Shown here in pieces: positions 1-59,195 of a DNA stretch of 59,195 nt (position 1 is its first letter; every line of letters begins with the position of its first letter). Source of the stretch: Chromera velia (taxonomy: Eukaryota); contig JAHBMJ010000014.1 of assembly GCA_018398765.1 (NCBI GenBank), positions 1 through 59,195 of the forward strand. Reading direction: 5' to 3'. Made by a program: the position numbers and the translations under genes. Under the pieces are notes generated by a model. That model saw nothing but the letters and a program-made list of their open reading frames with translations. It was not told the origin of the DNA and ran no database searches.

Positions 1-390
1 CCCCCCCCCCCCCCCCCCCCCCCGGGAACAAACCCAAATTGTTCTCCAGAGAGAAACTCTGGGAAAGACGCGAAGGTCCCTTTCAGCGCAGGAGAGACGC
101 ATCCCCTCAAGGACACGCGGTCATCAGGCAGGGAGGGGGGTACTGTGTCCTCCACGCTAACGGACTGGGACGCCGAGTTCTCATTTCCCGAGCGGTCAGT
201 GCTGACGAATACCCGTTCAACCGTCCCGACTGTACACACCCCGCCCTCAGAAGAAGAAGGAGGGCAGCCGCTGAAGTCCAGTGTGAGGGAGCAGGGCCCC
301 TCAGGCAGGGTACACTCTCCGTCGGCAGACTGGAAGGTCTGGGTGCAGGTCACCAACAGGGCGTCCTCTCCGCACGATTCGTCGTTGTCT

Positions 391-430
<40 letters not shown>

Positions 431-3400
431 GAGAACTGAGTGCCAATCGAGAGGCAGACACGGACCGCCTGACCTACAGAGAGAGAGACAAGGAAAGGGG
501 AACCGGGGCACGGTCTAGCCGGTCGAAGATGAGAAGCACATGAATGAATGAGAAGGGACAAACAATCGAGAAGAAACAACAGCACATGAGCCGAGAGCCC
601 CCTCGAAGGCGGCGGCCGGCAGCAATCAGACAGACGGAATTAATGACTGACTGACTGACTGTGTGGCGACGGAGGCCAGGGGAGGGAGGCTGCCGTCTTC
701 CCCCGGGCTGTCGGCACACGAGGCTGCACCGCTCTCTCCGTTTGCGCATGTCAAGCTGATTGATGGTGGGAGATCATCAAAAATCTGCATGCAGGACGAC
801 GGGCAAGATCGAAAATCAAGATCCTCATGTGGTTGGTGTGGTGAGACAAAACTGCTTCAACTGCGCGATTCACACGGCTGGCTCACCTTCTTTATGGCAT
901 GGGCCATCAATTAAATAAATACAAACAGGAAACAGACAGAGAGGCGGAGAGACAGAAAGATAGGCGGACGGACAAACGCATTCCCAGACACACCCAAGGA
1001 CGGAGAACGCGCTAGCTTCTAAATTGGACGATTGGACGGACGAATTTTCTGCAGACAACGGACCTCAACGGCTTGCGTTCCTGTCGCCCCGTTCCCTGCC
1101 GGGTCTTTTGCCACGAGGAGGAGCGTGGAGGCCTCAATCGCCCCTCTGCAGTCAGGGCACCGAAGTGCAGTGGCCTCGTCGCCCACTGCAGGACAAGGGA
1201 GCGCCTCCGTTGAAGAGACAGAGACGTTCACTTCCCCCCTCCCCTCGTCCACGTCGAAGCAAGGGTCATTGTCGGTCGCTGAGATCCCAACGAGAGTCTC
1301 CAGAGGGGAAGAGAGAAGCTCAGAAGCGTTGACCTGCAGGATCGAGCGCACACATGCACCCGTGAAAAGAGGAGAGGAGAGAAACGTCAAACCTCACGCA
1401 TACACTCTGCCATCTCCACTTCTTATCTTGCCGATTGGACGGCCGTTTTCTGAAGGCCAGGAAGTTCAAATGATTTTCAAGCAAGGGGAGCATCCTGCTG
1501 AACTCCCTTGCGACAGACCAAGCGACGGAAAAAAGAGACCAGAAATTGCAGTAGGGGAGAGGAAGAGAGAGAGGGAGACACAAAGAAAAGCAGCGGACTT
1601 GGATCAACAGAAAGAGAAAGGGAAGCACGCAGCAAACACACACTGTGCAGGAAAGAAAGGAAAAGAAACGCAGGAGTCAGAGAGAGAGAGAGAGAGAGAG
1701 AGAAAGCGGACCCTGAGAGGACCCGGGTCTGTCCCCGTGAAGGTTGGAGGGTTGACGTCCGTCACGACTAGCTGCTGTGTGAAGATGAAGTCGTTCAGCG
1801 CGTACGTCCGGATAGCCACAAAAAGGATCGTCTCGTCTGCATGCAGGAAAGGAACAAGAGGGAGGGAGGGAGGGAGAACACGTATACGTCATGTTATTTC
1901 AATGTGTCGAAACTTGCATTTTTTACGAAGACAGAAAATAATACAAAGGAGACCATCACGTGTTTTGGGAGGGAAAGTGTCATTGAAGGACGGAAGACGA
2001 GAGTATCTTCTTCTGGCACACACGTTTATGCTGCATTCGTCGATTCGTCTCGATCATACGTTGAGACACTGCGCATGGAGAGCCTGTAGGAATCTGTCCG
2101 GGCTATTTCTTTTCTTATCTGCTTTGTTTGATCGGCGGATCTCTGCCTGCATTCCCCCCACGCAATTAATTCAACAAAAGGGCGGCCGTACACCAGTACT
2201 GACTCACCCACTCACTCTGGTCGCATGGAGGAAGGTCGATCTCCAAGGTCGGGTCCACCACAACCTCCCCCCCCGTCTCGTTGGTCAGGATCACCCGCAG
2301 AGGGGGGGGCAGGGTGTATTCTGCTCAGGGCAGGCAGGCAGGCAGGCAGGCAGGAGGGTAAAAGGGGTTAGAAGGATCGGGCGGAAAATACGTATGGCTG
2401 CTGCACCTCAAGTGAGCAATGGAAAGCAGCAGCAACGAGAAAGAAGAGGGGCAGCACAAACTGCCCGAAACATGCAGGCAGAAAAAATGCAGGCATGAAG
2501 GAAGACAGGGCAGCCCCTCTTGGACGCCTGAAGGTGCCTCCCGTTCGGCGTCAACCGACTACCGGAGAGAGAACATAAAATCAGGGAGAGAAAGCAGACG
2601 GATCGAGGCAGAACTGCACATTCTTTTTCTCCGGAATGTCCCCCCCCTCACTTTCTTCCTTCCTTCCCTACCCCCTTAATTGTCTGTCTGTCTTTCTGTC
2701 TGACCTGTTCCGTTGACGTCCACGACCTCCCCGTTCGGGTCCGTCAGGTTGGAGTCGATGGGCACAGTCAGCACAGTCCCGTTCTGCTTGTGTTTGTTTC
2801 GAGCAGGCACGCAGGCAGGCCGGCAGGCAGCCGATGATGGATGATGGAAGTGATACACGAAAAGTTGGGAAGCAGAAGAAAGGAAAGAAAGCAATGACGA
2901 GAGGATGAGGACCCGGTCTGCATTCTTTGTCTGTTGCTTGCCTCGATTGTGCCTGTTGGATCCCTACGAGTGTTTCCATGTGAGGCAGTATGTCTGTGTC
3001 TCTGTATGTGTGTGTGAGAGAGAGAGAGAGAAACAGAGAGAAGACGAAGGAAGGAAGACGGACCGGCACAGGCATTCCCCCCACGTCGACAGAGAAAAGG
3101 ACCGACACGACCTGCACGAACGGCTCGGCCTGGTTCCCCGCGGCGTCTGCCGCAGTGTAGGTGAACGTGTAGTTGACTGCCAGGGAGAATTGCGCATCGT
3201 CCCCGGGAAAGGAGAAGAACTCGGGGGAGCTCGGCATGGACACCGAAGTCGTTGCCTGCACCTCCCGCGTACCTCCATCGACGCATCCCGTCAGGGGGGT
3301 GTCGCAGAAACAGAACACGTCGTTGTCCGTGGCAGTCAGAACAGGGGGCTCGGGGGGGTCCGGGGTGAACGGGAGGAATCTGCAGGCGGGAGGGAAGGAA

Positions 3401-6400
3401 GGAAGGAAGCAGCCATCAGAATGAGACAAAAAACGAGGGGAAAGGGGGGGAAGGGGAGACATCGGCATGACACAAAATGATGCAGCAGTTTGAGACACCG
3501 ACACACATAGAGTGAACGCAAAAACTGCCGCGGTGTGGAAGAATGAAGGGCGGGCGAGGAGACGAAGAACAGTCGACGTACTGACACACATCTGCGTAGG
3601 CTGATCTCCTGAGAGGATCACAGGAGCGATGTCGTCGAGTACCGTGACCTGCTGGGAGCCCTGAAGAAGATTGCCTGCGAGATCGGAGACCTCGAGGGAG
3701 CGCTGTGCGGTGAAGAGGACCCCCGGCTGGCTGGCATCGTCACACTCCCTTATGAGGAGAGTGCCCGGGGTAGACTCGACTTCGAGGACGCAGCCGCTGA
3801 GGTCCTCAACGAAGGGGAGCTGCTGGAGGGGACTGGAGGACACGGGGACTCCTGCATGCATGCATTGCGTGATGATAGACGGAAGGGGGGAAGGAAGTAT
3901 GCGCAGACAGACAGACGGACAGAGGCAGACGACAAAGCAAGAAAAACACTGATCGATGGAGGCGGTGAAGAGAGGAAAGAAGCAAGCGAGACTTGCGAGG
4001 AACCGGATCATGCGAATTGAATCACTGTCCCTTTGTCGGTGGTGGCACTCTTACTGAGTCCTCTTTTACACTTTCCCTTCCTCTTGTTCATTGACATTTC
4101 ATCGTGATCTGTTACGCCTCCATGGGATACTCAGAGATCGCGATGCGCGCACATGCAAGTCAGTTGGGGACTTCCTTCACTCGCGCATGTACGCACATGA
4201 AAACCTTCCCCCTCCGGGTCGCGCGCACTCACCCGCGTTTGTGAAGAGCCCGTCGGAAGCGTTGACTTGAATCTCCCCCTCAAAGTCAACGAACTCGGGG
4301 GGGTCCTCGTCTTTCACGTTGGTGGTCTCTGTGTAGGTCACTGTGTTGTTACCCGGGTCTGTGACTGAGACCGTGCGGACGAGGGAGGCGATGATCTGTC
4401 CGGGCGCGGGGGCGTTCTCAGGGAGGCATTCGAGAGGAAAGTCCTCGGTGGTGTCGGAAATGTCGACGGAGGGGTCGAAGCACTGGTGCCCGTCGGTAGC
4501 GGTGGCCTCTGGGGCCGGGATGGCCCGGGTCTCTGCGGGCAGGTAGAGTGCGATGTCGACCTCGGTCTCCTCCTCTGCACCGTCTGCAACTTCGATGCCC
4601 CCGATGGACAACTGGGGGGGGACGTCGTCTGCCACCACCAACACTACCTTGACAGTCGCCGTATTTCCCGCAAGGTCGCTGGTGCTGTAGGTGTAGGTCA
4701 GGCGGACCGTCTCCTCGGTGGCGTTGGTGCAGTCAGGGTCTGAGACAGTGAAGTCTTCGAGGGCCAGCGGCTGGCTGGCGATGTCCTCGAAGCATTCAGA
4801 GGTGAAGGGGCTCTCGTCGTCTATAGGAAATACTGCGTCGGGGTCGAATCCCGCCTGCTCCTGGATGAGCCGTGGAATTTGATTAGCTGGGGAGTTGCCG
4901 ACTGAAACGGCGGTGAGAGGGATGGTGTTAATAATACCAAGAGAACTAAACGGGACTCTGATGACTCTCTCGTCTCCCTCCTCCTCGAAGGGGGGGATGC
5001 CCGTGAAATCTGGGGGTGTGGTGTCTGTGATAAAGAAGTTCTGGGACACAGTTCCGGTGTTGCCTGCGGGATCCGTGGCGGTCCATTGACGCACGAATAC
5101 CGCCACAAAGTCAACACATTCCGTGAGGGTGGTCATATCGTTGTCCCCGTTTGTCTGCAGTCTGCGTCGTCTCCTTCGCCTGTTCATCTCCTGTCCAACC
5201 CCGCTAAAGATGAATCGATCGGAATTGTTCTGTTGCAGGAGGAACTCTTCTGCAGAGAGAATCGCAGCGTTCTCTACCAGAAGAATTGAGGATTGGTTGA
5301 AGCAGGGGAAGTTATCCACGGCGATGGGGGGGCGATCTGGGAGGGGCTGGCTGCTCGTCCCCAAATCGAAGTCAAACTCACCGCTTGAGAGAATAGCATC
5401 TCCAGGAGGAAAGATAAAAGAGGGGGGCGCGGTGTCCACCGGGTTTGTGTTCTCTGCCGCTTCCGGGTCTCTGCAGTTGAACCGCCCACACGCGGGAGGA
5501 CCGCACTGAAACTCAGGCCGCGTGCACGTGGACGGGCAGCAGTCACCTGCACGCACGCAGACCATGCATGCAGAAAGAACACTCTGGGATCGCACAAGCA
5601 GCAGCCAAACAAGCAGTCAGTCCGATGAGAGACTGACCGATCGACCTACTCACTCAAGCAATCAAAAATGGCTATCAAGCGAAGCGAGTGCTGCAGAAGA
5701 TGACCTGGCCTTTTCACGATACTCTTCAAACCACCCCAGAAGAACAGGAGAGCACGGCAGAGTTAACAGAGTTCAATGCAGCAAAAGGGACATCAGTTGG
5801 ACAGGAAGAGCCAAAGACCCACCCCCATCCCAATCGCAGGGCAGTTCAGGGTAGTTGAGGTCATCGTCGCAGATGCCGTTGCCGATTCGGGGATTCGGTG
5901 CCCCCCCTGCGGTCGCGTTGAGGGGGCAACTCTCGTTGGCTCTGGTCATATCGTTGGAGGCCGTCAGGTTCGTGTACGGGGAGGGCGTCACAATCGCCCC
6001 GCACTCTGTGCCCAGACTCGTCGTCGTCAGCAGCACGGCCTGAAGGAAGGGGAGAGGAGAGGGGGAGGGGGGGGGGAGGCAGAAACATGCACACCCAGAC
6101 TCAGAATCAGAGGGGAGCGATGCAAGGGGCGTACAACCATTTCTTTGAAGGAAGGAAAACTCACAGATCTCATCAGAAGGCAGCGAGAAAAAGAGACTCA
6201 AAGCGACACACGATGTATTCCAATCAAGTGTCCCCACGCTTCATCCGCAAAGCAGAAATCCGCCCAGGTGGGTTGAGACGAACCAATGAAAAATAAATAG
6301 GCCTCTGAAAAGAAATGAGAAATCAATCTGCCTTCCGGTTCTTCGAATTCGCTCCTTACGGTACGGCCTTGATTCGAGTAAATGTGAGACAATATCACAG

Positions 6401-7305
6401 AGACAAGTCATACGATCCCACGCGAACACATCACATAGATACAATAGAGAAGGCGAACGAACAAACGAACGAACACACCTGAGGGTCCTTGCAGACCATC
6501 TGCACAGGGTTGCACGCGAAGTTCACGATTGTGCTCGACTCAGTCTCCTCCGAGACGTTCAGGAACCCTGCAAGCAAGAATCAAGAAGCAGGCAGAAAGG
6601 CAGGCAGATGCATGCAACCGTCGGGAAAGGAAAGGGAGACTCATGTAGGAATGAATGCAAAGGGGCCTCTCGCCCCCCCCAGAGATGAGCACTGGACAGG
6701 CGAGAATCCCGTCTCCGCTAAAGGAAAGAAAGTGCAAGTTGGAGGAACGTTCAGACGAATAGGTCCAAATCTCTCAATACGCATCCACCCTTCAGTGCAT
6801 CTCTCAGAAACATCCAGTCTTCTCCGAGCTGGAAGCCATCCTGCCAGCCGTGCATGCCAGTGTCTAGTGTCTGACCTGCCACGAAGGTACTGTTCACGTC
6901 CTCCTCCATCATCAAGAGGTCCAAGAGCTCTGCCTCAAGGGAGAGGATCTCCTCCTCGGTTTCCGTCAACACCGGAATCTGCAGACGGAAAGACAGACAG
7001 ACAGATAGACAGACAGGCAGGCACGAGGGCCTTGCAGGCATGTCCAGGCATAAGTCTAGCTGGACTGAGCGCGGTAACCAGAGCAGCACGGAGACGAACG
7101 TAGAGAAAGCCCAGCGGAAAAAGCCCGTTTACTGCCCCCAAAGAAGGAAAAAAAGCCCCCCACCGACCGTGCAAGTCTGCGCACAGCAGTCTCCTCCGTC
7201 ATACTGGCACCTGCACTTAGAGGAACACAGACGGAGAAAGAGAAAGAAAAAGAAACTCAACAATCTACTGATCACTTGCCATCGCCCGAGATCGTTCCGT
7301 CCTCG

Positions 7306-7343
<38 letters not shown>

Positions 7344-10300
7344 CTTCTCTTGTACATAAACGTCTATCGATACCTTCCCACTCCTGTCACTCAGGCATTT
7401 CCATCAGACACCTGAACGTCCTCCACCGAGGATCTCAATTGATCAAACGCCCACCATTCAACCAAGTAGCCGACCGACCAACCAACCAAAAGGTGTTGAG
7501 CACCCCGTCCTCACACAGGCCGTTGCCCAGAGACCGTCCACGTGCCTCCTCTGCCGTCCCCCCTGCTGCCACGTCTACTGCGCCCGCAGCAACGAGCAGC
7601 TGATCGCAAACCTGCTCCCTCTCCGCCTCAGATGCCGACAGGACACTCCCCCGAGTGCCCTCAGGGTCCCACAGAGCAGCTCCCTCTGCCTCCCAGTCGA
7701 CAGGGACCGTCTCGGGGATGCACTCGGAGAGGCTCACCGCACCAGATAGGGCTGTCGTCTGCAGGAGACGAGGAAGAGGAGAGCATCAATCAAGAAATAA
7801 GGCAGCCTCAATCAGACGGAGATGGATGAAGACTCGCAGAACTGCATGCAGTGTGACTCGATCGGCATCCAATTTCAAGGAGGGAGCGCTCCGTCCTCTC
7901 TTCACGAAGTAAGTGCGCTTTCTCATCGATGCGTGCTGAATTCTTCGAGCGTGCCTATGGACAGTCTCCCTACTCGCAGAAGAGGTCTTGGAGGCACAAA
8001 GAAGAAGCTGGACGAAAAAAGAGATTCATTGATCCGCAACAAAGTCCCTCCCTCCCGCATGACAGAGAAAGCAGTGGAGAGACCAACCAACCGACCAGGC
8101 CGGCAGGGCACCTGATACAGCACCTCTGACCCTCCTCTTCTTGGTAGTATCTGCACAAAGTTCTCCCACACACAACGACTCCCACAGACTTACATACTAT
8201 TTCTCTCACACAAGCGGAAACACACGCACTCACACACAATCACAGACACCGCAGGAACAGACAACTCACTCAAAGGACAATCACGGAGTGAAGAAGAGAT
8301 TGACACCAAAGAGATTGCGGGACGTGAATGAGCAAGCACGCAAGAAGATGTTCAGAGGCTCTCGGTAGAAGGACAGTGTCAGATAGTGGCTGTTGAAAAA
8401 TGCCCGTTAACTTTCGGCTGATTTACAAATCTGCTGACTCACCCCACACCACAGACTGTGCAGTAGTGCTCCCCTACGCTCGGGTTGGCAGTTCCTGGGG
8501 GACACGGGGTGCACTCCGCGCTGGCCTCCTGGCTGGCGAAGGTGCCTGCATGCGTGCGTGCAAATATGAGATTATGGAGTCTTCGCATCTGAAGCTGCGG
8601 TTTCGCTGGCGAGACAATGATGTGAGTCCGGAACAATTCTGATCGCGCAGAATGCATACAGAATTCTTGGATCAGCGTTTTTGCGACCCCGCCTCCCACC
8701 TGTCACCGACTGTGAGGAAAGGCCTCCCAGGCACGCGCGCGCACACACACATACATACATACATACATACATACAGAGAGAGAGAGAGAGAGGAATGTCA
8801 GGAGAGGTCGCATTTATGGCGAATTGACGCACGCACCTTCAGGACAGAACTGGCAGGTGTCAGGGTCAACCCCAAACGGACGAGCTGTCCCGATTGGGCA
8901 GGGCGTGCACCCGGCAAGCCCCGCAGCTGCATGCACATGCACTCACGGCAACGCACAAAAAAGGGCGGTGGGGGAATCATTCAAGTTGTGCCCATGAGGG
9001 AGACACCCCTCGTGAGGCACAAGAAGTGCCAGCGAGAGAACCGTGGAGTCCCAAAACGAACGTCACAGAACAGCAGAGGAGCAGAGAAATGCTCACGAAA
9101 ACCTCTCTGGTCAACGTATTGACCGATCAGGACGCACAAATTTCAAAACGCCTCCCGCGCTCCTCTTTCCAACCCCGCGAGTTTACCCTCACTGCCCATC
9201 CCTGTGGCTTTCAACCGTCAGCAAAAGCGCATGTGCACCTTTCTATTTGCACAAAAGAAAGAACCGGCGCGATCGATGAGAGATTGACAAAGAGACCGCA
9301 CGCACGCACGCACCCACGCACCTGCCTCAAGGGTTTCGAATCCAGCCTCACAGGGAAAGCAGAAACCGGACCCGGTCGAATTCGCAAAAGACGACAGGGG
9401 GCAGAGCTCACACTCCACGTTGCCCTCCCCTGACGCGAACTGTCCCTCGGGGCACTCCTCGCACCCATTCCCCTCCGTGTCCGAGAACAGGCCCTCGGCA
9501 CACAACGAGCACGACGCGCTGCCCTCCGAGTCTGTCCCTGAACCCTCCGGACAGGGCACGCAGGCGGTCTGGTTGCCGCTCCTGAAGTAGTTCAACTGGC
9601 AGGGGATGCACTCCCTCGCAATAGAGTCAGCCCCCTCACTGCCGGTTGTCGACAGGGGGGCCCTCTCGAAGCCGTCGAGGCATTGGCAGGCCCACTCGAC
9701 CTGCAGGCAGGCAGGCAGGCAGGCAGGCAGCAGCATGGGCAGGGAGGGAATCGGTGGATCCAAGGAAGGAAGGAAGGAAGTGAGGAAGGAAGGTGAAAAA
9801 GGAATCGATGCTACATGAAGACCTGATTGGGAAGATCAGAGACGCTAGGGAAGGAATTACGGGGTGCAGATAATACTCGGCCCATCATTCAATTTAGGTA
9901 AGGGGCTGTTCATTCAGACAGGCAGAGAGGCTCCCAGACATACGGAAGACAACAAGAATGGGCACGTCTGCGTACTTGTCCCCCAAAAAACTCAGCGACT
10001 CAGCGGACGTCCCAATCAATAGAGAGAGGGCCAAAAAAAAAAAAAAGAAAGAAAGAAAGAAAGAAAGAACGAAAGAAAGAAAGAGCATTTGCCTTGTCAT
10101 TCTTTCTTCTACTCACTTTGATGGCCAGAAGGGGTTCTTCGAGAGACACGCTCATCCCATCCGTCCTCACTGCACTCCACAGCCCCTCATAGTCCACAGT
10201 GCAGTTCGAGTTCACACCCTCCTGCCGGGATCCCGCACACGTCGTGAACGCCCGCACCTCCTCAGTTACGTCCACGTTCGCATCAATTCCAAACCCCTCA

Positions 10301-12748
10301 AAGGCCGTCTGCACAAAAAACTCCATTTACAAAACCAATGAACAACAAGCAGCGGGAATCACGAAGGAAACTCTGCTTCCCCCACAACGGAACAAACCCA
10401 GACAGACAGGTCGGGAGGGGAGGCAGAGAGGAAAAGAGTTTCGAAAAACCACAGACGGAAACATCCAGACGGAATCGTATGTCGGGACACACCCATACAC
10501 GCGGACAGCTTGGAATTTCAAAATTGCAACAACACACACTGCAGGCCAATGGACCCACCCACCTGCTCCCCCTGCTTTGCCAGAGAGATCACGGCAACCC
10601 TGTTGGTCGGGCACACGAATTCCCTCTCTGTCTCCGCGCTCGACCTCAGCGTGTTACTGTACAAGAAGGTCGACTGAGGCAGCGCGTCAGGGGCCACACG
10701 GCCCGACCGGATCGTCTGGACGTTCAGGCATGCGGCCTGGAAGAAATAGGGGAAACAGTCGGCGGCGTTGCAAGAGAGGTCGTCTCCGTCGCCTGCGGGG
10801 AACGGTGGAGAGGGGGGGGGCAGAAAATGAGATCCTTACTCTTTGCGTTCCCCAGTTGCGTCTTTATCGTGAAGCAAATCGAGGAGACTTCACTGGCACA
10901 AACACGTACAGGAAAAAAGAAAAAAGAACGTCTGCAGAGACGGAAAAAAACAAAACTCCAGGAAGAGATCGGGAGGGAAGCCACAGAGAGCGCGTGCGCG
11001 CACGAGAGAGAGAGAGAGAGAGAGAGGCACAGAGCGAGAATGAAGACCCAACGACCCTTTCTCTCTCCCCTGCTTGCCTCCCCCGACTCACCCGAGAGAG
11101 CAGGGCATGCCGTCTCGAAGTCTGTGTCGCACGTCGCCCTCTCGGCCTCGTACTGCGCGTCGAAGGTCGCGAACCTCTGCGCAGACGTCTGGTAGTCGTT
11201 CATGAACTGCCTGAGGCTCACGATCTCCTCCACAGAGTCTGCGTTCAGAGAGTTGCCCTCAAAAAGGTTCCCTGGGTTCGTGCTTCCCTGCATACACACA
11301 CACACACACACACAAGCACAAGCAGAAGCAGACGTGTGTAAACACGCAAACCCCCACAGGCAAAAGCAGAGATGCAACACACAGATGCATCCACGCAGGC
11401 ACGTGCGATCGTTGCGCATCGCAAGCTCAAAATCTGACTGTCTCACAAGGAAACACAGAGAACCACAGATTTCTTTGGGCACTTGTCTGCTGCTCGTGTC
11501 TCTCTCTTCCCCCTGCCGATCCACCTGATCGACCAATGAGCCCGTGAGACCGACGTACCGCCAAGAGGTCGCGGCAGAAAGCGGTGCGAAGGGCGAACTG
11601 GTCGAAGAAGTACGGAGCCCTTGTGCACTCCTGGAAGCACTGGCCGGGCTGCACACCGTTGCACTCGGAGTCCACTGTGAACTTGGTGATGGAGCAGTCG
11701 ACTGGCGTGAAGTTGCAGTCGAGACTGTCGGGTCCTGCATCTCTGGTCTCTCTGGTCATGTACACGTCGTCTGCAGAGATGGTGTCGTCAAGTTCCCTGC
11801 AGAAACCGGAACCACTGGTCTCGAAGGTCGTGCGCCTCCGGCACGCGAGAGAAAAGGCCCGACAGAGGGAGACGCCGCCCTGGGCCCAGCACTTACACTC
11901 CGGTGGGGGGAGGACTAAGGGATTGCCCTGATTTCGGTCCCTAAAGTTGTTTCCGTCATCTCGGTAGGCCGCGTCTTGTGCCGCTTCTGTGGAACAAGTC
12001 GCAAAGTCGAAATCGGAGACGAAGGGAGAGAGGGCGGGATCTTCCGTGAGAGTGGTGGGCGCCTTTCTCCAAGCGTCGGTGGTGAAACATCGGTTGTCAA
12101 TAGCGCCGGGGGGGATCTGTATGCCGTCAAAATCAACTACCGTGAACGGGCCCCGCAGGTGGGTCTCCTCTTCCCGACAGGCCTCAGTGGGCCCACCAGG
12201 GAATATGAAGCCATTCAGAAAGCGCCCGTTGACGGGACAGCGGGCCTGCTCGTCAGAGTTCGGATCTCCGATATTCCCCTGAGCGCCCCTGTTGATGTCG
12301 CAGGTCCAGAACTCGTCTGGGCCCACGAAGTTCCGCAAATTCGTGTTCGGAGGGGGCACGTTGCACATGTTCATGTAGAAGTCGGGGAACGCCCTGCCGG
12401 AGCACTCAGCCGGCACTGAGCCGACTGGGTCGACCGTGGGCGTTCTCGTGAGGGTGCCTGGGACGACCTGCTGGGGGTTCGTGATTGCCGGGGAATTGGT
12501 GAGGAATGCCATGCGCCGCCAGCAGAGCTCTCGAGTGGCGTCGTCTGCAGAAGGACGGAAACGAATAAAGACAACAAAGCTGACTGACTCCTTGGAAAAG
12601 CAGTGGAAAGAGAGGCTGCAGAGAAGAAAGAGGAAGAGAGAAAGCCGAATGGTGCGCTCGAAAAAGGAAAAATGCAGGCGACCTGAACGAGTAGAACACG
12701 CACGTGTTCGCAAAATCCACTGCGTGAAAGACAAAACCCGCAGACACC

Positions 12749-12790
<42 letters not shown>

Positions 12791-13227
12791 AAGAGAGAGA
12801 GGGAGAGAGAGAGGACAGACACACACACAGACAGAGAGAGAGAGGCACTGACAGACTGACCACTGAGGCTGGAGACGCGATTGCAGAAATCCCATTGTCG
12901 ACTCGCGTCCACCTGAACGAACGCATGGGGCACAGAAGATCGCAGAGCGAGCACGGGGAAGGTAGGGAAAGTGAGGAAAGTGCGTATTCTTGATGAAAAT
13001 GGAGCCGGGTTTGTCTGGATGTGCCGCAACAGTCCTTTTGCAGCTGACTGGATGACAAATCAAAGGCACAGTGAAAAGCGGCTTCCTGTCTGCCTGACTG
13101 CCCCCCCTTCTCGTGCTAAGGAGTAAAGACGGACGTTGAGTGTCGGATCCTGCTGTTCGCTTCCGGGCTCCCCAAAAGACTTCGAGGTGAAGGGAGGGCT
13201 GAGCGGGCCCTCTGCAATCAGGTGAAT

Positions 13228-13263
<36 letters not shown>

Positions 13264-16200
13264 GCACGTATGCACTCATCCTCTGTTGCGAGAATTCCCG
13301 AAAGACCGAAAACGAATGAATCAGATCGTTCAAAGGAGCACTGTCATGCAAGGATGTCTGCTAAAAAGGAGACACAGTTGGAGCTGCCGTGAAAAGAAAG
13401 TCCGTCAATTCTCCAGACGCGACAAATAGGAGCCTTCCAGTGGCGCAAAAAAAACAAAAACGAACATTTTGTGGCCAGGGAGAGAGACCGAGAGGGCCAG
13501 TGAGTCAGGTCGACAACAAGAAAGTGGGGGATTATGACCAAGACGGTGGAAAGGCAGACAGAAAGAAGAGAATAAAGACGACAAAGAAGACGGAAAGGAA
13601 AGGAAAGGAAAGGACAGGAAGGGAAAGGAAAGAGGAAAGAGACGCTCACGTCCAGCCGCGGCCGCCCTGGAGCGGTCGTGTTGTCGCACACAGCGCCATC
13701 TGGCGCCTCCGTCGTGACCGCGCCCCCCCCTGTCTGTGGGGTGACCCTGACGAAGATGTCGTTATCCCTGAGGGGTCTCTTCGGAAGTTCGTTTTCATGA
13801 GTGGGGGGGCTCTCCGTTCTTGCCAATGGATCGTCTCCCGTGAACTGCCCCTGGTAGGAACGGGAAGAGAAGAGCTCCAGCTGGGGAATAATCTCACCTG
13901 CTGCCGTTTCACTAATGCAGAGGTAGGTGACCCTACCGAAGAATTGGAGCGTGTTGATTCCGAGTTTCTCCGCGACGTCGAAATCATCAGGAAGTCCGAA
14001 TATCTCCTTCATCTCATCTGCCGTCTCGTTGAGGAAGTCGGTGTCAATGGGCGGTGTCCTTCCCTCCCCGCAGCCGTCATTGTCGAATTGCAGTCGAGGA
14101 TCTGTCTCCAGGTTGACTGTGCAGGAAGTGTCACTGCCGCAGGGGAAGGAGATGAGACGGCGGATGTCCACCTGGCAGTCCGTCCGGAAAATCGTGCCCT
14201 CCACCACCACCGGGAACTCTCCGGTTTCGCAGGCGAAGGGAACGTTAAGCTGTTCGTCGCTGAACGCGTTCTTCTGAATGGCAAAGAGAGGATCTGCGGG
14301 GGGGAATCGGACCTGGACCTCGAAGGGTTCCTCGTCGATCCCTGCAGGCAGGCAGGCAGGCAGGAGGAGAAAGAGAGAGAGGAGGGATAAAGCGAGAGAA
14401 GACGGGGGCTGTGGGGGGTAGAAAGAGGTGAGGGAAAGTGAGAGACAGAGGCCGAAAGAAGGCTGTCACACCTTCCTTGTCGTACGGCAGAAATGACGAC
14501 AGGCACCAACGGACAGGCACAATCAGTGAATGAGTGGCAGCAACGGAAGCGGACGATGTGGTTGGGCCTTGTACTGTCCCTTTCCTCCCTTCAGGACAAA
14601 AGCCCACCCCCCCACTGACCCGATCGCAAGCATCCGAGCACGTCCACCTCAATGTTGCTGAACGCCTGGCGCAACTGCAAGGGAATAAAAGAGAACAGAA
14701 CAGAACGTAGGAGGAGCGAAAAGAAAAGAGTACATCGAAGCAAGCGCGAAAGCTGTCTATCCCAGAATCAATCGAGTGATCGATTTCCTGCAAAGAAGAG
14801 AAGCACTTGCTGCAAAACAGCCATCCCACTCCGCTGACGAAGCTTCTCCACTCCCTTCCGAAGCGAATCAAATGGCGACAAAAACAAATGCTCTCCGTCT
14901 TTCACACAGACTGTCTGAAGAGGCATGCAAGCTACGTCAGATGATGTATCGCAACTCTCTCGCGAATGCACGCGAAACTGCAAGGAGAGAAGCTGCCGAA
15001 GGGGACTTCCAAATAGGCAGACCTTCTCTTTGAGGTCGTTGACAATCTCCTCAAGGACTTCCTGAATGACTTCGAGGAAGTCGAGGAAGGTGAAGTCGGG
15101 GAACGGGAGGGGGATGTTGATCAGGTCGTCAGGAAAGTCGAAGACCTCAAGGATGAACTCAATCAAGAGGTCGATCAGCTGCAGCCATGCAAAGCGAGGA
15201 AAGAAATGATGAGGAGAACGAGGCTCCGGGCCTCCCTTTCACAGAACCCGAAGCTGCCCTTCTAGAACGAGAAAAGGAGGGGACGGAGAATTACAACGCG
15301 TCGTTCATTTCCCCTCCCCCAGTGCCATCTCCCCCAATTCGACACTCCGTCACACGAAGATAAATGAATGAATCCACTCGATGATCGCATTCACGTCATC
15401 AGACCCTCCCTACTCAATCAAGCGTCCGGAAGGCCATTCCATCCGACTCCACCGACCGACCTCGCCGCACGTGTTGATCCCGTCAAGTCCCGGGATGAGA
15501 GCGGCGATCAGTTTGCAGACGACGTCCAACAGCTTATCGATCAGATTCCCCAAAAATTCGAGGAACTGGAGGTTCAGGTCCAGCTCCTCCAGCCTCAAGG
15601 TGATCTCGAGGATGAAGTCGATGATCCCGATGTCGAACAGGTTGTCGAAGAACCTAGAGAATCTGCAACTAGCCAGAGACAAGCACTCAATCGATCCGAA
15701 AGAGGACTGACTCATCACAGCATGAGCATTCAGGGACGTTTCAAAAAAAAAAAAAGAGAGAGAAACTCTGCATGAATGCAGAGGGCTGAGCAAGCATGAA
15801 GGGTCCAACAGACCTCGGGAAAGGAAATACACAGTGGTGAAGAAAAAGCGTCAAGAGAGGCCGAGAGAAGCGGATCCAGTCAAGAACGGCATACGAAGAG
15901 CAGGCTGACGTTGCCCACTTCCCCCTCCCCTTTCAACACACTCTTCTGATAGCACACGAACCTTTCAAACCACGCCTCGATGAGCTCGTAGGCCCTCTGG
16001 AGGAATCCGAAATTCAGCGAGAAGATGCTCTTGTACAGGTTGTAGTTGAACTGCAACACGGGCTTGCAAGGCAGGCATGCGTCAGGGCACTCGCCCGCCA
16101 GCGTCTCGACCCGGCATTTTGACGAGCAGCGGAAGCAGAAGCCAACACGTCAACGTCCATACACCTCTCATTCCGAATGAGACGCACGGGACGACTGACT

Positions 16201-19200
16201 GTGTTTTGATGGGTGCATGTCGTGTGGGCACTTCGGTGGGGTGAGGGACTCTTGCACGCACTGACAAATACCAATTTCTTCAATTATCTGTCTGTACATG
16301 TAAACATCTACTTGCAGACAGACCTCCACTCGCTGCAATCATGCAGCCCCCCCCAACGTACCTCCAGGATATCGATCTGCGCGTTCATCACTGGGGCGAT
16401 GCTCGTAGTGCACGGGGACCCTGCAGACTCGGCCTCCAGCTGCGTCACGTTGGCCCTCAACTCCGCGAAGACTGCGATGTTCGGGTCGTCGTCAGTGTTC
16501 TGGAGCATGCGACGGAGAGCCTCCTTGACGGTGGGGACTCCTGCAAGTGCATGGGAGGGGGGAGGGGGGGGGGCAGAAGGAGATCTGTCGACTCATTGCC
16601 TTGGGCACAGCCGGAAAATCTGTGCATGCACGCGTTTGATGTCATCGCATAGAGTGACTGTCTCATGGTGCGAGTCCGTGAGAGGCCAGAGGAGAGGAGA
16701 GGAGAGGAGAAGAGAGGCAGGAGAGGAGAGGAAAGGAAAGGAGAGAAAGGAGAGGAAAGGGTCGAGAGGGAAGAGGCAGGCGTACCCTCAGTGCGACGGC
16801 GTTTCTTCAGCGTTTCTCTCTCGGCGGCCTCCTTGGCCTCCTGCTCGCGGTGAAGTCTGTATAAATGCAGAGAGAAAGGTAGGCAGGCAGAGGGGATGAC
16901 AGGTGAGAGCAGTGAGTGAATCGATACACACGCGACCTGAAGAAAACTGAGTGGAGTGCAAGCAGACAGAAGAGCGGCAAAGTCAGAAAGAAGCGAGAGG
17001 CCGGTCGTTGATTCTTTCATTCATTCTGGCGTGCGTACACATGTTCGTTTTCTCCGTCTGCAATTCGCCCCCTTCCATGCAGAGCCTCCAGCGAGCATTT
17101 TCCGGGGGGCGCTGAATCCTTCCTGCCGTCATTCACGTTTTTGGTTCGGAATCCTGCCTGCCTGGAGATCCCCATGCACTCACCCCTTCCTGGCTCCCTG
17201 CTTGACTGACTGACTGACTGACTCTGCGAGTTTGCGTTTCTCTCCCTCCCACCACTCTTGCTCCTCCTTCTCCCAGTCTGCCCGCGTGGGGAACGGCACC
17301 GCCTCAGAGAGGGTCCGTCCCTTCACAGTGAAGGTCCCATTTGTGTATTTCTCTTTGCCTTCTTCTCTGAGAGAACGGCGGAGGGCCTCCGACCGAGGCA
17401 GAGAGGACCCCTCTGCAACCCCCAGGGAAGCCGCCCGTGCCTCTCTGAAGTCTCTCTGGGCTGTGCGGAGGAGCCGCTTGACCCCCAGCATTTGTGTTCT
17501 CCGAGCGCGCCTCTGAGTCAGTTTGCGCTTCCTGTCGTGGTCCCCCTCCTCCATCTTCTGCATCCTATAGACCTCAAACAGCGAGGGCTCCCCCGTGTCT
17601 GCAGCCCCAAAGTTGACGTTCTCGAACAGCCGTCGGCCAGCATCCTCAAAATCCAATCCACCTGCTGGTCTCGCACTGCTGCCCCCTTTCCCCTTATTCC
17701 CTCCAGGTTCTCCCGTCTCCTTCGAGAGCCGACGACGCCGAGAGCCCCCAAAGATCTGACGGAAGTCAATGAACTCGACGGGCACCGGGAGTCCCACAGG
17801 ATCGGGGGTCACGACGGTGTCTGCACCCGTGCACACACCATTCCTCAATCAAGTTCGTGATTGGGGAGTACCTTAAAACAATGGGATGCATTCATATGTT
17901 CGCAAAACTTTGAGAAACACACGCGCATTGACAGAGGACAAGAAATCAGAAAGTCTGCCGAACAAATTTGCATGTCTGCTGGTGCCATGCCCTTTCCCCC
18001 CTCTCCGCAGTCGTCCAACCCCACTCGTCTCATTCTTCCCTCACCTTAGCCTCTCACTCACTCACTCACTCACCCACCCACCCTCACTCACTCACTCACT
18101 CACTCACAAGCACTTCCCTCTTTCAACTCTCCCTCTTCTAGCTGCCCTCCTCTTCTGACCTGACTCGAAGAACCTATTGGTCCTCTGAGAGAGGTTGTTG
18201 ATTGCGCTGTTGGAGGCTGTGCAGGAGAAGAATCGGAACGCCTGACCGAGGGCGATCTGCTCACAACATCCATGCAGAGAAAGACGAAAGACACAGCTAG
18301 AAGGAAGGCACAACACCCAGATTTGAAAGAGATGCTACACGAGAAGACGAGCAGTCGCTCTGACACGCTGTCAAGGACATCCAGGTGACCTCATGCTTCC
18401 TCTGTTTACTGGACAGCTGTGGACTACAAACGAAACGCGAGAAGAGAGCTAGTGCGACAGTTTGTAACAACGCACGAGAAGCATGCAAAGGCAGGAAGGC
18501 AGCAGAGGCACAGAGAAACAAGAGAGATGAAGCCATCAATGAGGTTCAAAAATATGCGCATGCAGTGGATCAAAGGACGGATGGAAAACGAAAATGCCGC
18601 ACAGCTTTGAGGAGCTCACTCCTTCGGTGTTCGAGCAGACCGACCGTCGCATACCGAATGTACTTGATCAGGTCGCCTGCATGCATGCACCGATCGGCGG
18701 ACGGAGACAAACGGCAGTCCAACGTGAATGAACTCTTCGTGTCTTCCTTTTTTCTTTTTTGCGACTTTTCTTTTCCTGCTTCGTTGAGTTTACGGATGAA
18801 GGGACAGATTGACATGCACACGTTGATTCAAGCAGTGCTGGGTGGGTTCCTCAACGCACATGCAGAGGAAAGGAGAAGAAAATCAGACGAGACGCCACCC
18901 CCATGCAGGTTTAGAGAGCGCATGTAGGAGCTTGAATGAATGTACCTCAGTACAACTCCATTGCTTTTCCGTGTTCTTCTCGCCTGCCTGCCTCCTTGCC
19001 TGCCTGCCGACTGACCAACCGTTGATGAACATGAGGATCTTCACAAACCACCTCCAGAAACCGCTCTGGCAGGCGTTGGCGTACAGCTCCATCACCTGCA
19101 TGGGCGCGTGCACAGAGAGAGGGAGACGGACTCGGAGGCAGGCAGGAAGACAGGAAGGCGAACACTAAAATCTTGGAGCAGAGTGGAAAGACAGCAATAA

Positions 19201-20334
19201 AACCTTTCCGCGAGTGAGGATTGATAGGATGGCTCTCTCTTAACAGAATAGAAGGTAAAACAAACCGTCGATCGATCCCCCTTCTCACATAACATAACAT
19301 GACATGACATGACATTCAGAGAGTGAGAGACCTTCTGATCTGATCTAATCTGATATAGGGAGGTTGCCGCAAGGGGGGGGGGGAGCATCGTTCGTAGTGG
19401 TGCTGCGGAAATCAGGCAAGGCTCTGATAACCCCCTCCACAAAGATTTCTCTGTGTTTTGTCTGTCTTTGTCAGCTCATTCACTCATTGCTCTCTCTCTC
19501 GTTCATCCATTTTGTTCTTCAGGGGCGGGAAAAATTGAAAAAGCCGCATGCATGAGCGGCATTGAAAAATAATTGAATGCATAAAGAAATCACAGAAAAC
19601 AGACAGAGAGAGAAAGAGCGGCTGACATCTTCAGGCGGTACTCGAAGAATTCGAAAGAACCGTGTGAGGGCCTGCGCCACCCTGGACAGTCCCGTCCCGA
19701 CAACCCCAGGAACAAGCCGCGAGAGCCTCCTGAGAGTTACACCCGAGTTAATCAGTCGGCCGATCTCTCTGAATTTACTGTTTTTCTGCATCCATACACG
19801 GGGGGAGGAGAGGTCGATCAGTGAGGAAGTACATGCAGCTGATATGTCAAAGGAGGAAAGGGGGGAAAAGGGAGAAATGGAAAGAAAGGCAACAAGCGGA
19901 CAGGGAGGGGAGGGGAAGGGAGGAGAGGAGAGAGAACCGATCGCATGCAATGGGTTGCGGACGAGACCGAACGAAAGACTGGAAGAGAGAGAGAATGTGA
20001 AAGACGGGGAGCGGACTCGGAGAGAGGGACATGAATTCATTCTGTGCGGCACTTTGCGCGGGGAAAAAAAAAAAAGGTCGGATGAGATGACGCTGTCCCG
20101 CGTGTCGATCGACTGACGCACGCACGCCCAGGCTGCCCGGACGGACCGACTTACCGAGGAGAACGCCGCATTGGTTCCTCTGCTCCTGCTGCTTTCGACG
20201 GTGTTTCCCCTGCTGTTCTGGTTGTTGTACTGGTTGTTGCCGTCCCTGTTCCGATTCTGCAGGCAGGCAGACAGGGAGACAGGCAGGCAGGCAGGGGCAA
20301 CAGCACCACACTCATTCGTTAGACGATCTTCTAC

Positions 20335-20408
<74 letters not shown>

Positions 20409-22006
20409 GGAGAGAGAGAAACGGAGAGAGAGGGGGAAAGGGGCGGTAGAGATCGCCATCTCTTCTTTTCTGATCGCGTCGCTCCCCCTCGAGACAGACC
20501 CCTCCGTTTTGCTCTACCGGCCCTCGGGGGGGTCGTCTCGTCTCGTCTCTTTTCGCACAGAAAGAAAGAAAGGGGACTTTACGAGTGGTTTGATGCAGAT
20601 CGGACATTGGAAGGAAGAGGAAATGAAGACACCGCCGGCCGGAGAGGGAAGGAAGCGGTGGGTTTCACCAGATGTCTGAATTAATTCAACCGAGTCTGTC
20701 TGTCTGTGCATGGGCGTTCTCTCCCTCGGAGGGGAAAATTGAATCCCTCTGAGCTTCTTGCTTGCATGGAATTGCAGTCACGTCTCTCTTTTCAATTGAG
20801 CACCACGAAATCTAGAGCAGGCGAGAGAAGAGAAGAGAAGAAGAGAGGCATGTAACGAAGGTGCTGCATTGCCCCATTCCATTGCAAGCCCTTCCAGGCA
20901 GAGAGCCTGTCCTGCAGTGAACCTGAAAAACTGAGATTATCGACCCGTGCACCGTGGGATTTGTTCTCTTTTGCTTGCGCACTTTTACTCACTTATGTAC
21001 TTACCGAATCTGCGTCGTCGCTCCGAAAGAACCTGCAGAGTCCCGGGCACTTTCGGCCAGAGCCCACCTGAAGCTTTCCCCGTCCGCTGCTCCTGTCCAC
21101 GTTTCTCCCAAATCTCTGCATGCATGCACGCATGCAAGCAGACCGCATCATCCATCCTGTTATTTGCTTTGCTTTGCTTTGCTTTGATTCACCCTGGGGT
21201 TATGAAGGGACTGGAAGGTTCAATGTAGAGTCAACGATCGGTCCGAGCACATGCGCGAGAGGACGGAAAAGCGGGGGGGGTAGCTGTTCGTCCTGCTCGT
21301 CCATCCCTTTCCATGACGATAAATAACTCCGAGTCGACATCCACTTACCGAGACTGAGGTCTTCAGTTGCCTCGCCTGTCCAGGAGTGATGCGAGTAAAC
21401 GTCGCCCCCCCCCCCCCATNNNNNNNNNNATTGTCCCCCTGCAGGCGACGACGGTCTCCAATGTCGGCGTCTCCCTCGGAGAGCCGCCTTGCGATCGTTA
21501 CGACCGTTGTATCCATTTCGGTGGTCGCGTCCTCGATTTGGCCGCTCACGGTGTTCGGCGTGGGAGGCGGATTGGCCATGCAGGGGGGCTGCAGGGAGCA
21601 GCACAACAACATGCAAGCACATGCATGCAGTGGAGCAGAATAGACTCCTTCCGGCCATCATTTGTCAGCGAGAAGTCAGCACGTAAGTAAGTAAGCAGGG
21701 GTGGACGGACAGGACTTCAAACGCCAAAAAAACAAAAAACAGAGAGAGATTCAGAGAGGCAGGCGGATCCAGCCTCAGCCAGGCCCCCAGCTTTTGTTTT
21801 CACACAAGAGAGCGTAAGGAAGTGACTGAGCGAGCTGGTAAAAGGTAGAGAGAGGGACAGAGAGGGACAGGAAGGGGGGGGCAAAAGCAGCGACTCAGAC
21901 AGCGGGGAAAACATACACACTCACACACACACACACACACACAGCAGCACACAGCAGCACACATACACCCATACACTCACACTCACACTCACTCCCACTC
22001 TCACAC

Positions 22007-22038
<32 letters not shown>

Positions 22039-22100
22039 GACACCCACACACACACTCACACTCACTCTCTCACTCACTCACTCACTCACTCACTCACACA

Positions 22101-22134
<34 letters not shown>

Positions 22135-22176
22135 ACACCACACCACACCACACCACACCACACCCACTCACACCCA

Positions 22177-22228
<52 letters not shown>

Positions 22229-23820
22229 ACCAAACACACACACGCACGCGCGGAGAGAGAGGAAGCTATGGAGAGGAGAACAGACAGACAGTTACTGGCA
22301 AAGTATCACCACCAGCATTTTGATTGTTTCCTGTTCTCCCGGCGAGTCTCTGTGCCCGGATCCTCAGTTTGGTAGCGACTTTCCGTGACACCCTTGAATA
22401 AGTTCTCCGAAAGTTGATGAAAGTTGAAACCCCCGGGATGAACGTCCGCACCATCTCGGCGCCCAGGAGGCTGGTAGTGTCAATGTTCGCACCCGCATCG
22501 GGGCAAATATTGAAGGCGAAACCCAACAGCACCAATTCTATGACTGAAGATTTCATCACATGCATGAATGCAGAACACAAACAAACAAACAAAAACGAAG
22601 AGAGTATTCACAGACAAAAACGACACACGGAGGCGCGCAGATTCATTCTCACAATGTCTCTACAGAAGGGAAGGGAAGGCCATCAGAAGGGCAGGAAAGA
22701 GTGCCTGTCGCCTGAACAGAGGGAGGTCTGAAAGGAATGTCTTCCTTCCTTCCATGCAATCGAAAGGAAGTCAGCCAGACATTTCATTTCCAACCAACAG
22801 ACTGAATGAAACATTTATGCATCCCGCCCTCTCTCCCTTCCTGTCTCCTTTTGTGGGCTTTGTCTGAATGTGTGTTAAGCTGAGTCACATTCGGTACAAA
22901 CACCCCTTTATGTGAAGCATTGCAACGATCGGCATTTCGCGGCTACTCCTGCTGCTACTGCAGCTATTATTGAAAGCCACGGCTGATGATCATTGCAACC
23001 GTAGAACCCTTTGCGCACGCGTATCTAAGTACAAACAAACATGGAATGTAAACAAAACGCCTGGATACATGCGAACACACCTACCTACCCTACCTGAGAA
23101 GAGCGTGTTGTATCCGAAAAACCCCCTCTGTGCGAGGTTCGTCTCGAAAGTGGGGCCCAGGGCGTCGAGAAAGTCGTTGAGACTGTCCGTATCCTCCGCC
23201 GTCGACGCCTGCAGGATCGAAGTCACAAAGGACGCCAGCAGCGCCTCCCCAGGGTTTCCGAAGACGGCCCTGTTGAGTGTAAGGAAGATCTGATCTGGCT
23301 CTGTGAACACTTTGCTGATAAACGAACTCGTCCGGCTGAATCCCAAGGCGTTCCTGCATCATCATTGCCAGGGAGGATCCAGGAAGGGTTGAAAAGACCA
23401 CAGAAGAAGAGACAAGACAAGAGAAATGAGGGTGGGTGCCGCACGGAAGCTTCCCTGGGGATGGTGGCTAGCTGTTCTTCAATCCGGGCCTTCTGCGTCG
23501 AACCTGCCGTAGAGAAAAGAACGAGTTCAGCCGGATGCATTAGGAAGGAAACGAATACGCACCGGTCAAATATTGATATGCGAGAAACACACCAGACAAG
23601 GAAACGCTGAGTGAGCTGACTGGAGTCGTTCTTCCACGATGAAGAGATCGCGTCCCCCCGGTGGATCGATGGTTTCTGGAAAGAAACGGTCTCTGCGCTC
23701 ACAGTTGAACAACGCACCCAGAAATTCTTCTGACTGTTCCTCTTCCTGCCCACAACAAAAGCTCAGCAAGCCACTGAGCACAAGAAGAGCTCCGATTACC
23801 AGCCTCTTTATTCGAGTCAT
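1..23820 (-). CDS. Giant multi-exon secreted/surface protein (3' end outside window): signal peptide, helical N-region, TSP1-like, ephrin-receptor-like Cys-rich, LNR-like and HYR-like repeats
   Basis: ATG at 23820 gives MTRIKRLVIGALLVLSGLLSFCCGQ (signal-peptide-like). About 30 protein-like minus-strand blocks are bounded by GT/AG and microsatellite introns, e.g. ~23093-23352, ~17222-17860, ~13650-14342, ~11555-12546, ~9321-9701, ~4232-5546, ~3062-3379, ~1020-1333, ~140-388. I found no clear terminal exon, but not every junction was phased, so this could be more than one gene. Confidence 0.65.
140..5420 (-). other. HYR-like (hyalin/Ig-fold) tandem repeat region of the giant protein
   Basis: At least 7 units with the pattern (A/S)TDxAGN...VxDxxPP: WTATDPAGNTGTVSQNFFITDTTPP, STSDLAGNTATVKVVLVVADDVPP, VTDPGNNTVTYTETTNVKDEDPP, VSDLAGNLLQGSQQVTVLDDIAP, AADAAGN, AKDPAGN, STDRSGNENSASQSVSVEDTVPP. 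Confidence 0.75.
5470..5910 (-). other. LNR/Notch-like Cys-rich module split by an intron
   Basis: Spliced translation IGNGICDDDLNYPELPCDWDG|GDCCPSTC matches the GNGxCDxxxNxxxCxWDGGDC pattern of LNR repeats. Confidence 0.75.
8441..9701 (-). other. Ephrin-receptor-like / GCC2-GCC3-type CxxCPxG Cys-rich repeats
   Basis: CIPCQLNYF..CVPCPEGS..CSLCAEGLF..CEECPEGQF..CELCPLSSF..CFPCEAGF, with GTFASQEASAECTPCPPGTANPSVGEHYCTVC in a downstream exon. Confidence 0.8.
11555..11740 (-). other. TSP1/spondin-like Cys-rich module
   Basis: PVDCSITKFTVDSECNGVQPGQCFQECTRAPYFFDQFALRTAFCRDL resembles the VDC..SEC..C..R..C framework of spondin-type TSP1, but lacks the Trp residues. Confidence 0.4.
21913..22250. 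repeat. Long compound (CA)n/(CACT)n/(CACAC)n/(CT)n microsatellite in an intron
   Basis: Directly visible. It is the largest of many intronic microsatellites in the window. Confidence 0.95.
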
Positions 23821-24743
23821 GTCAGCAAGCGAGAAATTGAAAGAACAACAAGTGCTGAGAATGGAGACGGCAAACCAAACTGTCGTCTCAGATCTTTTTC
23901 CGATTTCACCCCGATCTGCGTCAGATGCGATGCTCTCCTCTTCTTCCCTTGAAGCTGAAAGCTGCGCGGTGTTTTTTACATTCACAAGACTTTAATACAG
24001 CGGCTCGTCGGGGTCATGACCCAATTAAAGAAGTCTGCCAAGCTACAGGTTACTTCTCCATGCGGGCGATCGAGGGATCTGGTCTCTCTGCCCTCAGATT
24101 CCGCACCTTCAGACGGCTCTAATCGAGGACACAAAGAAAAACTTTTCCGAGCTGACAGGCAAAAAGAGGGATGGCCTCCCGATCAAACAGTCCAGGGGTC
24201 ATGAAATGGCAGAGCAGAGGAGAGCAGATACAGCGACTCAGCATATCTCAGCAACTCTCAGATTTTTTTTTTTTTTACTCTCAGATACTCTCAGCATTGG
24301 GGATCATTGGGGCAAGCCGGGATGCGCGCGTCAGGCCCGCGGGACCTACCAAAAATATTTCGGCCTTAATTATGATTTCACAATTAAGACGGCCGCGCGG
24401 CCCGCGCGGCCTGCGGGACCGACCATGCATGCGGGACGTCAAAGGCTTAGCTCGGTCGGCCGCGCATCTTTCGCGAGACTGCTATAGAAGAGTTGAAGAG
24501 TTGAAATTGAAAAGTCTTTTTACGCTTCAATGTGTAGCAACGCACGGAACTGCTGTTCCTCTTGCCCGCAAATCACATTCATTTCTATCACGATCCCTCC
24601 TTTCTCCTTCGAATTCTCCTGTTACGAAGCATCGCTGGGAACCTGACGCTGCTCCATAGCTTATTGATCAATTAAGACCTTTTCAAGCGACAAGCCGATC
24701 CAGTTCCCTCCTGTGCCAACGATCTTCTCTTGTGACTCCCGAA

Positions 24744-26332
24744 ATGAAGGTGTTCAGCGTCATCGCATCGGTCTGTTTGGGCAGTGCGGTTGCTCAACAG
24801 TCGGTTTCCACAATCGACGCCCGAGAGGGCAACCTCTCCCTCGAGCACTCCTGCACGACTGGTGAGCTTATCTCGACCCTCCTTCCTCCCACATCACCAC
24901 CTGCACTCGTATCAACCATGCATCATGCATCCCCGCCCTCCCTGTGTGACTGCTGTGCTGCAGGTGTGAACAACCGTCAGAGCATGGTGGCCTACCTGAT
25001 GCAGAGCCTGCAGGACTTTGAGGAGGGCACCGCCGGACAGCCGTACACCTTTGTCTTCACGTCAGTCACATGCCCTCCCTATCTACGTGGGACATTGCCG
25101 TCTCCCCGTCTCCCTCCCACACAAAGCCTTCAGTCGACTTCCTTCCAACCTTTCAAAATTTCGCTCCATCGCGTGCCTCCTTGACTCCAGACATGAAGTC
25201 ACTTTGGTCTCAGCACACCAAGGCTTCCCTCTTTCCACCTTCTCTTCTTCGTTTCTCTACACACTGGTCTTTCAATTGACTCCGTCTACCAACCCTTTCA
25301 CATTTCCTCGCCAAACTCGACTTCTGTCTGTCTGTCCGTCTGTGCAGGTACGAAAAGGACGGCACTCAATACTGCCCCAAGAGACTCACCGTCGTGGATG
25401 ACAGAGTCGCCGCCGTCTCCAGCGTGTCTTCCTCTACCTCTGACACCCAGACCGACTCCCCCTCTGCTTCCGCGTCCCCTGCCTGCACTGAGCAAGCGGA
25501 CTCCGAGTACATGCAGATGACAGTGCCTGCCATCCTCAACCACATGCTGGCTGCTTCCGAGACCGCCTACAGGGTCTGTTGGGACTCAGCCACCAACGTA
25601 CAGACAGGAGAGAGGTCCTCTCGGGGATTTATCTCCCAGTCCAGCGAGAACGAAAAGGATGCCATCGCATTTGCTATCGATAACATCTCACCTCACACTC
25701 CCCAGAGCCAGGAGGAACAGGGACAGGCAGAAGCCCAAGAGGAGCAACCTGCGTCCGAGCCTCAGGGTACGACTTCAACTTCCACCCCCAATCTGAGAGG
25801 CTCTCCGTCCCCGGCTTCTACTGCGTCGGGCAACAGACGCCGACTTGAGTGGTGGCCTGCCGTTACTGGCGGTGTTGCGGGTGCACGTGCTGGGAATAAC
25901 TCCTACACTACAGCGGGGGGCGCGGCTCGCGGAGCTGCCAGAGGGGCGGCGCGGGGTTGCGTGTCTGGAGCCATCTGGGATGGGACCTGTGGCACCGGTG
26001 CGTTTGTTTTTTTTCTCTGCTGCATTTTTTGTTTCGCCTTGTATATCTTTCAGTGAGTGACGTTCACAACGGTTGGGTCATTGTGTCTCCTGAGTACTTT
26101 CAGAGATCGATCATGTATCATTGTTCCTCACTTCCTTCCTCCCTTTCTTTTCTTCCCTCCTTCCTGCCGCTGTTTTCCCAGTCTCCATCATTCGTTTGTA
26201 TTCCGTACTCTGTTCCTTCCTCTAATCTTCGTCCTGCTGTATCGTTTACTCCCTGCAGGTGCTGCCGAAGGGGCAACGACCGGAGCTGTGGCAGGAGGGA
26301 TCGCTGGAGGGAGTGGGCCCTACTACAGATAA
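24744..26332 (+). CDS. Secreted 312-aa precursor with RRRL site and C-terminal glycine-zipper peptide
   Basis: Exons 24744-24861, 24964-25060, 25348-25997 and 26259-26332 have canonical GT..AG ends and compatible phases (939 nt). N-terminus MKVFSVIASVCLGSAVAQ is signal-like. C-terminus is RRRL-EWWPAVTGGVAG...GAARGAARGAARGCVSGAIWDGTCGTGAAEGATTGAVAGGIAGGSGPYYR. Confidence 0.85.
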
Positions 26333-26999
26333 ATGAAGAAGACCTGTTCGCTCATGGAGAGAGACACAGGAATCTGACTTCTGTTGTTGTTGTTGTAAGA
26401 ATGGGGGTTGTTGAAAGGAAAACCTCGAGGGAAAAGGAAAACCGTCACAGAATGACCTGCCGTTTTGGGGGGTGACGCGACTCCTTATTATTATATGCTT
26501 GGTTTTTTTGTCTGCATGCACACGTGTTGCACTGGCACAAGACAGAGCACACGCCGGCGCGCTGTCTCCATGGAGGGTTGAGAAGAGGCTAGCTCGGTTG
26601 GGCTCGGTTAATTTTCCAGTCAGCAAGCAATTGCACGAGGATGTGACCTGGATGTCCGTCCTAGCTGCTGCTGGAAGAAGCGAGCGAAGCAAGTTGCGAC
26701 CTTGATCCAAGCCTGCATGGAGAGAGCGTGTGTGGATGAATCGTGTCAACATTGAGCGGTTGCGTGATCAGGTTGACAGATTCAAGACACATGGTTGATG
26801 AGAGCCTCAGATCAAGAGGAGCAGGGCCATATGCAGAATTGGTGCGGCATTGGTGCCTGCGTCTCTCGATCTTTCGGTCTTCGCCATCTCTCTCTGTGAA
26901 GTTTGTGTGGTGTTTGTGTGTGTTTACATCTTTTTCACGTAGGACTGCGCGGTCGAACCCTGGTTGGAACCCGTTGAGAAACTTGTACAAGCTAAGACA

Positions 27000-27860
27000 A
27001 GTTAAAAAACACTTTCATTAACTTGAATACATGCGGATGAACAGAAACGACTACATGCCATCATCATTTAGCTCATACCAGTGATACCACTTTAATAAAG
27101 TATTAGTCATATTATTACTTTTTTTTTTGCAATTCAAAAACACTTGTATTTAGTTTTAAACTAATATTATTCAGTTTTTCATACATTTTTTTGTATTACA
27201 TTTTTTTTTATCACAAACCTAGTCATATAAGCTCAGGATTGTATCATACTAAATTTAATTCATTGTAGTAAAATAAATAAAAATAAATTATAAATGCAAC
27301 TAATCAAAATACTTTATACAAACTTTCCTTTTTAAACAAAAAACATAATCAATGAAGTTATAAATCATAGACTGATTCACAGTTTAAAGCTTATAACCTT
27401 AAATTGCTGATCATCTAATTAATTGATAAGAATTAACTCCTAAAGACTTTATCATACAAGCTCTTTCTTAGAAAATAGAAGATATCTATGCACGATAGTG
27501 TACATAACTAAAGGGGGGGGCATTGACTTAAAGTTTGTTCCTAGCATCTGGCCTATGCGTCTTTCGTCTCTTCCTTCTGTCCTGGTTACTGCTCTCGCTG
27601 CTAGCTCTCTCTCTCATGCGCCTCTTACTTGACGTTCCTCCATCCGAATGCCTTCTTCGGCATTTGCTAAGTACTTCCTATCCCTGAGTCATGACCAGCG
27701 CACTGCCTATTCCGTGTACACAACTAAGACTTCAAAATCTAAAAAATCTACCTTCAACTTTAGAAATTTAACTTTAATTTATAATTGGCTAGATAAGTAA
27801 GTATAAAATATTTCCTACCACATGACCATATAAAATTTTTGTTTTTCAAAGTTGACTCTG
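27000..27860. other. AT/TpA-rich non-coding island, probable decayed repeat
   Basis: Abrupt composition shift, no ORFs in the track, and frequent TA/CTAG/TATA that are rare in the flanking genes. Confidence 0.6.
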
Positions 27861-27868
27861 CGAGTTGA

Positions 27869-30096
27869 TCACAGATCATATCTTCTTTTAATTTCAATCA
27901 TCGGAGAAGGCACTTGCTGGGCGATCCCCGTTTCTTCATTTTGATCAAAGTGGGAGATCTTGACTCCTCCTTCGGTCTCTCTGACGACCTGAGCAGTGGA
28001 GAGGGGCCCTGTGAGACCAGCCACCTTCCCCCATACAGGGTGGAGTCTGTACCTGGCAGCAATACGGAGGCCAAAGTATCGGAGCAGAACATCTCTGCAA
28101 ATAGAGCAAACAGGAAAATCGAGTCTCGGAAAGTCGGATGGAGCCATGCATCAATACCATGGGTTTCTCGATGCAGCGCAGAATGAATCAAGGAAATAGC
28201 CGTAAGCGCGTAAAGAGACATGCTGCAGCGCTGGAAGAGACACCAATTTAAAGGAAGGAGCAATGAAACCCGACAGAAACGGACACAAAAGCCTGAAAAG
28301 GACAGGACGCTTGACCTTGGAATGCATCAAAGTGCGATAAACGGCCCACATAGAAACGAAGAAAACACCAACTGACCGTACTGTCAGCATTCGAAAGTTT
28401 TGATAGAAAGTTGCATCAAAGCAGCTGAAGACGACGGCCACCATTTCCACCAGCATCGTCAATCTTCGCCACACTTCTTCCAAAGTGAACGCAAATCTGT
28501 ACTCATTCAGAGACATGTGCACCCAAAGAGGCTGCACTACCACCTGACTCTGCGCCCCCCCCGCTTTGGGGAGCAGACTGCTCTTCTCGCGTGGCTGAGG
28601 CACTAACCCGCCCCCTTGTTTTTGGGCGCCTTGCTTTGCCCTTTCGGCAACGTCCATCTTGACTGACAACTGCATTGCAGACCTTCGAGACTTTGCCAAC
28701 CCACCCCCCTGTACAGGTCCAGAGGGCGGTGTGGTCCCACTCGTCGGGGTGTGTTTGCCCTGAATGTGCTGTGCGTCCTCCCCTCCAGAGGTCCTTCGTG
28801 CATTTCCTGCTAACATCGACAACCGTCTACCGATAGAGGACCTCTTCATCACAGAGGGTGTCGGGACGTCCGCCTCTCCTGCAATGTCGCGAATGTGGTC
28901 CATTGTCGCAAAGGAAAATCCCGCTGGCGTCTCCCCTTCTGGCAACACGGTCCGATCAAGCGCATCCTCCCAATAGGAGAACAGAGGGCAATTACAGATC
29001 AGGCAACAGAAGATACCATACACAGCAGCCGCACCGTCATTCCACATCCCCTCCCACTGCTTCTGAAGGGACGACTCGAGCCCCGTCCTGCGAGCCCGCA
29101 GTCCCGGATTGGCCAGTTGAAGCCAGTCCTTGATGGGTAGTCTCTTTCCGGGGCCACTTCCAAAGGCAGACAGTCGGGAAGACATCTGAGCCTCGGTCTC
29201 CTCAGGCACCGACTGACCCCCTCCACCACCCGATGCGGGCCCCCCCGCTGGAGGGCCCTTCCCGGGAGCCCAGATACTCACCTTCCGGGGTGATAGCGCT
29301 CCGGGGGGACGGGGGGAAACACCTCCCCCACCCCCCTCAGTTGCCATGGACCCCCTCGCCGTTTGGATTTTGGGTAGCCCCACTGTGGCCAGACTCTGCC
29401 TTGTCGCTGTGGTCGTCTTTCTCCGATCTGCCAGGGCAGAGGGAGACGAGGGATCGTTGGTGTCGACCCCCTTCGTGTCGTCTTGGGGGGCACCGACGAC
29501 GGAGGCCCTCATTCTCCTGACAGACTTGATGGAGGGCACGCGTCTGCATTCCAGAAGAGAAGAGAGGAAATTCACCCACCCGCATGCACACAAGGACTCA
29601 AGGCGAAAAACGCGAAGTAACAAGGACATTGCGGCTAGTTGTCTGCCTCCTGCTTGGCTTAGCATGAGTTGTAGGCAAATTAAGTGACGAACGGGGAGGC
29701 TGACTGACCGCGTGACTGAGTGATAACAGAAAATAGCCAATCTGCTTAAGTGGCTGTAGGAAAGACTGGCAGACTGACAAACAAACAGGCAGGCTGTCTG
29801 TGTAAGTGTCCGTTTCAATGACGGAGAGACAGACTGACGATCTGGATCCCCTCTGGCCTTCTTCAGTCTCGTCTCCCCCTCCTCCCGACAGTTTGGCTGC
29901 GAAGAACTGGAGTGCCGTTGAGCGTCTGCTCTCCCCTCCGGTGGAGGAGGACCCTCTCTGGCCTGTCTTCTCGGGCTCTTTCTTTCCAGGAGGAAGAATG
30001 TCGATCGCCATCTCTGTCACTGTCCTCTTTGCCTGTGCAACCGTCAGCTTTCTGTACTTGGCGATGCCGTCATGCTCTCGGATCTGAAATTGGACC

Positions 30097-30142
<46 letters not shown>

Positions 30143-30724
30143 CGGGGGACAAATGCTTGACAGAAAGTAAATATCATGGACACTTTTTGTCTAAAGATAT
30201 TCATGAAAAGCTTCAACAGGGGGGGAGCACGTTCAATTGAGGGCAATGAGCACGTCCACCAGGATAGACGAGCGGAGAGGAGCCAATGAACTAAAAAAGC
30301 TGTAACACGATCGTTTCTTTCGAACTTCGACGTTCCCTCCCTGCCCTGCAAGAAAGGACAGGACAGGGCAGGGCAGGAAAAGACAGAGAGACAGACCTGG
30401 ACTGCTGCGAGGACGTCCAAGAGGCCGCACACAACCTCCGAGATGGAGGGAAACGAGGGGCCAAGCTCATCGACCAGAAGTCCCACCGGCTCGCTGTAAT
30501 ACCTGTGTGATCACAAACACATGGTCAGGTGCGGACACATGCATAGGTTGATAGGTGAATAGAATTTCTTTTCCTTCCTTTACTCTCCTTGTCTTCCTCC
30601 TGTCCTGCCTTCCTTCAATCCATCCTTTCCCCCTCCTCGTGTGTCTCACGTTGCCTCTTGATTTGTGCAGAGAAATGGCGAACAGAGAAAGCAGAAGTGA
30701 GGACAGAAGAAAACTTGCTGATTT

Positions 30725-30756
<32 letters not shown>

Positions 30757-33205
30757 CCCCTCTCCCACCCACCTACCCACTCACTTATGTTCTTTCATGG
30801 CCCTGTAGAAGGGTGACCGTCTGAATGCCGCCTTGGCCGAGAACACCCCCAGGGATTGGATCATTCGGATCTTCGCCCACCTCTGCTTCCCTGTCTTCCG
30901 ACGGTTCCGGGCCTGCTGGACCTGGGCCACCACCCACTGGTCAAGTTTCTGCAGACAGGCATTGATCGGCAATTTCTGTCTGTATACGGACAGACATGTA
31001 CAGACACGAAGAGACGAAAGAGGGTGGAGAGACAGTCCGTGTATGCACAGTTGGAGACTGAAATGAAATAGAAGACACTGGCATGCGTGCATTGAAGGAG
31101 ATAAATCTGCGTCTCTTTCAGTGGACCAAACAGAAATTGATCAAACAGCTATTATTCTTATCGCGAACAACCGAGAGACAAACACCCGGCCTGGCTGACC
31201 CACCCACCATCTCACCAACCGACCGACCGCAGGCTTCCATGAGGACTTCACAGTCATCCTCAAAATTCGGACGGGCACCCCCACAGCCGCAGAGGCGAAG
31301 TCGGGCATCCCATCGATGTCGCACCGGGTGCAGTCAAAGAACTTCGAGAGAGTCCCCTCAGCAGAAGCGTCACTGCCTCTTGTGGGCAGACACGCCCAGA
31401 TCTCTGCAGTGCAGGATCAGGTCAGCCCATTAGATTGAATTGTATGAAAATGAAATCTGCCAGCTGGGACAGGAAGGAAAGCACCGTCGAGACAGCGCTT
31501 AACCAATGACGGCTGTATCGGTCGACCAAAGTCCTCAAGTGAATCAGCGGGGGGAAACAGACAAGGTGATCGAAAAAGAACAACCAGAAAGGAAACGTTA
31601 GTTTTTCCCTTTTTTTGAAGAGGCGACGCAGCCAATAAACAGTGCTGTGCACACATGAAATCTTTTGTGAGTTCCCCCGACTGCATGCACCGAATGACAG
31701 AATGACTGACCTGTGTCCTCAGCCACGACTTGCATGAGAGTGATGAGGGTGTTCTTCATCTTCTCTCGGGTTCTCGAAGGATCTGGAAGAAAAATCAGGT
31801 CAAACGCGCCCCTCTCTAGAATCTGTGAGGGGGGCTGGTCCCGTCCTAACCCATCGAGTCTCCAGGGACTTCCACTTCCTCCCCCTGGAGCTCCTGACGG
31901 CGTTCCTCTGTCTTTCCCAGCGTGTCTGCCAGAAAGAGAGTTGGCATTCGATATGGCATTTCTGGGAGTTGTGTGCTCCTTCACGGCCTCTGCGTCCTGT
32001 ATGCTTGTGCCTAGGTCCAGTGCGACTAGTTTCAGAGTCCTAGGATCAACAGACTCCCCCAGGACCTTCGAGTCCTCGTGAAAGTACTCTATGCAGTCTG
32101 CCGTGTAGGGAGCCACCTTCTCATCAACCAGACAGGTCACGATGCCTCCATACACAGCAGCAACGAGGGAACAGAAGGCGGCACCTGTCGAGAAGCCAAG
32201 CACGTTCTTGTGTTCCACGTTCGGAAGAAATCCGTCTGACACCTCTGTGCCTGCCTCGATCACCTTCCCGAGCGCGCGGTCTGCCGGCCAGACCAGGGGG
32301 CACTCGTGGGAGAGCCAGCCGGGGGGACGGAATTCTCTGAATGCAGCATTTGATTGACCAAATTCTTGATGGTTGGTTGGTTCAGAGGAATTAAGGGGAG
32401 TGCATGAGAGGAGGACAGATTCAAGTATGGAGACGGTGGACGGCATTTGAAAGTATTGCCCCCTTGGTCGCCCCACAAGAGAAGCACTGAATGCTCGTGT
32501 CGTCCAGTCATTCACTTCCTCACTCACAGAAAGCCCGTGCTGACAGACAGAGAGCCACGGGGGTTCACACGCATGGATGGGGCATGAGAAGATTAAATCG
32601 GCAGGAAAAATGGGAAAGAAAAGGACAGAGACACATTGATTGAGAGAAGAAGTGACAGGGAATAAAGAAAGAAGCAGGCGATTGGGATTTCTCATCGGTA
32701 AGAACGGCGCATTCATCGATTTGCATACCAACGGCTTCGTGACAAAGCCCCTCCCGTCGACTGACTTAAAATGAAGGCTTCTGCTTGTGCCATGCAGACG
32801 GAAGATAATCGAGACAATGTTCTCCTCAGCCTCCTTCACCTGCTTTTGTTGCTGGGGATCCTCTGTCCCCGGACCTCCCGCATTCGTTCCCTTCCCTGCC
32901 GCCCCACCCGGCATATTTGTCGACAGAAGCGCCCCCGCCCCAGACATTTCTTTCTTCGGGGCCCCAAACCGACTCGTGAGGACACTGGACCAGAAAACCG
33001 AGCCCGGATTCTGCAGAGGCCCCAGTTCCCCTCCGAAGACGCTCATATTCCTGTTTACCCTGGAATCCCATCGCGACCTTGTTTCACGAGAGTGGGAGGA
33101 GGGGCGGGACAGCTCCCCACCCCCTCCTCCTCCGAGGATGGTCTTGTCTGAGGACGCGAAGACAACACCCCGGGGGGGTTTCGTCGGATCCAGAAAGGAA
33201 GTCAT
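27869..33205 (-). CDS. Multi-exon protein: divergent METTL21/Methyltransf_16-like domain plus low-complexity and hydrophobic C-terminal region
   Basis: ATG at 33205 (MTSFLDPTKPPRG). Motifs LVWPADRAL, KNVLGFSTGAAFCSLVAAVYGGIVTCL, LKLVALDLG and AFDLIFLPD fall in the order of the seven-beta-strand lysine methyltransferases (VWxAxxxL, VLELGSGTG, LDWG, FDLIL). Hydrophobic stretches lie in ORF 28151-29818. The probable last exon ends RRYDL* at 27869. Confidence 0.65.
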
Positions 33206-33914
33206 CGGCTCACGCACGAACAGAATGTAGGGACTGTTTTGTTAGTCTCTGTCTTTTGTATGATCGACTGAATTTCAGAGCTTCCGAAGAAACCCTTGCA
33301 GGAACGTTTGGCGCTGAGTCAGACTGTCTCTATCTGCACAATTGCACTGATTAAACGAGTGAGGAGATTCTTGCTAGAGGTTTACGAAGGCGAAAAAAGC
33401 GACGGCAGGAAAGTGCGCTCCTTTCCGCCGTCGGTGTGTTGCAGACAGAGCGATCCTGTCCACTGAGTGAAATTCGCCTTCGCAGGACGTGCACCTGCAC
33501 AACTCAGTAGAAGTCCACTGCATAAGCTTCGACAAGCTTACATGCAGCTGCTGACAGTTTGGGCGAAACAGACAGTTTAGCCTGATGTAGTTGAATCATT
33601 CTTCAAGGTCAGAAGATATCAGAAGCATGCTGGCGGGTGGTTGGCGTGTCTGTATCGGTGTGAAAAAAAAAAGAACACATGCAAAAAAAATACCGATACA
33701 TGCATGCATGCACACATGCATGCAGACACAATCAATTGACTGACTGACAGATTTAATAGTCGAAGTTCCATTCCACATTCTTCGATCAGTCACCCTTTTG
33801 GACCGTCCCGTCAACTCAGTAGCACAGCAAGTGGCACGTTTCTGTGCATACCTACAGAGCCAAACGTCGGTTGACCTTTTGAACTCCCAGAGAACAGTCG
33901 AGAGTCTCTCCACC

Positions 33915-35814
33915 ATGGCGTCTCTGCTCAGGACCGTTGCTGTCACTGCTGCACTCACGATCTGCCTAGCGAGGTCCTCTCCCTCTTCCTCTCCCTATGC
34001 TGGTGATCCTCAGCTCGACGTCCAGGGCCTTTCTCCGACGGGGAGTCTCAAAGATCTTCAACCGCGCATCGCAAAGAAATACGAGTTTTTTGTCAGTCGT
34101 TTCAGTTTGCATGAATCTACATGTATATATATACATATCCATTCGTGCATGCGCTCTGTATGGATACATATGGACTGCGTGGACCGGAGCCAAGAACCAT
34201 CTTGTTACACTGACCGTTTTATGGAAGGACGACTTGGTGTGCGAGAGTTCAAACACACATGCAGCTCACCAACGGAACCTCTTCCGTCATTTCCCGTGCA
34301 ATCTTCTCGAGGCCGGATTTTCCTCCTGCGTCCCCATATATATCCCTTTTTGTTACACCCTTGGTTTCCCTTTATTCTTTGGCCCACCCCTGCTTTTGGA
34401 CTGCATGCATGCTGTTTCCTTCTCCTGGCCTGCCCTTCTTCTGAGACCTCCCCCCCGCGTTTTCATATCCACTTTCCCAAAGCAACCATTCATGCACTTC
34501 TTCACGCATGCGGTACCTGCGCAGGCCCGACTCGGGTTCTCTCCAGAGGAGAGTAGAGCGCTCGTGCTCGCAAGAAGGCCTCACGGAGACCCCTCAGGTC
34601 CCACCTCAGTCGCTGCAGCTGCTGCCGACACTGTGGCCAGAAGCAACCCCTCCCGCTGTTTCTCCACCCCCCCCCCAACGCAGACAATAATCAAAAAGGC
34701 GTCTCTAGGCGAATGCCACCCAGGCCTGGTGGACGAGAGGCAGCTTGGGAAAGGAGCTTTTGGGCACGTATCTGCAGTGAAGCTCTCTTCCGATCCTCCT
34801 CCCGAGGACACAGCGGACCTCTACTCAGGTCTGGAGGAGGGAAGGACCTACGCACTCAAAACCTTTAACGCAGGGGGGTGGATTGCACCCACGGGAGAGG
34901 TCGAATTTCCCGCAGCACTCGCGCTAGAGAGTGCTCTCAGAGAGATCTGCGTGGGTGAAGACGCGAGCAAGGATGGGGTCGGTCCGAAGGTCTATGGCAG
35001 CTGGATTTGCACGGTTCCGCCGCCTCTGCCGAACCAGTCTGAGAAGAATTACGCTTTCATTTTGATGGAAGAGCTTCAAACTTCCTTATTTTCCGCTCTG
35101 CAAGAGGCCGAGCAGAAGAATCTGATTGTGACCCCCGATGCGCAGAAAAGCGTTTTGGGACTGCAGGAAAAATTCTTTGCAGATGGGTACATCCAAGTTG
35201 ACAATCATTTTGGAAATTGCGGCATCGACAAGGAAGGTCGCATGAAGTTGTTGGACTTTGGGATTGTCCTAGATACCAACTGGAAGCCTGAATTACCCTC
35301 GTCAGAGCAAGACTTGGCGGTTCTATCGAAACTGCAGGCATCCCTGAAGTCGTATGCTGGCATTCTATCGTTTCAAATACAGAAAACGCCCTACTATAGG
35401 CACGGAGACCATAGCGAGGACAACATTGCAGAAAGCGTGTATGAAGAGCTGAATAAGTTGGAGAAACTCCGCGGGTACCAGTGGATGGCTCACGCAGCGT
35501 TTCTGCGTCGGGCCGTGTATCCCTTTCCTCCAAACAAACAGATGGGTGGTCGACTCGATTCTGGAAAAGCTGGTCTTGAAGGCTTCTCAACAACAGCAGC
35601 AGCAGAAGAAGAAAGAGAAGAAGAAGAACAACGATTGAATTCAGCCAAACGGCAGGGCGAAGGTGAAGTAGAAGAAGAAAAGTTGGAGCCGATCCAAATA
35701 AAAGTAGAAGTAGAGGAGGCAGTGGAGGAAAAGAAAAAGAAAACTACCCTTCAACTGAGGGGATCATCCGCAGGAGGATTTTCATATGCTTTCGATCACT
35801 TAGTTCATGATTGA
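33915..35814 (+). CDS. Secreted atypical protein-kinase-like enzyme (~488 aa, 2 exons)
   Basis: Exon 1 (33915-34091) starts MASLLRTVAVTAALTICLA, signal-like. A phase-0 intron joins it to exon 2 (34525-35814), which contains LGKGAFGHV, YALK, REI, IQVDNHFGN and LLDFG. Confidence 0.85.
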
Positions 35815-36745
35815 CATATAAACAATAGTCATATATAATACGTGCATATTACCCTTATAGCTTGTATACATTTAGCAATTTTAATAGCAAACAAGCAGAT
35901 TGCATGAGGGAACCCTGGGCTAGAGTCGCTCGACCAATGGCTAGACCCTGGGAAGATACTATTTTTGAGTCAAATTTGGACGAATATTCTGCATCGACTT
36001 TTAGGCCGATGCGGGCCGGTAAATTTGCAGATGTCAAGAATCAAGGGCCAAACAAACATTGGGGTCATTTAAAAAAAATTTTGTGACCGCTCTAGTGACC
36101 GTTCAGGTCGCAAAGTATCTTAGGGGGGGGAGGTTCACCCTGTGACTCACGATTCCTAGCACGATTCAGCCTTCGGATTCAGGTGACTTAACCATGTTCT
36201 TAACCGGCAGTCACACTGCATCGTGCACCGATGGCAAAAAATTGCCAGTGACTCAAATAAAACATAAATAATGATTAAACTTAAATAATTAATTGAGACT
36301 GATCGATCTAGACATTAATTAATATTATAATTGAGTTAATTTATTCCTTAACTTGAAAATTGTTCAAAAAATCAATTTTTTTTTTTAAACTAAGAAAGTC
36401 TGGAGAGACAGTATCTTAAGGATGTGTTTCATAGAAATTGTTTAAATTTGTTTTTTTCTGAATAAAATATTGATGATTATTGATGATGGCTAAGATTTAG
36501 GCTAGGATAATGATGAAGCTCTAGTAGATGACTTCGATGATATGAGATTAAATCTTAAATCTAGCAATACAAAATCTCAAGCCACTAGTAAGATTATATA
36601 GACAACCTATATAACGCATTCATGGCGGAGGGAGGAAGATTAGGAGGAATAATAGTATCTGGGTAAAATGACTTATAAACTGTTTATTGCAGGTTTTTTT
36701 TCTAAATATTGCTCGAAATATTGTAACGCAAAAGTTGCGACAAAA
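35815..36745. other. AT/TpA-rich island between convergent genes
   Basis: Composition shift, many CTAG/TATA/TTAA, no convincing ORF. Confidence 0.6.
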
Positions 36746-36760
36746 TGAACAGAACGCGAC

Positions 36761-38062
36761 TCACGGTCGGAGTTGATCAATCGATTCGTGTAAAACATAC
36801 TTGCCTACAAATCTGTTGCCCTTTCGAAGATTTTCCTCCGACCACATTGGTTGCAGGTTCGAGAAATGCAACCTTGCAATTTGGGTCTCCGGATTCGGTT
36901 TCTTTCCGTCCGGTCCCGGGAACTTTATGGGTGTGATATGATCGACGTGCCAGTGAGTCCCATAGTTCTCCCACGACATCCCGGGGTTGTTATGAAAGTT
37001 GTTCATCTCCAGGTGCGCCTTCAGCTGCTCAAAGGAACAGCCAATATACTGAACTGTACGTTTTTGATAAGCACTGAGAGAAGGATTCTTTATGACGGAT
37101 AGCTTCTCCCGAATCGAAGAGAGGTGTTTCCAGACGGTCCTTCGAGCTCCGTGAGTCAATCGAAATACTATGTCTTCTTGGTAGCGCAACCTTCTCTGGG
37201 TATTGTAACGCTGCCTTTTCTCTTGAAATGCAGGATTCTCTTTCTGACAGACTGCGCAGTGACCGCGCTGGCGACCATGCTCGCAGATTCCACTCCCTCC
37301 GCAGTCCCTACACTGACTGCGCCTGCGTCTGTGTTCACAAAAATTCTTCCCGCCGCACTCTCTGCAATCACCGTGCCTGCGACCATGCTCACACAGTCCT
37401 TTCCCGCCGCACTCTTTACAATACCTTCGCTGACGGCCGTGTTCGCAAATGCTTTTCCCACCGCACTCTCTGCAAAAACTTCGCTGACGTCCATGCACGC
37501 AAATTCCTTTCCCTCCACAGTCCTTGCACTGGTTACGTTGACGACCGTGTTCACAGATATACTTCCCACCACACTCTCTGCACTGATTGAGGTGGCGCCC
37601 ATGCTCACACAGTCCTTTTCCACCGCACTCGATGCAATACCTTCGCTGGCGGCCGTGTTCGCACATACTCGTCCCACCACACTCCCTACAAAAATTGCGC
37701 TGGCGTCCATGCACGCAAATGCTTTTTCCACCACAGTCCTTGCATTGGTGGCGCTGGCGGCCGTGTTCGCAGATATTTCTACCCCCACATTCCTTGCACA
37801 TGTGACGTTGGCGTCCATGCTCACATATTCCTTTGCCTCCGCAATCTTTGCAGTAGTACGCCTTCTTGCCGTGTATGCAAACGGCCTTTGGTTTTACTGC
37901 AGTTGTCGGAAAGACAGGGGCCGGTCCAGAATTCTGTGCTACATTCCTGCTTTCACCTGCTTCTTTTGCTTTAAATTTCTCCGGATTGTATCCCGGTGTC
38001 AGACACACAGAAGCCACAGGGGAGAACGCACGGCTCTGGAAGGCGGTATGGAGAGCTAACAT
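36761..38062 (-). CDS. Tandem zinc-binding repeat protein fused to C-terminal HNH endonuclease (433 aa from ATG 38062; open frame extends to 38425)
   Basis: Single exon. Twelve 18-aa xCxHGRxRxxCxxCGGxx repeats are followed by a basic helix (KRQRYNTQRRLRY) and YIGCSFEQLKAHL..GMSWENYGTHWHVDHITP..LHFSNLQPMWSEENLRKGN. The latter is the DH..N..N pattern of phage/giant-virus HNH homing-type endonucleases. Confidence 0.9.
   Translation of the reverse strand: MLALHTAFQSRAFSPVASVCLTPGYNPEKFKAKEAGESRNVAQNSGPAPVFPTTAVKPKAVCIHGKKAYYCKDCGGKGICEHGRQRHMCKECGGRNICEHGRQRHQCKDCGGKSICVHGRQRNFCRECGGTSMCEHGRQRRYCIECGGKGLCEHGRHLNQCRECGGKYICEHGRQRNQCKDCGGKGICVHGRQRSFCRECGGKSICEHGRQRRYCKECGGKGLCEHGRRHGDCRECGGKNFCEHRRRRSQCRDCGGSGICEHGRQRGHCAVCQKENPAFQEKRQRYNTQRRLRYQEDIVFRLTHGARRTVWKHLSSIREKLSVIKNPSLSAYQKRTVQYIGCSFEQLKAHLEMNNFHNNPGMSWENYGTHWHVDHITPIKFPGPDGKKPNPETQIARLHFSNLQPMWSEENLRKGNRFVGKYVLHESIDQLRP
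37235..37882 (-). repeat. Coding tandem repeat, 12 x 54 nt (18-aa Cys/His units)
   Basis: Exact 54-nt period from VCIHGKKAYYCKDCGGKG to ICEHGRQRGHCAVCQKEN. Confidence 0.95.
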
Positions 38063-38179
38063 CCAGGCAGAGTGAGGAAAGTTGGCGGTACCCGGGTAAG
38101 TAAAAAGTCCCCGCAGCAGAGAGGCGCGTTTGCTTGACTGAGGGATTGAGACCTCGGGTGAAAGGGAACGAAGGGACGG

Positions 38180-38314
38180 ATACCTGCCTACAACTCCGTT
38201 TCCCTTCCGAAGATTTTCATCCGACAACATCGGCTGCAGGTTCAAGAAGTGCAACCGCGTTATTTGAGTATCCGCCTTTAGCTTCTCTCCGTCTGGTCCC
38301 AGGAAGTTGATTGG
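38180..38314 (-). pseudogene. Truncated second copy of the HNH C-terminal tail
   Basis: PINFLGPDGEKLKADTQITRLHFLNLQPMLSDENLRKGNGVVGRY is 31/45 identical by hand alignment to the tail at 36797-36931. It lacks the upstream WHVDH motif. Confidence 0.85.
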
Positions 38315-39339
38315 TAACCCAATCACACTGAGACACCCTGTACGCCTACAGCTTCTGGTGCTGCGAAGCAGCGTTTGAAGCGCACTCTGCATCAGACCAC
38401 AGATGCGGGCAGCTGTACCAGGCAAATCCTTGCAGTCTCAGTCTGTCAATATCCTGTACAAAGCCGACTTCCTAATGCCGGCAAGGGTTCACGAGGATGC
38501 AAGGACACGTGAGTCAGCGCAGCTTTTTTCATTCTTGTGTGGGGTTTCAGAATGAAATCCAGGGCGGACCCTCTCCAGACTGAATGAGTTGTAACCACTA
38601 CAAATAGAGTCCCAGGTAACAGATCTGTGTAACTTGCATGATCTGTGTAGCTCCCAAGTATATCAGCCTTTGCATTTCAACTGAATGTTGCTGTGCAGGA
38701 CGCCTGCCACCGTTTCTTGTCAGAGTTTGTTGAATCGATACATGCAGGCTGTAGCATTTATATTCGTGTTGAATTGACTGCAACACATGCATGCAATGCA
38801 ACAATGCAACACATGCATGCAAACTTGGACTTTTATTGAGGCGTTGCTTCTCGCGTGGATCACTGCGTGCATGCATGGCTCGGTCACATGCACTGCAATT
38901 CCTTAAAGCATGCGGGGAAGCAGCTATATATAGGCGTGGCTCAGCCTTAGATTTGCAAGCGAGGGAGTCCGAACTCAGCCAAAGCTATCATACGCCAGTA
39001 GCTCGGCAACGCGCTCCTATATATGCCCTCTCGTTCAATCAAGGCTCGGCGATGATCGCGCAGTACGAGTTATGTTACACGGATTGCCAAAAGCGCTCTG
39101 CCACACAGCCTCGGCCCATCTTCCGAAAGCTCTAATGCTGAATCTACACGAAGCTTTCTCCATGCACCTACAACAAACACAACGTGTCGGCAACGTCGGT
39201 GGCCGACCTTTTGAGTTAGCTTGACTTTCTCCTGCATTGATCGCGACGGTCTGTCAGCTCTCCCGGCTGGTGTATCTGCGGAAGTAGTGGATTCTTCAAT
39301 CGACTTTGTAATCGTTGCTTTTGATAGAAGTGGTCTGAA

Positions 39340-39912
39340 ATGTCTAAGGACACGAAAAGTGTGCAACTGGCGGCGGGCTGCCAGGAGGTGTATATGCTAA
39401 AGCTGTCCCAGGGTTCAAATTCTCATGTTGTGCGAGGCCAAGGTGCCGGGACCGCCATTGGCGCGGGAGTGGGTCTTGCGGTCGACGTTGTCACTCTTGG
39501 ACTGACGGGGGGCCTCGGCACAATGCTCGGAGGGCCTCAGTACTGGGAAGGGCTGAAGGGGAAAAGTTCGGGGGAGATTCGATCAGTGAGGTCCAGTTCG
39601 GCCGGTGCATGCGCAACTGCCTGGGTGAGGGCTGTTAACGAAAGGGCTGTAGGGTGCGAGACTGAACGTGCACTGGATGGGGTGTATGTAAGCTTCACCT
39701 CACCGTCACCTCAGGCCTCCCGTTGCATGGTGTGTATCGACATGCATCGTCGGAATCATTTCGGAATGGCGGCCGGGCTGCAAGCCTTCCTGCATGATGT
39801 TGCCACTGACTTGGTGAGAGCTCCCGGGACTCAATTTTCACGAGCCTTTGGAGTTTCTCTTGAAATCCTCGACTTTCCGGTCTACCATGACTATGCAGAA
39901 AAGTTCTATTAA
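39340..39912 (+). CDS. Hypothetical 190-aa single-exon protein with glycine-zipper hydrophobic hairpin
   Basis: ATG-to-TAA ORF containing GQGAGTAIGAGVGLAVDVVTLGLTGGLGTMLGG. No other recognisable motif. Confidence 0.45.
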   Translation: MSKDTKSVQLAAGCQEVYMLKLSQGSNSHVVRGQGAGTAIGAGVGLAVDVVTLGLTGGLGTMLGGPQYWEGLKGKSSGEIRSVRSSSAGACATAWVRAVNERAVGCETERALDGVYVSFTSPSPQASRCMVCIDMHRRNHFGMAAGLQAFLHDVATDLVRAPGTQFSRAFGVSLEILDFPVYHDYAEKFY

Positions 39913-40289
39913 AGAATGGTAGGGGAAATGTTTGCTTTTTCTCTGAAACAATGAGTTTGCAAGCGGTGTGCTTTGAATCTCCAAACAGGGGGACGTTGGG
40001 ATCAAGCCTTTGGAAGAAAAAGGTTTGCGGCCTCCTGAAAAAAAGAGTGATGCAAAAACAAAGGAGGGACCAGAATGACTTTTTGCGTTAAGATTTGCTT
40101 CAGCTCAATACATGACCGCCAGTCTCCAGCTTCATTCCGACAGCATAATTTGGGTTTGAATTTTGGGGCATTCTGCATGAGTGATTTTCCGGGCATTCAG
40201 GTTACGAATCAGGTGTGACTCTTCTTCTTTGGAAGTTTGTTTGCACAGAAAGTAACGTCCAAAGCAATGCGCGAAGCAGTTCACCGGAT

Positions 40290-42065
40290 TGAGGCGTATT
40301 ATACGTACTATTACGTGACGTCCATATACTCTACACGTACGGGAAGAATTATTAATATATGCTACTACTAAGCGTAATCATCACTGTGTAGTGTATAAGC
40401 CGCCCGTTGAAGACCATGCTAGGGACCATGTTAGCTTTATGATAGCCTTCATTCACATTTCATGATTGTTTATTTGACAGATAAAAATCCTATAGTTATA
40501 TAATCTTTAAGCTAGTCTTTAAGTTGGTTTAATTCGATTGTAGCGTCTCTGAACATTCTGAGCTAATTTATCAGAGTTTATCAAAGTTGCGACCCAATAA
40601 TTAAAAAACAAGTTTATAGACGTATGTGGCTGTTTAATTATGTTAAACAGAAGTGGTCAAACGTCTTCCATAAATTTAATGTCTTTATGAGAGCCTTGAG
40701 TCAGATTTTTGGGAGTTTCTTCCCTGTGGAGATTCCAGATTTTCTGTCTAGCCTTCTGTTTTTTATCTTTTTTTATCTTCAGTTGCCAAAGCCGTCTCTT
40801 TCCAGTGTCATTCGTTCTTTGTAGCCCTCTGCTGCCTTGCAATCTAGCTTGCAATGGCAGCTGGCGTTCCTGAAAAACTTGCTCGACTCTTATAGAAATT
40901 GGTATAGAAGGAGATAGATGAAGTTCAACTAGAGTCGCTATTTTGACTCTGGCAGGCTAGCCTAAGGCTCTTCACCTGACTTGAACCAAAAATTGAGAAA
41001 CACAAAAACTAATTTAAACGGGTTGTGATAATTTTTATGATGAGTTCAAATCACAGCAGAAGCAATCAACTAAATAGTTACATTAAATGACTCCAATAAT
41101 ATAATACTAACGGTAAGCCAAAGGAGCTAACCAATTTATTAAATTAGTTGAGAAGCAACTCAGGCTTTGGCGGGTCCTGAAAGTAACGTCTGATACCGTG
41201 ACCCTAGCTTAGGCTAGAGCTTGGGGTAGGGAACACCCTGCAGTTTTAGCTCTGGAGAGTCAGTGAAGACAGATTGTCATTGAGATGAACATCCGGGAAA
41301 AGCCTGGTACTTTGTGTAGAACCAATCAATCACTGGCAATAAATCAATCAACATACAGTAAGTTTCAACTATAGTATATATTATACTAGATATTATAAAG
41401 CCTACTACTCATACCTTTTATGGAACTAATCAATCAACTTTTAAATAAATCACTCAGATTATCACTGGCAATCCACATACAGTAAGTTTGAAGCGACCTC
41501 TATATAATAAAATGGCAACAGTGCTCTAGCTACTAGTAAGCCACCACTAAATCACTTAATAATAATAATAATTATACTTACTCTACAAATTTAAACTTTA
41601 ACTTTAAAATCCCCCCGAACCCTTTACTTTTTTTTTTCTTTTTCAGTCAAACAACCGTGACTGTTGTTCAAGTATTACACAGGTGTTGTTCATATGTATT
41701 GCACAACTGTTGTTAAGTGTTGTTGAAGGTAAAAAAAGTAAAAAGAAAAAAAAAATCTTCTCACATCACTTATTTTTTTTCTTTAGCCGACACTTAGATA
41801 AGACTACAGAACGGTGCAAGTTGGCGCACAGCAGTAAACCTATATAGCACTGGCCTAGGCACTGGCTAGCAGTGGACTACGGAGGAACTTGAAACATAAA
41901 TTATAATCCTAATCCTACTATTACGTATTATGATATATTAAAGTGACACTCTGACGTGACGCTCATGAACTAGCTCATGAATTGATTTAGGAATTGTATG
42001 ATTCAATGTGCTGGATACAATAACAGTATAAACGACCGGTACAGTTGTTATACGTTGTTAGTTAC
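40290..42065. other. AT/TpA-rich island, probable decayed mobile element(s)
   Basis: Composition shift and stop-rich sequence. It contains a degenerate direct repeat ATCACTGGCAAT..ACATACAGTAAGTTT at ~41329-41365 and ~41461-41489. Confidence 0.55.
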
Positions 42066-42069
42066 ATCG

Positions 42070-44610
42070 CTATTTATTAGTTGATGTGGTGGCAGGCGTT
42101 GCGATGGCACCTTCCATCACCCTCCACAAACGCAAACTCCCGTCTCGCCCTCCGGAAAGGGTCATCCTCCCGTCAGCAGACAACGCACAAGCAAACACAG
42201 GGTCAGACCCCACAACCACAGACGTGGAGCCCGTTGTCCCAGGCTCTCTAGGTCCACTTCCACCCCCCACCGCACCCGACTGCCCCCCCCCGTCGCCACC
42301 CCCCCCCGGAAACGTGACAGTTAATGGGACTTCCTTGCTTCCATAGTGCTGTATCACCTCGCCCCTAAACACATCCCATAATTTCACTACACCGTCTAAA
42401 CCTGCAGACACCAACGCGAGAGGAAGCTCTGAGTCCTCTCCCTCCCGCAAGTCACGCCCCCCTCCCGACAACCTTCCCGCCCCACCGCTGTGAGTACTCG
42501 ACGATGAAGAGAGAGACTGCGGTTGATGCTGCCCCCCTGCCACACTTCCTAAAGAGGCACCGTCGCCCCCCTTCTCCCAATCAACACGCGACACCGTATG
42601 CATTTGATGATCTCTATGCCCCCCCCGATTCTCTCTGCCCCCCCTGACCTCCCCCCCACTCCCAGAAGAGGAAGAGGAGCTTCCTCCCGAATGACCACGG
42701 GGGTGGAGCCTCCCTCCATACCCCTCAAAAAACCGACAACTAGTGACCCAACTCAAATGACCCCCCCCTCCGCCCAACTCACGAACACACCTCCACGGGT
42801 CCCCCCCAATGGTAGTACTGCGCGCGTCCCACAACCGAATAATTCCGTCTGCTCCCCCTGTGGCCAGAATCTGGCAACACGGAGTCCAGGCAAGAGCCTG
42901 CACGGGCGTCCCATCGGGTATTGCCCGCAAGACCTGGTGGCAGTGCCCGTCTGGGAGTCTGTGGATAGACACCATTCCCGTCTGTGTCGCACAGGCCAGA
43001 AGCACAAAGTTATGGGACGGCTTGGCAACTGTAATCTTGGCCGTCCACCACTCATTCAGCAGAGATGGCACGTTCAGGTGATAGTCCTCCACCGTGTTCA
43101 CCTGGGGGCCCTGGGTGGCACCACTGCCGCTGCCAGGGGGGGCAGGCGTGGGCTCTGCCTGCTGATTCGCATGGGGCTGGTTTTTGAGGGACCAGATGCG
43201 AACAGAGTGCCCTGCAGGCAGGTGGCATGGATGCAGTGAGTAAGTCAGTCCGGCAGGCAGAGGGACAGATTGTATGACCTCTTTTTTTCTTTTCTTTTTT
43301 CCTTCTTTTTCCTTTCAGATGGACAGAGAGTGATACAGCAAATATATTTATTTTTGTCCCTGCTTTCCTTCAGATAGACAGGCTATATGGTTTCTTTCCC
43401 TCATTTTCTTCATGTACACAACGGAAAAGAAATAAAAGAAAGCAAGAAAGACAAAAGAACATCACGACAACTTAGACAAAGTGGGAAGGGGCCCGAAGGG
43501 TGAGAGTTAAGCGCCCCTTGCCTTTCAACCTCCCGACAGGACTTCACGTGATCAATTGTTCGTCACACGCTACTATCCTGCTGCTTCCACTCAAGACAAG
43601 AGAGAGAGAGAGAGAGAGAGAGAAGGAAGAAGACAAGAAAAAACAAAAAGAACAGACAGACAGCCAGACAGACAGAGAGACAGGTGCGTGCCAATAAAGG
43701 GGCTAGCAAGATCCATTCTTTTTCCGTTTGGAAGAAGAGACGAGACTAGAGGCTCAATGGGAAGGCCTTGGAAAGGCACCTGCACAGTCTGTCTTCTTTC
43801 TTTCTTTCTTCTTTCCCCCCCCCCCCCCCCCCTCTCTCTCCCCTCCCTCTCTCTCCTACACGCCCGCACCCACCCACACACCCCACCCCCCACCCCACCC
43901 CACCCCCCACACACGCACGCACGGACACTCGATCTATCCCGAGATATCCAAACAGATTCAAACCGGTCGCCCGGTCGTGCAGCTTTCAAAGGATTTGCGC
44001 ACCACCATCGGGGACCCCCTCATTCGTTTCCCTTTCATGAGCCTCTTTCCTTCCCACCCCTCCCTTCTCTCTCCCTCCCCGCCTTTCCCTCATCGCTACC
44101 CCTTTTTCTCTTCGCTTGGCTTCCTCTTGCCAGCTTCTCCCCCTTCTTCTCTTCGGCAAACTTTCTTCCCCCCAAAGTAATGGCTCCACTTTCTTCTCCT
44201 ATCCCACAATCTTTCAAACTGGCACCCTTTCCCCTTATCCCCATACCTTGGGCCGTGATCACGAACAGTCGGTGGACAAAGAAATGAACCGAGGGCGCGC
44301 CAGGGTGGTTGTGGGCCTTCCAGCACGCCACGATGGACCCGAACCCGATCTTCAAGTCGTACACGTACACGGCACCCCCCACAGCACCACACACAATACG
44401 GGTGCCCTCCGGTGCAAACGCCACATACTCCACTGCACTTGTGTGTTTCCACACTCTCTCCGTCTTGCAGGTCTCCACATTCCACAAACGGACGGTGACG
44501 TCTCCGGCAGTCACTATGAAATTCCCGTGGGGGGAGACGTCCAACCACACCAACGAACCCGTGTGCCCCTTCAAATAGTGCTTGTCACTGCGACCGAGGG
44601 CGTTCCCCAT
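42070..44610 (-). CDS. WD40-repeat protein, possibly N-myristoylated
   Basis: Exon 1 reads MGNALGRS..LKGHTGSLVWLDVSPHGNFIVTAGDVTVRLWNV. The last exon (~43212-42070) has GHSVRIWSL, LATGGADGIIRLWD, LVSAGLDGVVKLWD and LSGGRDGSLRLW. Internal exons are unresolved. Confidence 0.9.
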
Positions 44611-44892
44611 TTTAAGTTAGGCCCTCACCGCAGGACCACCACCGCACAAACGACCACAGAGACCCACAATCCCCCCGCGACCTCAGAAAAACGTATCGCA
44701 GAGAAAAATGGGCTACATCGCAGCTTTGATTCCAGGAGAAACAGCAGTTCGATTAAGCAAGTCTGTCCCTCGATTTCCAGCAACTCTGACTGGCTGCTGG
44801 TCACTCAATCTGCTTGAAGGTCGTTGACAACGGCTCCCTCCATGGCCGGGTGTCCACAACGCGGAGAATCGCGGAGACGCCCGGGAAAAAAT

Positions 44893-44937
44893 GCGGCGGC
44901 GCGTCCCGTTTTGTTTGGGACACCGGCGCGCCGCCGC
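44893..44937. promoter_or_regulatory. GC-rich inverted repeat at the centre of a bidirectional promoter
   Basis: GCGGCGGCGCG (44893-44903) and CGCGCCGCCGC (44927-44937) are perfect 11-bp reverse complements, with an inner TCCC/GGGA pair. The midpoint is 305 nt from the WD40 ATG and 315 nt from the kinesin ATG. Confidence 0.5.
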
Positions 44938-45229
44938 GATGCCGCGGAGACGGCCGAGGATTGAATCATTCAGAAGGCGACTCGATCATACTCGATCTAG
45001 CTCGTTTGAGGCGTTGTTCTGTCGTCAGAAACTTTAAAAGAAACCGTCAGCACGCTGACTGGAGCTTTTGTCGGAAGTTTCGGCCCGGAAAAAGTCGAGC
45101 CGTGGACGAGCAAACACGTCCTAACAAGCTGTTGCTCTGGTTGCTGCTGCGGTTCTGTGCTCCCCTCTTGGCGCCCGTGGCTTCTGTCCGCAGCTCCCGC
45201 AGGGTGCTTATTTTTCTGCAGAGGATACA

Positions 45230-46914
45230 ATGGCGGCAGCGCAGCAGTCATGCATCTCTGCAAATTACGCCTGTCTGCACGTAAGTGTCGCCTTCGACTT
45301 TCGACTCTTGTCTCGCGTTCAGAACCGATGCACTTTCAAACAACATACGTGCGCCAACACTTTTTTCCCTTCGTTCTCCTGCAGGTCGCTGACTGGTCAG
45401 ACCGGCGAGGCAGCCTCAATTTTTGTTTCGACGATAACGGTCGAGTGGACTGCTTTTGTCCGTACAGTGAGGAATCGGAACCCCTGAATCTGAGGGACTT
45501 GAGGAGAGAACACTTCGGCGAGTCGGTGCAAGCGGAGGACTCCAGACTGAGTGGTGTTGTTCGGAGAGTTTTCGAACCCTCCAGATTTGTTTCCACAGTG
45601 GACGATGTCATCCTTGCAAGGCCAAGAAATAAAGACACTTCGAGGCACTCACCCAATAGAAACCCTCTCCCAAAGATCGGAGACGGGTGGGCGACGGCGT
45701 TCTTGAGCCAGATCGAGTGGTTCAAGGCCGGGTACAACTGCTCGATGGTCCTTTTGGGGCCCTCAAGTCAGTAATCGCATTCGGCTTCTTCCTTCGTGCT
45801 TTCCGTCCCGTTGAACCCCGTCATTGTTTTCTATTTCAACTCTTTTTTTGGCACGCTGTCTTCTCCGGAATGCGGTCTTTGATGTCTCTCGGGTCTGTCG
45901 CCGTCTCTTTCTGGGTCGCGTTGATGTCACTTTCTGTATTCTTCCCTCTATTGCTGTATTCTTTGTCCCTCCATTCCCAAGTATCTCTGCTCTGCATCTT
46001 TCCACCCCCTGTCGCTGCCTCTGTGGCCGTCCCTCGCACTACGTTGCCGCGCCCGTTTCCCAAGCGACCGTGTACCCGAGTCAGGCCTGCCTGATGCTCG
46101 GGAACCCGCTGCCTCCCGTTTCTCCTTCCTGCACGTGACCCTTTTCTCTCTGTGTGATCCTCTTCCTCTCTTTGCTGTCTTCTGTGCTGATCCGCCCGGC
46201 TTCCTTCTTTTTGTCATCTTGCGTCTTTTTGTATTTCTGTGCACGTGCAGAATCAGAAAAGAGGCAGGTGCTGATGGGGAAAAGCGGTGAGTCCTTTCGT
46301 TTTCTCTCGTCTCTTTTGTTTTTGTAGGCCGCTTTCTCATAGTCGTCTGAGTGTCCTCCATTCAAACCGTCTTTTCTTTCTTTTGTACTTGGTTGTTTTT
46401 TCTTCGGAAAGGAGTCTTTTTTTGCTCTCCAGTGGTTTGAGACTCAACTGGTTGCCTGCTTCTTTCAGTTGGTCGTTCATTCGGGGGTGGATGGACTTTC
46501 TTTCTTTCAATCCTCATTCTCGGTCGCTTCCTCTCTGAACTTCTTTGCAGGAGGTTTCTCTTACGTAGGAGAAATCGCCAAAGGTGAGTTGATATGAAGG
46601 AGCTGGGTTTGGGAAGTCCAAAGGAAAGAAAGGCTGAGATTGTTTTCTCCTTCATGCCCCCATTCCCTTTCCTTTCTTTTTCTCCGCGTCGATGCTCTCT
46701 TTTCCCTTTTGCTTTTGCCTTCGTTGCTCTCAGGTGAAGCTGAATTTCACATGCCTCTCTGCCTGCCTGCAGCTTCCCTGACGGCCTCACCCCCTTCGGA
46801 GCATCACGACCCACGTCCGATTGTTTACGTTTCATTTGTTGAAATCCGGAATAACACGCTCTAGTCAGTTTCGTCTTTCTTTTCTCTCTCACTCGTTCTC
46901 TCTTCCCCCCCCCC

Positions 46915-46950
<36 letters not shown>

Positions 46951-46959
46951 TTCTTTCTT

Positions 46960-47031
<72 letters not shown>

Positions 47032-50000
47032 TGTGTTTGTGTGTGTGCGTCTAACCCAACTGTCGATCTCTGAACACACACGCTCCTTTCCGTGAAACCT
47101 CCCTTCTTCCACCTTCCTCCCACTCTCCCGCCCTCCCTTCCTCCCTGTGTTCAGTGACCTACTCGACGAAGAGTCCCCTGCCGGATCGTCTGCTGCCTCC
47201 TCTGCTGGAGAGAGGGAGAGGGAGAAGAAGAGCCTGCTGCTGCATCTGGAAGGCGGCCCGGAAGTGCCTGATGCATCCAGGGTGGCCGTCTCCTCTGTGG
47301 AGGACGTGCAGAGGGCACTCGACTTTGGCAGACTCAGGAGGGCATGCAATGGTCAGTGAGTGAGTGAGAGAGGAAATAAGAGAGAAATGGAGGGAGGAAC
47401 ACTTGCGTTGACCGGGAGGGGGCTTTGTCAACTTGAGGAACATGCAAGGAGATGGAGTTTTCTCATTGCTTTCTCTCGTTTTTCTTATTCTTCAGTAGAG
47501 GGCCTTCCTTCTCTGCCTTGACACACCCCGTGTGGGTCATTTGAGATCTTGTGCTTTATGTCGCATTCTGTCTGTCTGTGTAGTGTACTCTCACCTTCCC
47601 TCCATACTTCTTTCCTCCCCCTTTCCCTGCCTGCATGCCTGCCTGCAGAATCTCTAATCGAAGGAGCCGACAAGAAGGGACTGCTCAGGTTCTCTGTACA
47701 TCTCGCTTTTGTCAGTCTGTCTCTCTGTCTGTGTGGCTGTGTGGCTGTGAAGTGGCAAGCCGACGAGGCAGAGGGCCAGTCACGGATTTTTTTCTTTTGC
47801 ATACAAGCCTGCTCTCTCTTTCTTTGCGCGTCCCGCCTCTTCATCTGTTCGGTCTTCGAAAAGAAGAGGCAGAACGCGCCCGTGAGCTTTCGTTTGACCA
47901 TTTCTCCCTTTTCAACCTTTCACTTCCGTACCGAGGGCAGCAGCGGTATTCAATTTTTCTCCCTCCCAGTCTGTCTGTATGTGTTATCTGCACGTGAAGC
48001 AAAGCTATCCGTGGAGAACGATCGGTAATGTCCAGTCTTTCCCCCCCTCCCTCCCATACCCTTCAGGGCCTCTGTGAATCTCAACCTGCCCCCTCGACTC
48101 CCGACATGGGGTCTGTAAAGGAACCGCAAGGCACCGGCAGAGCCCAGCAGCAGAAGGGAAGGAAGGAGAAGGAGGGGGGGGGCAAGACAGGGACAGTGCA
48201 AAAGAGGGGAAACAACAGAGCAAGCAGGAGCGATCCCTCCTCCTCGAGTTCTCCCAACTCTCCTCAGGGGTGTGGGAGTGGGGGCGGGCAGTCTCCGAAG
48301 GAAAGGGAAAAGGCTGCAGAACTGCTGAAGCAGATGGGTATCGGTCCCGTGGTGTGTCGGTACGATTTTTTGGAACTTCCTTGCACGGACATTGAAGAGG
48401 AGCACACCGATCTCCAAGCCTGGTGGAATAATTCATGCACGCAGCTGGTCAGTCAGTTAGTTAGTCAGTCAGTCAGTCAGTCAGTCAGTCATGTGGAGAG
48501 CCGAGGCGTCGCTTTTACAGATTGATTTGTGCTTCTGTTCTTTCGTTCTTTCTTTCGTTCGTTCGTTCTTTCTTTCTTTCTTTCTTTCCTATCTGTCTTC
48601 TGTCTTTCTTTCTTTCTGTCTGTCCTTCTGTCTTTCTTTCTTTCTGGGCTGTTGGTCGCTCTCCTAAAAGCAGGGTAGGTATCCTCGCATCCTCCTTCAC
48701 CTCCTGTGCCTCTCCTTTCTTCATCCTTTGGTCCATTCATTCTTATTTATTTTTGTTCTTCTGCTCGTCTCATTTTTTGTTTTTCCTTTCTGACCTGCAC
48801 ACACCTGTGCAGCGTGGGATGTTTGACTCTTCTTCTGGAGAAAGGGAGGAGGCCCAGAGGAGCGAGAGGAGCTTCAGACAGGAACTGAGAACTTACGGGG
48901 CAGATGAGGCGGCGCTGTATGAAGATCCGGCTGTGGGACAGGTGAGGGGGGCGGCAGGGGGACATGAATCTGTGGGCGGAGGATGTTGCGAAGTTCGCGT
49001 ACCCTCTGTGCTCTTGTGTGTTGGTGGGCGCTTGATGGACTGGGAAGATTGCAGCAGCCCTGCGTTTCCAATTGTGCTTGGTGAATCTGTTGTTTCCCGA
49101 CGTGTAGGTGGCTGTGCCTGTGTATGTGCGTCGTGCATGTATGCATGTAATGTATTTACATACATGAGGAGAGTGTACGTAAATGTGTGATGGTGCAGGT
49201 GTTTGTAGCAGCTGCGCGGGTCTTCTCAGAGTTTGATGACGAATCCCTCGCCTACAGGGGAAGGGGGAGTCCTGAGTTCAGGGGATGCGAGTTGTTTCTC
49301 TCGAGTCATTCCAAAACTGTGGGCATTCTCAGAGAGGCTCTCTGTGGGAACTCTGTCAATCTGGTTGGTTGGTCGGCTTTTCCTCCAGCTGTTTGTCTGT
49401 GTGTGCTTTCTGCTCTGTTTGTGTGGGTGCTGGAATGCATTTTGTCTTTTTGTCCGTCTTTCTATCTGCCCGTCGGTCTGCCCAGCAGCGCAGAAGGCAT
49501 CTTGTAGTATCTATTTGGATGAAAACTTCTCGCGCTTCCTCTTTCTTCCCCTGTATCTATGCAGGTGATGGGATTCGTGTCCTGTCGTTCCTCTTCCCAG
49601 TCAGAGGCAGAGAACACAGAGGGGCGTGAGAAGACTGAACAAACGAAGGAGGAGAAAGACAACATTGCGTGCCTTCGGTGAGTCAGCAGATCGTGTGGTC
49701 TTCAACAACACGGAAAGGAGTAAAGAAACAGACGGACATCTGTTTATGTGTGATTGACGGTCGCTTTGTGTATTTTTTGTGTTTTGTGTTTTCTGTTGTC
49801 TGCTCAAGTTGCACAAAGTCACATTCATTGACTGGTCTACAACATGGGCTTCTGAAGTTGTGATGTTCTTCTTGTCTGTGGAGACTTCTTAGAGACCCTC
49901 CGTGATTGGCTTTTCCTCCTTTGTCCACCTCTCTCACGTTCCAAAAGCTCTCCGTGCTTTTCGGTCCATCTGCCCCACTCCACCCATCTGGTTCAAGTGA

Positions 50001-50463
50001 TGTCCGAGGCGGAAATTTCGGCTCTGCAGGGAGGTTCATGGAAGTCTTCTTTCTCTCCCTGCCTATCTGCCTGCAGACTTTTGGAGAGAATCGGGTCCCT
50101 CATCTCCAAACCCAGGCAGAACGGGCTGGGGGTGTGGTTGCAGGGACTCGCAGGGCCTCATGAGGAGGTGAGGGGGGAGGGAGGGGGTAGGCCTGGCTGC
50201 GTGCTCTTTTGCTTTTGGTACTCGTTCATTTTCCCCAGTTTGCTTCTCCAGCGTCTTTCCATTTCCCCCCCCCCCCCCTCTCTCTCTCTCTCTCTCGCTC
50301 GCACGCACGCACGCACGCGCGCGCGCTCCTTTTCTTAACCGCCCTCTCCGTCCCTGCCTCTGTCACTGTGTGGGATTGAATCTCTCTATGGCCGTCCGCT
50401 CAATTGGCTTCCCGTCTCTCTCTGCTTCTTATCTTCGGTTGTTTGTGTGGACGCGGACGCCTC

Positions 50464-50494
<31 letters not shown>

Positions 50495-53184
50495 GCGTCT
50501 GCAGAGCATTCGGGTCATCTCACAGGAACTGGAACGAGAGAAGGCGAAGGAGAGACAGAGAGAGATGGCGGGGGGGTCTTCCAACAATCTCTCAGCGAGA
50601 GGGCCGAGATTGGAGGTTGGTTCCTTTTTCGGAGCGTTTCATCTCATCTGACCTCATTAGAAGGGATCGGGCGAGTGGCGCAGAAAATGGGATGCGGGCA
50701 AAAACAAAAGAGGGGGAGAGAAATTGAATTTCGACGTGAAGCGGGTAAACAAAGGATGTTTTGAAAGCGAAAAAACACGAATCCCTCAGCGGTCTTCCCT
50801 CCTGGGTTTACCTCTCTTCTGAATTCATTGATTCAGCCGGTCTGTGTTTGCGAACGTCCTCGCGCGGTGAGTGTGTCCGTGGTTCTTCCCCCCGCCCCTT
50901 TCTTCCCTCTCTGATTTTTCCCTGCCTCTTCTGTTCCCGCCTCGTTCCTGCAGGAGCTCCAGGAGGCCCTCCAAGAGAATCACTCTGCCCTGACTCACCT
51001 ACGACGTCACGTGACGCCCTCCCTGTACGCCCAGGACCTGCGATATGAAAACTCCAAGGGGTGGCACAAGAGAAGCGAGACACTGCGAAGAAGCGCCTCC
51101 CTCCTCTCCATCACCCCCACGGCTGCAGCAGCAGCGTCGTTGAGCAGCAGCAGCGGGCAGCAGGAGCTCACGAGCTTCATTCCTTTTCTGGAGAACGTCA
51201 CGGCAGTCAGCCCTTTTTCTTTTCGCCCTCTCCGCACCAACATTTCCCCTTCGTCTTCCCGCCGCCCTCCCCCCCTTCCTCTCTGTTCTGTTTCGTGTGT
51301 GCATGCGTGTGTTTGCGTCCTCGCCTCGGATCCGTTCTACGTTGTGGGTTTGAACGATCGAATGAAGGGAGGAAGCCACATTTGGGGGTCCACAGAGTGG
51401 TTCATTGTGGTGATGATTTGCAGCAGCATCTGGGTTCCTTCTTTCCGTTTGCCTGTCTACCTTTTTGTCGGTCTTTGTCTGTACATGTCCATCCACAACT
51501 TCTCTCGATCCTTCCATCAGGACCCATCAACCGACGGCATCCAGCGACTTCCGATTTTTCCGGGCAGAAGGGTGACTGTGGGGTCGGACCCCGAGAGGGC
51601 AGATTCGTTCGTGGGGGGGTTGGGGGTCCGGCGTAAACATTTTTCTGTGTGGCAGTCGGAGAGGGAGAAGGAAAATGAGGGGGAGGGGGGGGNNNNNNNN
51701 NNNNNNNNNNNNNNGGTGGAGCTGATTGTTCGGAAAGAAGAGGACTTTGCAGGTCGGTCATTGGTGGGTTGTTTTTCGTGTTTGAATTCATTGTTGTTGA
51801 TCTGTGTACATGTTCTGGAGGAATCACGATTTTTTATTCCTCTCTTGTTCCGTTCTCCTCCTGGAAGCCCATTGGTACGATGTGGATCCAGAAAGTGATG
51901 AAACTTGAAAACTTCCAGAACCCTTTTCTCTCTTCTTTCTTTCTTTTCATTCTCTGCTCCCTGGCTGCAGGCACAGGAGACCCTCTGGATCTGGTTGTGG
52001 CAGGGGAGGTCTTGGAGGGGGGGGAGGAGAGACGGGTGAGGGAGGGGGACCTGATTGTGGTCGGATGCGCGAGAGCTCTGAGGTGGGTCTGCATTCTATT
52101 TCTTTGCGTGTGTGTGTATGCATGGATCTGGGAACACGTTCGATGAATAAATCGCTGGATGACTGGTTGAAGGGAGCTACTAATGATCATATTTTGGAAG
52201 AGCATGTATGTAGATGAACTATTCTTGATCGGACGTTCTCTCTCTCTGTTCCCCTGATCGATGCTGGCCTGGGCTTGATTTTTCCTGTCCCATGCATGTT
52301 CTCCTGATCTCCTTCATACAATGACTGCAGCTTTTTTCGTTTCTTTCCTTTCTTCTCCTCGCCTGACGACTTCTACGCAGACTCGTGAGGTTCCATGAAA
52401 GACCGTGTGAACAATCACATTTGTCTCCAGATGAATTCAGATGAAATCCTTCGATCCTGCCTGCCTATGTCTGAACGAACGTCTGCGTGCATGCAGGGTG
52501 GTCACGTCCTCTCCCGGCACCTGCAGCTCTCCGAGGCGGGACCTCTCAATTTGGAGGGCCGCAGTCGAGGGAGCAAAGAGGGCCCGATTCGGACACAAGG
52601 TACGTGGGTTCTCCCCCTTCCTGTATTCAGCAGACGTATCAAGAGAAGAGAAGCGATTGCGCGCGTAGGCGTCAGAGAGGAATACAGAGAGAAAAAAAGC
52701 CAAGCAAGGACGGCACTTGTATTTTTTCCCTTCCCCTTTTTTTCTCCTTGCAGGTTGCTGCCCACGGAGACGCAAGAATGCAGAAAGAGTTGATGGACGG
52801 CCTGGACGCAGCATATGAAGCGGTCAGTCAGTCGATCAGTTTGCCACATTGTTGGAAGTCGAGGCGGCCGACTGAGGTGCAACCAAGAGGGCGACGGAAC
52901 AAACAGATGGATCCCCATATGCCTCCTCTCTGTCCCTTTCTGTTTGTCTGGCTCTCTGTCTGTGTGTGCGCTAGACGGGAAGTAGAGGAACGGGAAGAAC
53001 ACTAGACGGGCTGGTCGAAGGAAAGTGGTGGGCCCAAATGAAATGTTTAGGAGAAGGATGACTCTTTGGACTCTTCTGGCAGTCGCGCTCTGTTTCGTCC
53101 TTCAGTGCGGACGGAGCCCCTCCCTTCTTTCTCCGGTGCCCTTGCGCTCTGTCCCCGGGCTCCCTTTCTGAGTCCCTTTCTCGT

Positions 53185-53220
<36 letters not shown>

Positions 53221-56200
53221 CAGAATCTGCTTTTGAAGAGCCTGCTGCCAGAGGGGAACCTCTCTTGCCGTGTGAGGTGTGCGCGCGAAGTTCTGGTTGA
53301 GGAGCCTGGGCGGAGACCCCAGAGGGAGAGGGAGAGGGGGGACGCTGAGGGCGGGGCAGAGAGCGAGAGGGACAGGGAGACAGGGGCGGCGGGAATGGAG
53401 GAAGATTTTCTGATTGTCAGTCAGTCAGTTTGCGAGTGAGTCAATCACTTCTGCTTCTGCCTGTCCAAGATTGGAGGCAGTGCAGACCAAAACAACACAC
53501 GCGGACTTTGAAGAGCGTCTTAATGAATTCCCGACCTCATGTGTGCTTGTCTTTTTCAACCTTTCTGGCAACAAGGACTGAGTGTACAGTGAGTCCCCCC
53601 CCATTGCACAGTCGTGCGTTGTTGCCCTCCCCGATCCTCTCAAAGAGTTCCATGGGAGGACATGAGGGCCCCATCGTGTACACCTTTCTTTTGAGATGTG
53701 CCCTCCTTGAAATCAATCTGCTTTGTGCTTTGTTTTGCAGACCATTGACATTGTGAGGAGTCTCCCGAGGTGCCTCGTTGTACCGGTCAGGCGACAAGGG
53801 CACATACACACACACATAGATTGTTGAAGTGATTTGTTACTAGAGCGCTTGATCGACTCGGACTGGTTCTATTCTCAAAAAGAGCGGAAGGGGCAAGACG
53901 TTGCGCGAAAGAGAGGGCCGTGACCTTTTCATTTGTTCCGGGGCTTTTTGGGATTCTGCCGGTTGGCCTCTTTGTTTCTTCGAAGATCTCTTTTTGAAAG
54001 GCAGCCCATTTTGGTTTTTGACTGCGCGTGCGCGTGTGTGAGAGTGAGAGGGAGACAGAGAGAGCGACAGAATGCATTGCCCCCCTGCCCTTTCCTGCAT
54101 CCTCCCTTTGCGGTTTTCCTCTTCCTTCCTGTTGTTCTGCAGAGTGAGGGAAGAGACGCGGAAGCGAGAGTGTGGGGGGCCCGGAAGGCAGTTGTGACTT
54201 CATACAGAGCGTCGGAATTCCGGTGGGTGTTTCCTCTTGTCTTTTTTGGGCTTTTGTGGCTCTATTTCTGTATGATTAAGTTTTTGAGACATCGTAGAAG
54301 GAACAGTGCAATCAAGAATTTCTTTTCCTTCTCCAGTCATGGCCATCAATAATCTTTTCAGGGATGAATTCAATCCCATTGTCACCTTTTGCATTTCCAT
54401 TTCGTTCGAAGTGACGCGAGGAAAGCAGGATCGCAGACACTTCTTTCTGTTCCTTTTGCTCACGGCTTTGTGTGTGTTCTCGATTCTCTCTTTCTCTCTC
54501 TCCATGTCTATGGCTGTGCGTGTAAATGTGTGTATGAGAGAGAGCCTTTCTGCCTGTCTGACTGTATTCTTCATTGTTCCACCCATCCATAATCCATGCA
54601 GCACGCTGATGAAATCCTGGAGAGCCCGTTTCACCGAGACTGCCCGCACCGTCAGACAAGGTCTCTTCAGGCCCACAGACGCAGAGGCACTCCCCAGCAA
54701 GTACTCCTGGCTCCTCGGGTCGGTCCCCGGCACCGAGGAGTTCTCTCCGGGGAGCCGCGTCACGGCAACTGCAGTCGCAACCATCTCAGAGAAGGTCGGT
54801 TTGTCCGGCTATCCGTTTGTTTCATCGTGGATGATCGCCTGCTTGTATGCCAGCGCAGAGAGGCGGAGAAGAAGTGCTCCCCGATTGGCCGACTGACTCT
54901 CTGCGCATTTGCGGTTGTCTTGGTCCTTTTTTTGTGTTTTTCATCACTTATCACTTTTCCTCTTGGATCCGTTGGGAAGGAAACAGTTTGAAAATAGAAC
55001 GGGAGGAAAAAATGCCCATCGTCATCATTCCACTCTGCTAATCTTTCTCATTTCACACCACTCGATCTTGCGTGCACCGACGCACCGTCGCTCGATCCAG
55101 TTACTCGCTGCCGACAAGTCATGCCCATTGGTTCACCTCTGTGAGGTCATAATGGAGGCTTTCCTGCGCATCTGCAACCTCTGTCTGTTTCTGCATGCCT
55201 GTCCCGCTCCATTCGTCTCCCTCCCTCCCTCCCTCCCTCCCTCCCTCCATTTCTGCAGTACATGCACGATGCCACATCCCGTCTGACCGGTTTCCTTGGC
55301 AACCCCTCCTTTCTGGAGGCCGTGGTGTTCCCCAATGGCCTGCTGCCTCCTCTTCATACGGGCACTGGGGGGCTGCATGGAGTCGGGGTGGGAGGGGATG
55401 TGTGTGGAGGGGGGGGCGGTTCCTCTGTGACGGGATTGGAGGAGACGGCAGAGAGTGAGCATCATGTGGAGAATTTGGCTGCGTTGGAGGAGCAGTACCG
55501 GAGGGGACAGACGCCGTGTGTGATGGAGGGAGACGCCAATGGGCTCCCCCTCGTGGGCCCTCCTCTCAGTCTCACACCCGCACAGAGCGATGAGGTGGCA
55601 CTGGCAGACGGGGCAGGAAGAGGGGGGGCTTCTATGGGTGTACCGGAGGTTAGGGAGGCAGGCAGGGGGGGGATCAACCTCTCTGTGGGTGGTGTGGAGG
55701 GAGTGGATGAGGGTCCTCAAGAGGCCCCCTTGTCTGACATGATGTGCTCTGCTGTGACTGGAGAGGCACTATCTGTGTCTTCCTCTTCCTGTTCTTCTTC
55801 TTCTGCTTCCTCTGTGCCTGTGTGGGCAGATCCCGCAGGTCTTTGTGGGGGTTCTCTTTCTCTTCCGTTTCCCGCTGCAGTGAATGAGAGTCCGAAGAAC
55901 AGAACGAAGTACTGGGGGAGTGTGATTGCCGGCCTGCCTTCGAAGTGGAGTTACAACACCCACCGGCATCTGAAGGCTGAGGGTCGGGGTTTTCCTCTGA
56001 TGGACACACTCGAGGAAGAGGAGGTAGAGGTAGAAGAGGGAATCGGAGAAGGGGGAGAAGCAGGGACAGAAGGAGAGAAGGAGAAGGAAAGAACGGAAGA
56101 GAAGGAGACAGCAGACGAGACAGAGGAGAACGCAGCAGAGCCTCCAAAAGAAAAAGAAGAGCGAAAGAAGGAAAATGCCACTCGAATACACCCCAAAGAG

Positions 56201-57301
56201 ACGGAAAAAGAAAGAGAGCAAGAGCGACAGGAGAAGGAGAAACCTCAAAGGCCCCCCCCGCCCACGCCAGAAGAATCCCAAGCCGCGATGCCCAGGGCTC
56301 AGAAGAAAATTGAGGAGATGATTAAATCGAGTCGCAATCGGAAGAGAGACATAGACAAAGAGAAAACCACAGAAGAGATACTCAAAGCTAATCGCAGTAG
56401 AGAGAGAGAGAAGATCATACCCTCCAACGCGGACACCAAAACCATTCGACCTCCCTCCTCCCTCCCTGCCTCCTCAGGCCCTTCGTCTTCCTCTTCTTCT
56501 TCTTCTCTTCCCCTCACTTCAGCAGGACGAAATGCCAAAGGCGTGTCCTCTCCCTCTCTTTCTGTTCCCCTTGGAACAGGAACAGGAACAGCGGCAGGAA
56601 CAGGAGGAGGCAGTAGATCCAACTCCATCCCCCCTGCCCCCCTCCTTTCAACCCTCACAGGACGAAATCGCCGTCTCCCCTTCTCTCTCCTGACGACCCG
56701 CAAAACAGTCAAACCCCGGAAGCCCCTGGAGGCCTCTGAAGCTGTCCAGGCCTCCGACAGTTCACCCGAGCCTTGTGCCACCAGCAGTGCCGCAGTGACG
56801 CTCTCACTCAGTCAGACGGCCCTCAGTGTGGACGAGGAGGAAATGGACGGACAGAGAGAGAAAGAGCAAAAGGGGCAAGTTGAGGGAGGGGGGGAATGTG
56901 GGAGGTCAACCACGTCCTCCGTCAAAATAGAAACAGAGAAGGACACGGCAAGCAGAAAGTCAAACGGCGTTGAGAGATCAGCAACCACAGGGAGGAGTGA
57001 GACAGCAGCCCAGAGATCAACCGACATCGTGCGCCCCCCCGCCGACCCCCTTGCCTTGTGGGTCCCTCGGGAGAACTTTCCCACTCCTCCCTCGGCAGCG
57101 GCAGGGGAAGATTCTGGAGCAGAGAGAGAGAAGGAGGGGGAGGACACAGAAGGGCAAAGGAAACAGCCTCTTTTTTCTTTTCGGGAGAAGAAGTGCGACC
57201 CCTTGACAGCCTCTCTTTTCTCCACCAGCATCGCAAACAGCAAAGACCCCCACATGAAAGAATTTTCCATCTTTTTCAAAGGGCCTCGAGGGGGAAGCTG
57301 A
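45230..57301 (+). CDS. Kinesin-3-like protein (divergent motor domain, FHA domain, long low-complexity tail)
   Basis: Kinesin-like blocks appear in the expected order: GYNCSMVLLGPS|KSEKRQVLMG, DLLD..LHLEGGPEVPDASRVAVSSVEDVQRALDFGRLRR, CRYDFLELPCTD, SKTVGILREALCGNS, LLERIGSLISKPRQN. They are followed by PFLENVT|DPSTDG..RVTVGSD..GLGVRRKHF..GDLIVVG (FHA, ~51521-52083). The terminal exon is 55259-57301. Confidence 0.75.
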
Positions 57302-57740
57302 ACTACCCCAGAAGTTGGGCCAGAACTGAAAACGGTTTTTTGACAGGTTCAATCATGCATGTGACCACGCTTTTCACATGTTGTTGGAACGCGATTTCGT
57401 ACGTATAGGCTTTTTCGTTAATTACGGCTTTTGTTGTTGTTTTTTAAGTTGCCGTATAAGAATCAGATTGTTTACTCACGCTAGTGTGATCATAATTAAT
57501 CATCTAGTGAATCATAATGTTATGTACGCATATCATGGCGGTATATATGCTAGTTTGGATGCCAGACACTGCCAGTATAAATGCATTATGCATATTAACT
57601 AGCATGCATATCAATTACAGGATTATATTGTGTTCATGGCCAGGCCTTAGACCTGTATAGACCTGTATGCCAGGCATACAGCAGTTGTCTGCCGTCCGCT
57701 TTACACCATACTAGGCACCATAGTGACCACACATCCATCA

Positions 57741-58610
57741 CTAGGATTAGGATTAGGATTAGGATTAATGTCCAGAGGATTGGCCTCCCGCCCCAATGCC
57801 GAATGTCCGATATGCGGCTTCCAGAGAAAACGTCTAGACGCATCAGACCTCTAGTATTAATCAACTAAGTAATAAGTGATAAATGATAAGTGATTTATTG
57901 GTGTTCTAAGACACTGTCGCCGTTTTGTCTTTTAGAGGTCGCCCCCACAAACGGCAGGGGTGTGTGCCTCACTCCTGAGTATGTTATAACTTGAACTAGT
58001 ATAATAAACAATAAACTTTTTTAAAATAATTAAGATTTAATTGTAGTGTCTTACTTCCTGGTGCTGTTCCACCGCCGCCGTTTGGTCCTTTTCGCATACG
58101 CACCGCCTTAAATTTGCTTTGATCACTGGCACCTGCCACCGTGTTTTGTCTGTCTTTCCCCGGAAAGTTTATATACCTTCGTGTTCACGCGCCAGGACCG
58201 GTCAGGTTAATTCGCTTTCAGCTGTCGATCTCAGTGATATTTAAATCATTCGCTCCGTGTGTCCAGTTGTCAGTCTATACTCTCCTCAGGCTAAATAGAA
58301 GTATCCTTGGAAGTATTGCTGTCTAGCAAAACTATGTCAAACTCAAAACTTCACTGCAAACTCTAAATCCAAAATCTTTTTAAAAATCCTCCCGCAACTC
58401 TATATGAATGGCTAAGGAATGACTAAAGATCTTTCGATATCCAATCATTTAGCTAGTCTTTTACTTTACTGAGATTTTTAGACTGAACTACAGCTGAGAG
58501 CTACACTGAGAGTCTATAGAATTTATAGATCGGACATTCGGCATTGGGGTAGGAGGCCAATCCTCCAGGCCAGTCCGACATCAATCCTAGTATAAATCCA
58601 ATCCTATCCT
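57741..58610. mobile_element. Putative non-autonomous inverted-repeat (MITE-like) relic
   Basis: 37-bp inverted repeats at 57775-57811 and 58529-58565 match at 35/37. Weaker outward similarity (GGATTA repeats versus AATCCT) continues. No target-site duplication was identified. Confidence 0.45.
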
Positions 58611-59066
58611 ATTGAATCTCTCTGTCTAGGCCTTAGTCTAAGCCTCGCTAGAGGCTTCGTGACCCTCGTCTCTGAGCCTAGCTCTCCATCTGTTTTACCG
58701 CTACATGCACGACAATTCCAAGGCAATAAGAAAACGTTACACATTTTTAATTCAATTAATGGATTACATGATAGTTTTACCATATGCAGTAGCATGATCG
58801 ACTATGTTACTAGGTAATCGAGCTTTATTATTGAATAATTTGAATTAATGCAGAAGCTGCCTTGTCTATTGTAAGCAGCTGCTGTCAAAGTTACGCTACA
58901 TGTCTATTTTAAATGGGCCGATGGCGATAGTGACGATCATGACGTATATATAGTGACGTGTGTGTTGCTATACGTTATCAAAGCGTGACTAGAAAGAAAA
59001 TGAGAATTAAATAAATTGACTTAATCGAAAATAGTGCTAAGCAAAAGAGAATGGTGTGTATCGCTT

Positions 59067-59144
59067 ACGTTCATAACCTAGTGGTTAATATACAACATTA
59101 ACAAACAGAAGATCATAGGTTCAATCCTCGCTACCTGCCTTTTT
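59067..59144 (+). pseudogene. Degenerate tRNA-like / SINE-head relic
   Basis: A-box-like TAACCTAGTGGTTAA (59074-59088), B-box-like GGTTCAATCC (59118-59127), tRNA-like spacing and a TTTTT terminator (59140-59144). The stems do not pair well. Confidence 0.4.
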
Positions 59145-59195
59145 AAGGATCAACAAGAAAAGAGACGGGACGTTAACGTCCTGTACTATACAGAT

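What the first reader, a model, noticed from the sequence alone, without database searches (positions are those of the whole stretch)
24744..26332. Eukaryotic bacteriocin-like precursor: signal peptide, prodomain, RRRL, 74-aa glycine-zipper peptide
Seen: after RRRL (25835-25846) the composition changes abruptly to EWWPAVTGGVAGARAGNNSYTTAGGAARGAARGAARGCVSGAIWDGTCGTGAAEGATTGAVAGGIAGGSGPYYR. This has two GxxxGxxxG runs around a Cys pair, and the last run is visible only after splicing. Known: Gly/Ala-rich GxxxG zippers typify class II bacteriocins/microcins and other pore-forming peptides, and RRL is the cleavage motif of Toxoplasma ASP5. Inference: a proteolytically released membrane-active or antimicrobial peptide, kept inert by an acidic Cys-containing prodomain.
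Basis: partly seen in the sequence, partly recalled or inferred. Interest (0 to 1): 0.72.

Follow-up and report, generated by a model that had tools for sequence, protein, structure and literature searches.

The report
Algal glycine-zipper peptide precursor family
This is a spliced gene of a small, apparently undescribed protein family, most likely from the alga Chromera velia, whose product is likely secreted and cut at an RRL site into a domain resembling an unstudied bacterial surface domain and a glycine-zipper peptide that probably coats or reinforces the alga's own surface and may instead be an antimicrobial.

Summary
Four exons give a 312-aa protein, and all three introns appear in transcript contigs. 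It belongs to a small family: three Chromera velia paralogues plus one unnamed homologue. All five share the layout signal peptide – folded domain – RRL – glycine-zipper helical hairpin – Pro/Tyr tail. RRL occurs in 5 of 5, so cleavage is likely but not shown.

Two corrections. (1) The 'prodomain' is not just an acidic spacer. It is a folded domain, better conserved than the peptide (92% vs 81% to the closest paralogue), and remotely related to bacterial DUF6174 (profile-profile 81%, 0 of 120 shuffles reach the score). (2) The zipper scores closer to non-toxic bacterial envelope zippers (YMGG/OmpA types, SlyB-like hairpins) than to class II bacteriocins, and it is less hydrophobic and weakly cationic (+2). 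The design of acidic pro-region, RRL and basic peptide also occurs in diatom and Eimeria wall proteins.

Best reading (0.4): a processed, stress-responsive surface or wall peptide. Antimicrobial peptide remains a live rival (0.25). It is not a member of the class II bacteriocins. The domain combination is new; function is untested.

The parts
24744..24861 (+). Exon 1: start codon, predicted signal peptide (aa 1-17, 24744-24794) and start of the mature region
   Evidence: splice joint; signal peptide inferred from sequence
24964..25060 (+). Exon 2: first helix and first strand of the DUF6174-like domain
25348..25997 (+). Exon 3: rest of the DUF6174-like domain, linker, RRRL and first helix of the zipper
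26259..26332 (+). Exon 4: second zipper helix, Pro/Tyr tail and stop codon
24849..25690 (+). Folded N-terminal domain (aa 36-186, spans introns 1 and 2), remote DUF6174-like; Cys 37, 81, 118, 149
   Evidence: 122 of 133 core positions identical to P0002
25691..25834 (+). Acidic Gln/Ser/Pro-rich variable linker (aa 187-234), containing an LRG motif at 25793-25801
   Evidence: 18 of 48 identical to P0002; LRG precedes RRL in 3 of 5 members
25835..25846 (+). RRRL, predicted cleavage site (cut after Leu)
   Evidence: RRL in 5 of 5 members; cleavage itself is inferred
25847..26329 (+). Predicted mature 74-aa peptide (spans intron 3), net charge +2
25919..25969 (+). Glycine zipper helix 1 (five Gly at i+4), containing Cys276 (25958-25960)
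25988..25990 (+). Cys286; likely disulfide with Cys276 across the hairpin turn
   Evidence: Cys pair in 4 of 5 members; the bond is inferred
25997..26308 (+). Glycine zipper helix 2 (five Gly at i+4; first codon split by intron 3)
26315..26329 (+). Pro-Tyr tail; a PY motif follows the zipper in all 5 members and is expanded in two
26333..26900 (+). 3' untranslated region covered by transcript contigs (at least to 26900)

Best explanation
The gene encodes a two-module protein that is likely secreted and likely cut after RRL, releasing a predicted glycine-zipper helical hairpin that probably self-associates on the alga's own membrane or wall to reinforce the cell surface under stress. Shown here: the spliced gene, the family, the conserved RRL, zipper and Pro/Tyr tail, and remote likeness of the N-terminal domain to DUF6174. 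Inferred steps: (1) ER entry through the signal peptide; (2) cleavage after RRL in the late secretory pathway by an ASP5/plasmepsin V-type or unknown RXL protease; (3) the Cys pair staples the hairpin; (4) hairpins pack through their glycine faces into oligomers at a membrane or wall, as SlyB and YfgH do in bacteria, and the Tyr-containing tails may be cross-linked as in coccidian wall proteins; (5) the acidic linker keeps the basic peptide soluble in transit, while the DUF6174-like domain has a surface role of its own or carries the peptide.
For: RRL in 5 of 5 members, repeated two and three times in two of them. A PY tail follows the zipper in 5 of 5; in P0004 it becomes Gly-Pro-Tyr repeats (9 Tyr, 13 Pro, net charge 0), unlike a lytic peptide. 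The best Pfam/NCBIfam matches of the zipper are envelope types (YMGG, OmpA/YiaD), all under cut-off in Pfam. A family profile finds only zipper-region matches in 7 of 201 bacterial genomes; the two scanned are YMGG-type. The modelled hairpin aligns with SlyB (Z 5.7, rmsd 3.8, 53 residues), TraT (Z 5.2) and Tim17/22-type hairpins (Z 4.9-6.3), all weak. SlyB and YfgH stabilise the producer's own membrane (10.64898/2025.12.22.696046, passages). The diatom silaffin precursor has signal peptide, acidic N-terminal part and basic peptides released at RXL (PMC4557024, passages); Eimeria GAM56/82 wall precursors carry RRL next to Tyr-rich regions (PMC5718062, passages). Two transcripts assigned to Cvel_15419 are listed as up under mercury stress, |log2FC| 3.2 and 3.5 (PMC6920818, supplement rows).
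Against: No localisation, cleavage or oligomer evidence exists. The window's peptide has only 3 Tyr and no sequence match to GAM or COWP wall proteins. Its helices are weakly hydrophobic (best 19-residue Kyte-Doolittle mean 0.74, against 1.25-1.51 in six bacterial look-alikes), so membrane insertion is uncertain. Two paralogues have strongly cationic post-RRL parts (+14), one rich in Arg and Trp, which suits an antimicrobial as well. All fold matches are under Z 8 and may reflect only a common arrangement. Mercury raised 1070 genes, the table prints negative logFC for 'Up', and neither transcript could be tied to this gene. A Chromera ASP5 orthologue was not shown.
Confidence: 0.4

Rival explanations
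1. Antimicrobial or membrane-lytic peptide precursor: RRL cleavage frees a cationic glycine-zipper hairpin that forms pores in competing microbes, and the acidic pro-region keeps it inactive until release.
For: Post-RRL charge is +2, +5, +14, +14 and 0 against pro-region charge -16, -15, -40, -23 and -7 (Spearman -0.87, p 0.054, n = 5 non-independent proteins). P0003 has an Arg/Trp/Pro-rich tail. Helix 1 is amphipathic (moment 0.48). Glycine zippers occur in CdzC/D and class IIb bacteriocins (PMC5380434, passages). The peptide is slightly less conserved than the folded domain (p 0.04).
Against: In CdzC/D the zipper x-positions are exclusively small hydrophobic residues and G+A+V+I is 75%; here it is 59%, with Arg, Glu and Thr in the zipper. 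Bacteriocin_IIc scores are 9-10 bits against a cut-off of 27. The peptide is 81% identical between paralogues and shows no coding difference in transcript contigs that differ in the 3' UTR, so it is not hypervariable. The most hydrophobic member (P0004) is uncharged with a structural-looking tail.
Confidence: 0.25
2. The DUF6174-like domain is the working part (a surface binding, protease-control or lipid-carrying domain), and the zipper peptide is its membrane tether or sorting unit, from which RRL cleavage releases it.
For: The folded domain is the most conserved part between the closest paralogues (122 of 133). Bacterial DUF6174 proteins occur without any zipper (27 loci), often with a lipobox-like motif (16 of 23 open frames by a loose pattern), and Atlas clusters fuse the domain to Kazal or TIMP protease-inhibitor domains. 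Weak fold likeness to LolA/LppX-type lipid carriers recurs (4mxt Z 6.0, rmsd 3.9, 111 residues).
Against: A simple anchor would not need the conserved Cys pair, the PY tail, or the long Arg/Trp and Gly-Pro-Tyr extensions. The zipper is the best-matching part in the distant homologue P0004. The carrier-fold matches are under Z 8.
Confidence: 0.2
3. The released peptide is a signal (a peptide hormone or pheromone), in the manner of plant RALF precursors, which from my own recall have an acidic pro-region, an RRXL site and a basic disulfide-bonded peptide.
For: Precursor logic, disulfide and conservation of the peptide between paralogues. The RALF comparison is recalled and comes from no call.
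Against: A membrane-length glycine-zipper hairpin and the very different tails suit packing better than receptor binding; the residue before RRL varies (R, H, E, A-R), unlike the recalled RXXL rule.
Confidence: 0.08

Closest known systems
Bacterial DUF6174 proteins (Pfam PF19671)
   Same: Colinear motifs and predicted helix-three strands-helix-three strands layout over about 105-130 residues; both are exported proteins.
   Different: Below Pfam detection; different Cys pattern (CP...CW instead of CxC); fused to RRL plus zipper, which none of 27 bacterial loci carried within about 1.5 kb.
Bacterial glycine-zipper envelope proteins (YMGG-like PF13441, OmpA-type PF13436, SlyB, YfgH, TraT)
   Same: Two glycine-faced helices joined by a short turn; best family scores and weak fold matches.
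   Different: Not lipidated, predicted to be freed by RRL cleavage, stapled by a Cys pair, less hydrophobic in the window's gene, and followed by a Pro/Tyr tail.
Caulobacter CdzC/CdzD and class IIb bacteriocins
   Same: Small processed peptide with extended GxxxG runs.
   Different: No double-glycine leader, transporter or immunity gene; polar and charged residues inside the zipper; 59% vs 75% G+A+V+I.
RRL/RXL-processed wall precursors: diatom silaffin Sil1p and silicanin, Eimeria GAM56/GAM82
   Same: Signal peptide, acidic N-terminal region, RRL/RXL sites (repeated in paralogues), basic or Tyr/Pro/Gly-containing products.
   Different: No sequence homology; those products lack a glycine-zipper hairpin and a DUF6174-like domain; only 3 Tyr in the window's peptide.
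Toxoplasma ASP5 substrates (GRA16, MYR1)
   Same: RRL with tolerant downstream positions, also far from the N-terminus as in MYR1 (PMC4764566, passages).
   Different: Free-living alga, no host export; no homology to any GRA; the protease is not identified here.
Cathelicidin precursors (recalled, not from a call)
   Same: Signal peptide, folded pro-domain and cleaved C-terminal peptide.
   Different: No cystatin/cathelin match in fold or sequence searches; the peptides here share a conserved core.

Membership tests
Class II bacteriocins / microcins / Cdz | Double-glycine leader removed by a dedicated ABC transporter | tested here: not met
   Eukaryotic signal peptide, 217-aa pro-region and RRL instead
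Class II bacteriocins / microcins / Cdz | Match to Bacteriocin_IIc or related profile above cut-off | tested here: not met
   9.6 and 9.2 bits vs cut-off 27.1 in P0003 and P0005; not listed for P0002, P0004 or window exon 3
Class II bacteriocins / microcins / Cdz | Zipper x-positions exclusively small hydrophobic residues | tested here: not met
   Arg, Glu and Thr in the window's zipper; 59% G+A+V+I vs 75%
Class II bacteriocins / microcins / Cdz | Membrane permeabilisation and killing of target cells | not testable with these tools
   Needs assays
DUF6174 (PF19671) | Pfam score at or above 23.8 bits | tested here: not met
   Not listed for P0002-P0005; a home-built profile of 18 members gives 3.8-12.5 bits
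DUF6174 (PF19671) | Remote homology over the whole domain with the same fold | tested here: met
   hhalign probability 81%, E 1.2e-5, 104 columns, score 36.6 vs 10.6 +/- 2.0 in 120 column shuffles, none reaching it; Atlas structure TM 0.50-0.60 to DUF6174 clusters, alignment scores under the Atlas's naming bar
Glycine-zipper domains (PF13436, PF13441, PF05433) | Two GxxxG-repeat helices joined as a hairpin | tested here: met
   Two five-Gly runs; predicted helices 263-285 and 289-306 of P0002 at pLDDT 55-71
Glycine-zipper domains (PF13436, PF13441, PF05433) | Pfam score above cut-off | tested here: not met
   Best 24.9 vs 28.9 (P0003) and 21.8 vs 27 (P0002)
Glycine-zipper domains (PF13436, PF13441, PF05433) | Helices hydrophobic enough to span a membrane | tested here: inconclusive
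   Window 0.74 and P0002 0.65, but P0005 1.38 and P0004 1.79, vs 1.25-1.51 in bacterial look-alikes
ASP5/TEXEL substrates | RRL in a secretory protein | tested here: met
   5 of 5 members; consensus RRLxx from PMC4764566
ASP5/TEXEL substrates | Cleavage after Leu by an ASP5 orthologue | not testable with these tools
   No genome held; passages read did not state a Chromera clade D enzyme
Tyrosine-rich oocyst wall precursors (GAM56/82) | Tyr-rich domain flanked by RxL/RRL motifs | tested here: inconclusive
   Only 3-5 Tyr in the Chromera peptides, 9 in P0004; no homology
Tyrosine-rich oocyst wall precursors (GAM56/82) | Wall localisation and dityrosine cross-linking | not testable with these tools
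   Needs localisation and chemistry

The most novel reading that the evidence does not exclude
A free-living relative of the malaria parasite makes bacteriocin-like pore-forming peptides from precursors assembled out of two bacterial envelope modules: a DUF6174-like carrier domain and a glycine-zipper hairpin, released at the RRL site that apicomplexans later used for effector maturation. This would be a eukaryotic antimicrobial family, a first function for DUF6174, and a pre-parasitic role for RRL processing.
Probability: 0.2. Interest if true: 0.8.

Novelty: new variant of a known kind. Interest (0 to 1): 0.5.

Why it matters
Chromera is the closest free-living model for how apicomplexan secretion arose. 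A small, expressed family with a strictly kept RRL far from the N-terminus gives a clean native substrate for asking whether ASP5/plasmepsin V-type processing predates parasitism and what it did there (wall building, envelope repair or defence). It also gives a eukaryotic handle on DUF6174, for which the paper search found no mention. The peptides are short enough to synthesise, and Chromera can now be transfected (PMC12407925, abstract), so each rival is directly testable.

Tried and rejected
No whole genome is held for the window, so paralogues were counted from protein collections and transcript contigs only. tblastn of P0002 finds no second copy in the window. Word-based homologue searches found only P0002 or P0002 and P0004; only near-length proteins were searched. 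The window's own 312-aa product was not returned by any protein search. No match in plasmids; P0004 found no relative in metagenome contigs (209 pattern hits, none confirmed). The scan of genome contigs with P0002 got no answer and was not repeated. PDB sequence searches gave nothing under E 0.19. Foldseek gave nothing under E 0.001; VIA best Z was 4.8 and 6.3, so no solved fold is assigned. An internal two-fold repeat in the N-domain was not detected. Global-mode hhalign of the two-sequence profile against DUF6174 was not significant (51 of 150 shuffles reached it), and a first 23-member profile scored P0002 at 1 bit. The complex prediction of N-domain with peptide gave no verdict (score 0.00, alignments not used). 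No RNA holder was on record as RNA. The Atlas search for the C-terminal peptide returned no usable answer. No zipper-like or Kazal-like frame lay within about 1.5 kb of 27 DUF6174 loci (609 frames). Paper searches with no hit: Chromera + RRL + aspartyl protease, DUF6174, Chromera velia + secreted + horizontal gene transfer + antimicrobial; the three Cvel ids were absent from 12 of 16 supplements of PMC4501334, and 4 were not searched. Horizontal transfer from bacteria was not tested by a tree: the likeness is too remote and the sample too small.

Full report
Gene model. Exons 24744-24861, 24964-25060, 25348-25997 and 26259-26332 give a 312-aa protein with three GT..AG introns. Transcript contigs show all three joints: intron 1 in 3 runs, intron 2 in 3 runs from 2 studies, intron 3 in 3 runs of one study, plus a matching loose end in the second study. 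One of the 6 runs laid held none of the gene. The contigs match the coding sequence without a difference; the differences seen lie in the 3' UTR. RRRL sits at aa 235-238 and is followed by 74 aa that are 51% Gly+Ala. Two five-glycine i+4 runs arise in 33 of 100,000 shuffles.

Organism and family. The closest relative is P0002, Cvel_15419 of Chromera velia (316 aa, 70% identical over exon 3). The same runs hold both the window's transcript and a second, deeper contig whose loose ends translate to stretches of P0002, so the window is most likely C. velia; this is inferred. A search of 1.84 billion representatives returned 4 proteins at E up to 0.001: P0002, P0003 (Cvel_15049, 473 aa), P0005 (Cvel_14327, 284 aa) and P0004 (unnamed, 267 aa, with a near-identical P0006). 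With the window's gene this makes five distinct members. All have a signal-like N-terminus, a folded domain, RRL, a zipper and a PY-containing tail. RRL occurs 1, 1, 3, 2 and 1 times where composition predicts 0.02-0.23. A Cys pair 9-10 residues apart sits at the hairpin turn in 4 of 5. Tails differ: short in the window's gene, Arg/Trp/Pro-rich in P0003, Gly-Pro-Tyr repeats in P0004.

Conservation. Between the window's protein and P0002 the folded domain is 122 of 133 identical, the linker 18 of 48 and the post-RRL peptide 60 of 74 (domain vs peptide Fisher p 0.04). The peptide is conserved, not hypervariable, and the zipper is the best-scoring stretch against the distant P0004.

The N-terminal domain. 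The Atlas placed aa 18-195 of P0002 near bacterial DUF6174 clusters by features (0.84-0.86, lead level only) and by structure (TM 0.50-0.60 over 111-130 residues). I collected DUF6174 matches from 7 of 301, 12 of 101, 1 of 401 (under cut-off) and 3 of 151 bacterial genomes. Of 26 usable matches I kept 18 and dropped 8 near-duplicates; one partial and one sub-threshold match were left out. With two Chromera sequences, local hhalign scored 22.7 (0 of 150 shuffles), while global mode was not significant. With five family members the probability was 81%, E 1.2e-5 over 104 columns, score 36.6 against 10.6 +/- 2.0 in 120 shuffles, and 13.6 for the reversed profile. Unsupervised alignment puts the motifs in the same order end to end. 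AlphaFold2 on P0002 rose from mean pLDDT 45 alone to 64 with paralogues and DUF6174 rows, mostly 72-90 across the domain apart from one loop; the bacterial rows bias that model, so it is not independent proof. Pfam itself does not list DUF6174 for any member. The domain is DUF6174-like, not a formal member. No solved fold is assigned; LolA/LppX-type carriers recur weakly (best Z 6.0, rmsd 3.9, 111 residues). Earlier scan notes report DUF6174 in diatom surface proteins and beside Kazal inhibitors; these are unchecked leads. The Atlas shows Kazal and TIMP fusions, but my 27 loci showed no Kazal-like neighbour.

The peptide. It is predicted as two helices, 263-285 and 289-306 in P0002, at pLDDT 55-71. 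Pfam scores are highest for YMGG and OmpA-type zippers and low for Bacteriocin_IIc, all under cut-off; NCBIfam lists YiaD-type zippers for 4 of 6 rows. A family profile hit 7 of 201 bacterial genomes, all in the zipper region; the two scanned are YMGG-type exported proteins. Fold matches of the hairpin are SlyB, TraT and Tim17/22-type membrane hairpins at Z 4.9-6.3, too low to be specific. The window's helices are weakly hydrophobic (0.74) next to six look-alikes (1.25-1.51; the seventh had a stop and was omitted), whereas P0004 and P0005 reach 1.79 and 1.38. Post-RRL charge is +2, +5, +14, +14 and 0, and tracks the acidity of the pro-region (Spearman -0.87, p 0.054, five related proteins).

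What the literature adds (passages only unless noted). ASP5 cuts after RRL, tolerates the next residues, and can act far from the N-terminus (PMC4764566). RXL/RRL processing also marks diatom wall proteins (PMC5525289), and the silaffin precursor has an acidic N-terminal part with basic released peptides (PMC4557024). Eimeria wall precursors carry RRL beside Tyr-rich regions, where its role is assumed, not shown (PMC5718062). CdzC/D zippers are almost wholly hydrophobic (PMC5380434). SlyB and YfgH zippers stabilise the producer's own membrane (10.64898/2025.12.22.696046). Two transcripts assigned to Cvel_15419 are labelled up under mercury, among 1070 up-regulated genes (PMC6920818, passages and supplement rows); one could be this gene, which I could not test. 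The passages of PMC8540915 did not state a Chromera clade D protease, and those of PMC4501334 did not cover this family.

Mechanism. Secretion, cleavage after RRL and a disulfide-stapled hairpin are likely under every reading. What the hairpin does is open. I favour a self-surface role (0.4) because the nearest zipper types are non-toxic envelope proteins, the tail is Pro/Tyr-based in all five, one member is uncharged with structural-type repeats, the precursor logic matches known wall proteins, and the stress response fits. An antimicrobial role (0.25) is best supported by the cationic paralogues and the charge balance. A leading role for the DUF6174-like domain (0.2) and a signalling peptide (0.08) remain.

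Verdict. The new element is the fusion of a DUF6174-like domain, an RRL site and a glycine-zipper hairpin in a eukaryote. Three paper searches found nothing on it, in a library that lacks most subscription journals. Interest 0.5.

Noticed in passing
window 39328-39909 (+): A 194-codon open frame with another short Gly/Ala/Val-rich zipper-like stretch; weak DUF3482 match (19.7 bits, under cut-off). Unrelated to the family by tblastn.
   Followed up: partly
window 36764-38437 (-): A 558-codon frame with about 14 tandem Cys-x-His-Gly-Arg zinc-ribbon-like repeats and a C-terminal HNH-like motif (by eye). No Pfam match at E 0.01; a fragment of its C-terminal motif is repeated at the frame's start. 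Possibly a mobile endonuclease gene.
   Followed up: partly
window about 2600-21000 (-): A large multi-exon gene or genes for a surface protein; one exon (9221-9835) has four Ephrin_rec_like Cys-rich repeats (68 bits).
   Followed up: partly
window 42073-44616 (-) and 33970-35811 (+): WD40-repeat exons and an ABC1 atypical kinase-like exon; ordinary neighbours with no evident link to the finding.
   Followed up: no
window 25998-26056 (+): If intron 3 were retained, exon 3 would read on into a hydrophobic Phe/Cys-rich 17-residue tail and stop, giving a possible membrane-anchored form; no contig showed retention.
   Followed up: partly
window 24330-24470: A GC-rich island with CCGCGCGG-type repeats and palindromes about 300-400 nt upstream of the start codon, next to a T run; possibly promoter or a small mobile element.
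   Followed up: no
L132, L142, L143, L144 (G361:C1:4414387-4416529): Four DUF6174 genes in tandem in one bacterial genome; L123 has two DUF6174 domains in one protein and L122 fuses it to a dockerin-like domain.
   Followed up: no
window 24744-26332: The window's own protein was not returned by any protein search, so it may be missing or differently modelled in the public annotation.
   Followed up: no

What the first reader, a model, noticed from the sequence alone, without database searches (positions are those of the whole stretch)
36761..38062. Natural modular nuclease candidate: 12 zinc-binding repeats with a variable dipeptide fused to an HNH endonuclease
Seen: an intronless ORF with twelve 18-aa units of consensus ICEHGRQRxxCKECGGxx, then a basic helix and an apparently intact HNH domain (WHVDH..NLQP..EENLRKGN). 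The Cys/His ligands are invariant, while the two residues before the CxxC vary: YY, HM, HQ, NF, RY, NQ, NQ, SF, RY, GD, SQ, GH. Known: HNH homing endonucleases of the I-HmuI type pair a catalytic HNH module with separate DNA-recognition domains, and TALEs and C2H2 fingers encode specificity in a few variable residues per repeat. I recall this repeat and HNH subtype from hypothetical giant-virus/algal proteins but know of no characterisation. Inference: an Arg-rich repeat array may read DNA with a per-repeat code and target the nuclease, like a natural TALEN/ZFN or a selfish homing element.
Basis: partly seen in the sequence, partly recalled or inferred. Interest (0 to 1): 0.88.

Follow-up and report, generated by a model that had tools for sequence, protein, structure and literature searches.

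The report
Algal zinc-repeat DNA nicker, viral origin
A transcribed gene of a likely alga joins twelve tiny predicted zinc-binding repeats to a predicted DNA-nicking domain, and in its giant-virus relatives each repeat likely reads two DNA letters, so the family would be a very compact natural counterpart of engineered zinc-finger nucleases, although no binding or cutting has been measured and no target was found for this copy.

Summary
Observation confirmed (minus strand): twelve 18-aa CxH-x6-CxxC units, a long basic helix and an HNH domain with intact D374/H375/N402/N411. RNA contigs cover the gene unspliced; the array is under purifying selection. Named closest relatives are Chromera velia paralogues, one clade inside virus-like repeat+HNH proteins. 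The repeat occurs in 2,449 proteins, mostly ahead of a different nuclease, and matches no Pfam family or solved fold. Hypervariable positions are 7, 9 and 10, not a dipeptide. In 19 giant-virus relatives beside the capsid gene, arrays read backwards at two bases per unit put 90% of arginines at 10 and 7 on G in the facing gene end (null 76±3%); five new loci fit (84% vs 73%). Against: unbiased motif search failed, other loci show no signal, no target is predictable for this copy. The scan noted the viral code (e1-8336367) and a doubled copy in this genome (e1-10699770) before. Verdict: virus-derived, likely sequence-directed nickase; the code is supported for relatives, untested here.

The parts
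36761..38062 (-).
   Evidence: RNA contigs cover it in unspliced pieces
36761..38425 (-). Whole open frame (554 codons from TTG; ATGs at 38392, 38230 and 38062). The true start is not settled
   Evidence: one RNA contig runs unspliced over 37765-38316
38180..38315 (-). In-frame half copy of the HNH domain (PINF...NLQP..DENLRKGN), lacking the DH pair; likely remnant of a first array-HNH module
   Evidence: 79% nt identity to 36797-36932; dN 0.15, dS 0.72 against the main copy; same layout in named paralogues
37235..37882 (-). Twelve 18-aa CxH-x6-CxxC units (aa 61-276), predicted zinc-binding; residues 7/9/10: KYY QHM QHQ QNF QRY HNQ QNQ QSF QRY RGD RSQ QGH
   Evidence: AlphaFold2 mean pLDDT 96; no PDB or Pfam match
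37343..37774 (-). Old 216-nt block duplication: units 3-6 (37559-37774) and units 7-10 (37343-37558)
   Evidence: dN 0.05-0.06 against dS 0.6 to saturated for unit pairs 3/7, 4/8 and 5/9; pair 6/10 has diverged (dN 0.23, dS 0.42)
37097..37234 (-). Basic two-helix linker, aa 277-322
   Evidence: helices in the AlphaFold2 model
36800..37048 (-). HNH/ββα-metal nuclease domain, aa 339-421; D374 and H375 (36938-36943), N402 (36857-36859), N411 (36830-36832)
   Evidence: D, H, N, N invariant in 117 aligned rows; phrog_1035 'endonuclease VII' E 3.6e-8; weak fold matches to CAD, PacI and Cas9 HNH
36694..38337 (.). Stretch covered by contigs of RNA runs X3, X4 and X6 (one study, another allele, depth 3-6)
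   Evidence: X3, X4 and X5 show GT-AG splice joints in a neighbouring gene, so they are RNA

Best explanation
The gene is a transcribed, intronless member of a likely virus-derived family in a Chromera-type alga, whose twelve predicted zinc-binding units likely wrap along DNA and read about two base pairs each, mainly through residues 10 and 7, so that the intact C-terminal HNH domain would nick one strand beside a site of roughly 24 bp. SHOWN: anatomy, intact catalytic residues, transcription, purifying selection on the array, one Chromera clade inside virus-like repeat+HNH proteins, and an arginine-on-guanine match at 2 nt per unit (array read C to N along 5' to 3') in giant-virus relatives that carry another nuclease. 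INFERRED: zinc and DNA binding; that the geometry carries over to the HNH class and to this copy; nicking rather than double-strand cutting (HNH monomers such as I-HmuI nick, PMC3239194); descent from free-standing homing nucleases. This copy likely lost most of a first array-HNH module, which left the half HNH. For its present role I put nick-driven duplication of a selfish family (about 45%) slightly above a function kept by the host, such as defence or recombination (about 40%).
For: Anatomy and catalytic residues. Transcription. dN/dS about 0.04-0.1 in 3 of 4 duplicated unit pairs, with 7 and 10 unchanged, and 0.21 between the HNH copies. 11 named Chromera paralogues among 20 hits; 19 Chromera-type HNH rows form one clade (SH-aLRT 94) inside a clade (96) holding 38 of the 39 repeat-bearing rows. 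42 of 139 new HNH relatives carry the repeat. The array sits on unrelated nucleases, and nucleases 91-93% identical can carry wholly different 7/9/10 strings. Code test on 19 capsid-adjacent loci in 6 groups: 0.899 of R on G against permuted units 0.757±0.027 (maximum 0.846 of 400), 0.703 at the far gene end, best of 16 geometries. Five newly fetched loci: 0.843 against 0.728±0.033, P 0.006. Pooled: R10 on G 68/75 vs non-R 18/93; R7 on G 64/74 vs non-R 12/94; in group A, R7 of unit 1 sits on G in 6 of 6 and non-R on A in 4 of 4. The groups lie apart in the nuclease tree.
Against: No target can be predicted for this copy: best window site 12.3 bits against 13.0±0.8 for permuted units; the array has only two arginines at the coding positions. 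Unbiased Gibbs sampling did not beat its null in any geometry; I found the geometry by eye, after a hint from e1-8336367. 63 loci outside the training set show only a marginal excess of sites near the gene (9.5 vs 5.9±2.1 within 300 nt, none within 500 nt, none with the R-only rule), and 2 of those 63 (L160, L173) are near-copies of training loci. The five new loci belong to known groups, and one rival geometry scores 0.835 on them. Only R to G is clear; other residues are degenerate, and R7 sits on T in 9 of 74 cases. All code evidence comes from the PD-(D/E)xK-like class, none from HNH fusions. Nine coding differences in the RNA allele split 3 synonymous to 6 replacement, as neutral change would (low-depth contigs). 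Fold matches of the HNH are weak (Z at most 5.5). No terminal repeats, intron or empty site were found.
Confidence: 0.6

Rival explanations
1. The array binds DNA mainly through backbone contacts (K/R at 6, 8, 12) with little base reading in this copy; specificity, if any, comes from the HNH domain and helix, and the variable residues drift.
For: Residue 7 is Q in 8 of 12 units and the code gives almost no information for this array; no signal at most viral loci away from capsid genes; in I-Bth0305I the accessory DNA-binding region is largely non-specific (PMC3239194); e1-10699770 read its relatives as arguing against a simple code.
Against: Residues 7 and 10 are kept across saturated synonymous change inside this gene; R-on-G match and residue-base covariation in viral relatives; Chromera arrays vary at the same positions 7, 9, 10.
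Confidence: 0.2
2. The gene is a decaying relic of a viral transfer: once under selection, now drifting, and transcribed at background level.
For: The first module is truncated; allele differences are neutral-like, 3 synonymous to 6 replacement; RNA depth is low; several paralogue gene models are read out of frame or are damaged.
Against: A 554-codon open frame with all 48 ligands and all catalytic residues intact; no stop or frameshift in the covered parts of the second allele, whereas the neighbouring ORF at 39340-39912 has a net 7-nt insertion there; none of the 6 replacements touches a ligand, position 7/9/10 or the active site.
Confidence: 0.12
3. The array binds RNA or protein, and the HNH acts on RNA or on a DNA structure such as a junction or nick.
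For: The best profile match of the nuclease is a family labelled endonuclease VII; Cys/His zinc repeats often bind RNA (recalled); 18 of the top 120 arrays have no nuclease recognised by my motifs.
Against: In group B the matched sites extend into non-coding DNA upstream of the capsid start codon; the partner domains are DNA-nuclease folds; the DHDH, conserved R and CxxC motifs of endonuclease VII/DHHRN (PMC6083498) are absent.
Confidence: 0.08

Closest known systems
Phage HNH homing endonucleases with separate DNA-binding modules (I-HmuI; free-standing MobE type)
   Same: ββα-metal domain with a DH pair and a distal N, joined to an extended accessory module; viral relatives are free-standing genes next to conserved genes, and their arrays match the facing end of that gene, as in intronless homing (PMC6083498).
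   Different: The nuclease is C-terminal; the module is a 12-fold 18-aa Cys3His repeat, not a NUMOD; the gene is nuclear, in a eukaryote, in no intron or intein; no PDB sequence match even with a 117-row profile, Pfam HNH hit in only 2 of 117 members.
I-Bth0305I / EDxHD (Vsr-like) homing endonucleases (PMC3239194)
   Same: N-terminal DNA-binding repeats with a C-terminal nuclease; the commonest viral partner of this repeat has a PD..ExDE..H motif of that general type.
   Different: This gene carries HNH instead. The EDxHD label for the viral partner is borrowed from earlier scan notes; a profile of 36 such proteins found no PDB relative.
C2H2 zinc-finger arrays and TALE repeats (ZFN, TALEN) - features recalled
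   Same: Tandem units with a fixed frame and a few variable positions; arginine reads guanine; the array runs antiparallel to the strand it reads, as C2H2 arrays do; new strings arise by unit duplication and shuffling.
   Different: 18 aa and about 2 bp per unit (C2H2 28 aa and 3 bp; TALE 34 aa and 1 bp); Cys-His-Cys-Cys ligands; little regular secondary structure in the model; no fold match; naturally fused to nucleases.
MIGE (major interspersed genomic element) of Mimiviridae; endonuclease cargo of Mariner/Fanzor elements
   Same: Multi-copy zinc-finger ORFs of giant viruses with unknown mode of spread (bioRxiv 10.1101/299784); several viral relatives lie beside a DDE transposase, like the endonucleases in PGv-1-type elements (PMC3627910).
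   Different: I could not read the MIGE source papers and did not test identity; the passages read describe neither an 18-aa repeat nor a code.

Membership tests
HNH / ββα-metal nuclease superfamily | Catalytic DH pair, structural N and distal metal-binding N/H | tested here: met
   D374, H375, N402, N411 present; invariant in 117 aligned rows; D40/H41/N62 roles in endonuclease VII from PMC6083498
HNH / ββα-metal nuclease superfamily | ββα fold | tested here: met
   The model has strand-strand-helix at the motifs, pLDDT about 90; ranks 1, 2 and 4 of the wide search are CAD (Z 5.5, rmsd 3.9, 118 aa), PacI (4.9) and a type II restriction endonuclease, 4l0k (4.1); Foldseek lists Cas9 HNH, colicin E7 and Gme HNH, all with E above 0.8. 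Each match is weak; together they agree.
HNH / ββα-metal nuclease superfamily | Metal-dependent DNA cleavage | not testable with these tools
   needs an assay
Homing endonucleases (I-HmuI / free-standing type) | Encoded in an intron or intein, or as an optional gene between conserved genes with an empty allele in relatives | tested here: inconclusive
   No intron or intein context and no Rfam hit in 26000-43000; both alleles seen carry the gene; no genome or relative was available. Viral relatives fit the free-standing pattern.
Homing endonucleases (I-HmuI / free-standing type) | Long target at or near its own insertion site | tested here: inconclusive
   No site above the permuted null in the window, but the code has almost no information for this array; met statistically for capsid-adjacent viral relatives
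Homing endonucleases (I-HmuI type) | NUMOD / I-HmuI-like DNA-binding domains | tested here: not met
   No Pfam family on P0001 above cut-off; the accessory module is the 18-aa repeat
DHHRN / endonuclease VII family (F-CphI) | DHDH flanked by CxxC pairs, with a conserved R | tested here: not met
   The sequence reads VDHITP and has no CxxC in the nuclease domain, against the family pattern in PMC6083498
C2H2 zinc-finger arrays | CxxC..HxxxH ββα finger of about 28 aa | tested here: not met
   The unit is CxH-x6-CxxC, 18 aa; no C2H2 Pfam hit
TALE-type repeats | 34-aa helical repeat, adjacent di-residue, one base per repeat | tested here: not met
   18-aa Cys/His unit; variable set 7/9/10; with the R-to-G rule, one-base geometries gave 1.5 and 2.9 near sites against 1.9 expected
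Modular per-repeat DNA readers (works-like claim) | Fixed positions covary with target bases in register | tested here: inconclusive
   Met for R to G in viral relatives; not found by unbiased search; untested for HNH fusions and for this copy
Modular per-repeat DNA readers (works-like claim) | Variable residues face the DNA bases | not testable with these tools
   No model coordinates or protein-DNA folding were available; DSSP puts 7 on a β-bridge and 8-10 in a short helical turn
MIGE of Mimiviridae | Homology to the MIGE ORF plus its conserved upstream non-coding piece | not tested
   Source papers not held

The most novel reading that the evidence does not exclude
The 18-aa CxH-x6-CxxC repeat is an undescribed class of natural modular DNA reader beside C2H2 fingers and TALEs: about 2 bp per 18 residues, set by residues 10 and 7, reshuffled by giant viruses in front of several nuclease folds to retarget them. 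An alga captured the array-HNH version and amplified it into one- and two-headed nickases and nuclease-free binders with their own target repertoire.
Probability: 0.5. Interest if true: 0.92.

Novelty: new variant of a known kind. Interest (0 to 1): 0.74.

Why it matters
If the code holds, this is a programmable DNA-binding scaffold of about 9 residues per base pair, as compact as C2H2 fingers and about four times more compact than TALEs, with thousands of natural arrays and, beside capsid genes, natural array-target pairs from which to learn it. It would give a function to a large unnamed protein family of giant viruses and algae that databases label 'DnaJ central domain' or 'hypothetical', and it would show a giant-virus selfish nuclease becoming an expressed nuclear gene family. 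The claim is cheap to test: one SELEX and one nicking assay.

Tried and rejected
No whole genome was held, so no genome-wide census, target search or empty-site search was possible. Pfam, PDB sequence and Foldseek/VIA searches gave no match for the array; this does not prove a new fold. Unbiased Gibbs sampling of a residue-to-base code failed: with intergenic flanks it fell into AT-rich runs, with ORFs only it did not beat permuted arrays. The learned code did not place sites near the gene at most non-capsid loci, gave nothing clear at HNH-fused loci, which are few and on short contigs, and nothing in the window. Leave-one-group-out ranks (1-48 of 6,500-16,000 in 19 of 20 loci; 328 for L188, whose capsid start was not at hand) are partly circular and I give them little weight. 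Mobile-element ends: no convincing inverted or direct repeats flank the gene; no Rfam family nearby. A search for relatives longer than 758 aa found one fused gene model only (weak evidence). Membership in endonuclease VII/DHHRN, C2H2 and TALE families was rejected on motifs. The MIGE lead could not be followed. No run was on record as RNA; I showed RNA status by splice joints instead. The AT-rich flanks have no RNA-contig cover, which is not evidence of silence. The Atlas did not answer for P0001; the answer is for the paralogue P0006. Complex prediction was not used. Literature searches that found no description of this repeat, its code or the Chromera family: (open-licence PMC and bioRxiv only; supplements not read).

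Full report
1. OBSERVATION. window:36761-38062 read on the minus strand gives 433 aa without a stop. Tandem Repeats Finder finds periods 54, 108 and 216 (score 641). A basic two-helix linker and a domain with WHVDH, NLQP and EENLRKGN follow.

2. SURROUNDINGS AND EXPRESSION. The window is a microsatellite-rich eukaryotic sequence of about 55% GC; the gene (about 50-55% GC) lies between AT-rich stretches. Neighbours are an atypical-kinase-like ORF, an unnamed ORF and WD40 exons. No terminal repeats or Rfam family flank it. No genome is held. Contigs of runs X3, X4 and X6 (one study, an allele about 1% different) cover 36694-38337 in unspliced pieces at depth 3-6, one of them bridging the half HNH and the array. 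X3, X4 and X5 show five joints with CT..AC ends, which are GT-AG introns of a minus-strand neighbour, so these runs are RNA. Of 9 coding differences 3 are synonymous and 6 are replacements, the neutral expectation for transitions (33%); none touches a ligand, position 7/9/10 or the catalytic residues. These are low-depth contigs.

3. SELECTION INSIDE THE GENE. Units 3-6 and 7-10 are an old 216-nt duplication. Pairs 3/7, 4/8 and 5/9 have dN 0.05-0.06 against dS 0.6, 1.4 and saturated; residues 7 and 10 are identical in all three pairs, residue 9 changed in two. Pair 6/10 has diverged (dN 0.23, dS 0.42). Half HNH against main HNH: dN 0.15, dS 0.72.

4. FAMILY. With the HNH part as query, 11 of 20 hits are named Chromera velia proteins at 53-73% identity; the host identity is inferred from this. 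Several have HNH-linker-array-HNH layouts, and several gene models read the array out of frame. The HNH belongs to a very large family (28,169 clusters at E up to 0.001); 42 of the 139 new top hits carry 1-12 repeats. In a quick tree of 91 rows (78 columns; 33 of 66 repeat-less rows left out; rows chosen by a motif pattern) the 19 Chromera-type rows form one clade (SH-aLRT 94) inside a clade (96) that holds 38 of 39 repeat-bearing rows. Repeat+HNH genes occur free-standing on viral and metagenome contigs. With the array as query there are 2,449 hits; of the 120 listed, 99 end in a PD-(D/E)xK-like domain, 3 in HNH and 18 in neither by my motifs, one of them (P0084) with a Vsr-like tail by eye. 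The structure library and the Atlas point to Nucleocytoviricota and green algae and give automatic names only (for paralogue P0006). Direction virus to alga is inferred from this nesting and from the lack of introns; the tree is rooted at its midpoint only.

5. STRUCTURE. AlphaFold2 gives the array mean pLDDT 96: a β-bridge between positions 1 and 7, a helical turn at 8-10, otherwise loops. No PDB sequence, Pfam or fold match was found. The last four units plus HNH model at pLDDT 90; D374, H375, N402 and N411 are invariant in 117 rows; the best fold matches are ββα nucleases but weak (CAD Z 5.5, rmsd 3.9, 118 aa; PacI 4.9).

6. IS THERE A CODE? In 912 internal units of 99 proteins the entropy peaks are position 10 (3.8 bits), 7 (3.3) and 9 (2.9); 18 follows at 2.6; 66 Chromera units show the same peaks. 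Nucleases 91-93% identical may carry wholly different 7/9/10 strings, while others at 86% keep the string. Of 93 distinct loci with 4 or more units, 34 held a major capsid gene (Pfam-confirmed on one member). Unbiased Gibbs sampling did not beat its null. By eye I then saw that arrays read C to N at 2 nt per unit match the capsid end that faces the nuclease gene, residue 10 on the first base and residue 7 on the second. With the single chemical rule R to G, this was the best of 42 variants for placing the top site near the gene (7.1 of 15 against 1.9 expected). On 19 loci in six groups (L188 dropped because its capsid start was not in the ORF at hand), 0.899 of arginines fell on G against 0.757±0.027 for permuted units (maximum 0.846 in 400), 0.703 at the far end of the same genes, and 0.68-0.82 for 15 other geometries; single groups reached P below 0.01 only in A and D. 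The groups lie apart in the nuclease tree (capsid adjacency needs 9 changes, 6 forced by starred branches). I fixed the geometry in a note written in the same turn as three new scans. These gave 84 loci, 31 new strings and 5 capsid-adjacent ones, which all fell in the predicted register: 0.843 against 0.728±0.033, P 0.006; they belong to groups A and C, and one rival geometry scored 0.835. Pooled over 23 sites and 168 units (L178 re-registered to its group's position; L188 and L196 left out): R10 on G 68/75 against 18/93 for other residues, R7 on G 64/74 against 12/94; excess mutual information 0.52 and 0.64 bits against 0.16 and 0.25 for residue 9 (partly circular, because registers were chosen with 7 and 10). 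The cleanest non-circular item: in group A, residue 7 of unit 1 is R in the 6 loci with G at its base (Val codon) and not R in the 4 loci with A (Ile codon); these loci are related, so this is fewer than ten independent events. Against: 63 other loci show at most a marginal excess of near sites (9.5 against 5.9±2.1 within 300 nt; none within 500 nt or with R only), and two of them are near-copies of training loci; other residues are degenerate; HNH-fused loci were too few and too short to test; and P0001, with only two arginines at coding positions, gives no target in the window (12.3 against 13.0±0.8 bits).

7. MECHANISM. Most likely each unit binds one zinc by Cys-His-Cys-Cys, the chain wraps along DNA with K/R at 6, 8 and 12 on the backbone (inferred), residues 10 and 7 read two adjacent bases, and the C-terminal HNH nicks 5' of the read strand's site. 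In start-facing viral groups that geometry puts the nuclease upstream of the capsid ATG, toward the insertion, as expected for intronless homing (definition from PMC6083498). In the alga the family has been duplicated, doubled and truncated. Whether it still spreads by its own nicks or serves the host is open. Confidence in the molecular mechanism is 0.6; the rivals are non-specific binding (0.2), decaying relic (0.12) and RNA or structure substrates (0.08).

8. KNOWN SYSTEMS. It works like I-HmuI-type and I-Bth0305I-type modular homing nucleases and, in its array, like a C2H2 finger chain. It is a member of the HNH superfamily by motif and predicted fold; it is not a C2H2, TALE, NUMOD or DHHRN protein; homing-endonuclease membership of this copy is inconclusive. 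Papers: passages of bioRxiv 10.1101/299784, PMC3627910, PMC9651163, PMC3239194 and PMC6083498; search listings only; the two MIGE source papers were not held; no supplements were read, and these may list the family. C2H2 and TALE parameters, and the labels Vsr-like and Fanzor for viral neighbours, are recalled; EDxHD is borrowed from earlier notes. Searches found no description of this repeat, its code or the Chromera family.

9. VERDICT. A real, expressed, selected gene of an undescribed repeat-nuclease family; a new variant of a known kind, whose repeat may be a new class of modular DNA reader (probability 0.5). Interest 0.74: the code is directly testable and replicated in silico here for arginine, but the evidence is from viral relatives, not from this copy.

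Noticed in passing
window 27513-27713: A 200-nt element in AT-rich DNA that is present at high depth (115-300) in contigs of all four runs laid, with many different flanks: a dispersed, transcribed SINE-like repeat. No Rfam match.
   Followed up: partly
window 41600-41790: Another high-copy short repeat (DNA depth about 240, 24-nt tandem units) with many loose ends in DNA and RNA contigs.
   Followed up: no
window 39340-39912 (+): Intronless 190-aa ORF, transcribed (RNA contigs about 38981-40318), but the other allele carries a net 7-nt insertion at 39533-39541; weak DUF3482 hit only.
   Followed up: no
window 33997-35814 (+): Long ORF with an atypical (ABC1-like) kinase hit, convergent with the nuclease gene.
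   Followed up: no
window 57775-58565: 37-nt inverted repeat pair (95%) about 790 nt apart in AT-rich DNA, possibly a MITE.
   Followed up: no
L021, L022, L024-L026, L038, L039, L142, L147 (e.g. L026:1387-2418, L024:4557-6431): Repeat nucleases with very different arrays ride as cargo between a DDE transposase (Pfam DDE_3) and a 624-aa ORF that I take to be Fanzor (recalled; no Pfam hit), like PGv-1-type elements (PMC3627910).
   Followed up: partly
L002/L003:641-1972, L004:1420-3024, L192: Orthologous repeat nucleases upstream of the A32-like packaging ATPase with 13 or 18 units: a natural five-unit expansion with the other triplets largely kept; a good second set for the code.
   Followed up: partly
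L006:1964-2338: A phage ORF with one or two such repeats ahead of a DHFH..RG..C motif that resembles endonuclease VII by eye (no PHROG hit): perhaps a further nuclease partner.
   Followed up: partly
proteins P0048, P0050, P0051, P0069, P0092, P0126: Chromera velia proteins with 10-14 repeats and no nuclease; three are named CBM20-domain proteins by the source: candidates for host transcription factors built from the same array.
   Followed up: no
proteins P0003, P0004, P0005, P0008, P0011, P0144: Public Chromera gene models translate the repeat region in a wrong frame (runs such as VNTVEG..AESAEG), which hides the family from domain searches.
   Followed up: partly
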